From an uncultured Methylomirabilota bacterium (GTDB lineage Bacteria > Methylomirabilota > Methylomirabilia > Methylomirabilales > 2-02-FULL-66-22): a stretch of 64,000 nt of DNA. Position numbers and translations under genes: made by a program. Location: contig OY970067.1 in NCBI GenBank assembly GCA_963705305.1, positions 4,480,001 to 4,544,000 on the forward strand. Reading direction: 5' to 3'. Within the stretch, counting starts at the first letter, position 1; each line of letters opens with the position of its first letter. A model generated the notes under the pieces. The model did not search any database and was not told the origin of the DNA. It saw nothing but the letters and a program-made list of their open reading frames with translations. This document shows, piece after piece, positions 1-64,000 of this stretch.

Positions 1-1
1 G

Positions 2-325
2 GGGGGTGGTGGATTTTACGACGCCGAGGAGACCGTGACGGGGCCGGACGGCCGTTACAGTATCCGACCCCGCTTCACGTACACGATCCCCGGGGTCACC
101 GAGGTGCGCGGCCCCGAACTGGTCATCTTCAAGTCTGGCTACGGGCCGTGGCAACGGCGGCCGAGCGGGGACACGGAATTGATGGCCCTCCCGCCAGCAA
201 AAACGCCCGCGGAACGGTTAGAGGCATTGCGCGCGACGAATGATCCCGGGGACGTACCACCGGCTTACAAGAGGCTCCTCCAGGAAGCCATCAGGCAAGA
301 GCGAGAGTATCTCTGGCCGAAATGA
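2..325 (+). CDS. Hypothetical protein, 5'-truncated by the window edge (possible carboxypeptidase-regulatory-like beta-sandwich exported protein)
   Basis: Frame is open from base 2 (GGGGFYDAEETVTGPDGRYSI...VIFKSGY) and stops 9 nt before the next gene; the 'TxxDGxY...IFKxGY' pattern resembles carboxypeptidase-regulatory-like domains. Confidence 0.55.
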   Translation, partial: GGGGFYDAEETVTGPDGRYSIRPRFTYTIPGVTEVRGPELVIFKSGYGPWQRRPSGDTELMALPPAKTPAERLEALRATNDPGDVPPAYKRLLQEAIRQEREYLWPK

Positions 326-334
326 GGTGAAGGG

Positions 335-2841
335 ATGAAGCCAGGGTGTTTTGGGGTCTGGCTGGTGCTGCTCTTTGGCATTGTTCCGGCGGTTAACGCA
401 TACGATCGACTAAGCCACGAATTGATCACCCAACGGTCGGTCTCCATATCCGTGCTCAATAAAGTACTTGTAGCTCAACTGGGCTTACAGAAGGGGATCG
501 ATGAGAAGTTCCTAGGGACCATCATCCCTGGACCGCGCAGTGTCCAGCAACTCCTCGGGGATGGGGCTAACAGGGAGGATGTCCCGGATGTGCGCTGTCT
601 CAACCATTTCCACAATCCGCTCTTGCCATGGGAGGATGCCGGTCTCCGGGTGCTCGGCGGCCAGCGTGGTCAATCCTCCGTTCTCTGGCAGCAGAACACG
701 GCCCAGGATCCCAGCGGACAGGCGGGTGTGAACGGCGGGCAGTGGGCCTGGCGCGACGCGCGAGCCCGGTACCACACCGCACTCACAGGAATTGCAGAGA
801 GCGGCGGAACGCAAATCGCGCTGAGCAAAGACCAGGGGACCAGGCGCTCGCCGCAACCTTCGAGACCCTCGGCCATGTGGCGCACCTGGTGCAGGATGCA
901 ACGGTGCCCGCCCACGTGCGCAACGACGCACATCCCCTTTACGAGGGTTACGAGAGCTGGGTGGAAAAAGTACGGGAGCTCACGCGCACGGTACCATCTC
1001 TCAATGATGTTCCCAAGATCCCGACCATCGAATTCAGCGCCACGGGTCAAAGCCAGGCGCCCTCCCCAATCGCCCGCCTGATCGACGCCAATGTGTACAG
1101 TGGCTCTAATGCACAGGTCCTCGAGAGAATCGGCCTCGGCGCATCTGAGTACACCAATGGCAATTTCTTCAGCGGCGATACCATCTGCAAGGGCTTTCCG
1201 CTCCCCCGTTGTCCCCGGCCCCCGCTCACCGCAATAGAGGAGGGCGTCGGAACCTCCTCTAAACGCAATTACTACTCGAAACAGGGCGAGGGGGAAACAA
1301 TTCACCACTTCGTGGCGGAGGGTACGTTCCGCGAGAAAGTGATCAATCGGACCCTCCTCGAGGCAGCGCCCGGTTACGTGCTGGATGATCGGGTATACGA
1401 GGAGTACGCGACGCACCTTATTCCGCGAGCGGTGGGATACTCCGCCGCCCTCCTCGACTACTTCTTCCGCGCCGGGGAGTTCGATTTCTTCATCGAGCTC
1501 GACGAGAAGGATCCGACCCAGCTCTTGCTCCGGTTCCAGAATCTCTCCCCAAACGAAATGGTCGGAACCTTCACTCTGTATGCGGACACCGAGGACGGGA
1601 CGCGGCATAGTGTGGTGAGCCGCGGACCGGATAAATTGATGACCGTTGGGCAGAACGAGCCGATTCCCTTCCCGATCGACGCCCTGCCCCCTGGGGTCCA
1701 GCAGCTCGTCATGGTGTTCCATGGGACGCACGGGCCCGAGCCGAATGCGGTGGGGGGAGGGGTCAAGGCGTGGGAGATGCCCTTCATCCTTGCGAAGCAG
1801 GAGTTGGCGGAGTTCACGAGCACCACGACCGAGGACCGGGAAAGCGATCCGCTGTATCCCGGTAATCCATGGAAGAGCCGGTATAAGGACCCGGAGAAAC
1901 AGCTGGTCAAAGGCACCTTCGTTACCCCGGGGGACTCCCCGGCGGGCAAATACGTGAAGCGGGTGTGGCTCGATTACGGCGACTACCCAGGGTTCAGCAC
2001 TGTCCTCCGCCTGTTCGACAGCGAGGGCAGCCTGATTCCGTGGAACCCTGTGTCGTACAACGAAAATACCCTCACCGACCAGGCACCGGCCCGGTGGGAG
2101 ATCGAGGTTAACGCCCAGAGCATCTGGAATAGCACCAGACAGTACAACGAGGCCACCCAGCATTGGGACACCATCTCGTGGGTGACCCTCCCGCGCTGGG
2201 TGGTCATCGAGACGGTTGCCGGGACGATACTGAAGAACCCCTTGGTCTGGTGGAAGAGCAGCAGCGTAGGCAGCAGTGCCGGAACGACAGAACTTTCGCA
2301 GAACTGTACTGGCGGGTTTTGGGGTCCCTACTACTGTCTCGGCGGGAGCCTGACAAGCACCGATGTTCACGGGGAGCTCTTCTTCGGCGACGGGGATCTC
2401 CAGGGAAACGATCGTGACCCCTTGACCGGCCAGCCGTACCCCGTCGAGGGAACGGAGCACACAACCGTCCACTTCACGCCGGACGGCTCGGTCATGGGCC
2501 ACGCCGTGGGCACAACAGATAATAAATCTGGGACGTGGCCTCCCACGAAATATTGCGCAGTCTCCGAGGGAGAGTATTCTGCGGAATCCGCACATACCTT
2601 CCAGGCTCAGTCTCTCGACGGAGCGGTATGGGTGAAGGATACTTTCCACTACTCGGAGATGCATGGCCGCTTCAAGATCATCGAGGGACAGAGTTGTGTA
2701 GTCCCCGAACCGACCCCGCCCGACCTCCCGCCCTTCCCGGATGCCGTGACACTCAAGCGCGAGTACCTGCCCGCAGAAATCGCGTTCCTGCAGAAACTCG
2801 GCCTTCCGCCGGGGCCGGACTACACCATCACCCTTAAGTAA
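335..2841 (+). CDS. Secreted protein with N-terminal Zn-dependent phospholipase C/S1-P1 nuclease-like domain and long C-terminal region; one-base frameshift at ~835-838
   Basis: Signal peptide MKPGCFGVWLVLLFGIVPAVNA|YDRLSH, then ED...NHFHNP in the frame of ORF 335 and LGHVAHLVQDATVPAHVRNDAH...YE in the frame of ORF 628. Adding one base at CAGGGGAC joins them into ~835 aa. Confidence 0.6.
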
Positions 2842-2920
2842 TGGCATGCCAACAAAAATGAACCTTCCTGATCTCCCAGGCGTGGACGTTGCATTGACCC
2901 ATTTACGACTCATCCAGATT

Positions 2921-4000
2921 TGGGGGACGTTGTTGACTCAGTGGAATTCTTTTGACCCGCTTTTTTCGCTCCTAACCAGATAGGAGGGAAAGACAGACGA
3001 TGCCTCGTCAAGCGCGGCTCGATGCCCCCGGTACGTTGCACCACGTCATTCTCCGCGGACTTGAGCGTGGGGCGATAGTCGCCGATGAGGAGGACTGCGC
3101 GGCCTTCCTGGCGCGGCTGGGCGACGTCGCCGCAGCAACCGGGACCACCCTCTACGCCTGGGCCCTCTTGCCCAACCACGCCCACCTACTGCTGCGCAGC
3201 GGCCCGCAGGGCCTCCCGCGGTTTATGCGTCGGCTCCTCACCGGCTATGCCGTCACCTACAATCGTCGCCACAAGCGGATCGGTCATCTCTTCCAAAACC
3301 GCTATAAGTCCATCGTCGTCGAGGAGGACGCCTACTTCCGGGAACTCGTCCGTTATATCCACCTGAATCCTTACCGCGCAAAGCTCGTTCCAGACATCCG
3401 CGCGTTGGCGCAGTACCCCTGGTGTGGCCACCCAGGGATCCTGCGTCATGAGACCCCGCTATGGCACGATCGGACGTACGTGCTGTCCTGGTTTGGACGG
3501 ACGGAGCGCGCAGCGGTCCGTGCCTACCGCGAATTCCTGCGGGATGGGATCGCGCAGGGCCGCCGCCCCGATCTCGTGGGTGGCGGGTTAATCCGCTCGC
3601 GTGGAGGCTGGGCAGAGGTCCGCGCCATCCGCCAGCGGGAAGATCGGGTGCTGGCCGATCCGCGCGTCCTCGGGAGTGGCGCGTTCGTCGAGCGGATGTT
3701 GGCCGCTGGGGATACCCGCCAGCAGTCGTGGCGGGCCCGGAAGCAACAACTGCGGCAGGCCACAGTGAGCATCCGCCAGCACTGCCGGCGCGGCGGGGTC
3801 AGTCCGGCAGAACTCCACGGAGGGAGCCGGCGGAGGCGGGTCGCCGTCGTGCGGACGGTGCTGGCAGTCTACCTTGTGACGGAACTCGGGCTCTCCCTTG
3901 CGGATGCGGCCCGGCAGCTCGGCGTGTCGACCTCGGGGATTTCCAAAGCGGTCGCCAGGGGGGAACAAGCATCTGTCCACTGAGTCAACAACGTCCCCCA
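2921..4000 (+). mobile_element. RAYT/IS200-like element bounded by perfect 25-bp terminal inverted repeats
   Basis: TGGGGGACGTTGTTGACTCAGTGGA at 2921-2945 and its exact reverse complement at 3976-4000 flank the transposase ORF. Confidence 0.85.
3000..3983 (+). CDS. REP-associated tyrosine (HUH, Y1) transposase with C-terminal HTH
   Basis: MPRQAR...HHVILRG, HUH motif PNHAHLL, HLFQNRYKS, YIHLNP, YPW; C-terminal helix-turn-helix SLADAARQLGVSTSGIS. Confidence 0.9.
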   Translation: MPRQARLDAPGTLHHVILRGLERGAIVADEEDCAAFLARLGDVAAATGTTLYAWALLPNHAHLLLRSGPQGLPRFMRRLLTGYAVTYNRRHKRIGHLFQNRYKSIVVEEDAYFRELVRYIHLNPYRAKLVPDIRALAQYPWCGHPGILRHETPLWHDRTYVLSWFGRTERAAVRAYREFLRDGIAQGRRPDLVGGGLIRSRGGWAEVRAIRQREDRVLADPRVLGSGAFVERMLAAGDTRQQSWRARKQQLRQATVSIRQHCRRGGVSPAELHGGSRRRRVAVVRTVLAVYLVTELGLSLADAARQLGVSTSGISKAVARGEQASVH

Positions 4001-4292
4001 GAACTGAAGCCCTTCACCGAGTCCGGGGTGATCGATATCCCTTCGGTGCTGCAAGGCGCCTGCAGCCTAGCCGGATTCACGGCCATCCGATCCAACGTCA
4101 CTTGAGGGACATGGTATACGGCGCCAAAAGAGAAGAGAGGGGCCACGCCCAACGACATGGATTGGGACACCGCCCGCGAGGCGTAGCTCCATGCGCTGAC
4201 CATAGAGGCTCGCGGGGAGCGCGAGGGGTGGCCGCCCCCTGGGCCACCGCCAGGGGGCGGGTTCTCATTGCTCGAGTAGAACGTTGGCTTCC

Positions 4293-6203
4293 CTACCACC
4301 CCACCGCTTCGCCATCCTTCCGGTGGTCGGAGCCGGCGCGGTAGAAGCCGTTGATGGGGGTCTGGTCGCCCGGGGCCATTCGCGGCGCCGGCTCGTTCGG
4401 GTCGGGCGTGAACATGATTGCCTGGTAGCCGCCCACCGCACCGCCGTTTGTCAACGACACGTCGTGGCCCATGGCGCGCAGGGCTGCCCCCATGGTGGTC
4501 CCGCTCTGCAGGGGAAGGTCGTACAGCTGGGACTCCAGGTACAGCTTGTTCGAGACCTCGTTGTGGTAGAAGCGGGCCATATCGGTCGCCGCCTGCACAT
4601 TCGCGCCGAGGTCCAGCATGTTCACCAGCACCTGGGCATGCCCCTGCGGCTGCATGTCGCCGCCCATCACGCCGAACGTCATCAGCGGCCTGCCGTCCTT
4701 CATCACGAACCCCGCCGAGATGGTGTCGTAGGGCCGCTTGTGCGGCGCGATGGCGTTCGGATGGTCCGGATTCAGGGTGAACTGCGCTCCCCGGCTATTG
4801 AGGACAAAGCCGTATCCGGGGATCGTCACGCCGGTCCCGAACAGTGTGAAGTTGCTGTTGACCCACGACACCATGTTCCCCCACCGATCGGCCGTCGTGA
4901 GATAGATTGTGTCCGCGTCGCGCTTGAGGTTCACCGTGGGGGCCGGGGTAAAGGCGGGGCCGTTCGGCTGAACCTTTTTGCACAGCGTGGCGGCATACTC
5001 TTTTGAGATCAGCTTCTGGAACAGCTGCTGCTGCTTCGCATCCCAGGTCCTCGGGTCGGAGTTGTAGTTATAGAGGTCGATGAAGGCCAGCTTCTTCGCC
5101 TCCACCAGCAGGTGCCAGTACTGGGGATTCGCCGGCCCGAGGTCGGCCAGGGTCTTGCCGGGGATCCAGGTGGGCACGCACACCTCGAGGATGTTCAGGA
5201 TCTCCAGGGTGTTCCAGGCCTGGGACGGGGCCATCGTCTCGTAGATGTCGTATCCATGGTAGGTGGTCGAGGGAGGAGTCACCCATTCGCCGTAATAGTT
5301 TGCGAGATCCTCCAGCGTCATCGTCCCGCCCAGCGCCGCGGACTTGGCCACGATGGCGCTGGCAATCTCCCCCTTGTAGAATGCGTCGCGCCCCCCCTGC
5401 TGGAGCAGGCGGAAGGTCCGGGCCAGATCGCGGTTCCTGAAGATATCTCCGGCCTTCGGGGGTTGGCCGTTCCGGTACCAGGTGTCGACAGAATCCGGAT
5501 CCGGCCGGGTGCAGCCGGCCTGGGGGCTGCAGTCCACGGCGTTGGGAAGGTGCCAGCTATCTGCAATCACCTCCGAAACCGGGAAGCCGTTCTGGGCGTA
5601 GTCAACGGCCGGCTGCAGGACCTCCTTGAAGGTCATGGTGCCGAATTTCCGGAGCGCCTCATCCCACCCCCAGGCCGCACTGGGGACGGGCGCCGACAGG
5701 ATCCCGTACACCGGCATCCCCGACCCATACCCCCAGTTCTTGGGGTCGTACGCATAGCCGAGGCCGTTGTACCGCTGTATTGTCGCGCCGGTGGGCATCA
5801 TGCCGCCGGCATTGAGCTGGTACACCTTCTTCTCTTTGGCGATGTAGAAGATCGCGAAGAGGTCGCCGCCCACGCCGACCATCATCGGCTCGACCACGTT
5901 GAGCGCCGCCGCCGTCGCTACCGCGGCATCGATGGCATTCCCGCCTGCCATGAGAATCCGCAGACCCGCCTGGGCCGCCAGCGCCTGGCTGGCCGAGACC
6001 ACGCCGTGGCGAGCCATCACCTCCGAGCGACCCTGCGCCAGCCACCCGCCGGGCCGGTCCCCCCGGGCGGCCTTGCACCAGAGCGGCGGCGAACTTCCCT
6101 CGCACGGCTTCACCGGCGATTGGGCGAGGCTGACGCTTGACACAAAGAGAAGGGGCGCCAGAACCGCGACATAGAACAGGAACAGCCACGGTTTCCTCAT
6201 CAC
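4293..6203 (-). CDS. ggt: Gamma-glutamyltransferase family protein (exported)
   Basis: Signal peptide; GGNAIDAAVA, GGDLFA, autoprocessing nucleophile DTIYLTTAD, FGVMGGDMQPQGH, GSDHRKDG. Confidence 0.93.
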   Translation of the reverse strand: MMRKPWLFLFYVAVLAPLLFVSSVSLAQSPVKPCEGSSPPLWCKAARGDRPGGWLAQGRSEVMARHGVVSASQALAAQAGLRILMAGGNAIDAAVATAAALNVVEPMMVGVGGDLFAIFYIAKEKKVYQLNAGGMMPTGATIQRYNGLGYAYDPKNWGYGSGMPVYGILSAPVPSAAWGWDEALRKFGTMTFKEVLQPAVDYAQNGFPVSEVIADSWHLPNAVDCSPQAGCTRPDPDSVDTWYRNGQPPKAGDIFRNRDLARTFRLLQQGGRDAFYKGEIASAIVAKSAALGGTMTLEDLANYYGEWVTPPSTTYHGYDIYETMAPSQAWNTLEILNILEVCVPTWIPGKTLADLGPANPQYWHLLVEAKKLAFIDLYNYNSDPRTWDAKQQQLFQKLISKEYAATLCKKVQPNGPAFTPAPTVNLKRDADTIYLTTADRWGNMVSWVNSNFTLFGTGVTIPGYGFVLNSRGAQFTLNPDHPNAIAPHKRPYDTISAGFVMKDGRPLMTFGVMGGDMQPQGHAQVLVNMLDLGANVQAATDMARFYHNEVSNKLYLESQLYDLPLQSGTTMGAALRAMGHDVSLTNGGAVGGYQAIMFTPDPNEPAPRMAPGDQTPINGFYRAGSDHRKDGEAVGW

Positions 6204-6518
6204 GGCTCTCCTTTCCCTGCCGACCGGAGATCCCGGTCGATCACCAAGACGCTCCCCTCTCCCTTGGAGGCTCCTGGAGGAAAATTCTCCGTCCGGCCCA
6301 GGTGCGAAGTCAACGGCTTAGTCCCTCTGGTATTAAGGACAGGCCCGCAGGGACTTCTGGAGTCATTCCGAGAGGATTGTCTCTCAGTACAATCGCCGAC
6401 CCAAAGCGGGACACACCGACGATCATGCCCAATCGGCCGATGGAGTCGGCACTACGCGAGGGCGCGCTTGGCGCGTCCGTCGGGGGCGTGGGCTCTGATT
6501 CTTCGACTTGCTGAAAAA

Positions 6519-6542
6519 GTCTATTAAGTCTACTACGTCCCC
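6519..6542 (+). repeat. Degenerate solo copy of the transposase element's right end
   Basis: GTCTATTAAGTCTACTACGTCCCC matches GTCCACTGAGTCAACAACGTCCCC (3975-3998) at 19/24 positions with the ACGTCCCC end intact. Confidence 0.55.
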
Positions 6543-6726
6543 TTTCTTGTCCGTTGCGGATCCTATCCTAGGATGCCAGAATCATCCGGCAGAGGACACG
6601 GCAGCTAGGATCGATCGGACTCGCACGTTGGCGATTCGCGGCACGGGTCGAGACAGCGATCCCCCGGGCCGCCGGCATCGGGCTTCCACTTCTGAGCACT
6701 GGGAGATGTGACACGGAGGGAAGATC

Positions 6727-7461
6727 ATGACTGCGATTACCTCGCGGTACCTCACCTTGCCGGTAGCGGACGGGACCACCATGCGGACCTATCTTTCCCG
6801 GCCCCAGGAGAAGGGGCCGCAGCCCGGCCTGCTGGTGTTTCAGGAAGCCTTCGGGGTCAATGCGCATATCCGGGACGTCACCGACCGGTTCGCCCGGTCG
6901 GGCTATGTGGCACTCGCCTGCGAGCTCTTCCACCGGACGGCCCCGGGATTTGAAGGCGCGTACGGCGAGATCGACAGGGCCCTGGAAAATGTCCGGGCGC
7001 TGACGCAGGCCGGCCTCGAGGCGGATGTCGATGCGGGCTACGCCTGGCTGCAGTCCGAGGCGGGGGCACCCCGGCAGCCGGTCGCGGCTGTCGGTTTTTG
7101 CATGGGCGGCCGGGTGGCCTTCCTGGCCAACGCGCGGCTCCCCCTGGCTGCGGCGGTCTCGTTTTACGGTGGAGGCATTGCGCCCGGATCCCAGGGGCCG
7201 GGGCTGCTGGACCGCACCCCGGACCTCCACGGGGCGATGCTGTTCTTCTGGGGCCTCCGGGACCCCCACATCGGGATCGAGCCCCCCCGCGCGGTAGCGG
7301 ACGCCCTCCGGCAGGCCGGGAAGCCATTTACGACTGTCGAGTTCTCGGAGGCCGATCACGGCTTCTTCTGCGATGCTCGGCCCAGCTACCACCCCGCCGC
7401 GGCCGCGCAGGCCTGGGTGCTCACGAGCGAGTTCCTCCGGCTTTCTCTCCGGCGAGGCTGA
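6727..7461 (+). CDS. Dienelactone hydrolase family protein
   Basis: QEAFGVN, nucleophile elbow GFCMGG, FYGG, DHGFFCD; RBS GGAGGG upstream. Confidence 0.93.
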   Translation: MTAITSRYLTLPVADGTTMRTYLSRPQEKGPQPGLLVFQEAFGVNAHIRDVTDRFARSGYVALACELFHRTAPGFEGAYGEIDRALENVRALTQAGLEADVDAGYAWLQSEAGAPRQPVAAVGFCMGGRVAFLANARLPLAAAVSFYGGGIAPGSQGPGLLDRTPDLHGAMLFFWGLRDPHIGIEPPRAVADALRQAGKPFTTVEFSEADHGFFCDARPSYHPAAAAQAWVLTSEFLRLSLRRG

Positions 7462-7523
7462 CGGAGCAACCTCGATAAGGAGGCGGTGGTCCCGGCGTAT
7501 GGATCATCCGCAGGGTGTGGAAG

Positions 7524-7669
7524 AAGGTACCGGACACCTTTCGCGGGCTAAAGGCGTGATTTCCTGGGGGACGGGTTTGCCTTCGTCGCCCGCGCGGTAG
7601 GCCCGGAAGAATAGATTTCGTTTCTCCACAATTTCGCGCACTTGGCGGCTGAAAGGTGTCCGGTACCTT
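7524..7669. repeat. Small element bounded by a perfect 19-bp inverted repeat
   Basis: AAGGTACCGGACACCTTTC (7524-7542) and GAAAGGTGTCCGGTACCTT (7651-7669) between two convergent genes. Confidence 0.75.
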
Positions 7670-7690
7670 TCGAAGGAAATGGGCGGATTT

Positions 7691-8296
7691 CTATGGGGAG
7701 CGCTGCTGGGGCGCAGTATTCCGGGTGATCGTAACCGCCTCCCACGGGGTATGCGGGTAGCGGCGCGATGGCCCCCCCGGTACTGAATACCAATAGTCGA
7801 GTTTCACGCGATAGCCGACATCCGTTGATATATAGTCGGTCCAGATGCTGTGGTAGGGGCCGTTCGTCTGCCGCTCGTCGTAAACCACCACATAGACAGG
7901 AAAGGTTCCCGCCGGCACCGTGATGTCCTTCCTTTCGGTGACGGTATACGTGGAGGCCCACGCGTAGTTCCCGCTTTCCGCCGAAAACCGAACGACCTTG
8001 CCCACTTCGAGGGGCCATAGCTTGGCGATTTCGTCCTTGGCGGCGTTATAACACATGCTGCCTACCCCTGTGACCAAACCGAAGTATCCGATATCGTGTG
8101 GCGGCCGCCCGGGCGCGGACAACGTCACCCAGCAGTACAAGCCATCGCCCCCCTTGATGGTATGGGTCTCATTTATCGAGGTGACGATGACCGTCCCCGG
8201 CGCCGGGCACGCGCCGGGCGCCCTTTCCGCGGCGAGCGCCGGTGGGACGAGGCACTGGAACAGCACGACAACTCCCAGGAGCGTGCGGATGGACAT
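7691..8296 (-). CDS. Hypothetical exported protein
   Basis: Signal peptide MSIRTLLGVVVLFQCLVPPALA after RBS AGGAGGAAAGG; contains an ITVPAGTF beta-strand motif. Confidence 0.65.
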   Translation of the reverse strand: MSIRTLLGVVVLFQCLVPPALAAERAPGACPAPGTVIVTSINETHTIKGGDGLYCWVTLSAPGRPPHDIGYFGLVTGVGSMCYNAAKDEIAKLWPLEVGKVVRFSAESGNYAWASTYTVTERKDITVPAGTFPVYVVVYDERQTNGPYHSIWTDYISTDVGYRVKLDYWYSVPGGPSRRYPHTPWEAVTITRNTAPQQRSP

Positions 8297-8497
8297 CGGT
8301 CCTTTCCTCCTCAGATGAAGGAAGCGTCGGGCCACTGCCGCCATCGCTTTTGGAGGCCAATTCCAGGCCGAGATACACTATTGGGTGAAGCGGAGATGCC
8401 TGTCAAGAGGAAAGGCGCGGCGGTCGACCGCACCTGAGCCAGGGCCAAGGGGCGCTCACTGGTCCGCGCGACAAGGGCCCGCGCCGGCGAGCGGGGG

Positions 8498-8732
8498 TTA
8501 CCCTTTCACCTTCAGGCGGGACTCGTTCTCGGCGATGAAGGCCCTGATCTCATCCGCCATCGCCAGCAGGCGGAGCCACTGCTCCTTGTAGAGGGTGACG
8601 GGGAAGCGGCCCAGGCCGTACACCGATACGGCCCCCTTCTCGCTGACCTTGAGCCGCGCGGCGCCGGTTGCCCTGGCCTTGAGCGCCTCGTTCTCTGCCC
8701 GCAGCCGCGCCAGCTCCGTAGCCACATCCTGC

Positions 8733-8740
<8 letters not shown>
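8498..8740 (-). CDS. Small hypothetical protein (coiled coil plus KVSEKGAVSVYGLGRFPVTLYKEQW), coupled to prfB
   Basis: 80-aa ORF with good RBS and codon usage; overlaps the prfB stop by 8 nt. Confidence 0.8.
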
Positions 8741-9873
<1,133 letters not shown>

Positions 9874-9889
9874 CGCCGCCTCCTCGTCC

Positions 9890-11479
9890 TCAGGCGCCCC
9901 CGGGCCGGCGCCCCACCCAGTCTGCGGCTGGGTACCCGGCGCGCCACACAACCGCCGCATATCCCACCATCCAGACCAGACAGGCCCACCCGAGCACGTC
10001 CCCGTAGCGGGTGTACGGGGTCGTTCCCAGGCGGGGTCGGATGGTTCCCACCAGCACGGCCTCGGTGAAGATCGGAGTCTGAGCCAGGATCTCCCCCGTC
10101 GGCGCCACCACGGCCGTCACCCCGGTGTTGGCGGCCCGCACCAGGTAGGTGCCGTTCTCCACCGCCCGCATGGCCGCCATGGCCAGGTGCTGGTAGGGGG
10201 CCCCGCTCCGCCCGAACCAGGCGTCGTTGGTGATGTTCACCAGCAACTGGGCGCCCCGCTCCACGAACTCCCGCACCTCGGCCGGGAAGATTGCCTCATA
10301 ACAGATCATCACGCTGAAGCGCAGCCCGTCCAGCGAGGACACGGTCGCCGTGCGTCCCCGGCCGAAGTCGCCGATGCCGTAGGCGAGCTTGTGGACGAAG
10401 AACAGCAGCGACTGGAGCGGCACGTACTCGCCGAAGGGCACCAGGTGCCGCTTGTCGTACCGGCCCAGCAGCCGTCCATCCGGCGCGACCAGGAAGGCCG
10501 CATTGTAGAGCAGCCGGTCCTCTTCCAGGTCGGGGCTCCCGATGACATTCGCGACGTGCGTTTCCTGAACGATCTGCACGACGCGCTGGCCCAGGGCGGC
10601 GTCGTAGCGCAGCAGGAATGGGACCGCCGCTTCCGGCCAGACGATCAGCTGCGCGCCATCCGCGGCGGCCTGACGGGCCAGCCTCTCGTAGATATCCAGG
10701 GTAGCCTGCTGGTAGGTCGGGCTCCACTTCTCTGCCTGGTCGATGTTCCCCTGGAGCAGGCCCACCCGGAACGGGGCTCCTCCGGTCACATCCCGCCAGA
10801 CGCCGTGGGCGTATCCGACCGTGACCAGGATCGCCAGGACCGCCCCCGCCGCCGCTCCCGCTCCCCGCCAGCGCTCCCGCCTGGCCCCCCCGCGGAGCGT
10901 CGCCTGGGCCAAGTCGGCCAGCGCGGCGTTGACCAGGACCAGAAGGAACGAGATCCCGTACACCCCGGTGGCCGCCGCCAGGAGCCGGACCGTCGGCTGC
11001 CGGTACTGGGTGTATCCCAGCAGGGCCCAGGGGAAGCCGGAAAAAAGATACGTCCGCAGAAACTCCAGCCCCGTCCACAGCGCCGCCGCCGCCCACGGCC
11101 AGAGGGCCCGGGAGAGGTGCAGCCGCTCCCGCCCCAGGCACCACAGCCAGGTGAAGGCGGCCACGTACGCCGCCAGCACCCCGCACAAGAGCAGCAGCAC
11201 ACTCACACTGAGGGCCAGGGGCATCCGGCCGTAGGCGGTCATGGTGTTGATGACCCACCAGATGGCGGCGAGGAAGAAGGCGAGCCCGCCGAGATACCCC
11301 AGCGCCGCACCGCGCCAGGGCGGGAGCCCGTCCACGGCCAGGAGCAACGGCACCAGCCCCACAAAACCCAGCCAGCCCAGGTCCCAGGGGGGAAAAGCAG
11401 CCGCCAGGACGAGCCCGCTCAGAATCGCCAGGCTCAGACGCATGCCGAGAGCAGCGCCCGGGCTGCGACCCGTCTCCAT
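9890..11479 (-). CDS. lnt: Apolipoprotein N-acyltransferase
   Basis: N-terminal TM helices; QGNI, WPEAA, KRHLVPFGEYVP, ICYEAIF, TNDAWF, RAANTG. Confidence 0.96.
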   Translation of the reverse strand: METGRSPGAALGMRLSLAILSGLVLAAAFPPWDLGWLGFVGLVPLLLAVDGLPPWRGAALGYLGGLAFFLAAIWWVINTMTAYGRMPLALSVSVLLLLCGVLAAYVAAFTWLWCLGRERLHLSRALWPWAAAALWTGLEFLRTYLFSGFPWALLGYTQYRQPTVRLLAAATGVYGISFLLVLVNAALADLAQATLRGGARRERWRGAGAAAGAVLAILVTVGYAHGVWRDVTGGAPFRVGLLQGNIDQAEKWSPTYQQATLDIYERLARQAAADGAQLIVWPEAAVPFLLRYDAALGQRVVQIVQETHVANVIGSPDLEEDRLLYNAAFLVAPDGRLLGRYDKRHLVPFGEYVPLQSLLFFVHKLAYGIGDFGRGRTATVSSLDGLRFSVMICYEAIFPAEVREFVERGAQLLVNITNDAWFGRSGAPYQHLAMAAMRAVENGTYLVRAANTGVTAVVAPTGEILAQTPIFTEAVLVGTIRPRLGTTPYTRYGDVLGWACLVWMVGYAAVVWRAGYPAADWVGRRPGGA

Positions 11480-11483
11480 TCCC

Positions 11484-12275
11484 TCACACCCAGCCGAGCC
11501 ACGCCAGCCCGTACAGGACCGGACCCGCGAAGATCACGCTGTCCAGGCGATCCAGAACGCCTCCGTGGCCGGGAATCAGGCCCCCGCTGTCCTTGACGCC
11601 GGCGGCCCGCTTGACTGCCGATTCGCACAGGTCGCCCAGCATGCCGGCGACGGCCAGGACGAGCCCGATCAGGATGGCGTGTCCCCAGGCAAAACGCGGC
11701 CAGATCCATGGCCTGCCTAGCGCCGCCGCCGCCACCGTCGCCGCCGCGCCTCCCAGGGCCCCTTCGACCGTTTTCTTGGGGCTGAGCCGCGGGGCCAGCG
11801 GGTGCCTGCCCAGGGCTCTCCCCACGTAGAAGGCCCCCGTGTCTCCCGCCCACGTCGTCAGGGCCAGGAAAAAAATGAACTGCCGCCCGTCCGGCAGGTC
11901 CCGCAGCAGCGCCACGCTGCCCAGCAGGCCGCCGGCATAGGCCGTCCCCAGGACCAGCCAGGCCGCCCGCTGCACGCCCGTCCCGAACTCGGCCCGTCCC
12001 AGGGCGCCCCACAGCAACGCCCCAACCACGAGGACGGCCGCCACGACGGCCACCCCGTCCCGGAGCATGGCCGCCTGCCAGGCCACGGCCGCCAGCGCCG
12101 TCGATATCCGAAGCGCCGGCCGGTCGCCGGCCGGGCAGAGCCCGGCAAACTCCCAGGCCGCCAACGCCACGGCGAGACCGATCAGCAGGCTGAACTGGAA
12201 GGGGGAGCCGAACTGGACCAGCAGCAGGAATGGCACGACGAGAACTACGGCGCTCTGTATGCGTTGGCGTTGCAT
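11484..12275 (-). CDS. cdsA: Phosphatidate cytidylyltransferase
   Basis: DTGAFYVG, SPKKTVEG, GDLCESAVKR, KDSGGLIPGHGGVLDRLDS; start placed at MQRQR. Confidence 0.95.
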   Translation of the reverse strand: MQRQRIQSAVVLVVPFLLLVQFGSPFQFSLLIGLAVALAAWEFAGLCPAGDRPALRISTALAAVAWQAAMLRDGVAVVAAVLVVGALLWGALGRAEFGTGVQRAAWLVLGTAYAGGLLGSVALLRDLPDGRQFIFFLALTTWAGDTGAFYVGRALGRHPLAPRLSPKKTVEGALGGAAATVAAAALGRPWIWPRFAWGHAILIGLVLAVAGMLGDLCESAVKRAAGVKDSGGLIPGHGGVLDRLDSVIFAGPVLYGLAWLGWV

Positions 12276-12327
12276 CGTCTCGTCGTCCGCCAGGCCGAAC
12301 CCCGCCCTGACCCGAAAGACCCCTTGA

Positions 12328-12411
12328 ATCGCCATGACGCCAAGATCACCCCTTTCAATTTCGAACTTCGAGCTTCGAAATTCGAATTTTCCCCTGGCGC
12401 CTTGGCGGTGA
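12328..12411. repeat. REP-like element (CCGCCAAGRCGCCAAG family) enclosing a heptamer tandem array
   Basis: Imperfect inverted arms ATCGCCATGACGCCAAG / CCTGGCGCCTTGGCGGTGA around TTTCAAT-TTCGAAC-TTCGAGC-TTCGAAA-TTCGAAT (12353-12387). Confidence 0.7.
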
Positions 12412-12429
12412 GGTTCCTTCGGATTGGGG

Positions 12430-12984
12430 CTAGAACTCCATGATCTCTTTTTCCTTCTTCGCCAGGAGGTCGTCCAGCCCCTTGATCATGCGGTTCGTCA
12501 ACTCCTGGATCTGGTCGGCCCCCTTGCGGGCGTCGTCCTCGGAGATCTGCTTGTTCTTCTCCTGCTTCTTCAGGGAGTCATTGGCGTCCCGCCGCAGGTT
12601 CCGGATCGCCACGCGGCCCTCTTCGGCCATCTTCCGGACGACCTTCACCAACTCCTTCCGGCGCTCTTCCGTGAGCGGCGGCACGGCCAGACGGATCAGC
12701 TTGCCGTCGTTGTTGGGTGTGATCCCCAGATCCGACTTCAGGATGGCCTTCTCGATGGCCGAGACCGCCGAGGGGTCCCACGACTGGATCGTGAGCAACC
12801 GGGGCTCGGGCGCCGCCAGGCTCGCCACCTGGTTGAGGGGCGTCAGGGTGCCGTGGTAGTCGACCTGGATGCCCTCCAGCAGCGCCACCGAGGCGCGACC
12901 CGTCCGGACGCCGTTGAATCCCTTGAGGGCGGCCTCCAGGGCATGCTTCATTTCCTGCTCGGTCTTGCGGATGACATCCTGCAT
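12430..12984 (-). CDS. frr: Ribosome recycling factor
   Basis: RTGRAS, LTEERRKELVK, RVAIRNLRRD. Confidence 0.98.
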   Translation of the reverse strand: MQDVIRKTEQEMKHALEAALKGFNGVRTGRASVALLEGIQVDYHGTLTPLNQVASLAAPEPRLLTIQSWDPSAVSAIEKAILKSDLGITPNNDGKLIRLAVPPLTEERRKELVKVVRKMAEEGRVAIRNLRRDANDSLKKQEKNKQISEDDARKGADQIQELTNRMIKGLDDLLAKKEKEIMEF

Positions 12985-12990
12985 GATCGC

Positions 12991-14658
<1,668 letters not shown>

Positions 14659-14662
<4 letters not shown>

Positions 14663-15480
14663 GCGGACTCCTTGTGTGTGTCGGGATCGGAAATCGGCGG
14701 GACCGGCGCCGCAGCGGGCGCCCCGCCGCCCGCCGCCGGGGCTGCGCCGGCCAGCATGGCCTGCTCCATCTCCGTCTCGGCCAAGCCGGCCTTGGCGGCC
14801 TGCCCCCGTCCCTCGATCACAGCGTCGGCCAGCCGCGAAGTGATCAGCCGGATGGCGCGAATGGCATCGTCGTTGCCCGGGATGGGGTAATCCACCTCGT
14901 CCGGATCGCAGTTGGTGTCCACCACCGCCACCACCGGGATGGCCAGCCGCCGGGCCTCCCGCACGGCGATCCGCTCTTTCTTGGGGTCGATGACGAAAAC
15001 GGCGCCCGGGAGCTGCTCCATGCCCTTGATGCCCACCAGGGCGTTGTTGAGCTTTTCCATCTCCCGCTCCAGGCGGAGGACTTCCTTCTTGGAGAAGGCC
15101 TCGAACTTGCCGGTCGCCTTCATGTCCTCCAGGAGCTTCAGCCGGGAGATGCTCTTGGTGATGGTCTGGAAGTTCGTCAGCGTGCCCCCCAGCCAGCGGC
15201 GGTTGACGTAGAACATGCCGGCCCGCCCCGCCTCTTCCTGCACGGCGTCCGCGGCCTGCTTTTTCGTCCCGACGAACAGGACGGTCTCCGCCCGCGCCGC
15301 CAGATCGCGCAGGAACTCCTCGGCCTCCTGGAACCGCCTCAGGGTTTTCTGTAGGTCGATGATGTAGATGCCGTTCCGCTCGCCGAACAGGAACTTCTTC
15401 ATTTTCGGGTTCCAGCGCTTGGTCTGGTGCCCGAAGTGGACGCCCGCCTCCAGCAACTCCTTGATGCTCATCCCGCTCAT
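14659..15480 (-). CDS. rpsB: 30S ribosomal protein S2
   Basis: [45 protein letters not shown]. Confidence 0.98.
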
Positions 15481-15580
15481 CCGACGCCTCCTTCCGGGTT
15501 GTTCCGCCGCGCGCTTCATGCCGCGGCAGCGCCCCGCCCCCCGGCGGGACACCCCTGCCGCGCTCTGCGCGCGTGTGAAA
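15481..15580 (-). ncRNA. rpsB leader (t44-like S2 autoregulatory RNA)
   Basis: Directly 5' of rpsB: CACACGCGCGC...GGGGTG...GCGCGCGG...AACCC, a long stem carrying the GGGU motif typical of t44. Confidence 0.65.
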
Positions 15581-15610
15581 TAGGCTTGCCGCGACGGCAA
15601 GCCGTTGTCT

Positions 15611-15640
15611 TTTATATCATAGCGCTCGCAAAACCGGCAA
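15611..15640 (-). promoter_or_regulatory. Putative sigma70 promoter of rpsB-tsf
   Basis: TTGCCG-N18-TATAAA with extended -10 TG. Confidence 0.5.
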
Positions 15641-15674
15641 GCGCTTTCCCGGCGCGCCGGGCACCCATCCACTC

Positions 15675-15691
15675 ACCGCCAAGACGCCAAG
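15675..15691 (+). repeat. REP-like arm ACCGCCAAGACGCCAAG
   Basis: Same motif as at 12328-12411 and 49105-49252. Confidence 0.6.
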
Positions 15692-15721
15692 AGAACTGTC
15701 TGGAACGGACAGAACCCTCAG

Positions 15722-15933
15722 CAGGCCACCGAAATACCCGTTTCGCCCAGGCTGCTCAAAAAGGCCCAGATGTCCCTCGACATCGCTCGGGACCGTGAGC
15801 CTGTCGAACGGCAAGGCGGCGTCACCCATCCTAAGGGATGGGTACCCGGCGAGGTGCGAGGCGTACCTCGCTCGTACGTTACAGCGCCGCGCGAGCGCGC
15901 CAACGCTGCAGATGGGCCTTTTTCAGCGGCCTG
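15722..15933 (-). mobile_element. MITE copy 1 (CAGGCTGCTGAAAA-ended family)
   Basis: Contains AGGCTGCTCAAAAAGGCCCAGATG...CAGATGGGCCTTTTTCAGCGGCCTG; abuts the argJ TAA stop. Confidence 0.8.
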
Positions 15934-17160
15934 TTAGGTCCGGTATCCGGCGTTGATCCGCACGTAGGCCTCGCTCAGGTCCGTGGTCCAGAGGCGGGCC
16001 GCCCCGCGCCCCGCCTGAAGGTCGACGACCAGGGCGAACTCGTCCTGTGCCAGCCGCTGATTTGCCGCCTCCTCGGCAGCCGTCCCCAGACTCATCCCCC
16101 GGCGCACCACGGGGAGCTCGTCGACGAACAGCGCCACCGCGGCCGGATCGAAGTGGGCCCCCGAGCGGCCCAGGGCCGCCATCACCCGGCCCCAGTTCAT
16201 GTCCGCTCCGAAGAGCGTCGTCTTGACCAACGGGGAGTTGGCGACCGTCTCCGCCGCCCGTCGCGCCTCCCGCGCGCTGCGGGCCCCCCGCACCCGGACC
16301 TCGACCAGCTTGGTGGCCCCCTCGCCGTCGCGGGCGAGCATCTTGGCCAGGCTGAGGCAGACCAGCTCCAGCGCCTGTTGAAACGTGCGGAACCCCGCCG
16401 TTCCCCGGCGGAGCGGCGGCGCCCCCGCCGCTCCCGTGGCGAAGCAGAGGAGCGTGTCGTTGGTGCTGGTGTCCCCGTCCACGGTGATACAATTGAAGGA
16501 CTGCTTCACCGCCCGGCCCAGGGCCATCTGGAGATCGGCCGGCCCGACCGCGGCGTCGGTGGCCACGACGGCCAGCAGCGTCGCCATGCAGGGCGCGAGC
16601 ATCCCCGAGCCCTTGGCCATGCCCCCGACTCGCACCTCGCGGGGCCCCACGGCAAAGGCAACGGCGGCCTCCTTGGAGACGGTGTCGGTGGTGAGGATGG
16701 CGCGGGCCGCCTCGGCCCCTCCATCGGGCGCCAGCCGCTTCGACGCCGACCGGATGCCCGCCCGGATCGCAGCCATATCCAGGGTCCGTCCGATCACTCC
16801 CGTGGACGCCACGAAGACCTGCCCGGCCGGCCGGCCGAGCGCGCGGGCCGCCTCGCGGCACGTGGCCTCGGCATCCCGCAGCCCCTGCGAGCCCGTGCAG
16901 GCATTGGCATTGCCACTGTTCAAAACCATGGCGGCGAACCGGCCCCCGCGCAGCCGGCGCCGCGACACGATGACGGGGGCGGCCTGCACCCGATTGGTCG
17001 TGAAGACGGCGGCGACTGTCGCCGGACGATCGGACACCACCAGCGCCAGATCCGGCTGGCGGTTCTTCTTCAGGCCGCAGGCCACGCCCGCCGCACGCAC
17101 GCCGGCCACCGCCGACAGACCTCCGGGAATGCCGAAGAGGCAGACATCTTTGCGCGCCAT
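15934..17160 (-). CDS. argJ: Ornithine acetyltransferase / glutamate N-acetyltransferase
   Basis: NSGNANACTG, STGVIG, GMAKGSGM, DGDTSTNDT, DGEGATK. Confidence 0.97.
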   Translation of the reverse strand: MARKDVCLFGIPGGLSAVAGVRAAGVACGLKKNRQPDLALVVSDRPATVAAVFTTNRVQAAPVIVSRRRLRGGRFAAMVLNSGNANACTGSQGLRDAEATCREAARALGRPAGQVFVASTGVIGRTLDMAAIRAGIRSASKRLAPDGGAEAARAILTTDTVSKEAAVAFAVGPREVRVGGMAKGSGMLAPCMATLLAVVATDAAVGPADLQMALGRAVKQSFNCITVDGDTSTNDTLLCFATGAAGAPPLRRGTAGFRTFQQALELVCLSLAKMLARDGEGATKLVEVRVRGARSAREARRAAETVANSPLVKTTLFGADMNWGRVMAALGRSGAHFDPAAVALFVDELPVVRRGMSLGTAAEEAANQRLAQDEFALVVDLQAGRGAARLWTTDLSEAYVRINAGYRT

Positions 17161-17173
17161 ACCACTCTCCTAG

Positions 17174-17342
17174 CACGCTGCTGAAAAAGGCCCACCTGCC
17201 GCGTTGCACCCCTCCCGTGGCGCTGCGGCGTACGCTAAGTACGCCTCCGACCCACCTCCGGTGGGTACCCCGCGGATCGGGCTGCGTCTTGCATCTGGAC
17301 CTTTTTGAGCAGCCTGACCGAAAATAAGTTTTCAGCAGCCTG
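17174..17342 (+). mobile_element. MITE copy 2 flanked by CTAG direct repeats
   Basis: CTAG|CACGCTGCTGAAAA...TTTTCAGCAGCCTG|CTAG; termini match at 13/14. Confidence 0.85.
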
Positions 17343-17371
17343 CTAGAGGAGGCCGCCCCCCGCAGGCGGCA

Positions 17372-18446
17372 TCACGGAAACAAGCCGGGCAGCCAGAGTC
17401 CGGCCTGCTCTTCCAGACCCGCCATGAGATTCAAGCACTGCACCGCCTGGCCGGAGGCCCCCTTGACCAGATTATCGATCGCCGTCACGATGATCGCCCG
17501 CCCGGTGCGCGGGTCCGAGACCGCTCCGACATCGCACAGGTTCGAGTGCAGAACGTGCTTCGTCTCGGGGAGCCGCCCCTCCTCCAGGATCCGCACAAAC
17601 GGCCGTCCCCGGTAGAAATCCCGAAAGATCGCCAGCAGATCCGCCGTCGAGCGCCGGCTCTGGAGCGAGGCCGTGATGGTGGTGAGGATGCCCCGGGTCA
17701 GCGGCGCCAGATGGGGGGTAAAGGTCACCGTGACCGCGCGCCGGGCGAGACGGCTCATCTCCTGCTCGATCTCCGGCGTGTGGCGGTGCCTGGCCACGCC
17801 GTACGCCTTGAGGTTCTCGTTGGCTTCGGAGAAATGGGTCGCCAGCTCGGCCTTGCGCCCGGCCCCGGAGACCCCCGAGATCGAGTCGATGATCACCGAG
17901 TCCACATCCACGACCCCGCCGTGAATCAGGGGGGCGAGGCCCAACAGGGCCCCCGTGGGATAGCAGCCGGGGACTGCTACCAGTCCGGCGGCGGCGATCT
18001 CCTCGCGGTGCAGCTCGGCCAGGCCGTAGACCGCGTCCTGCAGCAGGTGGGGCGCGGCATGCTCCATCCCGTACCAGGCCGGATAGGCAGCCGGATCCTT
18101 CAGCCGGAAGTCGGCGCTGAGATCCAGCACCCGCACGCCCCGCCCGACGAGATCCGCCCCTACCGCCATGGACGTTCTTGTGGGGCAGGGCCAGGAAGAC
18201 GAAATCCGCCTGGGCGGCCAGGGCGGCCGGGTCCAGCGGAAGACAGGGCAGATCCAAGAATCCGGTCAGGCTGGGAAAGACTCCCGCGATGGGTTGGTTG
18301 GCGTGCGTATCCGCCGTCAGCGCCATCACGCGGGCCGCCGGGTGCCGGAGGAGCAGCCGGAGCAGCTCGACGCCCGTGTACCCGCTGGCCCCCGCGATGG
18401 CCACGCGGACCGTCCCTTCCGATCCGGCATGCATCACCACGCTCAT
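17372..18446 (-). CDS. argC: N-acetyl-gamma-glutamyl-phosphate reductase; apparent one-base insertion at ~18175
   Basis: GASGYTG...FLALPHK in one frame, then SMAVG...DLSADFR...PGCYPT...SGVSGAG...DNLVKGASGQA in the adjacent frame; extra A in AAG-A-ACG. Confidence 0.93.
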
Positions 18447-18578
18447 CCCCCTTGCCGGCCGCCTCACCCGCGCGGCCCGGGCCGGGCCCGGGATCCTCCG
18501 GCTGGCCGGCCGGCCGGAGGGGAAAAAGAAAAAGGGAAGGACCCGCAGGCCCTTCCCTTCACCCACCGCACCGTTCGA

Positions 18579-18974
18579 TCACCGCTTCGAGAACTGGAAC
18601 CGGGCCCGGGCCCCCTTCTGACCGTATTTCTTTCGCTCTTTCACGCGGGGATCGCGCGTAAGCATGCCGGCCTTCTTCAGGCCAGATCGCATCCCGTCTT
18701 CGACGGTGAGCAGCGCCCGCGCGATGCCCAGGCGGATGGCCCCGGCCTGGCCGCTCATGCCGCCGCCGCTCACGGTGGCGATCACGTCGAACTTGCCTTC
18801 CACGCCTGCCACTTTGAGCGGCTGGGCCAGCTGCATTGTGAGTGCCTGGCGCGGAAAGAATTCCTCCACGGGGCGCTCGTTCACCCGGATGCTGCCCGGC
18901 CCCGCCTGGAGCCAGACGCGCGCCACGGACGCCTTTCGGCGCCCGGTCCCGTAATATCGCGTCGTCGATTCCAT
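18579..18974 (-). CDS. rpsI: 30S ribosomal protein S9
   Basis: [30 protein letters not shown]. Confidence 0.98.
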
Positions 18975-18995
18975 ACCCTGCGCACTCCCCTCGGG

Positions 18996-19430
18996 CTAGC
19001 TGCCACTCGCCTCCGCGCTCGGACGTTGCGCCGCGTGCGGATGGGCGGACCCTGCGTAGACCTTCAGCTTTCCGAACTGGGCGTCCCCCAGGCGGTTCTT
19101 GGGGAGCATCCCCCGGACCGCACTCTCCAGCACGCGCTCCGGCTTTTCCTGGAGGAGCTTCTCCAAGCCGATGGACTTGAGCCCGCCCGGATACTGGGAG
19201 TGGCGGTAGTAGGTCTTCTGGCCCATCTTCTTCCCGGTCACCACGACCTTCTTCGCGTTGATGACAACGACGAAGTCGCCCACGTCCGTGTGCGGAGCAA
19301 AGACCGGCTTGTCTTTTCCCCGAAGAATCCTGGCGACACGGCTGGCCAACCGCCCCAGCGTCTGCCCCTCGGCATCCACCAAGATCCAGCGCCGGGGAAT
19401 CTCTCCCGTCTTTGGTTGATACGTCTTCAT
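18996..19430 (-). CDS. rplM: 50S ribosomal protein L13
   Basis: [43 protein letters not shown]. Confidence 0.98.
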
Positions 19431-19482
19431 CACAAGGCGGCTCCTCACGCATACACGCGACAGATTGGTTGCGAACCGCGGA

Positions 19483-19511
19483 AGTATACGGGGGGCTCAC
19501 CACCTTGTCAA
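19483..19511 (-). promoter_or_regulatory. sigma70 promoter of rplM-rpsI
   Basis: TTGACA-N17-TATACT on the minus strand ~50 nt upstream of rplM. Confidence 0.85.
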
Positions 19512-19976
19512 GGATCAACTGCATTGTTTGGAAACACATCCATTTCCCCGGCCGAAGCAAGCGAGGCGTTTGCGCCTCCCCCCACTCTGGGGTACCATGC
19601 CCGCGGGGTCGAGTCGCGCGACGGTCGGGGGCTCGCAGCACCGCTTCCGCTCTGCAGCTCCGGCGATCGTGCGGGGGGGGCATCATGCAGTTCTCCACGG
19701 CGGACGTCGTCGCTCCCGTTGCGGGGGGGCGTCCGCGTCCTTTCCTTCGCCCGCCCAGCTCAGGCGCCGAGCCCCCGCAGCCGACCGCCCTCTTCATGCA
19801 GGATTCTCGCATCCGTCCCTTCCACCCGGCAGCGCCCCGTTCGGACCCCCGAGCGGGCCGGTCTCACGATAGGGCCGCGTCCCCCCGCGTCCTGCGGCTT
19901 CCGTCACGGTTGGGGAGACGCCCCGCTTCAGGATCGAGCGAAAGCTAATAAGATGACGAGCAAGAGGGAGAGATCC

Positions 19977-21155
19977 ATGGCCGACCCCGAAAAGCCGAAA
20001 AGCCCGCACGCCAGTCTGGACCGCGCCCATTTTCCGCAACTCCTGGAGGTGCTCCGCGCCAAAGGGTACGGGGTGGTGGGCCCCACCCGGCAGGACGGCG
20101 CCATCATCTACGATGTGCTGACGAGCGTGGAGGACCTTCCCATCGGCTGGACCGACGACCAGGACGCCGGCACCTACCGCCTCAAGCGGCGCGCGGACGA
20201 CCTCCTCTTCGGCTACGCCGCTGGCCCCCACTCCTGGAAGAAGTTCTTGAACCCGCCGGTGCGGCGCCTGTGGCAGGCCACGCGGCACGGCACCGCCTTC
20301 CAGATCGCCCCTGAGCAGGAGGAATCCGCGCCGCTGGCCTTCCTGGGCATCCGCCCGTGCGATCTGTACGCCCTGGCTGTCCAGGACGCGATTCTGGCCC
20401 GGGGAGCGCACCCGGATGCGCTCTACCGGGCGCGTCGGGACCGGACCTGCGTGATCGCCGTCAACTGCGGGCAGGCCGGCGGGACGTGCTTCTGCGCCTC
20501 CATGCAGACGGGTCCCAAGGCGACGACCGGCTTCGATCTGGCCCTCACCGAGGTCCGCAGCCGGGAGCGGCACGTCTTCCTCGTCGAGGTCGGAACCCCG
20601 CTGGGGGCGGAGATCCTGGAGGCGATTCCCCACGAGCCGGCCGGGGACGAGCTGCATACCGCCGCGGAACGGCTTCTCAGCAAGACCGCGAAGCAGATGG
20701 GGCGCAGCCTGGACACCGCCGACTTGCCGGCCCTCCTCTCTCGCTCCCATGACCACCCCCACTGGGAGCGGGTGGCGGCCCGCTGCCTGACCTGCGCCAA
20801 CTGCACGCTGGTCTGCCCGACCTGTTTCTGCTCCACGGTGGAGGACGTCACGGACCTCACGGGGCGGCAGGCCGAACGGCAGCAGAAGTGGGATTCCTGC
20901 TTCACCATGGATTTCTCCTACATCTATGGGGGCAGCCTGCGTTATTCGGCGGCCGCCCGCTACCGGCAGTGGCTGACCCACAAGCTGGGGACCTGGGAGG
21001 CCCAGTTCGGGACATCCGGCTGCGTGGGCTGCGGACGCTGCATCACCTGGTGTCCGGTCGGGATCGACATCACGGCGGAAGCGCGCGCCATCCGGGAGGG
21101 CGACCAGGCGGCAGCGGGAACGCGCACGAAGGCGGAGAGCCGCGGCCCGCACTGA
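19977..21155 (+). CDS. Group 3b [NiFe]-hydrogenase beta subunit (AsrA-like 4Fe-4S protein)
   Basis: [48 protein letters not shown]. Confidence 0.9.
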
Positions 21156-21315
21156 CGCGCAGACGGGAGCGTGCCCGGTCTGCCGGGTCCGCGGAGGACC
21201 ACCATCTGGGCTGTGAACTCACGACGCGGGTTGCCGGGACCGCTCGGCGGGGACCCCCGGGCCACCCCAAGGCACTTCCTGGAGCAGGACGGCGCCCAGG
21301 CCGGAAAGGGAAGCA

Positions 21316-22155
21316 ATGAACGCCTCGCACACTGATTCGATGCTGCCACGCCTCCACGTCATCGATCGGCTCCGGCAGGAAACCCCTGACACCTTCACCG
21401 TCGAGCTCACCCCCTCGGATGGCGGGGGCGGCCTCCCCTTTGCCGCCGGGCAGTTCAACATGCTCTACCTATTCGGGGTGGGCGAGATCCCCATCTCCAT
21501 CAGCGGTAACCCGAGCCAACCCAACGTGCTCGTACATACGACACGCGCCGTGGGGACGGTCACCAAGGCCATGCGGCGCCTCAAGCCGGGTGACGCGCTG
21601 GGCGTCCGCGGTCCCTTCGGTACCCACTGGCCCGTCGAGGAGGCGGCGGGCAGCGATGTGGTGATCGTCGCCGGGGGGATCGGGCTGGCCCCCCTGCGCC
21701 CGGCCCTGTACCAGCTGGTGCAGCACCGCGAGCGATACGGCAAGATCGTACTCCTCTACGGCACCCGGAGCCCGGAGGACATCCTGTACCGGCGCGAGCT
21801 GGAGCGGTGGCGGGCGAAGTTCGACCTCGACGTGTTCGTCACCGTGGATCGGGCGACGGGCCGCTGGCGGGGCAACGTCGGGCTGGTGACGACCCTGATC
21901 CCGCGCGCCCCCTTCGATCCGTCCCGGGCGGCGGTCCTGGTCTGCGGCCCGGAGGTCATGATGCGATTCACGGTGCTGGAGCTCCAGAAGCGGGGCGTGA
22001 ACGCCTCCCACATCTATCTCTCCATGGAGCGAAACATGAAGTGCGGCGTCGGCCTGTGCGGCCATTGCCAGGTCGGGCCCGTGTTCATCTGCAAGGACGG
22101 TCCGATCTTCTGCTACGAGAGGATCGAGCCGCTCTTCGGAAAGCGAGAGCTGTAA
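21316..22155 (+). CDS. Group 3b hydrogenase gamma subunit (FAD/NAD(P)-binding, AsrB-like)
   Basis: [36 protein letters not shown]...CKDGP. Confidence 0.92.
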
Positions 22156-22156
22156 C

Positions 22157-22936
22157 ATGGAGCGAACCCGGAAACCCAAACTGGCCGTGTGGAAATTCGC
22201 CTCCTGTGACGGCTGCCAGTTGAGCCTCCTGGACTGCGAGGACGAGCTGCTGGCGGTCGCCGGCGCGGTGGAGATCGCCAATTTTCCCGAGGCCTCCAGC
22301 GCGGTGGCCCGCGGCCCCTACGACCTGTCCCTGGTCGAGGGCTCCATCACCACGCCGCACGATGCGGAGCGCATTCACCAGGTGCGACGCGCCTCCAAGG
22401 TGCTGGTAACCATCGGGGCCTGCGCCACCGCCGGCGGCATCCAGGCGCTTCGCAACTTCGCCGCCGTCAAGGACTACGTGGCCGCCGTCTACCCCACCCC
22501 CGCCTACATCGAGACGCTCAACAAGTCCACCCCCATCGCCGACCACGTCTTCGTGGATTTCGAGCTGCGGGGATGCCCCATCAACAAACTGCAACTGGTC
22601 GAGGTGCTGAGCGCGTTCCTGCACAATCGCAAGCCGAACACCCCCGCCTACAGCGTGTGCGCCGAGTGCAAGCGCCGGGGAACCGTCTGCGTCATGGTGA
22701 CCGACGGGGCGGTCTGCCTGGGGCCGGCGACGCACGCCGGCTGCGGGGCCATCTGCCCCGCCTACCGGCGCGGCTGCTACGGCTGCTTCGGCCCCAAGGA
22801 GACGCCCAACCCGGCCTCCCTGAGCGCCTGGTGGACCGAGCGGGGCCTGGCGCGAGAGGACCTCGTGCGCACCTTCCGCGGCTTCAACGCCTATGCCGAG
22901 CCATTCCGCAGGGAGAGCGAAGCCCATGAAAAGTAA
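22157..22936 (+). CDS. Group 3b hydrogenase delta (small) subunit
   Basis: [26 protein letters not shown]...CYGC. Confidence 0.92.
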
Positions 22937-24215
22937 AACGATCAAGGTCGATTACCTGGCGCGCGTCGAGGGCGAAGGCGGGCTGACCATCAAGATGAAG
23001 GGCCGCAGTGTGGCGGACGTCAAGCTGCGGATCTTCGAGCCCCCGCGCCTCTTCGAGGCGTTCCTGCGGGGCCGCCGCTTCGGGGAGGCGCCCGATATCA
23101 CCGCCCGCATCTGTGGGATCTGTCCCATCGCCTACCAGATGAGCTCCGTGCACGCCATGGAGGATGCCTTCGGGGTGACGGTGAGCGGCCCCCTGCGGGC
23201 GCTGCGCCGGCTGATCTATTGCGGCGAATGGATCGAGAGCCACGTCCTGCACGTGGCCATGCTGCATGCCCCGGACTTCCTCGGCTATCCCGACGCCCTG
23301 CAGATGGCCAAGGATCACCCCGCCGCCGTCCAGCAGGCGCTGCAGCTGAAGAAGGTCGGCAACGATCTGGTGGCCCTGCTGGGCGGCCGGGAGATCCACC
23401 CCATCAACGTCAAGGTCGGGGGATTCTACCGCGTGCCCAGGAAGGGGGAGCTCCTGCCGCTGGCGGAGCGATTGAAGTGGGGAGTCGAGGCGGCCGAGGC
23501 GCTTGTCCGCTGGACCGGCGGGCTGCCCTTCCCGCAGTTCGAGCGGGACTACGAGTTCGTGGCCCTGCGCCATCCGGACGAGTATCCCTTCAACGAGGGC
23601 CGGGTCGTCTCCAGCCAGGGCCTCGACATCGCCATCCGGGATTTCCTGACCGAGTTTGCCGAGGAGCACGTCCCGCACTCCACGGCCCTGCACGCCGTGG
23701 TACGGAAGAGAGGGGCTTACGCGGTCGGCCCGCTGGCCCGCTACAACCTCAATTTCGACCGGCTGACCCCCAGGGCGCAGGAGGCCGCCCGCGCCGCCGG
23801 CCTGTCCCCGGTCTGCCGCAACCCCTTCCAAGGCATCGTCGTACGCAGCGTGGAGACCCTCTACGCCTGCGAGGAAGCCCTGCGGATCATCGGCGAGTAC
23901 GAGATGCCCGACGCACCCGCCGTGGCCATCCAGCCCCGCGCCGGCGTCGGGTCGGGGTGCACCGAGGCCCCGCGTGGAATCTTGTACCACCGCTACAGCC
24001 TGGACAGCGCGGGGGTGATCCTGGAGGCCCGCATCGTCCCGCCGACCGCCCAGAACCAGCGGACGATCGAGCACGACCTTCGGGAGTTCGTTCCCACCTG
24101 CGCCGACCTCCCGCAGGACGAGCTGACCAGAAAGTGCGAGCTGGCGATCCGGAACTACGACCCGTGCATCTCCTGCTCGGCGCACGCGCTGAGGGTTCGC
24201 CTGGACCGGGAGTGA
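22926..24215 (+). CDS. Group 3b [NiFe]-hydrogenase alpha (large) subunit
   Basis: RVEGEG, L1 RICGIC, L2 DPCISCSAH plus cleavable tail. Confidence 0.93.
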
Positions 24216-24452
24216 GCCGGATCACCTGCATGCCCGGGTTCCCCCTCCGCCCTGTCCCCGTTCGGCCCGGCAATCGGTCGCGCCGCGCGGGGGCGGGGCG
24301 GGCCGATCACGTCCGCCACATCCCCCCACCCTGCCTGGCGTAGGCAAGGCTCGCCGCCCTGTTGGAATCCTTCGCCGTTCCCGGCCCCACGGGAGGGCCG
24401 CAGTCCGCTTGCATGGCACTCCCAACGATTGTGCCGAGCGGGTGTTTTCGCC

Positions 24453-24613
24453 TTGACAGCGCGGCCGCATTTCAACTAGCGTGTCGCCCGAAGCTTCGGG
24501 CTCTCTGTCGATCGGGGGACCGTATATGCCGAGCGAGATCAGACGTTTCGGCAGGGCACAGGCGAGGCCCTCTGGAGAGGACGTCTAGTACGTCTCCTCA
24601 GAGGGCTTTTTTT
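24453..24613 (+). promoter_or_regulatory. Putative promoter and structured leader ending in an intrinsic terminator (possible attenuator)
   Basis: TTGACA-N18-TAGCGT; hairpins at 24486-24501 and 24527-24553; GCCCTCTG...CAGAGGGC-T7 at 24567-24613, ~70 nt before the first gene. Confidence 0.55.
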
Positions 24614-24685
24614 GTTCGGGATCGCATTCTCCCTTCGTCACGGGGCGGCTGCCCTGCGGTGTTCCGCCCCGGGAGGCACCCAGAG

Positions 24686-25720
24686 GTGAACAACCTCGTG
24701 GTGCTGAAGACGGCCGATCTCGATCCGTTCCTGTCCCGGCTTGCATGCCGGTACGACGTGTACCTCCCGGCCCAAACGCAGGGACAACGCATCCTCCGGA
24801 AATACCCCCACGCCACCGCGGATCCCGCGACGGGAGACGTTCGTCCGGTGGAGCCGCTCAAAGTGTTCTTCTCCCCTGCGCGGGAGCGGGTGGCCGAAGA
24901 TTTCGCCAGCCGCATGCCCCCGCCCCCACCCAAGCCGTTCGCCGCGGTCGGCGTCAAGGCATGCGATCTCAAGGCCCTCCGCGTCCAGGACCACGTTTTC
25001 AAGGACGCCGGGGTCCACGACCCCTTCTATCTCCGGAATCGCGAGCAGAACCTCATTCTCGCCGCCGATTGCACCGGTGCCCTCGATACCTGCTTCTGTC
25101 TGGCGCTGGGCGTCCAGCCGCACCCGCAGGAGAACTTCGACCTGAACTTTTCCCCGGTTCCCGGCGGCTTTGTCGTGGAGGCCGCCGGACCGAAGGGCCG
25201 GAGCCTGCTCCAGGAGCACTCCCACCTGTTTCATCCCGCCATGGACGCAGACCTGCGCGCCCGCGACGACCAGCGGGCGCGAGTCCGCGACGTGGTGGAG
25301 CGAAACCTCACAATGCAGGACATCCCGCGGCAGGATCAGTTCGGGGACATCATTCGGCACAATTGGGGCGCCGATCTCTGGCAGGAGGAGGCCCGGACGT
25401 GCGTCGAGTGCGGCGCCTGCACCGCCGTCTGCCCCACCTGCCACTGTTTTCTCCTCTATGACCAGCGAGACGACCGGCGGATGGAGCGATTGCGCACCTG
25501 GGACTCCTGCCTGATCAAGGACTACGCCAGAGTTGCCGGAGGCGGCAACCCGCGGAGGCGCCTCTGGATGAGGCTGCGCAACCGGTTTGACAAGAAGTTC
25601 GACTTCTTCCCGCGGGTGGCCGCCGTGTATGCGTGCACGGGCTGCGGGCGGTGCATCAGCGCCTGCCCGGGAAAGATCGACATCCGGAGAATCCTGAGAA
25701 GGCTGGTCAACCGTGCCTGA
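24686..25720 (+). CDS. AsrA/HydB-like 4Fe-4S protein (group 4-Mrp operon)
   Basis: GTG start after GGAGG; GVKACD, CFC, CVECGACTAVCPTCHC, CTGCGRCISACP. Confidence 0.88.
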   Translation: MNNLVVLKTADLDPFLSRLACRYDVYLPAQTQGQRILRKYPHATADPATGDVRPVEPLKVFFSPARERVAEDFASRMPPPPPKPFAAVGVKACDLKALRVQDHVFKDAGVHDPFYLRNREQNLILAADCTGALDTCFCLALGVQPHPQENFDLNFSPVPGGFVVEAAGPKGRSLLQEHSHLFHPAMDADLRARDDQRARVRDVVERNLTMQDIPRQDQFGDIIRHNWGADLWQEEARTCVECGACTAVCPTCHCFLLYDQRDDRRMERLRTWDSCLIKDYARVAGGGNPRRRLWMRLRNRFDKKFDFFPRVAAVYACTGCGRCISACPGKIDIRRILRRLVNRA

Positions 25721-26534
25721 ATCCAATCCGTACCGGCCCGTCAGGGCAGAGGTCTCGGAGGTCATCACCGAGACCCCGACCATCAAGACCATCCGGTTCC
25801 GACCCGAAGAGCCGATTCCCTTCCGCACCGGCCAATTCGTCCAGCTCACCATCCCCGGCGTCGGGGAGGCCCCCTTCACCCCCTCCTCGCCTCCGGCCGC
25901 CGGGGACTTCCTGGAAGTCAGCGTGATGCGGGTGGGCAAGGTCACCGGTGAGGTGCACCGTCTCGCCCCCGGGGATGCAATCGGGGTCCGCGGTCCCTTC
26001 GGCAACGGCTACCCGGTGGAGCGGCTCATCGGCAGAGAGGTCCTGGTGGTCGGCGGCGGATGCGGTTTTGCCCCCCTGCGCAGCCTGATGTACGCGCTCT
26101 TCAGCCTGAGCGGGCAGCTCAGGAAGCTGTACTTCCGTGGAGGCTGCAAGAGCCCCGGCGAGTTCCTGTACCGGCGGGAGATCGAGGGCTGGACCCAGCG
26201 GCCGGACCTCCAGGTCGAGCTGACGGTGGATCGGGGAGATGCCACCTGGACGGGGCCGGTGGGAGTGGTCACCACGATCCTGGACAGCGCGGAGATGGAT
26301 TACCCGAACGGCATCGCGATCGTCTGCGGGCCGCCCATCATGATGAAGTTCGCCACCATGAAGCTGCTGCAGATGGGCTTCCAAGAGGAGAACCTCTACC
26401 TGTCGATGGAAAAGAACATGTCGTGCGGGATCGGGAAGTGCGGCCACTGCCGCCTGGGCGTCCATTACCCGTGCCAGGACGGCCCGGTGTTCCGGTACGA
26501 CATGATCAAGCACGCCCCTGAACTCTGGGACTGA
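25713..26534 (+). CDS. AsrB/HydG-like FAD/NAD(P)-binding protein
   Basis: GQFVQL, RGPFGNGYP, GGGCGFAPLR, CGPPIMM, CGIGKCGHC. Confidence 0.9.
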   Translation: MPESNPYRPVRAEVSEVITETPTIKTIRFRPEEPIPFRTGQFVQLTIPGVGEAPFTPSSPPAAGDFLEVSVMRVGKVTGEVHRLAPGDAIGVRGPFGNGYPVERLIGREVLVVGGGCGFAPLRSLMYALFSLSGQLRKLYFRGGCKSPGEFLYRREIEGWTQRPDLQVELTVDRGDATWTGPVGVVTTILDSAEMDYPNGIAIVCGPPIMMKFATMKLLQMGFQEENLYLSMEKNMSCGIGKCGHCRLGVHYPCQDGPVFRYDMIKHAPELWD

Positions 26535-26538
26535 TCCG

Positions 26539-27114
26539 ATGGCCGAGATCACCACCAGCGCGGAAGAGCTGCACCGGGCCCGCTTGAATCCGGCGCCCCG
26601 ACCGGGGGAGGATGTGCGGCTGTGGGTGGACCTCGACCGCTGCGCCGCGGGCGAGTGCAGGGGGTGCGTGATCCAGTGCAGCTACTACTATCACCCCCAG
26701 GCGCCCGGCAACACCGGAATTATCTCGGTGGTCGAGCTGGCAACCTACGCCCTGGTGTGCCGCCGCTGCCAGGAGTCGCACTGCGTGAAGGCCTGCCCCG
26801 CCGAGGCGCTCCAGCAGCAGGCCGACCGGGGGGGGCTGCTGATCCGGCACGCCATGCGCTGCGTGAGCTGCAAGTCCTGCTCGCACGCCTGCCCCTACGG
26901 CACCATCTACCCGTCCCACGTGCCGCTGTTGATCCACAACTGCGATTACTGCCTGGACCGCCGGGACAGCGGGGACGAGCCGCTGTGCGTGCGGACCTGT
27001 CCGCACGGGGCTCTCGGCCTCAGACGCGCCGATATCGCGCTCGACGAGCACACGTTCCTGGTGGGCGACCACCTGATCGTCCACTCCACGCACTGGCGCC
27101 GGGAGACGGCCTGA
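26539..27114 (+). CDS. 4Fe-4S dicluster electron-transfer protein (HycB/HydN-like)
   Basis: CRRCQESHCVKACP, CVSCKSCSHACPYG, CDYC...CVRTCP. Confidence 0.85.
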   Translation: MAEITTSAEELHRARLNPAPRPGEDVRLWVDLDRCAAGECRGCVIQCSYYYHPQAPGNTGIISVVELATYALVCRRCQESHCVKACPAEALQQQADRGGLLIRHAMRCVSCKSCSHACPYGTIYPSHVPLLIHNCDYCLDRRDSGDEPLCVRTCPHGALGLRRADIALDEHTFLVGDHLIVHSTHWRRETA

Positions 27115-28034
27115 TGGCCTTCGTGCATCTCCTGCTGCTGGGGTGCCTGCTCACCGCCGCCCTCGGGCTGCTGGCCAGCTGGCTGGACCGCAAGCTGACC
27201 GCCCGCATCCAGTACCGCACGGGCCCCCCGCTCTGGCAGCCCGCCGTCAACGTCCTCAAGCTCTTGGGGAAAGAAAATCTCGTCCCGGCGGGCGCCTCCA
27301 AGATCATCTTCCTGGGCGCGCCGCTGCTCGGCTTTGCCGGCGTGGTGCTGGTGGCCACGCTGCTCTGGCAGAACAGCCTGACCCCCGGCCGCTCCTTCAC
27401 CGGGGACGTGATCGTGGTCCTGTACCTGCTGGCCATCCCGTCGATCAGTGTCATGGCGGGCGGGTTCGCCTCGGGCAATCCGCTGGCCAGCCTGGGGGCC
27501 GGCCGCGAGATGAAGCTGCTCCTCGGCTACGAGCTGCCCTTCCTGCTGGCGGTGCTGGTTCCCGTCATCAAGACGGGCTATTCCCTGCGTCTGGGGGACA
27601 TCATCGCCGCCCAGGTCCGGAGCGGCCTGGTGGCCGCCAGTCCCTCCGGGCTGCTGGCTTTGGGGGCAGCCATTCTGTGCGTGCAGGCCAAGCTCGGCCT
27701 GGTTCCGTTCGACCTGGCCGAGGCGGAGACCGAGATCGTCGGCGGCCCCCTAATCGAGTATTCGGGGGCGCCCATGGCCGTCTACCGGCTGACCAAGAGC
27801 ATGCTGCTCTTCGTCCTGCCCTTCCTCCTGGTGACCCTCTTCCTTGGCGGCCTCCGCTGGGACGGCGCGTCGCTGGCCCGGGGGGCGCTGGAAATGGCGG
27901 CCCTGGTCGCCGTCCTCAGCGTGATTCGCAACACCAACCCGCGGGTGCGGATCGACCAGATGCTCCGATTCTTCTGGGGCCGAGTGGCGGTCGTCGCGGC
28001 TGCCGCCGTGCTCCTGGCCCTGCTGGGGAGATAG
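27114..28034 (+). CDS. NuoH/HycD/MbhM-like membrane subunit
   Basis: DRKLTARIQYRTGPP, PFDLAEAETEI...EYSG, NPRVRIDQ. Confidence 0.92.
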   Translation: MAFVHLLLLGCLLTAALGLLASWLDRKLTARIQYRTGPPLWQPAVNVLKLLGKENLVPAGASKIIFLGAPLLGFAGVVLVATLLWQNSLTPGRSFTGDVIVVLYLLAIPSISVMAGGFASGNPLASLGAGREMKLLLGYELPFLLAVLVPVIKTGYSLRLGDIIAAQVRSGLVAASPSGLLALGAAILCVQAKLGLVPFDLAEAETEIVGGPLIEYSGAPMAVYRLTKSMLLFVLPFLLVTLFLGGLRWDGASLARGALEMAALVAVLSVIRNTNPRVRIDQMLRFFWGRVAVVAAAAVLLALLGR

Positions 28035-28035
28035 G

Positions 28036-28464
28036 ATGGGCCTGAAGCTCGCCGCGCTGCTGAAATCCCCGTGGGTCTTTCACCTGTCCACGGGCAGCTG
28101 CAACAACTGCGACATCGAGGTTCTGGACTGCCTGACGCCGCGCTTCGACGTGGAGCGGTTCGGGATCCTCCTGGCCGGAAGCATCAAACAGGCGGATGTC
28201 CTCCTGGTCACGGGGTCGGGCAACCGGAAATCGATGGAGCGGGTCAAGCGGCTTTACACCCAGGCCCCCCAGCCCTGTCTGGTCGCGGCGATCGGGGAGT
28301 GCGCCCTGTCCCGCGGCATGTTCATCCACAGCTACAACTGTCCGCTGCCGGTGGACAGGGTCCTCCCGGTGGATATCTACATCCCCGGCTGTCCGCCCAA
28401 GCCCGAGGCGATCATCGCCGGGATCCTCAAGCTGGCGGCCAAGGTGAAGGGGGGCGCGGCATGA
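28036..28464 (+). CDS. Group 4 hydrogenase small subunit (NuoB-like)
   Basis: GSCNNCDIE, GEC, IPGCPPKP. Confidence 0.92.
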   Translation: MGLKLAALLKSPWVFHLSTGSCNNCDIEVLDCLTPRFDVERFGILLAGSIKQADVLLVTGSGNRKSMERVKRLYTQAPQPCLVAAIGECALSRGMFIHSYNCPLPVDRVLPVDIYIPGCPPKPEAIIAGILKLAAKVKGGAA

Positions 28465-28934
28465 CCCGGGACGAGGTGCTGGCGGAGCTGGCGGGCCGCT
28501 TCGCGGAGAGTATCCTCGACGTCCGGAGGCCCTCCCCCGCCCGGGCCTACGTCGAGATCCGGCCCGCGGCTGTCCGGGCCATCGCCGGCCATCTCTTCCA
28601 CGACCGGGGCGCGCGCTTCAATACCGCCTCGGGGGTGGACGGGCGCGACCGGATGGAGATCCTCTACCACTTCACCCTGGAGGAGATCAACCTGCTGGTC
28701 TCCCTGCGCGTCCGGCTGCCCAAGACCAACCCGGAGGTCGAGTCCCTGACGCCGCTGTTCGAGGCCGCCAACTGGGTCGAGCGCGAGATGCACGAGCTGC
28801 TGGGAATCCACTTCACGGGCCATCCGGACCTGCGCCGGCTGCTGCTGCCCGAGGAGTGGCCGGAGGGGGTGTATCCCCTGCGCCGGGAGTACCGCGAGTG
28901 GGATCCGCAGGCCATCCGCGACCGGGGCGTCTGA
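28461..28934 (+). CDS. NuoC-like subunit
   Basis: ANWVEREMHELLGIHFTGHPDLRRLLLPEEWP...PLR. Confidence 0.9.
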   Translation: MTRDEVLAELAGRFAESILDVRRPSPARAYVEIRPAAVRAIAGHLFHDRGARFNTASGVDGRDRMEILYHFTLEEINLLVSLRVRLPKTNPEVESLTPLFEAANWVEREMHELLGIHFTGHPDLRRLLLPEEWPEGVYPLRREYREWDPQAIRDRGV

Positions 28935-30118
28935 TGCCGAGGACCATCGTCCCCATCGGCCCGTACCATCCGCTCCAGGAAGAGCCGGAGTTCTTCACCC
29001 TCACGGTGGACGGCGAGCTCGTCGTGGACATCGACGTCCGCATCGGCTACAACCACCGCGGCATCGAGAAGCTCTCCGAGATGAAGACCTTCGACCAGTC
29101 CACCTTCGTGGTGGAGCGGATCTGCGGCATCTGCTCCACCAGCCACCCGCTGGCCTTCGTCCAGGCGGTGGAGGACATCTGCCTGGTGGAGGTGCCGGAG
29201 CGGGCCAAGTACATCCGCACCATCATCGCGGAGGGCGAGCGGGTGCACTCGCATCTGCTCTGGCTGGGGCTGGCCGGCCACTTCCTGGGGTACAACACGG
29301 TGTACATGTGGGCCTGGAAGCTGCGCGAGGAGATCCTGGACGTCATGGAGATTCTCTCCGGCAACCGGAACAACTACGGGATGTTCAAACCCGGCGGGGT
29401 CCGGCGGGACCTGCGGGCGGAGAATATCCCCGGCGTGCTGAAGAAGATCGATTCCATCGTCCCCACCCTGGAGATGCTGCGGAAGGCCGTCCTGGACGAC
29501 CCCGTCCTGCAGGCCCGCACCAAGGGGATCGGGATCCTGTCGCGGGAGGCGGCCATCGCCTACAGCGCGCTGGGGCCCACGGCCAGGGCCTCCGGGGTGG
29601 CCAGGGACGTGCGGAAGGATTGCCCCTACGCCGCCTACGATCAGCTCGACTGGAACATGATCGTCCTCCAGGGCGGCGACGTGTTCGACAAGCTGCTCCT
29701 CCGGATCCTGGAGACGTTCGAATCGATCAAGATCCTCCGGCAGTGCCTGCGGAGGCTGCCGCCTGGGGAGATCGACGCCAAGCTCACCTCCATCCCCCCG
29801 GGCGAGGGCATCGGCCAGCACGAGGCCCCCCGCGGGGAGACCTTCCACTACGTGCGGAGCGACGGCACCAATCGCCCCGCCCGCCACAAGGTCCGCGCCC
29901 CCACCTTCATGAATCTGCCCACCTACAAGGCCACCATCGTCGGGGGGACCCTGTCGGATGCGACCATCATCCTGGCTGCCATCGACCCGTGCTACTGCTG
30001 CACGGAGCGGCTGGCCGTGCGGGATCTCCGGGGCAGGAAGATCCACGGCGGGCCGGACCTGGTCCGCCTGTCGCAGGAGAAGACGGAGCGGCTCCGAAAG
30101 CACGGGGGTGCGATATGA
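28934..30118 (+). CDS. Group 4 [NiFe]-hydrogenase large subunit (Mrp-linked, 4d/4g-like)
   Basis: GYNHRGIEK, L1 ERICGIC, L2 DPCYCCTER with C-terminal extension; all four Ni-binding Cys present. Confidence 0.9.
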   Translation: MPRTIVPIGPYHPLQEEPEFFTLTVDGELVVDIDVRIGYNHRGIEKLSEMKTFDQSTFVVERICGICSTSHPLAFVQAVEDICLVEVPERAKYIRTIIAEGERVHSHLLWLGLAGHFLGYNTVYMWAWKLREEILDVMEILSGNRNNYGMFKPGGVRRDLRAENIPGVLKKIDSIVPTLEMLRKAVLDDPVLQARTKGIGILSREAAIAYSALGPTARASGVARDVRKDCPYAAYDQLDWNMIVLQGGDVFDKLLLRILETFESIKILRQCLRRLPPGEIDAKLTSIPPGEGIGQHEAPRGETFHYVRSDGTNRPARHKVRAPTFMNLPTYKATIVGGTLSDATIILAAIDPCYCCTERLAVRDLRGRKIHGGPDLVRLSQEKTERLRKHGGAI

Positions 30119-31761
30119 GCCGGCTGGGCGCGTACGTGTTGGCCGATCCGCTGTCGCTGTTCATCGCGGCGGCCGTGCTGTTCTTCTCCCTGCTCACGCT
30201 GCTGTACTCCGCCCGCTTCATGCGGGGTCGGGAGCGGCTCGGGCGTTACTACACCTTTCTCCTGCTCACCCTCCTGACCGCCCTGGGGGCCGCGCTGGCG
30301 AGCCATCTGGTGGTCTTCCTGGTCTTCTGGGGCTTCCTGGCCCTTCTGCTCTATCTGCTGATCGGGCTCGGTTCCACCCGCGAGACCCCCTCCACCGCCA
30401 AGAAGACGCTCATCATCGTGGGGGGCAGCGACGCCGTGATGCTCCTGGGGGTGGCCCTGGTCTGGCACCTGGCCGGCTCGCTCTGGATGGACGAGATTCA
30501 TCTGGATCTGGCCTCCTGGCCGGCGACGGCGGCGTGGCTGTGCCTGGTGGCAGGCGCCCTGGCCAAGGCGGGTGGCATGCCCTTCCATTCCTGGGTGCCC
30601 GACACCGCCGCCGATGCGCCGATTCCGGTCACAGCGCTTTTGCCCGCCGCGCTGGACAAGCTCCTGGGGATCTACCTGCTGGCCAGGACCTGCCTGACCC
30701 TCTTCCGGATGACGCCGGCAGCCAACACCGTTCTCATGATCGCGGGAAGCATCACTGTCCTGGCCGCCGTCATGATGGCCCTCGTCCAGCACGACATGAA
30801 GCGACTGCTGGGCTACCACGCCGTGAGCCAGGTCGGGTACATGGTCATGGGGATCGGAACGGGGAGCCCGGTGGGGATCGCGGGCGGATTGTTCCACATG
30901 CTGAATCACGCCATCTACAAGTCGTGCCTCTTCTTCGGGTGCGGGGCGGTGGAACAGGAGGCCGGGACCACCCGCCTGGAGAACCTGGGAGGTCTGGCCC
31001 GCACGATGCCGATCACTTTCGGCGCGTTCCTGGTGGCATCCCTGGCCATCTCCGGCGTCCCGCCCCTCAATGGCTTCGCCTCCAAGTGGATGATCTATCA
31101 GGGCATCATCGAATCCGCGCGCGGCGGCGAGCGCCTCTGGGTGCTGTGGCTGGTCGCCGCCATGTTCGGCAGCGCCCTGACCCTGGCCAGCTTCCTGAAG
31201 GTGCTGCATGCGGTCTTCCTCGGCCAGCCGGCCGGCCGGCGGATCGCCTCGGAGCACGAGACCGGCCCGCCCATGTGGATCCCGACGGCCGTCCTGGCCC
31301 TGCTCTGCCTGCTGTTCGGGGTGTGGGCCGTTCCGTTGCCGCTGCACTTCCTCATCTATCCCGCCCTGGGCTTCGCACCGGCCTTTCCCGGCGTCTGGAC
31401 CGCCGGCCTGGCGACGGGCCTGATCCTCGCCGCCCTGGGGGTCGGCTTCCTGATGGCCTGGGGGGGAAACGTGCTGACGACCCGCGAAACCGAGGTCTTC
31501 GTCGGCGGCGAGCCGCTCCAGGCCCACCCGGAGATGCGCGTTTCCGGGGCGGAGTTTTACCACACCATCCGGACCATGGGCGGCCTGAAGGCCGTCTACG
31601 ACCGGGCGGAGCAGAGAAAGCTGGATCCCTACACCATCGCGATCGCCGTCACGGGTGTGCTGACCAAGGGGCTGCAGCGCCTGCACAACGGGATCCTGCC
31701 GACCTACTTGGCCTGGTGTCTGCTGGGGGCGGCGGTGCTGTGTCTCCTGCTGCTTCGGTGA
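30115..31761 (+). CDS. Antiporter-like membrane subunit (MrpA/NuoL/HyfB-like)
   Basis: PFHSWVPD, KRLLGYHAVSQVGY, NHAIYKSCLF, GVPPLNGFASKW. Confidence 0.9.
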   Translation: MSRLGAYVLADPLSLFIAAAVLFFSLLTLLYSARFMRGRERLGRYYTFLLLTLLTALGAALASHLVVFLVFWGFLALLLYLLIGLGSTRETPSTAKKTLIIVGGSDAVMLLGVALVWHLAGSLWMDEIHLDLASWPATAAWLCLVAGALAKAGGMPFHSWVPDTAADAPIPVTALLPAALDKLLGIYLLARTCLTLFRMTPAANTVLMIAGSITVLAAVMMALVQHDMKRLLGYHAVSQVGYMVMGIGTGSPVGIAGGLFHMLNHAIYKSCLFFGCGAVEQEAGTTRLENLGGLARTMPITFGAFLVASLAISGVPPLNGFASKWMIYQGIIESARGGERLWVLWLVAAMFGSALTLASFLKVLHAVFLGQPAGRRIASEHETGPPMWIPTAVLALLCLLFGVWAVPLPLHFLIYPALGFAPAFPGVWTAGLATGLILAALGVGFLMAWGGNVLTTRETEVFVGGEPLQAHPEMRVSGAEFYHTIRTMGGLKAVYDRAEQRKLDPYTIAIAVTGVLTKGLQRLHNGILPTYLAWCLLGAAVLCLLLLR

Positions 31762-31822
31762 GCGAGGTCCCGGGAATCCGTCGCCCCTTCTGTCCGGGCG
31801 GCGGGGCCCGGAGGGATGGCCG

Positions 31823-32368
31823 ATGATCGACCTGTACACGCTGCTGGTCTTCATGATCATCGGGGCGCTGGTGGCCCTCGAGCTGACGGATCTGCTCTCG
31901 GCGGTCGTCTCGGTCAGCGCCGTGGGCCTGGGCATTTCGATGACGTTCCTGGTCCTCAAGGCCCCCGAGGTGGCCATCACGCAGCTGGTGGTGGAGATCC
32001 TGTGCCTGATCATCCTCATCCGCGCGACCCTCCAGCGGGACCTCCCCTTTTCCACATCGGGCCGCTGGTATGTGAACACGGCCATCGCCCTGGCGTTTGT
32101 GGGCGTGTTCCTGGCAAGCGTCTCCCTGGCCCTCCGGAAGCTGCCGGCGTTCGGGTCGCCGATCATGCGCGTGGCCTCCATCTATCTCCGCGACGGCTTC
32201 GTCCAGACCGGCGCAACGAACCTGGTCGCCGCGGTGGTGCTGAATTACCGCGCCTATGATCGACTCGGCGAGTCGACCGCCCTGTTCACGGCCTTCATGG
32301 CCGTGCTGGCGCTGCTTCGCCGCCGCGGCCGGAGGAGGGCGGGCGGCGCGGAGGGGGAAGAGGAATGA
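31823..32368 (+). CDS. MbhD/MbhE-like (DUF4040) Mrp subunit
   Basis: APEVAITQ, NLVAAVVLNYRAYD-LGE. Confidence 0.85.
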   Translation: MIDLYTLLVFMIIGALVALELTDLLSAVVSVSAVGLGISMTFLVLKAPEVAITQLVVEILCLIILIRATLQRDLPFSTSGRWYVNTAIALAFVGVFLASVSLALRKLPAFGSPIMRVASIYLRDGFVQTGATNLVAAVVLNYRAYDRLGESTALFTAFMAVLALLRRRGRRRAGGAEGEEE

Positions 32369-32817
32369 GCCCGGAGGCCGATCGGGAGTTCTCGGTGATC
32401 GTCCGCACCGTCGCCCGCAGCGTGGTGCGGGTCATGTTGATCTTCGGATTCTACATCGTTCTGCACGGACAGATCACCCATGGGGACGGCTTCGCAGGCG
32501 GGGTGATCATCGCCCTGGCCTTCGTCATGCTCCTGCTGGTCTTCGGAGAGGAGATCGCCTGGAGCATCTTCTCGCGGCCCGCGGCCACCCGGCTGGGCAG
32601 CCTGGGGGCCCTGGGCCTGCTGGCGATCGCCGCGCTGGGCTTCACCGGCGGCTACTTCTTCTACAACTTTCTGGGCCGGGGCCAGGCCTTCCAGTTCTGG
32701 AGCGGCGGCATCATCCCCGTCTGCAACATCGCCATCGGCGTGCTGGCGAGCGCCGCCCTCTTCGGAATCTATGCCGCCCTGTCCCTGTTCACGCCCGATT
32801 CGGAAAGGAAGCCCTGA
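32365..32817 (+). CDS. MrpB/MnhB-like subunit
   Basis: LHGQITHGDGFAGG, hydrophobic helices. Confidence 0.85.
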   Translation: MSPEADREFSVIVRTVARSVVRVMLIFGFYIVLHGQITHGDGFAGGVIIALAFVMLLLVFGEEIAWSIFSRPAATRLGSLGALGLLAIAALGFTGGYFFYNFLGRGQAFQFWSGGIIPVCNIAIGVLASAALFGIYAALSLFTPDSERKP

Positions 32818-33152
32818 TGGCCTACTGGCTCTGCCTGGCCCTCTTCTGCATCGGTCTCTACGGCATCCTGCGGAAGCGCAGCCTCATCAAGATCATCATC
32901 GGGATCATCATCTGCGAGTACGCCGCGAACCTCCTGTTCATCCTCATGGGGTACCGATGGGAGGGCCGCGCGCCCATCCTGGATCCCGGAGCCACCATCG
33001 AGAACATGGTGGATCCCCTGCCGCAGTCGGTCGTCCTCACCACGATCGTGATCGGCCTGGCGACCACCATCCTCCTGGTGGCGCTGGCCATGCGGCTGTA
33101 CGAGAAGTATGGCACCTTCGATATCACCAAGATCCGGGAGCTCCGGGGATGA
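32817..33152 (+). CDS. MrpC/MnhC-like subunit
   Basis: DPLPQSVVLTTIVIG. Confidence 0.88.
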   Translation: MAYWLCLALFCIGLYGILRKRSLIKIIIGIIICEYAANLLFILMGYRWEGRAPILDPGATIENMVDPLPQSVVLTTIVIGLATTILLVALAMRLYEKYGTFDITKIRELRG

Positions 33153-34648
33153 GCGAATCCAGCCTGCTCCCCTTCTTCGTCGCCACCCCGCTGGCGGGAG
33201 CCTTCCTGGCCGCCCTGCTGGGAAGAACCTGGAGGCGCCTGCCGGAGCGCCTGGCGGTCCTGCTGTCCGGCGCCCTGTTCCTGCTGTCGCTCGTGCTGCT
33301 GCGGGCCTCCCTGGCCCGCGGGCCGCTCGTCCACTTCCTGGGCGGCTGGAAGCCCCCCGCGGGGATCCTCATGGTCGGCGACGGCCTGACCGCGTTCATG
33401 CTCGTCACGGTGTACGGGGTGGCGTCCTGCATCGCCCTCTTCTCGCTCTCCTACATGCGGCAGTACACCAGCCCCTGGCTGTTCTACACCCTGTTCCTGC
33501 TGATCCTGGCCGGGATGAGCGGGGTGCTCGTGACCGGGGACCTGTTCGACCTCTTCGTGTATCTGGAGGTCACCTCGCTCGCCGCGTGCGCGCTGGTGGG
33601 GTTCGGGACGGAGCGCCACGAGCTGGAGGCGGCGTTCAAGTACGGCGTGATGAACACCGTGGGCGCCCTCTTCATTCTCCTCGGGATCGCCTTTCTGTAC
33701 GGATACGCATCCACGCTCAACCTGGCCGACCTGGCCCGGACCTTGGCCGCCAAGGGCGGCGGCGGCCCGGTGATCCCGCTGGTGAGCGTGCTCTTCCTGG
33801 TCGGCTTCGGCCTGAAGGGGGCAATCGTTCCCTTCCACGGGTGGCTGCCGGACGCGCACCCGTCGGCGCCCGCCCCCATCTCGGCCATGCTCTCGGGGCT
33901 CATCATCAAGTGCCTCGGTGTGTATGCCCTGTTCCGAATCCTGTTCTGCGTGCTGGGCATGACGCCGATGTTGGCCGCCGTCCTGATGGGGCTCGGGACC
34001 CTGTCCATGCTGGTGGGGGTCCTGCTCGCCGTCGGCCAGTGGGACCTGAAGCGGCTGTTGGCCTACCACTCGATCAGCCAGATCGGGTACGTGATCCTGG
34101 GCGTCGGGTTGGGCACCCCCCTCGGAATCGTGGGAGGGCTGTACCATCTCTTCAACCACGCGGTCTTCAAGTCGCTCCTCTTCCTGAACTCGGGCGCCCT
34201 CGAATACGCCACCGGAACCCGGGACTTGCAGGAGATGGGGGGGCTGTCGACCCGTATGCCCGTGACCACAACGACCAATCTCGTCGCCTCGATGTCCATC
34301 GCAGGCATCCCCCCCTTCAACGGCTTCTGGAGCAAGCTGCTGATCATCGTCGCCGCCGTGCAGGCCGACCGGTACGGGTATGCGGCCGCCGCCGTGGTGG
34401 CCAGCATCCTGACCCTGGCATCCTTCGCCAAGGTGATGAAATACGCCTATCGCGGCGACCTGAGAGAGCGGTGGAACGGCGTGCAGGAAGTCCCCCGTCC
34501 CATGCAGTGGGCGATGGCGGCGCTCGCGGTGGTGTGCCTGGCGGGAGGACTCCTGCTCCTCCCCGCCCTGCGCGAGCTCTTCCTCCATCCGGCGGCGAAG
34601 GTGCTCCTCAACGGCACCGCCTACGCCAGGCTCGTCGGAGGGATCTGA
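33149..34648 (+). CDS. MrpD/MnhD-like subunit
   Basis: DLFVYLEV, EAAFKY, PFHGWLPDAHPSAP, KRLLAYHSISQ, GIPPFNGFWSK. Confidence 0.92.
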   Translation: MSESSLLPFFVATPLAGAFLAALLGRTWRRLPERLAVLLSGALFLLSLVLLRASLARGPLVHFLGGWKPPAGILMVGDGLTAFMLVTVYGVASCIALFSLSYMRQYTSPWLFYTLFLLILAGMSGVLVTGDLFDLFVYLEVTSLAACALVGFGTERHELEAAFKYGVMNTVGALFILLGIAFLYGYASTLNLADLARTLAAKGGGGPVIPLVSVLFLVGFGLKGAIVPFHGWLPDAHPSAPAPISAMLSGLIIKCLGVYALFRILFCVLGMTPMLAAVLMGLGTLSMLVGVLLAVGQWDLKRLLAYHSISQIGYVILGVGLGTPLGIVGGLYHLFNHAVFKSLLFLNSGALEYATGTRDLQEMGGLSTRMPVTTTTNLVASMSIAGIPPFNGFWSKLLIIVAAVQADRYGYAAAAVVASILTLASFAKVMKYAYRGDLRERWNGVQEVPRPMQWAMAALAVVCLAGGLLLLPALRELFLHPAAKVLLNGTAYARLVGGI

Positions 34649-34649
34649 C

Positions 34650-35153
34650 ATGCTGAGACGGCACGCCGGGCCGACCGTCGTCTGTTATGCCATCTGGTGC
34701 GTGCTGAATTGGCCGCCGGGCTGGCAGTCCCTGATCCTGGGACTTCCGGTCACGGCCCTGGTCGCCTGGCTGACCTGCGGCCTTCCGGCTGCGGCCTCCG
34801 GCCCGGCCCTGCTTCGGCCGGCGCGCCTGTGGTACTTCTGCGCCTGGTATCTTCCCGTCTACTGGTGGGAGTGTCTCAAGGCCAATCTGGATGTGGCCTA
34901 CCGCGTGCTTCACCCAGCCCTGCCCATCTGTCCGGCGGTGGTTCGCGTCCAGACCGGACTGCACTCCGACGTGGCCCTGACGATGCTGGCCAATACCATC
35001 TCGCTGACCCCCGGGACAACGTCCGTGGACGTCGACCAGGCGAGGGGAATTCTCTACGTGCACTGCATGGCCGTCTCGCCCGCCCAGATCGATCGGGACG
35101 CCGCGATCATCGTCGGCCGCTTTGCCCGGATCCTGCGCAGGGTCTTCGAGTAG
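34650..35153 (+). CDS. MrpE/MnhE-like subunit
   Basis: ANLDVAYRVL, LANTISLTPGT, LYVH. Confidence 0.9.
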   Translation: MLRRHAGPTVVCYAIWCVLNWPPGWQSLILGLPVTALVAWLTCGLPAAASGPALLRPARLWYFCAWYLPVYWWECLKANLDVAYRVLHPALPICPAVVRVQTGLHSDVALTMLANTISLTPGTTSVDVDQARGILYVHCMAVSPAQIDRDAAIIVGRFARILRRVFE

Positions 35154-35165
35154 GAGGGAGACGCG

Positions 35166-35534
35166 GTGGAACGCTGGAGATGGCTGATCGGGGCTGCGGC
35201 CCTGGCGTGGGCCTTGATCGTGATCCTGTGGTGGCCGCTCCCCTTCCTGTTCTACCCGAGGCTCCCATTCGTGGCCCTCTTCGGCCGCGCCCTCTACATC
35301 CTGGTCCTGGCCTCCCTGCTGTGTCTCTACCGGGTGGCCCGCGGACCCACCAGCGCGGACCGGATCGTGGCGGTCGACCTGTTGGGCGTGATGATCATCG
35401 GGTTGTGCGCGGTGCTGACCATCACCACCCGCCGCAGCTGGTACCTGGACATCGGCCTGGCCTGGGCGCTGCAGAGCTTCATCACCGTGCTGGCGCTCAG
35501 CAAGTTTCTGGAGGGCAGGAATCGTGATGCGTGA
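35166..35534 (+). CDS. MrpF/MnhF-like subunit
   Basis: RVARGPTSADRIVAVD; GTG start after AGGAGG. Confidence 0.88.
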   Translation: MERWRWLIGAAALAWALIVILWWPLPFLFYPRLPFVALFGRALYILVLASLLCLYRVARGPTSADRIVAVDLLGVMIIGLCAVLTITTRRSWYLDIGLAWALQSFITVLALSKFLEGRNRDA

Positions 35535-35871
35535 ATGGGCGGGACTCCTGTTCGTCGGCCTGGGACTGGCCTTCGACCTCTTCGGCTGCATTGGGCTGAT
35601 CCGCCTGCCGGACGTGTACCTCCGACTCCAGGCCGCCACCAAGTGCATCACGTTGGGGACCTGCAGCATCCTGTTCGGGACGTTCCTGATCATGGGCTTC
35701 ACGGCCGGGGGGATCAAGGCCCTCCTGTGCATCTGTGTCATTGCCCTGACCAACCCGGTGGCCGCTCACGTCATCGCCCGCAGCGCCCATCGGGCCGGCA
35801 TCGCATTCTGGAAGGGAACGCTGGCGGACCAGTACGCAGAGGATCGAGGGAAGCGGCGTGAAGTGGCCTAA
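35527..35871 (+). CDS. MrpG/MnhG-like subunit
   Basis: GLIRLPDVYLRLQAATK, TNPVAAHVIARSA. Confidence 0.9.
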   Translation: MREWAGLLFVGLGLAFDLFGCIGLIRLPDVYLRLQAATKCITLGTCSILFGTFLIMGFTAGGIKALLCICVIALTNPVAAHVIARSAHRAGIAFWKGTLADQYAEDRGKRREVA

Positions 35872-36469
35872 GCTTCGAGAGCTTCGAGAGGCAGTCAGGG
35901 CGCTGGCGACGGGACCCTATACCTCTTCCTTCCCAGCCGTACCGCACCACCCGCACCCGAACTTCCGGGGCCGGTACACCTTCAACGAAGAGGCGTGCGT
36001 GGGCTGCCTGGCCTGTCAGGAGGTCTGCCCGGTGGGCGCCATCGCGCACGAGGACCGGGTGGAGGGAAAAGGAGCCGCGCGGACCCTGATCCATTACTCC
36101 GACACCTGCATCCTCTGTGGCGAGTGCGAAGCCCACTGCATCGCCGATCACGCGGGCATCCGGACGTCCAGCGAATGGGAGCTCTCCTTCTTCGATCGGA
36201 AGACCCAGTCGTTCGAGACGATCCGAAAGGAGCTCCAGCTCTGCGAGATCTGCGGCGCCGTGATCGCCGCCAAGGACCATCTGCGGTGGCTGGCGGAGCG
36301 ACTGGGCGAGCTCGCCTATTCCAGCCCGACGCTGTACCAGTCCCACCTCCAGCATCTCGGCCTGATCGACGGCAACCTGGTCGCCGCGTGCCGGGACGCG
36401 GCGCGCTCGGATCGGATGAAGATCCTGTGCGCGCCCTGCCGGCGGGCGACCACGCTCGTCGCGGACTGA
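35858..36469 (+). CDS. NuoI/HycF-like 2x[4Fe-4S] subunit
   Basis: FRGR, CVGCLACQEVCP, CILCGECEAHC, extra CEIC...CAPC. Confidence 0.88.
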   Translation: MKWPKLRELREAVRALATGPYTSSFPAVPHHPHPNFRGRYTFNEEACVGCLACQEVCPVGAIAHEDRVEGKGAARTLIHYSDTCILCGECEAHCIADHAGIRTSSEWELSFFDRKTQSFETIRKELQLCEICGAVIAAKDHLRWLAERLGELAYSSPTLYQSHLQHLGLIDGNLVAACRDAARSDRMKILCAPCRRATTLVAD

Positions 36470-36930
36470 TGCAACCCTCCTGGATCCGCCTCCTGCGCGG
36501 CAGGGTCGTCCTGGCGGGCATCGGCAACCCGCTGCGGGGGGACGATGCCGCCGGGCCCCGCCTCATCGAGCGGCTGCAGGGCCGCGTGCGGGCCGCCTGC
36601 GTGGACGCCGGCCCCGCCCCGGAAAACTATGCCGGCCGGATCACGCGGGAGGATCCGGATACAATTGTTCTCGTCGATGCGGTTCATTTGAACCAGGCAC
36701 CGGGTGCGTACGCCCTGCTGGAGCCGCTCGACATCCTGAAGGGCGGGCTCAGCACGCACGACCTCTCCCCTCGGCTGCTCATCGATTACCTCCGCAGACA
36801 CAGCCGGGCCCGCATCTACCTGCTGGGGATCCAGCCGCAAAACCTATCGCTGGGCGCCGATCTGTCCGAGCCGGTCCAGAGGGCCGTGGACGAGCTGGCG
36901 ACTTGCCTGGGCGCAGCGCTCTGCCCCTGA
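36469..36930 (+). CDS. Hydrogenase maturation endopeptidase (HycI-like)
   Basis: GIGNPLRGDDAAG, PEN, VDA, STH, GIQP. Confidence 0.9.
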   Translation: MQPSWIRLLRGRVVLAGIGNPLRGDDAAGPRLIERLQGRVRAACVDAGPAPENYAGRITREDPDTIVLVDAVHLNQAPGAYALLEPLDILKGGLSTHDLSPRLLIDYLRRHSRARIYLLGIQPQNLSLGADLSEPVQRAVDELATCLGAALCP

Positions 36931-37159
36931 AAGGCTGGCCCTCCGAGCCGTCCTTTCGCCCGCTGCTCTTTGGAAGCAATCCTCCCGGGTGCCCCAAACC
37001 GCTTGCGAGCTGCCACTGCCCCTTCCCACTCCGATCCTGGCGGCGCCGTGCCGGCATCACCGAATGCGGCACTCTTGTGAAATATGGAGCAAATGTGAGA
37101 CATAAAACCCCACATCATCGGCCACGAACATCCAACGAAACGCTCTAAATATTATTTTC

Positions 37160-37172
37160 TAACCTATTGATT
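37160..37172 (-). promoter_or_regulatory. IHF binding site
   Basis: AATCAATAGGTTA on the minus strand fits WATCAANNNNTTR, inside an AT-rich patch. Confidence 0.6.
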
Positions 37173-37223
37173 ATTAAGCAAATATACCATATTAGCATCG
37201 ATCTTCAGCGCCCGAGGCCGAGT

Positions 37224-37239
37224 TGGTTCCAAACTTGCC
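37224..37239 (+). promoter_or_regulatory. sigma54 (-24/-12) promoter
   Basis: TGGTTCCAAACTTGCC: GG-N10-GC with TTGC, ~50 nt downstream of the IHF site. Confidence 0.6.
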
Positions 37240-37479
37240 ATGTCTTGTCTGGGAGATGCGGTAGCCGAAAACGGTATAGCCGCCCTCGCCGAGCCCCTGA
37301 AGCGCCTTCCTCATGATCGGCGGGAAGGCTCGGGGCTGGGGGGCCAGGGGAATCTCGCGGCCCCCAGCTGAGTCGCCCTGCCCGATTCCCAGGGTACCAC
37401 TGGCTCGATCACAGCTGGGCGATGGCCCAGGGCCGACGTCCGGCCGCGGGGATACGCCTGTGCGGAGGAGGAAGACGGG

Positions 37480-39510
37480 ATGCCCCACACGCTGACCACC
37501 TGCACCTTCTGTGGTGTGGGCTGTGGGATTTACCTCGAGACGGCCGGGAACAAGATCACGGGGGCGTATCCGAGCATGTCCCATCCGACCAACCAGGGGC
37601 GCATCTGCGTCCGCGGCTGGCACGTGAACGAGGTGGCCAGCGCTCCCGACCGGCCCCTGCGCCCCCTGCTCCGCCGCAACGGGGATTTCCAGGAGGTCGG
37701 CTGGGATGAGGCCTTGGGCTTCCTGGCCGACCGTTTGCGGAAGATTCGCGACCGCCACGGCCCCAACGCCATCGGCTTTCTGAACTCGCCGCGCAGCGGC
37801 AACGAGGAGAGTTACCTGCTCCAGAAGCTTGCCCGTGCGCTGATCGGAACGAACAACCTGGACCACGGGATGGGGGTCTACCGGCACAACAGCATCGAGG
37901 TCCTGCTGGCGATGCTGGGGGTACCGGCCACGACCAACTCGATCGGCGAGCTGGCCAAGAGCGAGGTGATCATCGTCAACGGGGTGGACCTGGGCCTGCA
38001 GCTTCCCACCGTCGGGGGAATCGTGATGCGGGCCAAGCTCAGGGGGGCGCGCCTCATCGTGATCGACCCCCGGCGGCATCGCATCGCGGAGCACGCCGAC
38101 TACTTCCTGCAGGTGCGGCCCGGCGGCGACACCCTGCTGTACGGGGCCATGGCCAAGGTGATCGTGGACCGGGGGCTCATGAACGCCAAGTTCATCAAGG
38201 CCCACTGCCGCCAGTACGAGCCGTTCCTGGAGCGCGTGCACGCCTACGACCTCCAGTGGGTCGCCGACACCTGCGGCGTCGCCCCGGGGTTGATCGAGGA
38301 GGCGGCCCTCACCTACGCCCGGGCCCACTCGGCCGCCATCCTGTTCTCCACCGGGGTCGAGGCCCGGGGGGACGAGGGGATCCAGGCGCTGGTCAACCTG
38401 GCCCTCCTGACGGGCAATATCGGGAAGGAGGGCTCCGGCATCTTCGCCCTGGCGGAGCACAACAATCTCCAGGGCGTGTGCGACATGGGCATGCTGCCCA
38501 ACCGGCTGCCCGGCTACAAACCCGTGACCGACCCCGAGGCGCGCCGGGAGTTCGAGCTGCTGTGGGGGGCAACGCTGCCGGCCGAGCCCGGAAAGGACGC
38601 CGACCGCCTGCTGGGCGACTGGGGCAACGGCGACGGGAAGGCTCTCTGGGTGTGCCGGCACGACCCCGTCATGGCCGCCTCGCTGGATGCCGCGACCGCC
38701 CTCCGGCAATTTGAGCTGGTGGTGGTGCAGCATCCCTTCCTGACGGAGACCGCCAAGTACGCCCACGTCTTCCTGCCGGCGGCCGCCTTCGGGGAGGAGC
38801 AGGTCACCTTCACCAATACCGAGCGGCGCATCCAGCTGGCCGAGAAGGCGGTCGACCCTCCCGCCGGCCTGACCCCCGCCTGGTGGCAGATCGCGCGCCT
38901 GGCCAACGCCCTGGGGGCATCCTGGAACTACCTGTCGGCCGCGGAGGTCATGGCGGAGATCGCCCGCGTCGTCCCGGCCTACCAGGGCGCCACATACGAC
39001 AATCTGGCCCGGGATTACGGCCGGCAGTGGCCGTGCACCAAGGAGAAGCTGCTGGGGACCCGGTTCCTGTTCGAGGAGGGGATCCAGGACCGCCCCTTCG
39101 CCTTCGCCCCGCTGAACCGGCCCGGTCCGGCGCCCTGTGTCTCCGAGGCATTTCCCTTCGCCCTGTCCTTCGGCAACTCGCTGTACTACTGGCACCACAA
39201 CGTCCTGGTGCAGCACAGCGAGACGCTCAAGCGGGAGTACCAGATCCTGCTGCTCGATTACCCCGAAGGCTTCGTGGACATCAACACGGAGGACGCCCGG
39301 CGCCTGAGCATCCGCGACGGGGCCAAGGTGCGCCTGATATCCGTGACCGGCTCCGCCACCACCACGGCCCGCGTCACCCCCGAGGTGAAGCCGGGCATGA
39401 TCTTCGTCCCGTACTTCCTGCGCGAGGTGCGCCAGCAAATCCTCGGCGAGGCGGGCCGCAGACGCGGCAGCAGCCGGCTGCCGGCCTGCGTGCGCCTGGA
39501 GAGGATGTGA
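37480..39510 (+). CDS. FdhF-like molybdopterin-oxidoreductase paralogue lacking the catalytic Cys/Sec and Arg
   Basis: CTFCGVGC...C cluster, SGNEESYLLQK, FTNTERRIQ; NNLDHGMGVYRH replaces NNxDxCARx(C/U)H and AEHNNLQG replaces RGxNNVQG. Confidence 0.88.
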   Translation: MPHTLTTCTFCGVGCGIYLETAGNKITGAYPSMSHPTNQGRICVRGWHVNEVASAPDRPLRPLLRRNGDFQEVGWDEALGFLADRLRKIRDRHGPNAIGFLNSPRSGNEESYLLQKLARALIGTNNLDHGMGVYRHNSIEVLLAMLGVPATTNSIGELAKSEVIIVNGVDLGLQLPTVGGIVMRAKLRGARLIVIDPRRHRIAEHADYFLQVRPGGDTLLYGAMAKVIVDRGLMNAKFIKAHCRQYEPFLERVHAYDLQWVADTCGVAPGLIEEAALTYARAHSAAILFSTGVEARGDEGIQALVNLALLTGNIGKEGSGIFALAEHNNLQGVCDMGMLPNRLPGYKPVTDPEARREFELLWGATLPAEPGKDADRLLGDWGNGDGKALWVCRHDPVMAASLDAATALRQFELVVVQHPFLTETAKYAHVFLPAAAFGEEQVTFTNTERRIQLAEKAVDPPAGLTPAWWQIARLANALGASWNYLSAAEVMAEIARVVPAYQGATYDNLARDYGRQWPCTKEKLLGTRFLFEEGIQDRPFAFAPLNRPGPAPCVSEAFPFALSFGNSLYYWHHNVLVQHSETLKREYQILLLDYPEGFVDINTEDARRLSIRDGAKVRLISVTGSATTTARVTPEVKPGMIFVPYFLREVRQQILGEAGRRRGSSRLPACVRLERM

Positions 39511-39512
39511 GC

Positions 39513-40580
39513 ATGCGGGCACGTGTCATCGGCAAGGCCGACATCCCGGGGCTGCTGGATCTGCTCCGCGAGGAGTACGAGGTCATCGCCCCCTTCTACG
39601 GCCGCGGACGGGACACCTACTTCGACACGGTCACGGATGCGAACCGCGACCGGGTCCAGATCCACGTTCCCAATCCCTACTACCCGCCCAAGCGGTACGT
39701 CTTCCCCCACCTGGAGCAACTGCTCACGGTGGAGATGGACGGCCGGCTGCGCATCGAGCCGACCCAGGACGCCCCCAAGCGGGCGCTCTTCGGCATCCGC
39801 TCCTGCGACACCGCCGGCATCTACCACCTCGACCGGTTCTACCTCGGCCGGGACTACCGGGACGTCTACTACGAGCGCTTGCGGCGCAACCTCTTCCTGG
39901 TCAACGTCGTCTGCACCGACCCGGATCTGGACATCGATGACGACTGCTTCTGCGTCTGCGCCGACACCGGGCCGGCGGCCCGCGACCACTTCGACCTCCA
40001 GCTCATGGACCTGGGCGACGAGCTTCTGGCGGTCGCCGGATCGCCGCAGGGGGAGGCCCTCTTCGCGCACGCCATCTTCCGGCAGGGCACGCCGGCCCAC
40101 GTGGCCAGGCGGCGCGAGATCCTGACCAACGTCCGGAAGCGGTTCAAGCTGGCGACCAGCTGGTACGCGGGCACCGTCCGCTACATCACCACGGACCGCG
40201 TGGCCGACACCACCTGGCAAGGGATCGGCAACCGCTGCCTCGAGTGCGGCGGGTGCAGCTACATGTGCCCGACCTGCACCTGCTTCACCGTCACGGAGCG
40301 CCGCACCGGCCCCTCCACGGTGGAGCGGGTGCGCCTGTGGGATTCGTGCGCCCTGGGTGGATTTACCCGCATGGCCGGCGGGTTCAATCCGCGGCGCGCC
40401 GCCCACGACCGCCGCAACCGTCGCTTCTTCCGAAAGCTGGCCCACTATTTCATCCAGCGGGAGCTGTCGGTGGCCTGTGTGGGGTGCGGGCGCTGTGTGG
40501 AGGTCTGCCACGGGGACATCGGGATGCCCAACGTCGTCGAGACGATTCGGCGGGCCAGCGCGGAGAGCGAGACATCATGA
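39513..40580 (+). CDS. AsrA/HydB-like 4Fe-4S protein
   Basis: GIRSCD, CFC, CLECGGCSYMCPTCTC, CVGCGRCVEVC. Confidence 0.88.
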   Translation: MRARVIGKADIPGLLDLLREEYEVIAPFYGRGRDTYFDTVTDANRDRVQIHVPNPYYPPKRYVFPHLEQLLTVEMDGRLRIEPTQDAPKRALFGIRSCDTAGIYHLDRFYLGRDYRDVYYERLRRNLFLVNVVCTDPDLDIDDDCFCVCADTGPAARDHFDLQLMDLGDELLAVAGSPQGEALFAHAIFRQGTPAHVARRREILTNVRKRFKLATSWYAGTVRYITTDRVADTTWQGIGNRCLECGGCSYMCPTCTCFTVTERRTGPSTVERVRLWDSCALGGFTRMAGGFNPRRAAHDRRNRRFFRKLAHYFIQRELSVACVGCGRCVEVCHGDIGMPNVVETIRRASAESETS

Positions 40581-41425
40581 GCGGGCTGCAGACGGAGAAC
40601 GTGTACCTCCCCAAAGTCGCGATCCTGGATCGCGTGGTCGACGACATCGCGGACGTCAAGACCTTCTACTGGCACTTCCAGGACCCCGCCGACCAGGCGG
40701 CGTTCCGGGCCTTCAAGCCGGGGCAGTTCGCGCAGGTCTCGGTGTTCGGCACCGGAGAGTTTCCCGCCTCGCTGCCGCCCAGCCCGACTGAGGCGGAGGT
40801 GTTCTTCACCATCCGGCGCGTGGGGGGCGTCACCTCCGCCTTGCACCAGCTGGCGCCCGGCAGCCAATTCGGCGTCCGGGGACCCTACGGGAACGGGTTC
40901 CCCATGCAGGACTACGCCGGGCGGAACCTGGTGTTCGTGGCCGGGGGCATCGGCCTCATCCCCCTGCGATCCTGCATCATCTACGCGCTCCACAACCGGG
41001 AGAAATTCGGGAAGATCCAGCTCTTCTACGGCGCACGCGGCCCGCGCGAGCTGATGTACCTGGACCAGCTGCGCACCTGGGAGCAGACCGAGGGCTTCGA
41101 GTGCTACCTGACCGTGGACCGCGCAGACGAATCCTGGCGCGGGCACGTGGGGGTGGTGGGCAGCCTGTTCAAAGTGGCCGGCGTCCAGGTCCCGGTGGAG
41201 AACACCACCGCCTTCGTCTGCGGGCCCCCAATCATGTTCCGATTCGTCATCCGGGACTTGAAGGACATGGGATTCGAGGACCGGCACATCATGTCCACCC
41301 TGGAGCGCTACATGAAGTGCGGCGTGGGAAAGTGCGGCCACTGCTGCATCGGGCTGGCCTACGTGTGTGTGGACGGTCCGGTCTTCACGTTCGAGCAGAT
41401 CAAGAAGCTGGGCGAGGTCATCTGA
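40577..41425 (+). CDS. AsrB/HydG-like FAD/NAD(P)-binding protein
   Basis: PGQF, RGPYGNGFP, GGIGLIPLR, CGPPIM, MKCGVGKCGHC. Confidence 0.9.
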   Translation: MSGLQTENVYLPKVAILDRVVDDIADVKTFYWHFQDPADQAAFRAFKPGQFAQVSVFGTGEFPASLPPSPTEAEVFFTIRRVGGVTSALHQLAPGSQFGVRGPYGNGFPMQDYAGRNLVFVAGGIGLIPLRSCIIYALHNREKFGKIQLFYGARGPRELMYLDQLRTWEQTEGFECYLTVDRADESWRGHVGVVGSLFKVAGVQVPVENTTAFVCGPPIMFRFVIRDLKDMGFEDRHIMSTLERYMKCGVGKCGHCCIGLAYVCVDGPVFTFEQIKKLGEVI

Positions 41426-41937
41426 TGGGCGATCTTCGGTCCGATCTTCGCGCGTGCCTCGCCGGACGAGTCTGCCTCGTCGGCGTCGGCAATCCGGACC
41501 GGGGCGACGACGCCTTCGGCCCGCGGCTGGCCGAGGCCCTGCAGGCGGCCGGCGTGCCCGACGTGGTCGTAGCGGGCACCACGCCGGAGCATTGGATCGG
41601 CCGCCTCGGCGACGGGCGCTTCGAGACCATTATTTTTCTGGATGCGGTCGAGGTGGGGGCGGAGCCGGGCGCAGCAGTCCTCCTCGACGCCGGAGCGCTG
41701 GCCGCCCGGTTCCCCCAGATCTCCACCCACAAGATCTCCCTGGGGGCCCTGGCCCGGGTGCTGGAGAGCACGGGGCGCATCCGCGTCTGGCTGCTCGGCG
41801 TTCAGCCGAAGTCGCTGGCCATGGGACCCGATCTCAGCCCGCCCCTCCGGGCCACCCTGGACATCCTGAGGGATCTGCTCTACGACGCGCTGTCCGCCCG
41901 GATGGCGGGCGCGAACTCGGTGTGGGGGCAAGTATGA
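41425..41937 (+). CDS. Hydrogenase maturation endopeptidase (HycI-like)
   Basis: GVGNPDRGDDAFG, TPE, LDA, STH, GVQP. Confidence 0.88.
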   Translation: MGDLRSDLRACLAGRVCLVGVGNPDRGDDAFGPRLAEALQAAGVPDVVVAGTTPEHWIGRLGDGRFETIIFLDAVEVGAEPGAAVLLDAGALAARFPQISTHKISLGALARVLESTGRIRVWLLGVQPKSLAMGPDLSPPLRATLDILRDLLYDALSARMAGANSVWGQV

Positions 41938-43913
41938 CTGCGGCCAACGCCATCCTGATAGCCTTTCTCGCCTGCGCCGGCGGAGCCCTGCTGACCCTCG
42001 CCGCCTCCCGCAGCAAGCCCGTGGCTGGCTGGCTGGCGCTCATCGCAACCGCCCTGTCCAGCGGCCTGGCCATGTACGCGGCGGGGCGCGTCCTGTTTCA
42101 CGGACCCGACCCCGCGGTCGTCCTCTGGAGCCTGCCCCAGTTCGGCTCGACCCTGCGCATCACGGTGGACGGTCTGAGCGGGGTCTTCCTGGGCCTGATT
42201 GCCCTGATCGCCTTCCTGGCCGCCTTGTACTCCATCCCCTATCTGGAGCACTATCCGGACTACGGTGCGGGCCGCTATTACCCGTATTTCCTGCTCTTCG
42301 TCGGGGGAATGTACGGCATCGTCTCCACCAGCGACCTGATGCTCTTCTTCTGCCTGTTCTGGCAGGTCATGACCCTGGCGTCCTACGCCCTGGTCCGCTA
42401 CGAATACCGCAGGCCGGAGAACGTCCGGGCGGCCAACAAGTATCTGCTGCTGATGGAGATCGCCTGCGCCCTGATCTTGCTGGGGGCCCGTCTGCTGGCC
42501 AGCGGGCCGCTCACGCTGCCCACCGGGGAGGTCCTGGCACGCTACGACTTCGACGCCATCGCGCACGGCCTGCCGGGCCTTCTGCCGGGCGGCGCCGGCC
42601 TGGTGGCGGGGGCCCTCCTCCTGTTCCTGGTGGGCTTCGGGATCAAGGCCGGGATGTGGCCGCTCGGCCAGATCTGGCTGCCGGACGCCCATCCGGCCGC
42701 CCCCTCCCCGGTGAGCGCCCTCCTGTCGGGAGTCATGATCAAGACCGGGATCTACGGCCTCATGCGCTCCTTCCTGTGGCTCATCCCTGCAGAGGCGAGC
42801 GGGGCGCTTCGCCTACAAATCTGGGGGCTGGCCATCGCCCTCCTGGGGACGATCACCCTGTTCGTGGGGACCATGCAGGCCCTCCGGCAGGAGCAGTCCA
42901 AGCGACTGCTGGCCTTCAGCAGCATCGGCCAGGTGGGCTACATCCTGCTGGGGCTGGGGGCCTGCCTGGCGCTGTTCCCCGCGGGATCGGGCGCAAGCCC
43001 CGCTCTGCTCCTCTCCACCCTGGCCCTGTACGCCGCCCTCTTCCATACGCTGAACCACGGCCTGTTCAAGAGCCTGCTGTTCCTGAACGCCGGCTCGGTG
43101 CTGTACGCCACCGGCACGCAGGACCTGAATCGCCTGGGGGGCCTGATCCGGTTCATGCCCCTCACCGCCCTCACCACCCTGGTCGCCTCGCTGGCCATCT
43201 CGGGGGTCCCGCTGCTGAACGGCTTCGCCAGCAAGTGGAGCCTGTACGTCGCCGTCCTCCTGGGAAGCCGCTTCTCCCCCTTCCTGGCGGTCTGTGCGGT
43301 GGTGGCCATGCTGACGAGCGCCGTGACCCTGGCGCTCTTCCTCAAGTTCTTCGGCGCGGCCTTCCTGTCGCGGACCAGCCGACTGGTGGCGGACCGCGCC
43401 CGCCAGCCGCACGGCCTGAAGGTCGGCTGGTGCATGCAGGCCCCCCAGCTCGTCCTGGCAGTCCTCTGCCTGTTCCTCGGCCTGGCGCCGGCGGCGGCCT
43501 TCCAGATCATCCACCGGGCCCTGGCCGGCTCCCCGCAAGGACTGGGCACGGCCCTGGCCCAGGCCTCGCCCTTCGTCGTGGCGGCCCGAACGGGCATCGG
43601 GGCCCTGGACGGCCGGGCGGTCTTCGCCCCGTTGGCGGTGGCCGTCGTCTTCGCCGGCCTGCTGCTCGGCGTCGCCTGGGTCTCCCGCCTGGGAGGCACG
43701 GTGCGACGGTCGGCCGAGCCCTGGCTGTGCGGCTATGTCGCCGAATCGGAGCAGACCCGTTACGGCGCGCGGAATCTCTACCGGGAGGTCACCCGGTACT
43801 TTGGCTGGCTGGGAGGGACGCGCCCTCTCCCGGCCGCTCGACCCGTGACGGATCCGCCGACGGATGCACATTCCCCGGGGGGCCAAGCGTCCACCCCGGG
43901 CGCAAGGACATAA
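41934..43913 (+). CDS. HycC/HyfB-like antiporter membrane subunit
   Basis: WLPDAHPAAPSPVSALLSGVMIKTG, KRLLAFSS, GVPLLNGFASKW, C-terminal W-CGY. Confidence 0.9.
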   Translation: MTAANAILIAFLACAGGALLTLAASRSKPVAGWLALIATALSSGLAMYAAGRVLFHGPDPAVVLWSLPQFGSTLRITVDGLSGVFLGLIALIAFLAALYSIPYLEHYPDYGAGRYYPYFLLFVGGMYGIVSTSDLMLFFCLFWQVMTLASYALVRYEYRRPENVRAANKYLLLMEIACALILLGARLLASGPLTLPTGEVLARYDFDAIAHGLPGLLPGGAGLVAGALLLFLVGFGIKAGMWPLGQIWLPDAHPAAPSPVSALLSGVMIKTGIYGLMRSFLWLIPAEASGALRLQIWGLAIALLGTITLFVGTMQALRQEQSKRLLAFSSIGQVGYILLGLGACLALFPAGSGASPALLLSTLALYAALFHTLNHGLFKSLLFLNAGSVLYATGTQDLNRLGGLIRFMPLTALTTLVASLAISGVPLLNGFASKWSLYVAVLLGSRFSPFLAVCAVVAMLTSAVTLALFLKFFGAAFLSRTSRLVADRARQPHGLKVGWCMQAPQLVLAVLCLFLGLAPAAAFQIIHRALAGSPQGLGTALAQASPFVVAARTGIGALDGRAVFAPLAVAVVFAGLLLGVAWVSRLGGTVRRSAEPWLCGYVAESEQTRYGARNLYREVTRYFGWLGGTRPLPAARPVTDPPTDAHSPGGQASTPGART

Positions 43914-43914
43914 G

Positions 43915-45597
43915 ATGCCGGCACACAGGATTCTCCAGCAGCTGAACGAGAAGTTCGCGGCGGTCATCCAGCGGACCGATATCCCCGAGAACACTCGGCT
44001 GTTCGTGTACGTCGAGCCCCAGGCCGTGCCCGACATCTGCCGCCACATCTTTCGGGACCTGGACGCCCGCTATGTCGTGAGCATCGGCCTGGACGACCGG
44101 CCCATCTCGGGGAAGTTTCTGGTGGCCCACGATTTCGCCTTCGATGCCGCCCACGTCCTGTGCAGCATCCTGGCCTACGTGCCCAGCCCCGATCCGCGGA
44201 TCGACAGCATCGCTCCCGCCGTCCCGCCGGCCAACTGGGCCGAGCGCGAGTTTCGGGATCTGGTGGGCATCCAGCCGGTGGGGCACCCGTCCCCCAAGCG
44301 GCTGATCCTGCCGGACGGCTGGCCCGAGGGGGTGCATCCGCTGCGCCGGGACTACCCCTGGAACGCGGTGCCGCCCGGCTACGACGAGACCCGGGAGTAC
44401 GCCTTCGATGACGCGCCGGAGGGCTGCGTGGCCGTCCCCTTCGGCCCCTTCCACCCCACCCTGGACGAGCCGGCGCACTTCCGGCTGTACGTCGAGGGGG
44501 AGATCGTTCGCGGCTGCGAATACCGGGGCTTCATGGTCCATCGCGCCATCGAGAAGCTGGGCGACTCCGTCCTCACCTACAACGAGATCCCCATGGCCGC
44601 CGAGCGCATCTGCGGCATCTGCGGCTGCGTCCACAACGTGGCCTATGCCCAGGCGGTGGAACAGGCGGTGGCGCTCAAGCCGCCTCCCCGGGCCGAATAT
44701 ATCCGGACCATCATGCTGGAGATCGAGCGGCTGCACAGCCATCTCCTCTGGGTGGGGCTGGCCTGCCACATTCTGGGATTCGACACGCTGTTCATGCAGT
44801 GCTTCCGCATCCGCGAGCCCATCATGTGGGTGGCGGAGAAGATCAGCGGCAACCGCAAGACCTACGCCCTCTGCGTGGTGGGGGGCGTCCGCTGGGACAT
44901 CACCCCCCCGCTGAAGGCGGAGCTGCAGCAGGTCCTCTCCACCCTGGAGGCCGAGTGGCGGCCCGTCGCCGCCGCCGTCAGCGGAGATCGGAACATCCAG
45001 CAGCGGACGCGGGGGATCGGAATGGCCGGTCCGCGCCTGGTCAAGGAGGCGGCCCTCATCGGCCCGGTGGCCCGGGCCGCCGGCGTGGACATCGACTGCC
45101 GCCGCGACCACCCCTACGCCGCGTACGGGCGGGTGGACTTCGCGGTGGTGGTGCAGAGCGGAGGCGATGTCTGGTCGCGCCTCCTGGTGCGGGTCCTGGA
45201 GGTCTTCGAGTCCATCAAGATCATCCGCCAGTGCCTGGATCAGATGCCCGAGGGTCCGCTCTGCCTCCCCGCCGGGGACGAGCTGCCCGCCGGCCGCATG
45301 GGGGTGTCCTCGGTGGAAGCCCCGCGGGGCGAGTCCCACCACTTCGTGATCACCGGGGAAAACAACCGCCCCCGGCGCTGGCGCGTGCGGGCGCCGACGT
45401 ACCAGAATCTGCAGGGGGTCCCGGCCATGATCCGGGACCAGCAAATCGCCGACATGACCATCACGCTGGGGAGCATCGACCCGTGCTTCTCCTGCACGGA
45501 TCGCCTGGAGGTGGTCGACGTTCGTTCGGGCGCGGTGCGGGTGTATGCGCAGGCGGAGCTTCTGGCGCTGGCCCGCGCCCCCCGGACCGGGCAATAG
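43915..45597 (+). CDS. Group 4 [NiFe]-hydrogenase large subunit, HycE/HyfG-type NuoC-D fusion
   Basis: N-terminal NuoC domain (WAEREFRDL...HPLRRD), L1 ERICGICGCVH, L2 DPCFSCTDR plus tail. Confidence 0.92.
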   Translation: MPAHRILQQLNEKFAAVIQRTDIPENTRLFVYVEPQAVPDICRHIFRDLDARYVVSIGLDDRPISGKFLVAHDFAFDAAHVLCSILAYVPSPDPRIDSIAPAVPPANWAEREFRDLVGIQPVGHPSPKRLILPDGWPEGVHPLRRDYPWNAVPPGYDETREYAFDDAPEGCVAVPFGPFHPTLDEPAHFRLYVEGEIVRGCEYRGFMVHRAIEKLGDSVLTYNEIPMAAERICGICGCVHNVAYAQAVEQAVALKPPPRAEYIRTIMLEIERLHSHLLWVGLACHILGFDTLFMQCFRIREPIMWVAEKISGNRKTYALCVVGGVRWDITPPLKAELQQVLSTLEAEWRPVAAAVSGDRNIQQRTRGIGMAGPRLVKEAALIGPVARAAGVDIDCRRDHPYAAYGRVDFAVVVQSGGDVWSRLLVRVLEVFESIKIIRQCLDQMPEGPLCLPAGDELPAGRMGVSSVEAPRGESHHFVITGENNRPRRWRVRAPTYQNLQGVPAMIRDQQIADMTITLGSIDPCFSCTDRLEVVDVRSGAVRVYAQAELLALARAPRTGQ

Positions 45598-45607
45598 GGA
45601 AGGAGCC

Positions 45608-46534
45608 ATGAACGCTGGCCTGGGCCTCATGCTGCTCTTCGCGGCGCTGAACGCGGCGCTGGTGCTCGCCGTGGCCCCCCTGTGCGAGGGGATCCTGCGC
45701 AAGGTCACTGCCAAGATCCAGTCCCGGCAGGGGCCGCCGCTCTGGCAGCCCTACTACGACTTGCTGAAGCTGCTGGGCAAGGAGGACCTCGAATCGGGGG
45801 AAAGTCCCCGGATGCAGCGGTTCGCGGCCGTCCTCGCCCTCTCCGCCATCCTGATGGTGGCCATGCTGATCCCCATGGGGCGCCCGGCCCCGCTGGGCGG
45901 GTACGGCGATGTCGTGCTCCTCATCTACCTGCTGACCCTCTGCGGGATCTCCACCATGCTGGCCGGTCTGGCCGCGGGCTCCACCTATTCCCTGGTGGGC
46001 ATGAGCCGGGAGATGATGTCTCTCATGACCCTGGAGCCGCTGCTGGCCGTGGCGATCATCATCGGGACCGTCCATGCCGGCTCGCTGCGCTTGGGGACGG
46101 TGCTGAACGGATCCCTGTACGCCTCGGGTGCGCTTCCCCTGGCCGGCCTCCTCATGCTGGTGGTGGTGCTCCTCTCCCTGCAGGGATTCGTGGGGCGGCT
46201 CCCCTTCGACATCGCCGAGGCCGAGACGGAGCTGATGGAGGGGCCGCTGGCGGAGTACTCGGGGGCCAAGCTGGCGCTCTTCAAGTTCGCCCAGATGGTC
46301 AAGCTGGTGGTGTACAGCGCGCTCCTGGTGGCCCTGTTCGCCCCCTGGGGGAGCGCCTGGCCATACCCCCTGAGCGCGCTCGTGCTGCTGGCCAAGATCT
46401 TGGTCCTGGTCCTGCTTGTGACGCTGGTGGCGGCGACCCACGCCCGCTACCGCATCGATCAGGCCATCCGCTACTACGCCGGCCTGTTCGGCGCCGCCTT
46501 TGTGGCCCTGCTTTTGGCCCTGTGGGGCTTTTGA
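45608..46534 (+). CDS. HycD/HyfC-like membrane subunit
   Basis: IQSRQGPPLWQPYYDLLKLLGK, PFDIAEAETELMEGPLAEYSG. Confidence 0.92.
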   Translation: MNAGLGLMLLFAALNAALVLAVAPLCEGILRKVTAKIQSRQGPPLWQPYYDLLKLLGKEDLESGESPRMQRFAAVLALSAILMVAMLIPMGRPAPLGGYGDVVLLIYLLTLCGISTMLAGLAAGSTYSLVGMSREMMSLMTLEPLLAVAIIIGTVHAGSLRLGTVLNGSLYASGALPLAGLLMLVVVLLSLQGFVGRLPFDIAEAETELMEGPLAEYSGAKLALFKFAQMVKLVVYSALLVALFAPWGSAWPYPLSALVLLAKILVLVLLVTLVAATHARYRIDQAIRYYAGLFGAAFVALLLALWGF

Positions 46535-46548
46535 GGAACGGGGGAGCC

Positions 46549-47073
46549 ATGTCGCTGCTGAGCAAGCTGAAGGAAACCGCGATCTGCCTGCGGGCTGGAA
46601 GGGTGACCCGGCCCTACCCGGCCCAGCCGGCCCCCACCCCTCCCGGCTTCCGGGGACGGCCGATCTTCGATGCGAGCAAGTGCATCGGCTGCGCCGGCTG
46701 CGCCAACAACTGCCCCGCCCGCGAGATCCTGGTCCACGACATCTGCCAGGAGATCCGCATCATCAAGTACATCGGGCGCCGCTGCACCTATTGCGGCCGC
46801 TGCGCCGACGTCTGTCCCGAAAAGGCCATCACGATGAGCACGGACTTCGAGACCGCCACCAACGACATCCACGACCTCCAGCAGGAGCTCGAGCTGTTCA
46901 TGGGGACCTGCCAGCGCTGCGGCCGCTGCTTCAAGGAGCCGGGGCCCCTCGAGCAGCTCATGATGAAGGGGTACCGGTTCGACGAGCTCAAGGACGATCG
47001 GTGGATCCACCGCTCGACGGCCTACCTTGAGGGCCAGCCGGTGGTCCGAGATATTGAGATCGAGCTGGATTGA
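46549..47073 (+). CDS. HycF/HyfH-like 4Fe-4S subunit
   Basis: GFRGRP, CIGCAGCANNCP, CTYCGRCADVCP, CQRCG. Confidence 0.9.
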   Translation: MSLLSKLKETAICLRAGRVTRPYPAQPAPTPPGFRGRPIFDASKCIGCAGCANNCPAREILVHDICQEIRIIKYIGRRCTYCGRCADVCPEKAITMSTDFETATNDIHDLQQELELFMGTCQRCGRCFKEPGPLEQLMMKGYRFDELKDDRWIHRSTAYLEGQPVVRDIEIELD

Positions 47074-47081
47074 CGCCATAA

Positions 47082-47233
47082 CAGGCCGCTGAAAAAGGCC
47101 CATCTGCGGCGTTGGTCCGCTCGGGCACTCGCTGCGGCGTACTGAAAGTACGCCTCACTCAGCCCTTTGCGGACCGCCTTGCATCTGGACCTTTTTGAGC
47201 AGCCTGGGGGAAGGCGGGTTTTTCATCACACTG
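47082..47233 (+). mobile_element. MITE copy 3, inside the hydrogenase operon
   Basis: CAGGCCGCTGAAAAAGGCCCATCTG...GCATCTGGACCTTTTTGAGCAGCCTG...TTTTCATCACACTG. Confidence 0.8.
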
Positions 47234-47249
47234 ATAGGGGGGAACGGAC

Positions 47250-47785
47250 GTGTTAAAGGGACTCTGCCGGAAGGTCTTCCCGCGGTCGCTCTGGGTCTAC
47301 CACGCCAACAGCGGGGGCTGCAACGGATGCGACATCGAGGTCCTGAACGTCCTGACCCCGTATTATGATGTGGAGCGCTTCGGCATCCGGCTGGTGGGCT
47401 CCCCCCGCCACGCCGATGTGATGCTGTGCCAGGGACCCGCCATGCGGTCCACCGCCCGGGCGCTGCGGCGCGCCTACGAGGCCATGCCCGCCCCCAAACT
47501 GGTCTTCGCGATCGGCTCTTGCGCATGTGGGGGGGACTCTGGTATGATACATACAGCGTCCTGGGGCCGGTGGAGAAGGTGCTTCCCGTGGATTTCTACA
47601 TCCCGGGCTGCCCGCCCCGCCCCGAGGCGATCCTCTACGGGGTGGCGGTGGCGGTAGGGCTGGTGGACAAGAAGGTGGCGCCGGTCCAGCTCAAGCAGCT
47701 GGAGTTCCCGATCCCGAAATACCATCCGGAAGACCTCCAGCAGGACGACGGCATGGTCGTCTATCAGAAGCTCAACCGGGTGTAA
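47250..47785 (+). CDS. HycG/HyfI-like small subunit; one-base frameshift in the G7 run at 47529-47535
   Basis: GGCNGCDIE...SPRHAD...GSCACGG, then LWYDTY...YIPGCPPRP in the adjacent frame; G8 restores a 178-aa protein. Confidence 0.88.
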
Positions 47786-47844
47786 GCTGCCTCCGCGTCC
47801 CGCCGCCTGCCGTTCCCCCCGCGAGGGCCCTGTGAAGGAGTATC

Positions 47845-48186
47845 ATGCACGAAGTGGGCCTGATGCAGGACACGCTCATCATCGCGCTCCGGCACGCCAC
47901 GCAGGAGGGCGCCCGGCGGGTTCACCGCCTGACCATGCGGGTGGGTCCCCTGTCGGGTGCCGTCCCCGAGGCCCTGGAGTTCGCCTTTGACGTGCTGGCC
48001 CGCGGCACCATGGCCGAGGGCGCCCGTCTGGAGATCGAGCGCGTCCCCATCGTGTGCTACTGTCCGAGCTGTGCCCAGGAATTCACGGCCGACGATTTCC
48101 TCTGCGAATGTCCCCACTGCCATGCGCCCAGCGTGGAGGTTCGGCACGGCCGGGAGCTGGAGCTCGCCAGTCTGGAGGTATCCTGA
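47845..48186 (+). CDS. hypA: Hydrogenase nickel metallochaperone
   Basis: MHE start, CPSC...CPHC, GREL. Confidence 0.96.
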
Positions 48187-48187
48187 C

Positions 48188-49084
48188 GTGTGCAAGGAAT
48201 GCGGCTGCGGCATCGTGGAAGGCTTTCGAGTCGACGGAGAGCCGGTCGTTGCGGACCCGGGGCCGGGTACCCCCGGGGTGGCCCCCGGGGCGGCGCATAC
48301 CCATTCGCACGAGGCCGGGGAGGACCACGGCCATTCCCATCCGCACCCGCACGGGCCGCATGTCCACGGCGCCGACCATGCGCACGACCACCGGACGGTC
48401 CCGGTGCACGAGGCGATCCTCGATAAGAACGACCGGCTGGCCGAGCGGAACCGCGGCTACTTCGCCGGCAAGGGCCTGCTCGTGCTCAACCTGCTCTCCT
48501 CCCCGGGCGCCGGCAAGACCGCTTTCATCGAGCGGACGGTGGCGGACCTGGGGGCGCGCCTCCGGGTCGGCGTGATCGTGGGCGACCTCGAAACGGACAA
48601 CGACGCGCGGCGGCTGCGCGGCCGCGGGGTACCGGCGGTCCAGATCACCACCGGCAACGTGTGCCACCTGGATGCGGAGATGGTCGCCCACGCCCTGGAG
48701 CGGCTGGAGCTGGACGCCCTGCAGGTCCTCATCATCGAAAACGTGGGGAACCTGGTCTGCCCGGCCTCCTACGATCTTGGCGAGGACTTCCGCGTGGTGA
48801 TCATGTCGGTCACCGAGGGCGAGGACAAGCCGCTCAAGTACCCGGTCATGTTTCGCACCGCGCAGGTGGTCGTGGTCAACAAGACCGACATCCTCGAAGC
48901 CGTCGGATTCGACCGCGAGACCGCCCTGCAAAACATCCGCCGCGTGGCCCCCCAGGCCACCATCTTCGAGCTTTCGGCGCGCACGGGAGAAGGCATGGCG
49001 CAGTGGTACCAATACCTCGAGGAGCGGCTGCGCCGGCCCCGCCACGGCGTGATCCGAAACCCGGCGGGAACGGCAGCCTCCTAA
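48188..49084 (+). CDS. hypB: Hydrogenase nickel-incorporation GTPase
   Basis: GTG start (M)CKECGC, His-rich linker, [32 protein letters not shown]. Confidence 0.96.
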
Positions 49085-49104
49085 CCCCATTCCGAAAATA
49101 TCTC

Positions 49105-49252
49105 ACCGCCAAGGCGCCAAGAAGGCCATGGCTGGAATGGGCGGAACACCCAGCGACTGGAGCCGCGTCAAGCCCCCCGGAGGGGGCGTTCCGGAGCACG
49201 GAGTCAAACCAGCCGAATTCCGTGGACTATGAGACCTCGGCGTCATGGCGGT
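49105..49252. repeat. REP-like element (CCGCCAAGRCGCCAAG family), paired arms
   Basis: ACCGCCAAGGCGCCAAG (49105-49121) and CTCGGCGTCATGGCGGT (49236-49252). Confidence 0.65.
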
Positions 49253-49279
49253 TCAAGAGTATTCTCGGCTCAAGGCTAA

Positions 49280-49496
49280 CAGGCGTCTGAAAAACTCCCA
49301 TCTGCGGACACCCCGCCTTCGGCCGGGTACCCGCGCACTCCTGCGGGGCTGCGACGTACGCGCTCAGTACGCCTCCGACCCACCTCCGGTGGGTACCCCG
49401 CGGCGGGTACCGATCCCGAGGGATGGATGACGGCGCCTTGCATCTGGGCCTTTTTGAGCAGCCTGACCGAAAATGAGTTTTTCTGCCGATCCCCTG
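49280..49496 (+). mobile_element. MITE copy 4 (right end degenerate)
   Basis: CAGGCGTCTGAAAAA...GTACGCCTCCGACCCACCTCCGGTGGGTACCCCGCGG (shared with copy 2)...CTTTTTGAGCAGCCTGACCGAAAAT. Confidence 0.8.
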
Positions 49497-49653
49497 CCCT
49501 TCGCCCGGCGACCGGCGATCGTCTCTATCCCTGCCATGATCCTTGCCAGCGTTCCAAGCGCTCGAGTTCTCCCTCACCTATTCTTCACGAGTTATCTCCA
49601 TTCATGGATAAATACGAGCAACATTATCTGCTAACTGTTTAAAATATTTACAC

Positions 49654-49682
49654 TTGACGCAATTCCATGCAGGTGCCATTCT
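49654..49682 (+). promoter_or_regulatory. Putative sigma70 promoter of the hdr-mvh cluster
   Basis: TTGACG-N17-CATTCT with TG extension, after an AT-rich UP-like tract. Confidence 0.4.
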
Positions 49683-49936
49683 ATTTTCAAAGTGAGATTG
49701 GTCAGGCCAGCGGACCATCTGGCCTCAGGTGATAAGGGGAAGCTACGAAAGGAACCCAAACCAGGAAATAAGCCGCATTACCGGATTGAGCTCGTCGTCT
49801 CGACCCGTCAAACAACCATCGAAAGACGCCATGATTACACGCGATCAGCGCACCGACACCTCATAATTCTCGCGCGACCGACCCGTCACGACACCGGCCG
49901 CGCTGCGCCAAACCCCGCGACCTCCCGGAGGGGGCA

Positions 49937-51997
49937 ATGAGTCATCAGGTACGTTCGGAGGGTTTCCCGGGCAACGGCAACGGAGATACACCGCGCACGG
50001 GCGTATTCATATGCCACTGTGGCGGGAACATTTCCGACGTGGTAAACGTCCAACGCGTCGCGCAGGAGATCGGCGCCCTCCCGGGTGTGGCCTGCTCCAT
50101 GACCCACACCTTCATGTGCTCCGACCCCGGCCAAGCCCTCATCCAGGAGAAGATCAAGGAGTGCAATCTCAACCGGGTCGTCGTCGCCGCCTGCTCTCCC
50201 AGCCTGCATGAACTGACGTTTCGCCGCACCCTCACCCGCAGCGGCCTGAACCCCTACCTGTACGAACATTGCAACATCCGCGAGCAGTGCTCCTGGGTGG
50301 TCCGCAATAAGGAGCTGGCCACCCAGAAGGCCACGCGGCTGATCCGCGCGGCGGCAGCGCGCGCCGGCCATCTGACTCCCCTGCAGAAGCGCCGCATCCC
50401 CATCCACCCCGAGGCGCTCGTCATCGGCGGAGGCATCGCGGGCCTGGTGGCAGCCCGGGACCTGGCGCAGCGCGGCATCCGCGTCACGCTGGTCGAACAG
50501 TCGCCGTTCCTGGGAGGCCGGGTCGCCCAGATGGGGAAGGTCTTCCCCACCGAAGAGCGCGCCCGCGATCTTTTGAATCCCATCATCGCCGAGGTCGTCA
50601 AGCATCCCCGGGTGACCGTCCTCACCAATGCCCGGGTGACCCACGCCGAGGGGATTGTCGGCAATTTCAAGGCGCACATCCAGATCATTCCTCGCGGCGT
50701 GAACTCCAGGCTGGCCGCTCCCGGCCACGTCATGGCCGCCTGCCCCGTGGAGACCGAGAACGAGTTCGACTTCGGATTGACCAAGCGGAAGGCGATCTAC
50801 CAGCCCTACTACGGCTGCTATCCGCAGCTGCCCGCCATCGATTGGACCGCCTGCACCAAGTGCGGGAAGTGTATCGAGGCATCGGGGGGGAAAGGCATCG
50901 AGCTGGATGCACAGCCGCGCGAAACCGAAGTGCATGCCGGCGTGATCGTCCTGGCCACGGGCCACGACCCGTACGAGCCGCTGCCAGGCGAGTACGGGTA
51001 CGGGAAGTTCCCGGAGGTGGTGACCCTCCAGCAGATGTACCGGATGCTGGACACCGACGGGCCCACGGGCGGCGAGGTGAAAGCCAACGGCGCTCCCGTC
51101 CGCACGGTCGTCTTCATCTACTGCGTCGGCGCACGGCAGCGCGAGGGCATCAGCGTGCCCATGCCCGACGGGCGGGTGCGCGAGTACTGCGGCAGGACCT
51201 GCTGCACCGCCTCGCTGAAGATCGCCACCGAGCTGCAGGAGCGCTACCCCCGCATGAACATCTACAGCTTCTACCAGGATGTTCGCGCCTACGGCCGCGG
51301 GCACGAGGAATACTACACCCGGGCATCCGAGGGCGGCGCCATCTTCCTCCGCTACGACCCCAACCATCCCCCGCGGGTGGAGAAAGATTTTCGCGGGACG
51401 TCCGCGCTGATCGTGCGCGGCCGCGACCTCCTGACGGGGGATGTCGAGCTGGAGGTTCCGGCCGACCTGGTGGTCCTGTCCACCGGCGTCGTGCCCCACG
51501 ACATCAGCGACCTGGTCGAGATCTTCAAGTGCTCCATCGGTCCGGACACCTTCTTGCTGGAGGTCCATCCGAAGCTGCGGCCGGTCGAGCTGGCGGTGAG
51601 CGGGGTCTTCCTGGCGGGGACCTGCCAGAGTCCCATGGACATCACCGAGGCCTCGGCCGGCGGCGCGGCTGCCGCGTCCAAAGCCGCCGCCATGGTGGTG
51701 CAGGCCGAGGTCGAGATGGATCCCTTCATCGCCACCGTGGATGAGCAGCTCTGCACCGGATGCCAGACCTGCCTCACAGTGTGTCCCTACGACGCCCTCA
51801 GCCGGGACGAGGCCAAGCACATCGCCGTGGTCAACGAGGCCCTGTGCACCGGCTGCGGCAGCTGCGCCGCCACCTGCCCGAGCGATGCGATCCAGCAGCG
51901 GGGGTTCACAGACCGCCAGGTGCTTTCCGAGCTGCTGGCGCTCCTGGCGCGCCAGGCGCCGGCGGGAGCAGGCGATCTATTGACCGTCGGCCGATAA
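49937..51997 (+). CDS. hdrA: Divergent HdrA-like flavoprotein (QmoB-like)
   Basis: CHCGGNI, FMCS, ACSP, GGGIAG, YCGRTCC, HPKLRPVE, C-terminal 2x[4Fe-4S]. Confidence 0.9.
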   Translation: MSHQVRSEGFPGNGNGDTPRTGVFICHCGGNISDVVNVQRVAQEIGALPGVACSMTHTFMCSDPGQALIQEKIKECNLNRVVVAACSPSLHELTFRRTLTRSGLNPYLYEHCNIREQCSWVVRNKELATQKATRLIRAAAARAGHLTPLQKRRIPIHPEALVIGGGIAGLVAARDLAQRGIRVTLVEQSPFLGGRVAQMGKVFPTEERARDLLNPIIAEVVKHPRVTVLTNARVTHAEGIVGNFKAHIQIIPRGVNSRLAAPGHVMAACPVETENEFDFGLTKRKAIYQPYYGCYPQLPAIDWTACTKCGKCIEASGGKGIELDAQPRETEVHAGVIVLATGHDPYEPLPGEYGYGKFPEVVTLQQMYRMLDTDGPTGGEVKANGAPVRTVVFIYCVGARQREGISVPMPDGRVREYCGRTCCTASLKIATELQERYPRMNIYSFYQDVRAYGRGHEEYYTRASEGGAIFLRYDPNHPPRVEKDFRGTSALIVRGRDLLTGDVELEVPADLVVLSTGVVPHDISDLVEIFKCSIGPDTFLLEVHPKLRPVELAVSGVFLAGTCQSPMDITEASAGGAAAASKAAAMVVQAEVEMDPFIATVDEQLCTGCQTCLTVCPYDALSRDEAKHIAVVNEALCTGCGSCAATCPSDAIQQRGFTDRQVLSELLALLARQAPAGAGDLLTVGR

Positions 51998-52009
51998 GGG
52001 GGATTGGGC

Positions 52010-52525
52010 ATGACTGATCGCGCCATGCACGAGATGCAGGAGGCTCCATCGGCCCCGGGAAGCTGGGAGCCCCGGATCGTCGGATTCCTCTGCTACTGGT
52101 GCTCGTACACCGGGGCGGACGGGGCCGGGACAGCGCGCATGTCCTACCCCCCCAACGTGGACATCGTGCGCCTGATGTGCTCGGGACGCTGCGACCCCCA
52201 GCTGATTACCGCCGCGTATGCCAACGGCGCCGATGGGGTCCTCGTCCTGGGCTGCCACGTCGGCGATTGCCACTACATCAGCGGGAACCACAAGACCATG
52301 GCGCGCATGCCGCTGCTGCGCCGCGTCCTGGACGAGCTGGGCATCGAGCCGGAGCGGTTTCGCCACGACTGGGTGAGCGCCGCCGAGGGGGAGAAATTCA
52401 CCCGGGTGGTGACCGAGATGACCGAGCAGGTGCGCCGGCTGGGTCCCCTGAACTGGCCCGGGCTCCTGCATGCGCGAGGGGTCGGACACGGCATGGATCT
52501 CCATCCCTGGGGGGAGCGCCCATGA
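52010..52525 (+). CDS. mvhD: MvhD [2Fe-2S] subunit
   Basis: FLCYWCSY, MCSGR, GCHVGDCHY, WVSAAEG. Confidence 0.93.
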   Translation: MTDRAMHEMQEAPSAPGSWEPRIVGFLCYWCSYTGADGAGTARMSYPPNVDIVRLMCSGRCDPQLITAAYANGADGVLVLGCHVGDCHYISGNHKTMARMPLLRRVLDELGIEPERFRHDWVSAAEGEKFTRVVTEMTEQVRRLGPLNWPGLLHARGVGHGMDLHPWGERP

Positions 52526-53523
52526 GCGCGGAACAGACCAAGAGCAAGCTGAAGGTGGCCAAGTACTGGGCGTCCAGCTGCGGCGGGTGCGACATCTCGC
52601 TCCTGGAGATCGGTCCCCGCCTGCTGGATCTGATCGCCATCGCCGATGTCGTCTTCTGGCCCTGCGCGGCGGACTTCAAGTATCGGGACGTCGCCAACTA
52701 TCCGGACGGCTACATCGATATCTGCTTCTACAACGGAGGGGTGCGGAACTCGGAGCAGGAAGAGGTTGCGCGCCTGCTGCGCCAGAAGAGCAAGACCCTG
52801 ATCGCCTACGGCGAGTGCGCCGTTGGCGGCGGCATTCCCGCCCTCGCCAACCTGAAGTCGCGCGCCGGGATCTTCGAGGCGGCCTATCACCAGAACCCCT
52901 CCATCGACAATCCGGACGGTGTGGAGCCCCGGCCGGTGGTCCAGTCCCCCGTCGGGGAGCTCGAGATCCCCGTCTTCTACCCCGGCGTCCTGCGCCTGAA
53001 GGATGTGATCGAGGTGGACTACGAGATCCCCGGCTGTCCGCCGCAGGCCGACCGGGTGTGGGAGGCCATCCAGGCCGTGGCAGGCGGGGCGGTGCCCGCG
53101 CGCAATACCGCCGTTCCGGTCGGCTGCGGGAACAAAAGCGTCTGCGACGAGTGCAGCCGGGAGAAGCGCCTGGTGAAAATCGGCCGGTTCACCCGCCATC
53201 ACCTGGTGCGCCCGGAGCCCGGCTGGTGCCTGCTGGAACAAGGGATCCTGTGCATGGGGCCGGCCACCCGCAGCGGCTGCGGGGCCCTCTGCCTCAAGGC
53301 CGATATGCCGTGCGAGGGCTGCTACGGCCCGTCGGGAGAGACGCTGGACCAGGGGACCGCCATGGTGGGCGCCGTGGGGGCCATCCTCGACGCCACGACC
53401 GAAGAGCGCGCCCACGAGCTCATCCAGCAGATCGTGGATCCCGCCGGCAGCTTCTACCGCTTCACGCTGGCCGGCGGCTACATGAAGGGCAGGAACGAGG
53501 CGCGGGGGGAGGACAGGGCATGA
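52522..53523 (+). CDS. mvhG: Group 3c hydrogenase small subunit
   Basis: [38 protein letters not shown]...CEGC. Confidence 0.92.
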
Positions 53524-55034
53524 CCAGTCCACAGGTGAAGACCGCCGAAGGGTTGCGCCGGATCAGCATCGATCCCGTGACCCGCCTGGAGGGCCACGGC
53601 AAGATCGATATCTTCCTGGATGCCGAGGGGAATGTGGCGGATTGCTTCTTCCAGGTGCCGGAGCTGCGCGGGTTCGAGAAGTTCTGCGAGGGGCGCCCGG
53701 TCGAGGAGATGCCGCGCATCACTCCCCGGATCTGCGGGGTCTGCCCGGAGGCGCACCTGATGGCCTCGGCGAAGGCGTGCGACGCGGTCTACGGGGCCGA
53801 GCTGCCGCTCACGGCCAAGCTCCTGCGCGAGCTGCAGTACAACATCTTCTTCGTCACGGACCACACCACCCACTTCTACGCCCTGGGGGCGCCGGACTTC
53901 GTCATGGGCCCGCAAAGCGACCCCGCACTGCGCAACCTGATCGGGGTCATCGGCAAGGTCGGCGTACAGATCGGCGGCGAGGTCATCAAGTGCCGTGCCT
54001 GGGGACACGAGGCCGCCGCCATCTTCGGCGGCAAGCCGGTGAATCCCGCCAACGCCATCCCGGGGGGGATGAGCAAGCCCCTCAAGCCCGAAGAGCGCGA
54101 CCGGGTGGAGGAGATCTGCCGCTTCATGGTGGAGTTCGGGAAGTTCACCCTGAAGCTGCTGCACGACGTCGTGCTTGCCAACAAGGAGTATGTGGACCTG
54201 ATCCTCACTGGCCCCTACTACCAGGAGACCTACTCCATGGGGCTGGTGGACGAGAAGAACCGGGTGAACTACTACGACGGGAAGGTGCGGGTCGTGGACC
54301 CCGAGGGGAACGAGCTCTGCAAGTACGCCCCGCCCGAGTACGCGCGGCACATCGCCGAGCGTGTGGAGCCCTGGAGCTACCTGAAGTTCCCGTACCTGAA
54401 GGCGGTGGGCTGGAAGGGGCTCGTCAGCGGCAAGGAGTCGGGGGTCTACCGGGCCACCCCGCAGTCCCGGTTGAACGCCGGGGACAGCATGAACAGCCCC
54501 TTGGCCCAGGAGGCCTACGAGGAGTATTTCGAGACGCTGACGGGAGACAAGAGCGGCAGGAAGCCCGTCCACCACACCCTGGCCATCCACTGGGCCCGGG
54601 TCATCGAGCTTCTGAACGCGGCCGAGCGGGCGCTGGAGTTGGTGCGACACCCGGAGATCACCCATCCCGAGCACTACCGGGTGGTGTGCGACAAGACCCC
54701 CAGGGAGGGGGTGGGCATCGTCGAGGCGCCGCGCGGAACCCTGACCCACCACTACGTCACGGACGAGACCGGTCGCGTGAAGAAGGCCAATCTGATCGTC
54801 GGGACGACGAACAATCATGCCGCCATCTGCATCTCCATCAAGCAGGCGGCTCAGGGGTTGATCAAGAAAGGCGTGGAGGTCACCGAGGGCGTCCTGAACA
54901 TGATCGAGATGGCCTTCCGCGCCTATGATCCATGTTTCGGCTGTGCCACCCACAGCCTGCCGGGTCAGATGCCGTTGATCGTGCGGGTGCGGGACGTGGA
55001 CGGCAGCGTGCTGAGCGAAAGGCGGCGAGGGTAA
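53520..55034 (+). CDS. mvhA: Group 3c [NiFe]-hydrogenase large subunit
   Basis: [10 protein letters not shown]1 RICGVC, L2 DPCFGCATH plus tail. Confidence 0.93.
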
Positions 55035-55071
55035 ACCGGCGGGACGGAGCCCCCCAGGGAAAGGGCGCACC

Positions 55072-56400
55072 ATGGCAGAGATCAAGGAACGCTACGACGG
55101 GTTGGTCATCGGGGCGGGGATCGCCGGTATGCAGGCGGCGCTGGATCTGGCCGGCCAGGGGTACCAGGTCCTCCTGGTGGAGAGTCAGCCCTCCATCGGC
55201 GGGGTCATGGTCTCCCTGAACAAGGTCTTCCCCACCCTGGACTGCTCCAGCTGCATCTGCACCCCCCGCATGGCCGAGGTTGCCCACGACGAGAACGTCA
55301 CCATCCTGACCTACACCGAGGTCGAGAAGGTCGAGCCCCAGGGATCCGGGTTCCGGGTCCGCCTGCGGCAGAAGCCCCGCTACGTCGTGGCGGAGGACTG
55401 CATCGGGTGCAGCCTGTGCGAGCTGGCGTGCGACGTCTACGTCCGCCACGAGTTCGACTACGGACTGGGGGCGCGGCGCGCCATCTACATCCCCCACGCC
55501 AACGCCATTCCCCAGGTGGCGGTCCTGGATGCGGAGCACTGCGTGTTCGACGGCAACTGCGCCAAGGTGTGTCCCACCGACTGCATCGACTTCACGCAGC
55601 AGCCGGTCGAGCGCACCATCCAGGTGGGGGCCGTCATCATCACCACCGGGCTCACCATCACCCCCATGGACGCCAAGAAGGAGTACGGGGGGGGCACGCA
55701 CCTCAACGTCATGAGCCCCCTGGCGATGGAGCGGGTCCAGTCCTCCAACGGACCCTACGGGCGGGTCCTTCGCCCGTCGGACGGGAAGATTCCTCAATCG
55801 GTCGCTTACGTCCAATGCGCCGGGAGCCGGGACGCCTCCATCGGCGTGTCGTATTGCTCCCGAGTGTGCTGCATGTACGCCATCAAGCAGGCGATCATGC
55901 TGAAGCATGAGCGGCACGACGTGAACGTCACGATCTACTACATGGACATCCGGGCCTTCGGCAAGAACTACGAGCAGTTCTACCGGCGCGCCGTCGCCGA
56001 CGGGATCCATTTCGTCAAGGCCAAGGTGGCAAAGATCGCGGAGGTGGACAACCACGACCTGGTCCTGCGCGTGGAGCTGATCGAGGAAGGGGGGCGCATC
56101 GGAGAGATCCGGCACGATCTGGTGGTGCTCAGCCAGGGGCTGAGGCCCGCCTGGCACGCGGACGGGGTGATCCCGGTGGAGGAGAGCCCGGACGGGTTCT
56201 TCACAACCCCCCAGGCGAAGGTTCGCCCGGTGAAGACCACCGTCGAGGGGATCTTCGTAGCGGGTGTGGCCGCCGGTCCGAAGGACATTCCCGATGCCAT
56301 CGTGGAGGCCGGCGCGGCTGCCATGGAGGCAGCCATCCATCTCGAGCGCACCGGCGCAGGCCGGCCGGCGCGGGCGGCGGTCGGCGTCAGCCACGATTGA
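55072..56400 (+). CDS. hdrA: Short HdrA-like flavoprotein (QmoA-like; no N-terminal domain or C-terminal ferredoxin)
   Basis: GAGIAG, FPTLDCSSC, inserted ferredoxin, CAGSRD, YCSRVCCMYAIK, GPKDIPD. Confidence 0.88.
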   Translation: MAEIKERYDGLVIGAGIAGMQAALDLAGQGYQVLLVESQPSIGGVMVSLNKVFPTLDCSSCICTPRMAEVAHDENVTILTYTEVEKVEPQGSGFRVRLRQKPRYVVAEDCIGCSLCELACDVYVRHEFDYGLGARRAIYIPHANAIPQVAVLDAEHCVFDGNCAKVCPTDCIDFTQQPVERTIQVGAVIITTGLTITPMDAKKEYGGGTHLNVMSPLAMERVQSSNGPYGRVLRPSDGKIPQSVAYVQCAGSRDASIGVSYCSRVCCMYAIKQAIMLKHERHDVNVTIYYMDIRAFGKNYEQFYRRAVADGIHFVKAKVAKIAEVDNHDLVLRVELIEEGGRIGEIRHDLVVLSQGLRPAWHADGVIPVEESPDGFFTTPQAKVRPVKTTVEGIFVAGVAAGPKDIPDAIVEAGAAAMEAAIHLERTGAGRPARAAVGVSHD

Positions 56401-56430
56401 GCGACAGCGGAGGGATGACGGGGGGCAACC

Positions 56431-56724
56431 ATGAGTGAGTCGAAACGCGACTGGAGAGCAGACCTGAAGACCTTCCGCGAGCGAATGGGGGGGCTCACCG
56501 AGGCGAAGAAGGCCTACTTCAAGGCCGACCGCGACACGCGCAAGGCCCTGACAGAGGCGCTGAAGTCCGGTCCCAAAACGATCCCGGAGCTGACACGACA
56601 CTTGAAGCTCCCCGGTCCCGAGGTGGTGTGGTACGTCATGGCCCTGAAGCGGTACGGGGACGTGGTGGAGGCCGGCCAGGCCGGCGACTACCTCACATAC
56701 GCCCTGAAGGAGTCGGCGTCATGA
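56431..56724 (+). CDS. Small winged-helix-like protein
   Basis: GPKTIPELTRHLKL...VWYVMALKRYGDV wHTH pattern; overlaps the next gene (ATGA). Confidence 0.75.
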   Translation: MSESKRDWRADLKTFRERMGGLTEAKKAYFKADRDTRKALTEALKSGPKTIPELTRHLKLPGPEVVWYVMALKRYGDVVEAGQAGDYLTYALKESAS

Positions 56725-57884
56725 GCGTTCGTGTGGATCCGGATGTGGTCAGGGAGCTGGCAGAGTACGGAGCCGACACAGCCGTCAAGTGCTTCAATTG
56801 CGGCAACTGCACCGCCGTCTGCGCGCTGTCCAAGGAGGACACCACCTTCCCACGGCGGTACATCCGCAACATGCAGCTGGGACTCAAAGACAAGCTGCTG
56901 GAATCCATCGATCCCTGGCTGTGCTACTATTGCGGCAACTGCTCGGACACCTGTCCGCGCGAGGCCCAACCCGGCAAGCTCATGATGGCCAGCCGGCGCT
57001 GGCTCACCAGCATGTACGATTGGACCGGACTGAGCCGCCGGATGTACCAGCGGGCGCGGTGGGAGCTGGGACTGCTGGCGGCCGTGGCCGTGGCGGTCCT
57101 GCTGCTGTTCAGCCTGCCGTCCGATTTCGGGTTGCGCCTGCTTCTCCGGCACCCCGAGGCTCTCCGGACCGTCAATCTGGAATTCTTCGCCCCGATGGTG
57201 TACGTCCATTACGCGGACATCTTCCTGGCCGTCCTGCTGGGTCTTATGCTGGCCGTCAACGCCGGGCGCATGGTGGGCTTCGCCACGCGCAGCGGCCCCC
57301 GTGTCCCCCTGGGCATCTACCTGTCGCACGCGGCGGACCTGGTGGCCCACGGCCTGACCCAGAAGCGCTGGCAGCAGTGCGACACCAACACGATCAAGCA
57401 CTGGGTCCGACACATGACCCTCGTCACCGCGTACGGGACCATGTTTATTCTGGTGGTCGTCTTCCTGCCGTGGTTCCAGGTGCCGAACACCTCCTTTCAC
57501 TGGACCAGTTTCCTCGGGTACTACGCAACCCTCATCCTGCTCGGCGCCACCACCTGGATCATCCTGGACCGCCTGAAGAGGCGGGATCAGATGCACAAGC
57601 ATCCGGATCTCTCCGACTGGCTGTTCGTGATCCTGCTGTTCCTGACCGCCCTGACGGGAATTGTCCTCAACGTGTTCCGTTTGTTGGATCTGCCCGTCCC
57701 GACGTACGTCACCTACACCATCCACCTGATGATCGCCGTGCCCATGCTGGTGGTGGAGGTGCCCTTCAGCAAGTGGCCGCACCTCGTCTACCGGCCGCTG
57801 GCGGCGTTTCTCGCCGCAGCCCGCGCCAAGGCCGCCGAGCGGCAGCCGGCCGCCGTCCGCACGGCCCCTGCGCTCCCTTCCTGA
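56721..57884 (+). CDS. QmoC-like membrane protein (HdrC-like 2x[4Fe-4S] plus cytochrome b-like membrane domain)
   Basis: CFNCGNCTAVC, WLCYYCGNCSDTCPR, several TM helices containing His, PFSKWPHLVYRP. Confidence 0.85.
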   Translation: MSVRVDPDVVRELAEYGADTAVKCFNCGNCTAVCALSKEDTTFPRRYIRNMQLGLKDKLLESIDPWLCYYCGNCSDTCPREAQPGKLMMASRRWLTSMYDWTGLSRRMYQRARWELGLLAAVAVAVLLLFSLPSDFGLRLLLRHPEALRTVNLEFFAPMVYVHYADIFLAVLLGLMLAVNAGRMVGFATRSGPRVPLGIYLSHAADLVAHGLTQKRWQQCDTNTIKHWVRHMTLVTAYGTMFILVVVFLPWFQVPNTSFHWTSFLGYYATLILLGATTWIILDRLKRRDQMHKHPDLSDWLFVILLFLTALTGIVLNVFRLLDLPVPTYVTYTIHLMIAVPMLVVEVPFSKWPHLVYRPLAAFLAAARAKAAERQPAAVRTAPALPS

Positions 57885-57918
57885 GCGGGTCGCCGCGACG
57901 CCTTCAGCTCCTTCGACG

Positions 57919-57948
57919 GAAGAGGGCCTTCGGGCCCTCTTCGTGTTT
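57919..57948 (+). terminator. Stem-loop, likely intrinsic terminator
   Basis: GAAGAGGGCC-TTCG-GGCCCTCTTC followed by GTGTTT. Confidence 0.65.
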
Positions 57949-58333
57949 CGGGCGCTCCGCGCCGACACGATCCATCCTGCCGTCTCTCCCACGCGTTCCG
58001 GCCGTACCCCACCCACTTGTTGCGCCCCGCTATCACGCGCCTCGCAGACCTCGGTCGGCTCAATCTCCGTCGCTGAAGCCGCCGTGCTGAATTTCTCAAC
58101 AGATGAATGCGACGACAGACATTCGCCCTAATGCGCTTGAATTTGCCGATCGCGAGAGTATCGTCATCGCAGATGCGGGGCGCGCCCGTATGCCCCCGCC
58201 CAGACAGGATGCCGGCCGATCCTGCGCCGGATTTCCGGAGCAGGGAGACCGGAAGACGACAGTCGGCGCCGAGAACCGGCGGTCTACACGCTCCGCCCCT
58301 CGGCCGAATCGTGGAGCCAGGAGGAATCAGGCC

Positions 58334-58984
58334 ATGCCCCATCTAGCCACGGGAGGGGAGGCGCCGCGTGCGGCGCGACCCATCCAGGAGCGGAAGGACG
58401 TCCGCCGACACATCACGTACGAATCCGAGCTGGACCCGGGGTTCGCCGAAAAAATCGCCCGGCTGGCCTACGGGGAAAAACTCTTCAGCTGCATCCAGTG
58501 CGGGACGTGCAGCGGCACCTGTCCGGTGAGCCACTACATGGACTACACGCCCCGCAAGATCATCGCCATGGTCCGAGAGGGCTTCCGGGACGAGGTCCTG
58601 AACAGTCTCACCATCTGGCTGTGCGCCTCGTGCTACTCCTGCACGGTGGACTGCCCCCGGGAGATCAAGATCACCGACGTGATGTACGCCCTCAAGCAGG
58701 AGGCCATGACCCAAGGGCTTTACCCGAAGCGGTTTCCCATCCCCGTCCTGGCGCGCGAGTTCTTCCGCGGCGTGGCCAGTCACGGCCGGAACAGTGAAGG
58801 CCCCCTGATGGTCAGGTTCTTCCTGAAGACGAACCCCCTTCGAATGCTCAGGAACGCGCCCGTCGCCTGGCGCCTCTGGCGGACGGGCCGACTCTCGCTG
58901 CTGGCGGAGAAGACGCAAAGCAAGGGCGTCGTCGGGAGGCTTTTACGCGCCGCCAAACAGGTCGAAGAAGGGAGTGCGCAATGA
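58334..58984 (+). CDS. hdrC: Heterodisulfide reductase subunit C-like
   Basis: CIQCGTCSGTCP, WLCASCYSCTVDCP; RBS AGGAGG. Confidence 0.92.
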   Translation: MPHLATGGEAPRAARPIQERKDVRRHITYESELDPGFAEKIARLAYGEKLFSCIQCGTCSGTCPVSHYMDYTPRKIIAMVREGFRDEVLNSLTIWLCASCYSCTVDCPREIKITDVMYALKQEAMTQGLYPKRFPIPVLAREFFRGVASHGRNSEGPLMVRFFLKTNPLRMLRNAPVAWRLWRTGRLSLLAEKTQSKGVVGRLLRAAKQVEEGSAQ

Positions 58985-59889
58985 CCTACCTGTATTACCC
59001 GGGGTGCTCGCTCAAGAGCACCGGGAGGGCATATGAGGAGTCGGCACTGAAGGTGTTTCAGGCGCTGGAGGCCCCCCTTCAGGAGCTCGAGGATTGGAAC
59101 TGCTGCGGGGCGACCGCCTATATGTCGGTGGACGAGGTGCAGGCCTTCTCCCTGGCCGCCCGCAACCTCTGCCTGGCGGAGCAGCACGCGTCAGCGCAGA
59201 CGAAGGAGCCCGTACAGCTCGTCGCCCCCTGCGCCGCATGCTTCCTGGTCCTCACCAAGACGCAGCGCTACCTGGAGATGCATCCGGACCTGGACCGCCA
59301 GGTGAAGGCGGCCCTCCAGGCCGTGGGACTCACCTTTACGGGCCAGGTCCGTGTCCGCCACCCGCTGGACGTGTTCGTCAATGACATCGGCATCCCGCGG
59401 ATTACCAAGAGGGTCAAGCGCAGTCTGAGCGGCCTGAAGGTCGCCTGCTATTACGGGTGCCAGATCGTCCGCCCCTTCGCCACGTTCGACGACGCCCACA
59501 ATCCCACCACCATGGATCGCGTGGTCGCCGCCCTGGGGGCCAGCTCGGTCAAGTGGCCGCTCAAGACCCGCTGCTGCGGAGGCTCCCTCAGCGGCACCAT
59601 CCCCGATGCGGGTCTCCGGCTGAGCCAGATTCTGCTGCAGGAGGCCAAGCGCCGCGGGGCCGACATCGTGGTCACCGCGTGCCCGCTCTGCCAGTTCAAC
59701 CTCGAGTGCTACCAGAAGGAAATGGGCCGGGCGTTCGGCCAGCCGGTGGACATCCCGGTGCTCTACCTCACCCAGCTCATGGGCAGAGCCTTCGGGATCT
59801 CCGACCGGGAGCTGGGCATGCAGCGCCTGTTCGTGTCCCCCGCGGACGTATTTGCCCGGCAGGAAGGAGGTCAGGCCGTCCATGCGTGA
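58981..59889 (+). CDS. hdrB: Heterodisulfide reductase subunit B-like
   Basis: YYPGC, CCG, CAAC, YYGC, CCGG, CPLC (two CCG domains). Confidence 0.93.
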   Translation: MTYLYYPGCSLKSTGRAYEESALKVFQALEAPLQELEDWNCCGATAYMSVDEVQAFSLAARNLCLAEQHASAQTKEPVQLVAPCAACFLVLTKTQRYLEMHPDLDRQVKAALQAVGLTFTGQVRVRHPLDVFVNDIGIPRITKRVKRSLSGLKVACYYGCQIVRPFATFDDAHNPTTMDRVVAALGASSVKWPLKTRCCGGSLSGTIPDAGLRLSQILLQEAKRRGADIVVTACPLCQFNLECYQKEMGRAFGQPVDIPVLYLTQLMGRAFGISDRELGMQRLFVSPADVFARQEGGQAVHA

Positions 59890-61891
59890 GTCCACATCCA
59901 ACGGCACCCCACGGATCGGCGTGTATATCTGCCACTGTGGAACGAATATCGCGGGCACGGTGGACGTCAAGGCCGTGACCGAGTACTGCGCCACCCTGCC
60001 GGGAGTGGCGGTGTCCAGAGACTACAAGTACATGTGCTCCGACCCCGGCCAGGAGCTGATCCAGCAGGACATCCGCGACCACCAGCTCACCCGGATCGTG
60101 GTGGCCTCCTGCTCTCCCCTGCTGCACGAACATACCTTCCGCCACGCCGTCGCACAGGGCGGGTTGAATCCCTATTACTTTCAGATGGTCAACATCCGGG
60201 AGAACGTGTCCTGGGTGAACCCGGATCCGCCGGCGGCCACCGCGAAGGCCAAGGATCTGCTGCGGGCCGCCATCTACCGGGTGGCCCTGCACAAGGCCCT
60301 GGAGCCCAAGCAGGTGCCCATCAACCCCAACGTCCTGGTGGTGGGAGGCGGCATTGCGGGCATCCATGCCGCCCTGACCCTGGCCAATGCCGGCAAGCAC
60401 GTCATCCTGGTGGAGCGCGAGCCGACCATCGGCGGGCACATGGCCATGTTCGACAAGACCTTCCCGACCCTCGACTGCGCCGCCTGCATCCTGACCCCCA
60501 AGATGTCCGCGGTGAAGTGCCACCCGAACATCACCCTCTGGACCTACTCCGAGGTCACCCAGGTGGACGGATTCGTGGGGAGCTACAAGGTGCGGGTCCG
60601 GCGCAAGCCCCGCTACGTCAAGGAGGATCTCTGCATCGGCTGCCTGGAGTGCATCACCGCCTGCATCTACAAGGACGCCAGGTTCCCCGACGATTTCAAC
60701 CAGGGGCTGAGCAAGCGCAAGCCCGTCTACATCCCGTTCCCGCAGGCGACCCCCCAGGTCGTGCTGTTCGATCCGGAATCCTGCATCCAGCTCAAGTCCG
60801 GCAAGTGCAAGCAGGCCTGCGTGGACAGTTGCGATCGGGATGCCATCGATTTCGGACAGACGGAGGAGATCAAGGAGATCGAGGTCGGCACCATCATCCT
60901 GGCCACCGGCTTCCAGGCCTTCGATGCCAGCCGCCTCCCCTACTACGGCTACGGCGTCTACCCCAACGTCTACACCGCCCTGGAGGTCGAGCGGCTCATC
61001 AACGCCTCCGGCCCGACCGGGGGTGAGGTCGTGCTGCGCGACGGGCGGAAGCCCCAGACGGTGGGAATCATCCACTGCGTCGGCTCCCGCGATGAGAAGA
61101 CCAACCGCTGGTGCTCCCGGGTCTGCTGCATGTACTCGCTGAAGCTGGCCCACCTCGTGAAGGAGCACACCGGCGCCGAGGTGTACAACTTCTACATCGA
61201 CATGCGCACTCCCGGAAAGAGCTACGAGGAGTTCTACGACAAGCTGCTGAAAGAGGGAACGCACTTCATCCGGGGCCGTGTGGCGGAGGTCACCGACTGG
61301 GCCCGGTCGCCCGAGGAGGAGGGCAAGCTGGTGGTGCGCGTGGAGGACACGCTCGTCGGCACCGTCCGCCGCATCCCCCTCGACATGGTCATCCTGTCCG
61401 TGGGGCTGGAGCCGCGAGCCGACTCGCAGGAGATCCGGCGAATGTTCAACATCTCCTGCTCGACGGAGGGGTTCTTCCTGGAGCGCCATCCGAAGCTGGC
61501 CCCGGTGAACACCTTCACCGACGGGATCTTCATCGCGGGGGCCTGCCAGGGTCCCCGGGACATCCCGGATACGGTGGCCCAGGCGGGGGCCGCGGCCGCC
61601 GAGGCCCTGGTGCTCATCGACACGGGCCACGTGGAGCTGGAGCCCAATACCGCCTTCATCGTCGAGGAGGAATGCTCCGGGTGCAAGTCCTGCATCTCCC
61701 TGTGCCCCTACACGGCCATCAGCTTCCTGGACGACAAGAAGAAGGCAACCATCAACGAGGCCCTCTGCAAGGGCTGCGGGACGTGCGTGGCGGCGTGCCC
61801 GTCGGGCTCGATCAAGCAGAACCTCTTCGAGGACGAAGAGATCTTCAGCGAGCTCGAGGGCCTGTTCGCACGCGATGCGGCCGCCGTCTAG
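59882..61891 (+). CDS. hdrA: Heterodisulfide reductase subunit A (canonical, full length)
   Basis: CHCGTNI, YMCS, GGGIAG, FPTLDCAAC, LEVER, CSRVCCMYSLK, C-terminal ferredoxin. Confidence 0.95.
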   Translation: MRESTSNGTPRIGVYICHCGTNIAGTVDVKAVTEYCATLPGVAVSRDYKYMCSDPGQELIQQDIRDHQLTRIVVASCSPLLHEHTFRHAVAQGGLNPYYFQMVNIRENVSWVNPDPPAATAKAKDLLRAAIYRVALHKALEPKQVPINPNVLVVGGGIAGIHAALTLANAGKHVILVEREPTIGGHMAMFDKTFPTLDCAACILTPKMSAVKCHPNITLWTYSEVTQVDGFVGSYKVRVRRKPRYVKEDLCIGCLECITACIYKDARFPDDFNQGLSKRKPVYIPFPQATPQVVLFDPESCIQLKSGKCKQACVDSCDRDAIDFGQTEEIKEIEVGTIILATGFQAFDASRLPYYGYGVYPNVYTALEVERLINASGPTGGEVVLRDGRKPQTVGIIHCVGSRDEKTNRWCSRVCCMYSLKLAHLVKEHTGAEVYNFYIDMRTPGKSYEEFYDKLLKEGTHFIRGRVAEVTDWARSPEEEGKLVVRVEDTLVGTVRRIPLDMVILSVGLEPRADSQEIRRMFNISCSTEGFFLERHPKLAPVNTFTDGIFIAGACQGPRDIPDTVAQAGAAAAEALVLIDTGHVELEPNTAFIVEEECSGCKSCISLCPYTAISFLDDKKKATINEALCKGCGTCVAACPSGSIKQNLFEDEEIFSELEGLFARDAAAV

Positions 61892-61912
61892 CCGCAGACG
61901 GGAGGTGAAATT

Positions 61913-62443
61913 TTGACTGGCCACACGAACGCAAGCAGCGCTCCGGCGCCGGTCCAGGGGTGGGAGCCCCGCATCGTCGCCTTCTTCTGCAACTGGTGCA
62001 CCTACACCGCGGCGGACCTGGCAGGGGTCTCCCGCATGAAGCACGCGCCCAACATCCGGATCATCCGGCTGATGTGCTCCGGCCGCGTGGATCCGCAGTT
62101 CATTCTGGACGCCTTTGCCAAGGGGGCCGACGGCGTGCTCATCGGCGGCTGCCACATCGGCGATTGCCATTATGCCGAGGGGAACTACAAGACCGTCCGC
62201 CGGATGCACATGCTGAAGCGGGTCCTGGAGGAGATGGGGATCGAGGAGGAGCGCTTCCGGCTCGAGTGGATCTCCGCGTCGGAAGGCGAGAAGGTCAAGC
62301 TGGTCGTCAACGACATGGTGGAGAAAGTGCGGGCCCTCGGCCCGCTGGGCCTGCCCCGGCGCTTCCTGGAATGGGATGCCGAGATGGACTCGCTGGAGCA
62401 CGCCATCGAAGGAGCCAAGGAGGTCGAGGTCCATGCCAGATAA
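61913..62443 (+). CDS. mvhD: MvhD [2Fe-2S] subunit
   Basis: FFCNWCTY, MCSGRV, GCHIGDCHY, WISASEG; TTG start after GGAGGT. Confidence 0.93.
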   Translation: MTGHTNASSAPAPVQGWEPRIVAFFCNWCTYTAADLAGVSRMKHAPNIRIIRLMCSGRVDPQFILDAFAKGADGVLIGGCHIGDCHYAEGNYKTVRRMHMLKRVLEEMGIEEERFRLEWISASEGEKVKLVVNDMVEKVRALGPLGLPRRFLEWDAEMDSLEHAIEGAKEVEVHAR

Positions 62444-63407
62444 GCCCAAGCTCGCGTTCTACTGGTGCGCCTCCTGCGGCGGCTGCGAGGAGTCCGTGGT
62501 CGACCTCGCCGAGGGCATCCTGGACGTCATCCAGGCCGTGGACATCATCTTCTGGCCGGTGGCCATGGACTTCAAGCGCACCGACGTGGAGGCCAGGCCG
62601 GACGGCTCCATTCTGGTCAGCATGATCAACGGAGCCATCCGCACCTCCGAGCAGGAAGAGATGGTCCGGCTGCTTCGCCGGAAGAGCCAGCTGGTGATCG
62701 CCTACGGGGCCTGCGCCCACCTGGGCGGCCTGCCGGGCCTGGCCAACCAGTTCGAGCGGGAAGAGATCCTGCGGTACGCGTACGAGGGATCGCCGTCCGT
62801 CCAGAACCCGGACAAGGTATATCCCCAGCCGCGATTCCAGGAGAACGGACGGACGGCCACGCTTCCCACGCTGTGGAACGTCGTCCGCACGCTGGACCAG
62901 GTGGTTCCCGTAGACTATTACCTGCCCGGCTGCCCTCCCACGCCGAAGCTGCTGCAGCAGGCGGTGGCAACCCTGCTGTCCGGCGAGCTTCCCCCCAAGG
63001 GGAGCGTCCTCGCCCCCGACATCGCGCTGTGCGACGAATGCCCCCGCAAGGACAGCAAGCCTACCGACGTCAAGTTCACGGAGTTCAAACGCCCGCACCT
63101 GACCCTTCTGGATCCGCAGCAATGCTTCCTGACGCAGGGGGTGGTCTGTATGGGCCCGGCCACCCGCGGGGGGTGCGAGGCCCTCTGCACCAAGGGGAAC
63201 ATGCCCTGCAGCGGATGTTTTGGCCCCACCTCGCGGGTGAGGGACCAGGGGGCAAAGATCCTCTCCTCGCTCTGCTCGAACCTCGCCGCCAACGAGGAAA
63301 AGGACATCGAGCGGGTCGTCGCCACACTTCCCGACCCGCTGGGAACGTTTTACCGGTACAGCTTGGCAGGATCCCTGCTTCGCAGACGGGTGCCGCCCCA
63401 CGCGTGA
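62433..63407 (+). CDS. mvhG: Group 3c hydrogenase small subunit
   Basis: ASCGGCE, YGAC, PGCPP, CDEC, CMGPATRGGC. Confidence 0.92.
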   Translation: MPDKPKLAFYWCASCGGCEESVVDLAEGILDVIQAVDIIFWPVAMDFKRTDVEARPDGSILVSMINGAIRTSEQEEMVRLLRRKSQLVIAYGACAHLGGLPGLANQFEREEILRYAYEGSPSVQNPDKVYPQPRFQENGRTATLPTLWNVVRTLDQVVPVDYYLPGCPPTPKLLQQAVATLLSGELPPKGSVLAPDIALCDECPRKDSKPTDVKFTEFKRPHLTLLDPQQCFLTQGVVCMGPATRGGCEALCTKGNMPCSGCFGPTSRVRDQGAKILSSLCSNLAANEEKDIERVVATLPDPLGTFYRYSLAGSLLRRRVPPHA

Positions 63408-63432
63408 GGGGAGCACAGGAGGCCACGGAGAC

Positions 63433-64000
63433 ATGCAAGAGCCCATCCAGGCGGTGTGGAATACAGCCTACACGAAGGTCAACGAGGAGTACCTCAAGCG
63501 GCGCACCATCTCGATCGATCCCATCACGCGGCTGGAAGGCCACGGCAAGATCGATATCTTCCTGGACGAGAAGGGCGAGGTGGAGCGGGCCTACTTCCAG
63601 GTTCCCGAGCTCAGGGGCTTCGAGACCTTCAGCATTGGTCGTCCCGCCGAGGACATGCCCCAGATCACCAGCCGCATCTGCGGTGTCTGTCCCACCGCAC
63701 ACCACATGGCCGGCACCCGGGCCCTGGACGACCTGTACAAGGTGCAGCCGCCCCCCACGGCCACCAAAATCCGGGAGCTGGTCTACAACACCTTCATGCT
63801 GGAGGACCACGCCCTCCACGTGTATATCCTGGGCGGGCCGGACTTCATCGTCGGCCCCCAGGCGCCCAAGGAGCTGCGAAATGTCGTGGGGGTGATCCAG
63901 AAGGTGGGCGTGGATGTCGGCAAGAAGGTGATCTCCATGCGGCGCCGGCTCCGCGAGCTCATCAGCTACTTCGGCGGCAAGGTCATCCATCCCGTCCTGG
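63433..64000 (+). CDS. mvhA: Group 3c [NiFe]-hydrogenase large subunit (3'-truncated by window)
   Basis: Not in the ORF track; read manually as MQEPIQ...[13 protein letters not shown]...ELRGFE...RICGVCPTAH, open to the end. Confidence 0.92.
   Translation, partial: MQEPIQAVWNTAYTKVNEEYLKRRTISIDPITRLEGHGKIDIFLDEKGEVERAYFQVPELRGFETFSIGRPAEDMPQITSRICGVCPTAHHMAGTRALDDLYKVQPPPTATKIRELVYNTFMLEDHALHVYILGGPDFIVGPQAPKELRNVVGVIQKVGVDVGKKVISMRRRLRELISYFGGKVIHPVL

Follow-up and report, generated by a model that had tools for sequence, protein, structure and literature searches.

The window, a stretch of 64,000 nucleotides from a Methylomirabilota genome, holds on its plus strand (positions 37480-47785) an operon in which a gene for a formate dehydrogenase-like protein (FdhF-like) stands before genes of a flavoprotein pair and a group 4 hydrogenase. 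The question that this locus raises is whether the hydrogenase exchanges electrons with formate or with NAD(P)H, and what the FdhF-like subunit does in either case. A sequence-only reading had described a single operon of FdhF-, AsrA-, AsrB-, protease- and HycC/E/D/F/G-like genes. Pfam and NCBIfam matches recovered all nine genes on the same strand, in the order given in Table 1. These matches lie well past chance; against formate dehydrogenases (FDHs) in the PDB, the FdhF-like protein reaches E-values of 1e-108 to 1e-130. The top NCBIfam match of the HyfB/HycC-like subunit is hydrogenase 4 subunit B, at 394.8 bits and below the cut-off. Genes hypA/hypB and HycI are located within the operon or adjoin it. 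As had been claimed, no HycB-like gene was found among the nine genes with the Pfam and NCBIfam profiles, and the genes for the subunits resembling sulfhydrogenase I (SHI) beta and gamma occupy that place. The same profiles found no HyfE-like gene in the operon, which has one HyfB-like and one HycF gene.

Table 1. Features of the operon, with their positions in the window and the matches on which each assignment rests.
Feature	Position	Strand	Matches and remarks
FdhF-like subunit, 676 aa	37480..39510	+	PF04879, PF00384, PF01568; TIGR01591 584.5 bits
SHI-beta / HydB / AsrA-like iron-sulfur subunit, 355 aa	39513..40580	+	PF17179; 9nez_B E = 1.2e-35
SHI-gamma / HydG / AsrB-like subunit, FAD, NAD(P)-binding, [2Fe-2S], 282 aa	40577..41425	+	PF00175, PF10418; 9nez_C E = 3.3e-57
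HycI-type hydrogenase maturation endopeptidase, 170 aa	41425..41937	+	PF01750; TIGR00072 96.8 bits, above cut-off
HyfB/HycC-like antiporter-type membrane subunit, 659 aa	41934..43913	+	PF00361, PF00662
HycE-type [NiFe] large subunit, NuoC-NuoD fusion, 560 aa	43915..45597	+	7z0s_E E = 4.5e-127
HycD / NuoH-like membrane subunit, 308 aa	45608..46534	+	PF00146 E = 8.8e-60
HycF / NuoI-like 2x[4Fe-4S] subunit, 174 aa	46549..47073	+	Fer4 families; NF009053, NF006076 below cut-offs
Dispersed hairpin repeat (MITE/REP-like), between hycF and hycG	47078..47246	+	47 own-genome matches
HycG / NuoB-like small subunit, split over two frames	47250..47785	+	G7 run 47529-47535

The operon design is widespread. 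The same gene order occurs in 80 loci from at least eight phyla. Among the loci with enough sequence, the AsrA-like and AsrB-like genes are each present in 70 of 70, HycI in 69 of 69, HycC in 65 of 66, HycE in 60 of 60, HycD in 58 of 59, and HycF in 60 of 61; a second HycC-like gene occurs in 9 of the 80 related loci. FdhF-like homologues standing apart from AsrAB-like and group 4 genes had been named as an observation that would overturn the sequence-only reading; the homologues proved syntenic with both in nearly every locus examined. The genome that carries the copy described here is closed (5.6 Mb), and with the organism in culture this could bring genetic or biochemical tests within reach.

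The hydrogenase core is that of formate hydrogenlyase-1, comprising a fused HycE-type large subunit, HycC, D, F and G (hycG being frameshifted), and HycI. HycE carries the Ni-binding motifs RICGICGCVH and DPCFSCTDR, each found in 64 of 65 relatives, and the 30 residues that follow the second motif form a C-terminal extension. The protein has the two CxxC Ni motifs and the extension for protease processing of a group 4 [NiFe] hydrogenase, and its best solved relative is E. coli HycE (7z0s_E, group 4a).

The hycG gene is present, as the sequence-only reading had described, but not as one open reading frame. Its halves, 84-92% identical to the nearest relative (locus L001), are in different frames, and the break falls at a run of seven G. 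One extra G in this run would give the sequence as it is in the relatives, and in all 54 relative loci the two halves share one frame. Read out of frame, the product loses its conserved C-terminal end and with it the PGCPP motif. The gap of 176 bases between hycF and hycG contains a dispersed repeat whose fold was calculated at -74 kcal/mol (z = -3.3); a search of Rfam returned no family for this hairpin. Ten frame changes in the window are flanked by homopolymers, and hycG is the only one judged to be inside a gene, the other nine being read as gene boundaries, some of them after individual checks. For the enzyme to work in this genome, the hycG frameshift must either be bypassed or stem from an error in the assembly. 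The operon might instead be decaying or silent here, through a true frameshift and a repeat that disturbs expression from upstream of hycG. Seven G where eight would hold the frame, the loss of the conserved C-terminal part, the position of a repeat with 47 genome matches, and the status of hycG as the sole within-gene case, as judged, speak for decay; however, one-base homopolymer errors are a frequent assembly artefact, the remaining eight genes are intact with high third-position GC, and a -1 slip on the G run would yield the conserved HycG sequence exactly. We regard decay as possible, though on balance rather unlikely.

The AsrA/AsrB-like pair had been claimed as an NAD(P)H flavoprotein module, and its best PDB matches are the beta and gamma subunits of P. 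furiosus sulfhydrogenase I (9nez_B and 9nez_C). The NCBIfam models HydB, ShyB and AsrA match the SHI-beta-like subunit under their cut-offs, and the equivalog cut-offs of HydB, HydG, AsrA and AsrB are not reached by the two subunits. Judged by these sequence matches, the pair belongs to the SHI-beta/gamma diaphorase module, at the family level only. No variation was seen in the Cys motifs of the SHI-beta-like subunit across 25 sequences, and the GGIG[LMI]IP motif and the C-terminal Cys motif ([2Fe-2S]) of the SHI-gamma-like subunit are present in 74 of 74 relatives.

Both motifs on which the claim of a degenerate FdhF was founded, HGMGVYRH and AEHNNLQG, are present in the translation. In the alignment to E. 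coli FdhF (1aa6_A), Sec140 corresponds to Tyr134, His141 to Arg135, and Arg333 to Ala325, and the same replacements appear when the protein is aligned to HDCR FdhF, F420-FDH, or R. capsulatus FDH. A Cys or a TGA codon at the Sec140 position would have spoken against degeneracy; Tyr134 is found there. All four Cys of the N-terminal [4Fe-4S] motif are retained, again as claimed. The protein has the overall FDH fold and is 35-40% identical to FDHs, and its score against TIGR01591 (Mo/W-bisPGD formate dehydrogenase alpha) is below the equivalog cut-off of 666.25 bits. With TIGR01973 (NuoG) it reaches 116.7 bits, where the cut-off is 470.05; it begins right at the Fe4S4 domain and is without NuoG's N-terminal [2Fe-2S]/[4Fe-4S] domain. 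In 120 homologues that are 64-78% identical to the window protein, the residue following Tyr134 is variable (C, S, R, G, and T among others), and the position equivalent to Arg333 is T, A, S, or N. Comparison with 68 representatives gave 107 columns conserved in canonical FDHs, 26 of which carry other residues in the FdhF-like family. Part of these 26 columns are at the active site, and further ones fall in segments that we take to be pterin/guanine contacts. The alignments thus support a catalytically degenerate FdhF-like subunit. The replacement residues are themselves invariant, and the family is as conserved as the catalytic subunits are (60-78% identity across phyla); this pattern would also fit a new function.

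A formate dehydrogenase is expected to have a host that synthesizes the molybdopterin cofactor. We surveyed 50 genomes with the operon, which are MAGs of unstated completeness, using the profiles moaA, moaC, and MoeA_N, and recA as control. Matches to moaA were above the cut-off in 26 genomes (with two more partial), to moaC in 29, to MoeA_N in 32, and to recA in 46, so that the control was missed in 4 of the 50. Seventeen genomes were without moaA, moaC, and MoeA, although recA was found in 16 of these; seven others had just one or two of the three markers. In 15 of the 17 marker-less genomes there were only two PF00384 matches, and in the two cases checked the second was NuoG. The other two (G042 and G043) carry extra molybdopterin-family genes, one of them TtrA/PhsA-like. 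The lack of markers, together with the presence of only two molybdopterin-family matches in 15 of the 17 genomes, suggests indirectly that the FdhF-like subunit is probably without Mo/W-bisPGD. Position 135 is Cys in 11 of the 17 marker-less genomes; therefore, Cys135 does not serve as a Mo ligand. The genome from which the window comes is itself a cofactor producer, with moaC and three other PF00384 matches. The suggestion, made as an alternative by the sequence-only reading, that a non-formate substrate is converted at a Mo/W site is weakened by the marker result.

A complex prediction for the FdhF-like and SHI-beta-like subunits gave an ipSAE of 0.85, compared with 0.00 for the best control; in calibration, 116 of 157 solved complexes and 2 of 215 mismatched pairs reached this mark. 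The three prediction runs share at least 94% of contacts, with a partner pLDDT of at least 87. In the predicted interface, residues 1-57 of the FdhF-like subunit contact residues 240-251 and 330-335 of the SHI-beta-like subunit, which places the FeS domain of the former on the cluster motifs of the latter. The docking score may in part reflect likeness to solved complexes of the FdhA-FdhB type; the SHI-beta-like subunit weakly matches 8rvu_E. In the published AlphaFold model of related clusters, the Fdh-like subunit forms a terminal branch (Takano et al. 2026, in the sections of the article used here; PMC13582414). The FdhF fold had been proposed as a NuoG-like scaffold and electron wire. The scaffold agrees with a third of the carriers being without markers and with the replaced canonical FDH columns, but the wire gains no support: the subunit has a single [4Fe-4S] site and none of the N-terminal clusters of NuoG, and the prediction places it on the SHI-beta-like subunit.

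With a probability of about 0.6, we favor an ion-coupled, membrane-bound NAD(P)H:H+ oxidoreductase that includes a structural FdhF relic and has NAD(P)H, not formate, as its electron partner. The operon product would be a membrane-bound, ion-translocating [NiFe] hydrogenase of the Hyc/Hyf type. NAD(P)H would be oxidized at the FAD of the SHI-gamma-like subunit, and the electrons would pass from its [2Fe-2S] cluster to the SHI-beta-like clusters and onward through HycF and HycG to the [NiFe] site of HycE, where protons would be reduced; the reverse direction is possible. Coupling to the membrane potential would be the task of HycD and the HyfB-like subunit. The FdhF-like subunit would be a conserved relic, without formate-oxidizing residues and probably without Mo/W-bisPGD, that keeps its [4Fe-4S] cluster and uses this domain to attach to the SHI-beta-like subunit, either as a structural component or as a side branch. 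By analogy, its role may be comparable to that of the cofactor-less molybdopterin-like domain of NuoG. We infer the NAD(P)H specificity, the direction of the reaction, the ion coupling, and the electron path past the FdhF-like/SHI-beta-like contact.

A three-way confurcating or bifurcating enzyme, whose FeS branches would lead to the [NiFe] site, to the SHI-gamma flavin, and to an FdhF-like subunit acting on a third substrate, appears unlikely. Takano et al. suggest bifurcation with an unknown substrate for related clusters and present AlphaFold models with three branches, in the sections used here (PMC13582414); the predicted position of the FeS domain on the SHI-beta-like cluster motifs and the strong conservation of the FdhF-like protein, with its invariant replacement residues, are consistent with this. 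However, all three cofactor markers are missing in 17 of 50 carriers, and therefore a Mo/W site cannot be general; the residue beside Tyr134 is variable, and a candidate substrate gene is absent from the operon. Bifurcation is not known for either sulfhydrogenase I or its gamma-type flavoprotein. It is similarly doubtful that the FdhF-like subunit is not inert, its emptied pocket binding another ligand or substrate and its [4Fe-4S] cluster serving as a third branch, in a regulated or confurcating H2 enzyme fed by NAD(P)H and a second donor. The emptied pterin/guanine pocket would, in that case, be one lined by family-invariant residues. Such a complex could also be a living analogue of the step from an FHL-like ancestor to the NADH-input module of complex I.

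The NAD(P)H-linked oxidoreductase that we favor belongs to an operon type that is not new. Takano et al. (2026, Front Microbiol; PMC13582414) have noted in print Cys/Sec-less Fdh and SHI-beta/gamma homologues in group 4 [NiFe]/[NiFeSe] clusters, assigned to '4b' by HydDB. As far as the sections used here go, their clusters and the operon have in common an Fdh-like protein that lacks the Cys/Sec ligand to Mo, neighbouring SHI-beta and SHI-gamma homologues, a fused large subunit resembling HycE, and an occurrence in Methylomirabilota, Acidobacteriota, and Armatimonadota; the operon thus has the core of Cys/Sec-less Fdh beside SHI-beta/gamma and a group 4 large subunit. What they describe as the typical group 4b cluster includes a HyfE-like subunit as well as multiple antiporter subunits and ferredoxins, and the legend to Supplementary Figure 1 gives 12 accession numbers for the modelled example, whereas the nine-gene operon has one HyfB-like gene, one HycF gene, and no HyfE-like gene. 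Its large subunit is of the Cys type, compared with their [NiFe]/[NiFeSe] set. Verrucomicrobiota are absent from the table of that article, as are all four locus contigs that were looked up. In contrast to the bifurcation that they suggest (PMC13582414), the marker result here argues for a cofactor-free FdhF-like subunit.

The operon resembles E. coli formate hydrogenlyase-1 (FdhF and HycBCDEFG; 7z0s/7z0t) in HycE, the HycC/D/F/G-type subunits, HycI, and a stand-alone subunit of FdhF fold with one [4Fe-4S] cluster. It differs in the replacement of Sec140, His141, and Arg333, so that the Sec/Cys ligand, the adjacent His, and the catalytic Arg are all lacking, in the absence of the HycB polyferredoxin, and in the added flavin/NAD(P) module; together, these sequence differences argue that the substrate would not be formate. 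That the operon encodes a true formate hydrogenlyase with an unusual active site is the usual annotation in genome and metagenome studies (for example, fdhF-hyf in related Acidobacteria MAGs, in the part of bioRxiv 10.1101/197269 used here) and accords with the FDH fold and identity, but with three of three catalytic residues replaced, a score under the TIGR01591 cut-off, HycB missing, and cofactor markers missing in many carrier genomes, it is highly improbable. If the enzyme is NAD(P)H-linked, an enzyme common in Verrucomicrobiota, Acidobacteriota, and Methylomirabilota is wrongly assigned in models of how hydrogen and formate cycle through peat, soil, wetland, and groundwater communities.

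The soluble sulfhydrogenase I of P. furiosus (group 3b; 9nez) shares the beta- and gamma-type subunits, with the gamma motifs kept; there, the module sits on a soluble group 3b alpha-delta dimer, whereas in the operon it is joined to a membrane-bound group 4 hydrogenase. If our reading is true, group 4 hydrogenases would gain a new physiological type, a proton-coupled NAD(P)H:H+ oxidoreductase, which would also be closely analogous in function to the transition from hydrogenase to complex I. NuoG of complex I has a cofactor-less molybdopterin-like domain, an FDH-derived fold without catalytic residues. The likeness lies in a degenerate FDH fold within a nicotinamide-fed complex related to group 4 hydrogenases; the FdhF-like subunit of the operon, however, is far nearer to true FDHs than to NuoG, and lacks the N-terminal wiring domain of NuoG.

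The operon is best read as a putative NAD(P)H-linked membrane hydrogenase of the formate-hydrogenlyase type. Because the window is GC-rich (0.61-0.71), spurious long open reading frames are plentiful in it; gene models were built from Pfam matches, in-frame starts just after upstream stops, and third-position GC. The nine genes are tightly packed, all on the + strand, from 37480 to 47785. Together with the cluster upstream and the genes downstream, the operon is a hydrogenase island. Consensus scans at both operon ends found no promoter-like site, and the single terminator-like match lies on the opposite strand. An Rfam scan of 36800-48000 gave no family at or above its gathering score.

Features of the hydrogenase island, in window positions (SHI, sulfhydrogenase I)
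Feature	Position	Strand	Remark
Upstream group 4 hydrogenase, Mrp/Mbh type	28448-36930		large subunit, MbhD/E-like, MnhB-like, MrpD-like and MrpF-like subunits, ferredoxin; own HycI-type protease
FdhF-like	37480-39510	+	676 aa
SHI-beta/HydB/AsrA-like	39513-40580	+	
SHI-gamma/HydG/AsrB-like	40577-41425	+	
HycI protease	41425-41937	+	
HyfB/HycC-like antiporter subunit	41934-43913	+	
HycE large subunit	43915-45597	+	
HycD	45608-46534	+	
HycF	46549-47073	+	
Imperfect-hairpin repeat	47078-47246		hycF-hycG gap
HycG	47250-47785	+	176-base gap on its 5' side
hypA	47845-48186		downstream of operon
Downstream genes	47845-61891		hypA, HypB-like gene, HdrA-like, MvhD, [NiFe] large subunit (group 3c-like), Hdr-like FeS/CCG proteins

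The best structure matches of the FdhF-like protein in phmmer were formate dehydrogenases (HDCR FdhF, 1.1e-130; F420-FDH, 6.3e-122; E. coli FdhF, 1.1e-108), and its score against TIGR01591, 584.5 bits, is below the cut-off of 666.25. The sequence-only reading had claimed that this subunit lost its catalytic residues and kept its N-terminal [4Fe-4S] motif, and both claims were confirmed. In a residue-by-residue alignment to E. coli FdhF (1aa6_A), Tyr134 stands at Sec140 (printed as X), Arg135 at His141, and Ala325 at Arg333; the Cys-type enzymes among the phmmer matches give identical columns. The CxxCxxxC...C motif is retained, and its cysteines are kept in 79 of 79 relatives. The residue after the fourth cysteine is Arg45 in this protein and in the whole family of its close homologues, versus Lys in all 68 canonical representatives.

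With an E-value limit of 1e-30, a word-indexed protein search gave 6,557 proteins, of which the top 120 have lengths of 644-705 residues and share 64-78% identity with the query. In the Sec region these 120 read NN[VL]DHGxG[VA]Y and then C, S, R, G, T, or some other residue, so the position next to the tyrosine is not conserved; their Arg-region motif is [AP]L[TASN]E[HQ]NN[LM]QG. When 50%-identity representatives were searched exhaustively, two full-length clusters (62% and 48% identity) made up the family, and matches beyond them were at 40% or less. We aligned 150 representatives, 68 of them canonical (Cys, His, and Arg present), and found 107 columns with 85% conservation or more among those 68. 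The family keeps 81 of these columns and replaces 26 (C130G, R132G, C134Y, H135x, N170D, H175L, T294E, P323A, R325T, G326E, Q327H, V330L, G393R, K440E, G442V, N446S, D467A, I470Q, T564F, R566H, H646F, N652x, D657x, K671V, K45R, and L42I). Many of the replaced columns fall in segments that hold the two guanine dinucleotides in FDH and Nap structures, namely GxNxxxxHP, EKxGTxTN, DW, TGR, and segments near the C-terminus.

Among the 150 nearest representatives (proteins P0127-P0273), 53 are without both the Cys and the Arg of canonical formate dehydrogenases; degenerate FdhF-like proteins are thus a broad radiation. K440, G442, D467, and G393 are mostly retained in these other 53, so the FdhF-like family has degenerated further. 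In a midpoint-rooted FastTree phylogeny of 141 representatives (10 fragments dropped), used as a pointer only and with no order of events drawn from it, the family lies amid further degenerate FdhF-like lineages of the stand-alone kind. About 20 stand-alone degenerate representatives cluster with the family in this quick tree.

Starting from the loci, we surveyed 50 carrier genomes for markers of molybdenum cofactor synthesis; these are metagenome-assembled genomes (MAGs) with completeness not given. The moaA model (TIGR02666) was over its cut-off in 26 of the 50, with two further partial matches, moaC (TIGR00581) was found in 29, MoeA_N (PF03453) in 32, and the control recA (TIGR02012) in 46. 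All three markers were present in 26 genomes, two in 4, one in 3, and none in 17; recA was found in 16 of the 17 marker-less genomes. Exactly two PF00384 matches occur in 15 of these 17, the FdhF-like gene and one other, and the other was NuoG in both genomes fetched (439.5 and 532.6 bits, TIGR01973). The remaining two marker-less genomes, G042 and G043, have further PF00384 matches, one of them TtrA/PhsA-like, and may simply be incomplete. Locus L086 (G043:C258) encodes a Tat-signal TtrA/PhsA-like molybdopterin-family protein that scores 462 bits, far below the cut-off; this points either to an incomplete MAG or to a further cofactor-less protein of the molybdopterin family. Cysteine occupies position 135 of the FdhF-like protein in 11 of the 17 marker-less genomes, and Cys135 is therefore no Mo ligand. 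The genome of the window itself has moaC and three other PF00384 genes. Column replacement and the marker census suggest that the FdhF-like subunit is probably no longer a molybdoenzyme.

In the PDB, the AsrA/AsrB-like pair best matches P. furiosus sulfhydrogenase I, in its beta (9nez_B, 1.2e-35) and gamma (9nez_C, 3.3e-57) subunits, which form the module of this group 3b enzyme that oxidises NADPH. The NCBIfam models HydB, ShyB, AsrA, HydG, ShyC, and AsrB all match the pair, each below its equivalog cut-off. The nucleotide-binding and [2Fe-2S] motifs of the SHI-gamma-like subunit are present in 74 of 74 relatives. HycE is a NuoC-NuoD fusion, as in E. coli HycE (7z0s_E, 4.5e-127). Both Ni-binding motifs (RICGICGCVH and DPCFSCTDR) are present, and the 30 residues after them form the type of tail that HycI cleaves off; this is therefore a genuine hydrogenase. 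Each Ni-binding motif is found in 64 of 65 relatives.

When a single genome was scanned for each species, 213 stretches that encode a relative came up, of which the best 80 (54-75% identity) were fetched. By record title, these 80 loci belong to Verrucomicrobiota (49), Acidobacteriota (14), Planctomycetota (5), Methylomirabilota (4), and Omnitrophota, Nitrospirota, Geobacteraceae, and Chthonomonadaceae (1 each), with 4 unassigned. Searched by tblastn with the proteins of the window, the fetched loci have the same gene order and strand as the operon. The association of the FdhF-like gene with AsrA/AsrB-like and group 4 genes, which the search for the same order bore out, holds in nearly all of them. 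Counted over loci with enough downstream sequence, AsrA-like and AsrB-like genes are each present in 70/70, HycI in 69/69, HycC in 65/66, HycE in 60/60, HycD in 58/59, HycF in 60/61, and the N-terminal half of HycG in 56/60. In the loci that miss HycG, a second HycC copy or an unexplained stretch places the gene beyond the fetched flank. Nine loci (L006, L019, L021, L022, L024, L029, L046, L056, and L076) have two tandem HycC-like genes, and in three from Verrucomicrobiota (L071, L073, and L074) the gene is absent from the operon; membrane-arm size thus varies within the family. In L048 (Verrucomicrobiae; 18037-22034), no HycD, HycF, or HycG matches were found within 4 kb after HycE, and an insertion or rearrangement may be present there. 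In L001, the Methylomirabilota MAG that is nearest among the fetched relatives, the AsrA-like gene (9373-10431) has an in-frame TAG at codon 170.

In the window, hycG reads TGT GGG GGG GAC..., where relatives encode Cys-Gly-Gly-Gly-Leu-Trp. The present frame stops at 47657, with the conserved C-terminal part in a different frame; one added G, or a -1 slip on the G run, gives exactly the conserved HycG sequence. Ten homopolymer-flanked frame changes occur in the window, and only that of hycG was judged to lie inside a gene; the other nine were read as gene boundaries, some after individual checks. None of the public sequencing runs listed contained more than 0.11 of the sampled words of this genome, and no RNA run with it was listed. 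Because public runs with this genome were not found, an assembly error and a true mutation are indistinguishable. The gap between hycF and hycG holds an imperfect-hairpin repeat of about 150 bases (MITE/REP-like) with 47 matches in its own genome and no Rfam family match.

In a controlled complex prediction, the SHI-beta-like subunit (alignment A2, 25 rows) and residues 1-640 of the FdhF-like subunit (alignment A1, 22 rows) reached a median ipSAE of 0.85, versus 0.00 for the best of three controls. In the calibration of the tool, 116 of 157 solved complexes reached this mark, as against 2 of 215 mismatched pairs. Agreement between the runs is 94% of contacts or better, with a partner pLDDT of 87 or more. 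At the predicted interface, residues 1-57 of the FdhF-like subunit, its FeS domain, meet the CxxCxxCxxxC motifs of the SHI-beta-like subunit (residues 240-251 and 330-335), which are invariant in A2; on the FdhF-like side the tightest contacts are those of residues 41-47, around Cys43. The model supports binding of the two subunits through the FeS domain; the score may be partly owed to solved complexes of the FdhA-FdhB type (8rvu_E is a weak match of the SHI-beta-like subunit).

Across phyla, the FdhF-like protein retains 60-78% identity, equal to the catalytic subunits; selection on it is as strong as on those, and it is therefore needed. Most simply, by analogy with the molybdopterin-like part of NuoG, its role would be structural. 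Electrons from NAD(P)H would pass to FAD and then to the [2Fe-2S] cluster of the gamma-like subunit, and from there through the beta-like clusters to HycF, HycG, and the [NiFe] site of HycE; coupling to the membrane potential would be provided by HycD and the HyfB-like subunit. Since NAD(P)H lies at about -320 mV and H2 at 1 atm at -414 mV, H2 evolution would depend on a low pressure of H2 or on energy drawn from the membrane potential. Run in reverse, the reaction could pump ions. The sequence-only reading of a NAD(P)H:H+ oxidoreductase with a NuoG-like scaffold thus agrees with the degenerate FdhF, the SHI-beta/gamma module, and synteny; its proposal that the subunit is also an electron wire was not supported.

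We considered assignment to the 'group 4f' hydrogenases (Carnevali preprint, bioRxiv 10.1101/328856) and rejected it: in the accessible part of that source the '4f/Ehr' complexes are without Ni ligands and form a different group, whereas the HycE of the operon has them. The HydDB paper does not describe the operon's architecture, and nothing on the operon was found in literature searches or in the accessible part of PMC9324843, nor any biochemical study of it in those searches. The system is real, widespread, and already mentioned in print. Takano et al. 2026 (PMC13582414), in the portion available, report a 'Group 4b' subclade in which about half of the Fdh subunits are without Cys/Sec, in clusters that contain SHI-gamma and SHI-beta homologues. 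Their AlphaFold models have three FeS branches, and they suggest bifurcation or confurcation with an unknown substrate. In the part of their table available, Verrucomicrobiota are absent and none of four looked-up contigs appears. Their modelled example consists of 12 accession numbers, and one of their large subunits is, by eye, about half identical to the HycE studied here. The operon is related to these clusters, a kind that had been noted in silico before; it is leaner and of the Cys type.

Follow-up and report, generated by a model that had tools for sequence, protein, structure and literature searches.

Seven plus-strand genes lie at positions 49937-57884 of the window, the whole 64,000-nt stretch of DNA from an uncultured Methylomirabilota bacterium that was analysed here. 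Their order and outer coordinates (Table 1) are those given in a preliminary description of the DNA, HdrA-MvhDGA-HdrA-wHTH-QmoC. Successive intergenic distances across the seven genes are 6, -4, -4, 37, 30 and -4 bp. The start of the qmoC-like gene was set at the ATG at 56721 and not at 56628 because the gene then overlaps the 97-aa ORF at its stop codon by 4 bp (ATGA) and yields a protein of 387 aa, the length shared by most of the homologues listed.

Table 1. Genes and associated features of the operon, in window coordinates
Feature	Position	Strand	Assignment
Long HdrA, 686 aa	49937-51997	+	QmoB-like architecture; NF040770 652 bits (1-643/777), 5odc_A 548 bits
MvhD, [2Fe-2S] delta subunit	52004-52525	+	PF02662 170.8 bits, VhuD 130.8 bits
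MvhG, hydrogenase small subunit, 333 aa	52522-53523	+	VhuG 202.7 bits
MvhA, [NiFe] large subunit, Mvh/group 3c type, 504 aa	53520-55034	+	VhuA 366 bits, 5odc_F 382 bits
Short HdrA, 442 aa	55072-56400	+	QmoA-like architecture; NF040770 positions 136-562/777, 8rvv_A 390 bits
Winged-helix protein, 97 aa	56431-56724	+	Directly upstream of qmoC; fold-level identification
QmoC-like subunit, 387 aa	56721-57884	+	NF038018 203.7 bits, full length, cut-off 300
Hairpin, candidate terminator	57920-57943	+	GC-rich 10-bp stem, UUCG loop, weak U tail

A hairpin is present 36 nt past the qmoC stop, with GUGUUUC directly after the stem-loop. The hairpin itself was correctly noted beforehand; its proposed role as a terminator is that of a weak candidate, as it was not called in a terminator consensus scan and the 121-nt stretch containing it folds no better than shuffled sequences (z -1.3). 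The hdrC and hdrB genes at 58103-59889 are part of a second, complete unit, hdrC-hdrB-hdrA-mvhD-mvhG-mvhA, which starts 218 bp past the operon and possesses its own HdrA and its own MvhDGA. The window is a hydrogenase island, also encoding two group-4-like membrane enzymes and a formate dehydrogenase.

The hydrogenase belongs to the Mvh type (group 3c), as had been proposed. The large subunit is nearest MvhA/VhuA, its nearest solved structure being the MvhA of 5odc, and it retains the four Ni-Fe cysteines and the motifs RLEGH, RICGVC and DPCFGCATH, the last of which is C-terminal and followed by a 26-residue tail. MvhG and MvhD accompany it, with MvhD encoded by a separate gene and unfused to HdrA. 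The VhuA, VhuG and VhuD scores each fall under their methanogen-specific cut-offs. The best solved relatives of MvhA, of both HdrAs and of the HdrC-like domain described below are in the methanogen MvhADG-HdrABC complexes (PDB 5odc, 8rvu, 9sw2), with which the module shares the input path and the flavin site. The methanogen complex is soluble, contains a homodimer of a four-domain HdrA and reduces heterodisulfide at HdrB, whereas the window module divides HdrA between two complementary proteins and has a membrane cytochrome domain in the place of HdrB. The operon lacks hdrB, as described earlier, with no CCG-domain gene detected in 49937-57884, and so lacks the catalytic subunit that characterises the MvhADG-HdrABC heterodisulfide reductase.

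The two HdrA paralogues flanking the hydrogenase had been called complementary, a description which their domain content corroborates. The long HdrA consists of an N-terminal Fe-S domain, an FAD/thioredoxin-reductase domain and a C-terminal 2x[4Fe-4S] ferredoxin domain; the Cys197-type cysteine pair is missing, with FPTEERARDLL in its place, and the inserted ferredoxin domain has cysteines for a single cluster only. The short HdrA has neither the N-terminal domain nor the C-terminal ferredoxin domain and consists of an FAD domain carrying the Cys197-type motif FPTLDCSSC together with an intact inserted ferredoxin domain. Seven cysteines of this inserted domain are invariant across 48 sequences. 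In its second ferredoxin motif the window protein has Asp at the position of the second Cys. The FAD-binding motif and the cysteine cluster of the thioredoxin-reductase domain are invariant alignment columns and are retained in both HdrAs. The division of motifs was checked in 13 pairs, that of the window and those of 12 of the 26 loci sharing its gene order. FPTLDCxxC was present in all 13 short forms and no cysteine occurred in that motif in any of the 13 long forms, and the N-terminal motif, sought by a simple pattern in the first 120 residues, was detected in 12 of 13 long forms, the single miss being an over-long ORF call. A split of the N-terminal domain and Cys197 between partners, with the Cys197 partner devoid of the N-terminal domain, is described as a sign of an HdrA heterodimer (PMC9012536). 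Since these two elements are complementary between the long and short HdrA, their sequences point to formation of a heterodimer. In the published accounts of HdrA, electrons pass from MvhD to the C-terminal ferredoxin domain, and the low-potential exit is via the inserted ferredoxin domain (PMC9012536, PMC13518236).

The QmoC-like protein consists of an N-terminal HdrC-like 2x[4Fe-4S] domain and a membrane cytochrome b domain of six predicted long helices, an architecture which, with its conserved histidines (163, 231, 335 and 354), upholds its earlier naming. The eight cysteines of the HdrC-like domain and His 231, 335 and 354 are invariant in 12 sequences, five apr-linked QmoC included, and in 49 family members. 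The potential absence of haem-ligating histidines had been raised as an objection; the three family-invariant residues are present, and the fourth, His163, is conserved in this subclade and invariant in one set of 18 sequences, whereas some relatives and the apr-linked QmoC have Asp or Glu there. Two bis-His haems require four histidines, and as only three are invariant family-wide, the haem count is uncertain. Foldseek returned no matches to the QmoC-like protein at E <= 0.001. The best three natural structural matches to the membrane part, 5oc0_A (Z 9.9), 9ojn_A (Z 9.2) and 1q16_C (Z 8.7), are di-haem or quinone-linked cytochromes b, at VIA Z values which are ambiguous and within the range of unrelated helical bundles.

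The genome, a single contig of 5.65 Mb that is 98.9% complete, was searched for aprAB, sat, dsr and menaquinone genes. Neither aprA nor aprB occurs in the window, as reported earlier, or elsewhere in the genome. The best match to aprA scores 45 bits (cut-off 641.75) and the best match to aprB 35.1 bits (cut-off 135.65), the latter falling within the long HdrA's own ferredoxin domain. Sat gave no matches in the genome. MqnC, of the futalosine route to menaquinone, was detected at 470.5 bits, above its cut-off, and dsrL-like, dsrAB, dsrN, dsrC and dsrMKJOP genes are present. The genome also contains a second Qmo-like locus, which lacks a hydrogenase, adjoins a DsrE2-like gene and carries a winged-helix gene.

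The module shares with canonical QmoABC a short and a long HdrA-like flavoprotein, the fusion of an HdrC-like domain to a six-helix cytochrome b, and His 231, 335 and 354. Canonical Qmo, however, is encoded after aprBA, and canonical QmoB is a protein of 777-780 aa with a fused C-terminal MvhD domain, whereas the window module has no apr link and its MvhD is a separate gene. At five canonical loci the gap between qmoB and qmoC is 13 to 120 bp, and thus no winged-helix gene lies between them. The five apr-linked QmoC score 475.7-506.4 bits with NF038018, well separated from the sub-threshold score of the window protein; second QmoC-like copies in the same five genomes score 195.6-203.2 bits. 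In an HdrA tree, a quick search which was midpoint-rooted with few references and with apr-linked Qmo from one bacterial order only, apr-linked QmoA and QmoB share one branch of their own (SH-aLRT 99) that is separate from the clades of long and short HdrA. Identities of the HdrA pair are 33-34% to QmoA, 26-29% to QmoB and 39-40% to the canonical HdrA of the window. The label Qmo-like is therefore appropriate for the architecture and not for orthology, the HdrA pair and the QmoC-like protein being paralogues of apr-linked QmoABC and the HdrAs nearer to typical HdrA. Canonical (type I) QmoABC is ruled out by the QmoC score, the absence of AprAB, the unfused MvhD and the position in the HdrA tree. 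In type II Qmo (Neukirchen et al. 2023, PMC10504309), with published sequences from Ammonifex and Vulcanisaeta, the QmoA/B-like proteins are described as nearer to typical HdrA than to canonical QmoAB and as occurring without Apr, with their function left open in that paper. By its tree position, its identities and the lack of Apr in the genome, the window module fits type II Qmo as described in the paper. A difference is the embedded hydrogenase, which is present here and unmentioned in the paper's account of type II Qmo.

The gene order is conserved. A hydrogenase between two HdrAs, upstream of qmoC, was observed in 26 of 80 related loci, and as all seven genes were retained in order in 23 of the 80, the arrangement is not due to chance. 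The same-order loci are mostly from Acidobacteriota, Gemmatimonadota and Methylomirabilales, and the operon design is common in soil bacteria. Assembly of the HdrA pair with the downstream HdrBC had been considered a possible objection; neither hdrB nor hdrC adjoins the operon at any of the 21 same-order loci having at least 3 kb of downstream DNA, and the downstream unit of the window encodes an HdrA of its own.

The winged-helix call for the 97-aa protein was corroborated at the level of the fold, by an AF2 model (pLDDT 89.2) and by Foldseek, whose top rows are Rv0880, ZitR, SmtB and SqrR (prob 1.00, E from 1.5e-3). The resemblance to ArsR/SmtB/MarR repressors would suit an ArsR-type protein that regulates transcription of the operon instead of forming part of the complex, as would the weak Pfam matches (HTH_5 at 14.6 bits against a gathering cut-off of 22 in the window protein; HTH_20 passed by one of five orthologues, 28.4 against 27) and the automatic naming of the nearest Atlas clusters as ArsR or wHTH. 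We consider a regulator possible but rather doubtful, given that the gene is inside the operon, directly before and here overlapping qmoC, at all 26 same-order loci; it also occurs at 30 of 44 hydrogenase-less relatives. Docking predictions also argue against a regulator. In complex prediction the protein docked on the short HdrA, at its inserted ferredoxin domain, with ipSAE values of 0.79, 0.79 and 0.78, compared with 0.00 for the best of three controls. Of 157 solved complexes 116 reach the docking mark, against 2 of 215 mismatched pairs. The ipSAE values express model confidence and were obtained with custom alignments and three chains, unlike the calibration of the tool. Contact agreement between runs was at least 93%, the partner pLDDT was 82, and the named contacts are all on short-HdrA residues 104-175 and 211-242. 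On the winged-helix side the predicted interface includes helix 3 (62-75), whose family consensus, VLWHxMAMKKYG, is largely hydrophobic, again in poor agreement with a regulator.

The conservation of this protein beside qmoC, together with its predicted docking on the short HdrA, is new. We tentatively propose, as a reading that may or may not hold, that the winged-helix protein, far from being a regulator, serves type II Qmo-like HdrA heterodimers as a dedicated structural subunit, its recognition helix clamping the inserted ferredoxin domain of the short HdrA, the low-potential exit of the bifurcating flavin, where the protein would form or gate a ferredoxin docking site. If this is true, the subunit defines a family of membrane-anchored bifurcases that spans phyla and had gone unrecognised, with members that contain a built-in Mvh hydrogenase, as in the window, and members that do not, as at the second locus of the genome.

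Combined, the results make it on balance probable that the seven genes encode one membrane-anchored complex that splits electrons from H2 between menaquinone and ferredoxin. H2 would be oxidised at cytoplasmic MvhA, and the electrons would pass through MvhG and the [2Fe-2S] cluster of MvhD to the long HdrA, entering at its C-terminal ferredoxin domain and continuing to FAD. An obligate long-short heterodimer would replace the HdrA homodimer of methanogens, the short HdrA contributing the Cys197-type ligand to its partner's N-terminal cluster and holding the sole intact inserted ferredoxin domain. At the flavin the electron pair would be split, the high-potential electron reaching menaquinone through QmoC, by way of its HdrC-like clusters and b haems, and the low-potential electron reaching ferredoxin through the short HdrA, by way of the inserted ferredoxin domain on which the winged-helix subunit would be seated. 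The net reaction would be 2 H2 + MQ + Fd(ox) -> MQH2 + Fd(red) + 2 H+. The potential of H2 is -414 mV. With values given as approximately -75 mV for MQ (PMC3333476) and approximately -500 mV for Fd (PMC13518236), the reaction would, by arithmetic, be exergonic.

The Mvh input and QmoC output modules would also suffice for a plain, non-bifurcating H2:menaquinone oxidoreductase, in which the HdrA pair serves as a wire and ferredoxin is uninvolved. The loss of one inserted-domain cluster in the long HdrA, the Asp in one cluster motif of the window short HdrA and the predicted position of the winged-helix protein over the would-be docking place of ferredoxin are in line with such an enzyme. It is nevertheless unlikely, as both HdrAs keep the FAD motif and the thioredoxin-reductase cysteine cluster, the short HdrA keeps its seven invariant inserted-domain cysteines, and conservation across phyla of two flavoproteins with a low-potential exit would be a high price for simple electron conduction.

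The direction of the reaction proposed here, from H2 to menaquinone and ferredoxin, could also be reversed. Flavin-based bifurcases are reversible in principle, and a complex confurcating electrons from menaquinol and reduced ferredoxin to H2, as an electron sink, would suit H2 cycling in the hydrogenase island, with its group-4-like membrane enzymes and formate dehydrogenase. Mvh-type hydrogenases, however, are uptake enzymes in methanogens, and with MQH2 near -75 mV the formation of H2 would, by arithmetic, be strongly uphill unless H2 were extremely low. Thus, despite the confurcation proposed for Qmo (PMC3333476), operation in reverse appears quite improbable.

Alternatively, the low-potential or second branch might feed a cytoplasmic partner enzyme or a sulfur carrier, for example of the Dsr system, in place of free ferredoxin. 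A precedent is the contact of QmoA with AprAB in sulfate reducers (PMC3333476), and the dsr genes of this genome and the DsrE2-like neighbour of its hydrogenase-less Qmo-like locus agree with this possibility. We regard it as very unlikely, as dsrA scores above the cut-off in just 5 of the 26 genomes with the same-order operon, which are MAGs and perhaps incomplete, and tblastn maps, with the window's own proteins as queries, revealed no conserved extra gene flanking the operon.

The idea of an H2-driven bifurcating complex of Mvh, HdrA and QmoC is already in print for Ca. Methanoglobus. The archaeal 'Mvh-Qmo-Hdr' cluster encodes MvhAGD, two HdrA homologues and a QmoC/HdrC-type membrane cytochrome, HdrB being missing from the cluster and AprAB from the genome; its likeness to the window module is in gene content as described, and the description mentions no small winged-helix gene. 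Splitting of H2 electrons between menaquinone and ferredoxin was proposed for the cluster in Ca. Methanoglobus nevadensis and Ca. M. hypatiae, in the latter of which it is highly expressed (bioRxiv 10.1101/2022.12.01.518715; PMC10945360).

The seven genes of the operon, picked by third-position GC and family matches as the window is GC-rich (~0.61 to 0.71 in 2-kb windows), are separated by 6, -4, -4, 37, 30 and -4 bp and, with spacings of 6 to 37 bp or -4 bp, therefore form one tight unit. The start of the QmoC-like gene was corrected from 56628 to the ATG at 56721, which shares an ATGA overlap with the stop of the 97-aa ORF and yields a product of the length of most listed QmoC-like homologues (387 aa). 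In the 218-bp gap after qmoC lies a hairpin (57920-57943) whose 10-bp stem is GC-rich and ends in a UUCG loop, followed by a weak U tail; a consensus terminator scan called none after qmoC and no Rfam family reached its gathering score anywhere in the window. ORF calls, family matches, spacing and hairpin bear out the coordinates and gene description of the preliminary description, which had read the region as HdrA-MvhDGA-HdrA-wHTH-QmoC followed by a terminator-like hairpin. Further hydrogenase sets, a formate dehydrogenase and hypAB lie upstream, which makes the window part of an island of hydrogen metabolism. No RNA sequencing run was found for the stretch, and one DNA run contains 0.19 of its sequence words.

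Features of the operon, its surroundings and two other loci of the same genome (window positions; positions prefixed C1 are those of the genome contig, with the corresponding positions in the extracted loci L109 and L009 in brackets)
Feature	Coordinates	Strand	Remarks
Group-3b-like hydrogenase, four subunits, duplicated AsrB-like genes	21316-26534	+	
Mrp/Mbh-like group-4 set	28036-36469	+	
Formate dehydrogenase (FdhA-like molybdoenzyme)	37480-39510	+	
Second group-4-like or Hyf-like set	40244-47785	+	
hypA + hypB	47845-49084	+	
Long HdrA	49937-51997	+	686 aa
MvhD	52004-52525	+	PF02662, 170.8 bits
MvhG	52522-53523	+	333 aa
MvhA	53520-55034	+	504 aa; RLEGH, RICGVC, C-terminal DPCFGCATH
Short HdrA	55072-56400	+	442 aa
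97-aa ORF	56431-56724	+	no significant sequence family
QmoC-like	56721-57884	+	387 aa
hdrC	58103-58984	+	second, canonical and complete unit, starts 218 bp after qmoC
hdrB	58981-59889	+	CCG domains
hdrA, four-domain	59852-61891	+	679 aa
mvhD (second unit)	61913-62443	+	
mvhG (second unit)	62376-63407	+	
mvhA (second unit)	from ~63500, beyond window end	+	
dsr cluster	C1:2553248-2567512 (L109:248-14512)	minus	DsrL-like NAD(P)-binding protein, dsrA (572 bits), dsrB, cobB-like (dsrN-type), dsrC, 191-aa ORF, dsrM-K-J-O-P
Second Qmo-like locus, no hydrogenase	C1:2195363-2201245 (L009:5363-11245)	minus	core mvhD-like to DsrE2-like: C1:2196044-2201245

An alignment set the two HdrA proteins beside solved HdrA and the window's canonical HdrA. 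Retained in the long form are an Fe-S domain at the N terminus (CHCGGNI...CSDPGQ...CSP), the FAD motif, the thioredoxin-reductase domain with its Cys cluster and a 2x[4Fe-4S] domain at the C terminus. It carries FPTEERARDLL at the position of the HdrA motif FPT(L/N)DCxxC, and its inserted ferredoxin domain has Cys for one cluster only. The short form is without both terminal domains, and FPTLDCSSC and the inserted domain are present. According to Chadwick et al., the N-terminal cluster of an HdrA is completed by Cys197 from its partner HdrA, and complementarity of N-terminal domain and Cys197 in tandem hdrA genes is a sign of a heterodimer (PMC9012536). In a motif survey of 13 pairs, from the window and 12 of the 26 related loci with the same gene order, FPTLDCxxC was present in all 13 short forms and Cys occurred at that motif in none of the 13 long forms. 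The N-terminal motif, sought as a simple pattern in the first 120 residues, was detected in 12/13 long forms, the miss (locus L045) being an over-long ORF call.

Bifurcation of H2 electrons at the HdrA heterodimer to menaquinone and ferredoxin, as proposed in the preliminary description, is the best reading and one that we consider moderately probable; assembly, electron flow and direction are put forward as proposals. Electrons from H2 would pass through MvhG and MvhD to the C-terminal domain of the long HdrA and on to the flavin of the heterodimer, from which the high-potential electron would reach menaquinone through QmoC and the low-potential electron would leave through the inserted domain of the short HdrA to ferredoxin. 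Seven Cys of this inserted domain are invariant across 48 family members. In the window copy the second cluster motif, at residues 156-167 (55537-55572), reads C-x2-D-x2-C-x3-C-P, and the family consensus has Cys at the Asp position; judged from the motif, the cluster at the low-potential exit may therefore be Asp-ligated or of the 3Fe type. A plain wire carrying electrons from H2 to quinone is an unlikely description, and replacement of ferredoxin by another partner would seem distinctly improbable. H2 stands at -414 mV. Arithmetic with this value, menaquinone at ~-75 mV (PMC3333476) and ferredoxin at ~-500 mV (PMC13518236) makes the summed bifurcating reaction exergonic; physiological reversal, with H2 as the product, is given little credence.

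The NCBIfam qmoC model hits the QmoC-like subunit along the full length (4-357 of 360), at 203.7 bits against a cut-off of 300. By sequence, solved structures match only its first ~95 residues and all are HdrC. In the AF2 model (pLDDT 79.2, pTM 0.79) the Fe-S domain is followed by six long helices. Foldseek gave no match in the PDB at E <= 0.001, the best rows being HdrC, EtfD and NarI with weak scores, and an independent structure search ranked E. coli CybB (5oc0_A, Z 9.9, 134 aligned, rmsd 3.6), M. smegmatis EtfD (9ojn_A, Z 9.2, 219 aligned, rmsd 5.2) and NarI (1q16_C, Z 8.7, 175 aligned, rmsd 5.6) first to third. These are haem-b or quinone-linked membrane proteins, with Z values of 8.7-9.9 that are also reached by chance among helical bundles, and conservation is the better test. 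Eight Cys and His 231, 335 and 354 are invariant in an alignment of 12 sequences that includes five QmoC verified downstream of aprB-aprA-qmoA-qmoB, and these His are likewise invariant across 49 members of the QmoC-like family of the window. His163 is invariant in the 18 closest sequences, but apr-linked QmoC and some relatives have Asp or Glu there. Loss of the haem-ligating His had been named beforehand as grounds for abandoning the quinone-reducing reading; with His 231, 335 and 354 invariant, this objection therefore falls away. Two bis-His haems would be expected to have four ligands, and only three of the candidates are universal.

The operon is Qmo-like by design but not by descent: its architecture agrees with the name that it was originally given, whereas apr-linked QmoA and QmoB form a branch of their own (SH-aLRT 99) in a quick-search, midpoint-rooted HdrA tree of 78 rows, identities to them are lower, and the QmoC score is the 203.7 bits noted for the family model. 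The short HdrA is 33-34% identical to apr-linked QmoA versus 40% to the neighbouring canonical HdrA, and the long HdrA 26-29% to QmoB versus 39%. The short forms group in a single clade (27 rows, support 100), as do the long forms in a second (27 rows, support 80), and the hydrogenase-bearing operons are monophyletic inside both (99 and 98, respectively). Tree and identities agree with the type II QmoAB(C) of Neukirchen et al. (PMC10504309), a paralogous group nearer typical HdrA. Five Desulfobacterales genomes each encode a true QmoC (475.7-506.4 bits) and a separate QmoC-like protein of the window type (195.6-203.2 bits).

Among 8000 candidates scored, 2868 homologues of the QmoC-like protein were obtained at E <= 1e-20, the best being ~70% identical and from MAGs that carry Methylomirabilota and Acidobacteriota labels. 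Scanning a single genome for each species gave at least 597 pattern matches and at least 539 confirmed relatives, the best 80 of which were examined by tblastn with the window proteins. Within these best 80, the gene order of the window occurs at 26 loci, with all seven genes at 23 of them, labelled Acidobacteriota (Bryobacteraceae, Solibacteraceae, Holophagae, Thermoanaerobaculales, Vicinamibacterales and others), Gemmatimonadota, Methylomirabilales, one Geobacteraceae and a few doubtful labels. Another 33 loci, plus 11 truncated upstream, have short HdrA-long HdrA-qmoC and no hydrogenase; this is a mixed set from Anaerolineales, Phycisphaerae, Desulfobacterales and others, including two Bacteroidales loci that end just after qmoC. 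The order hdrA-qmoC-hdrA-mvhDGA is found at 8/80 (Bacteroidales, Chlorobiota) and 2/80 were unclassed. Of the same-order loci, 21 have at least 3 kb of downstream DNA, and at none of these does hdrB or hdrC adjoin the operon; its pairing with a canonical Hdr-Mvh unit is therefore a peculiarity of this genome, and synteny does not support assembly of the HdrA pair with the downstream HdrBC, a possibility raised against the original reading. The two Mvh hydrogenases in tandem are paralogues (identity 55% for MvhA, 42% for MvhG and 62% for MvhD), one wired to QmoC and the other to HdrBC.

The genome is a single contig of 5.65 Mb, 98.9% complete. AprA (best 45 bits), AprB (best 35.1 bits, on the ferredoxin domain of the long HdrA itself) and Sat were not found in it, extending to the whole genome the earlier statement that aprAB is lacking from the window. 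A full dsr cluster is present in this apr- and sat-less genome, with a DsrK/HmcF-like and TmcC/HmcE-like pair after dsrM-K-J-O-P. For menaquinone synthesis, MqnC exceeds its cut-off (470.5 bits) and MenA of the classical route is below cut-off (35.9 bits) in the genome search. H2-derived menaquinol could possibly enter DsrMKJOP in this organism. A general role of the operon in serving the Dsr pathway was also considered and is weakened by the occurrence of dsrA over cut-off in only 5/26 genomes with the same-order operon, with the reservation that these are MAGs. The second Qmo-like locus encodes an mvhD-like protein, a short HdrA (58% identical to that of the window), a long HdrA (46%), a winged-helix ORF homologous to the 97-aa protein, a QmoC-like protein (34%), a DsrE2-like protein and a 131-aa ORF without family.

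In Pfam searches the window copy of the 97-aa protein gave HTH matches below threshold only, and 1/5 orthologues tested passes HTH_20. The original wHTH call was right: the AF2 model (pLDDT 89.2) consists of two helices followed by a winged helix and matches MarR, ArsR and SmtB-type repressors with prob 1.00 (best E 1.5e-3). The winged-helix gene lies directly 5' of qmoC at 26/26 same-order loci, at 22/33 and 8/11 of the complete and truncated hydrogenase-less loci and at 0/8 Bacteroidales-type loci; at five apr-linked qmoB-qmoC junctions the spacing is too short to hold it. Complex predictions of QmoC and short HdrA with the 97-aa protein as partner, from alignments of 48-49 rows each, gave ipSAE values of 0.79, 0.79 and 0.78, and 0.00 for the best of three controls. 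The ipSAE mark, reached by 116/157 solved complexes and 2/215 mismatched pairs, is a rough guide here, since three chains and our own alignments were used. At least 93% of contacts agreed among runs, partner pLDDT was 82 and the score was lost when the short HdrA was replaced. All named contacts are on short-HdrA residues 104-175 and 211-242, the former aligning to the inserted ferredoxin domain, which is the low-potential exit of HdrA (PMC9012536, PMC13518236); those of the 97-aa protein are residues 6-37, 51-75 (including helix 3, 62-74 in the model) and the wing, 86-88. The models support binding of the 97-aa protein to the short HdrA at its inserted ferredoxin domain. That the protein is a regulator, a matter on an axis separate from the mechanism, is conceivable given its repressor-like fold, if somewhat doubtful.

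MvhAGD, two HdrA and a membrane cytochrome of QmoC/HdrC type have been described together, with neither HdrB nor AprAB, in Ca. Methanoglobus nevadensis (bioRxiv 10.1101/2022.12.01.518715) and, highly expressed, in Ca. M. hypatiae (PMC10945360), and electron transfer from H2 to menaquinone and ferredoxin has been hypothesised for both (bioRxiv 10.1101/2022.12.01.518715; PMC10945360). Ramos et al. 2012 listed hydrogenase among possible co-donors of Qmo (PMC3333476). In the accessible portions of papers retrieved by searches on Qmo or QmoC with Mvh, HdrA and hydrogenase, a bacterial operon of the same order is not described, and those naming Qmo together with mvhDGA place them at separate loci in each case; the cited Qmo and Hdr papers, likewise in their accessible portions, make no mention of a winged-helix subunit. 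The operon is thus a variant of a known, still hypothetical arrangement, and the fresh and testable point is the winged-helix docking. If bifurcation to menaquinone and ferredoxin holds, cytoplasmic H2 could charge both the quinone pool and ferredoxin in many bacteria of soils and sediments (Acidobacteriota, Gemmatimonadota, Methylomirabilales and others) without a heterodisulfide or sulfur substrate, by a route that hydrogenase surveys would class merely as 'group 3c, Hdr-linked'. As the electron donor is encoded in the operon, no partner has to be guessed, and the system would offer an experimental handle on the long-open question of the role of two flavoproteins in Qmo-type complexes. As a hypothesis, the predicted placement of a winged-helix subunit at the low-potential exit is concrete and cheap to test.

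The hdrC ORF as called has ~110 residues ahead of the HdrC domain (58103-58430, plus strand) with no family match, and the true start may be further in than 58103. Identity of this extension with a fused 97-aa protein was considered and rejected (BLASTP E 0.85, hhalign probability 0.1). Long tblastn matches of the 97-aa query all fall on the HdrC-like domain of qmoC itself, some extending upstream across the winged-helix gene. The 850 bp between hypB and the operon (49085-49936) hold only two ORFs of at least 80 aa, one of 116 aa (49227-49577, minus strand), with no family match and below the third-position GC filter, and one of 82 aa (49692-49940, plus strand); the only promoter-like site in this stretch is on the minus strand.
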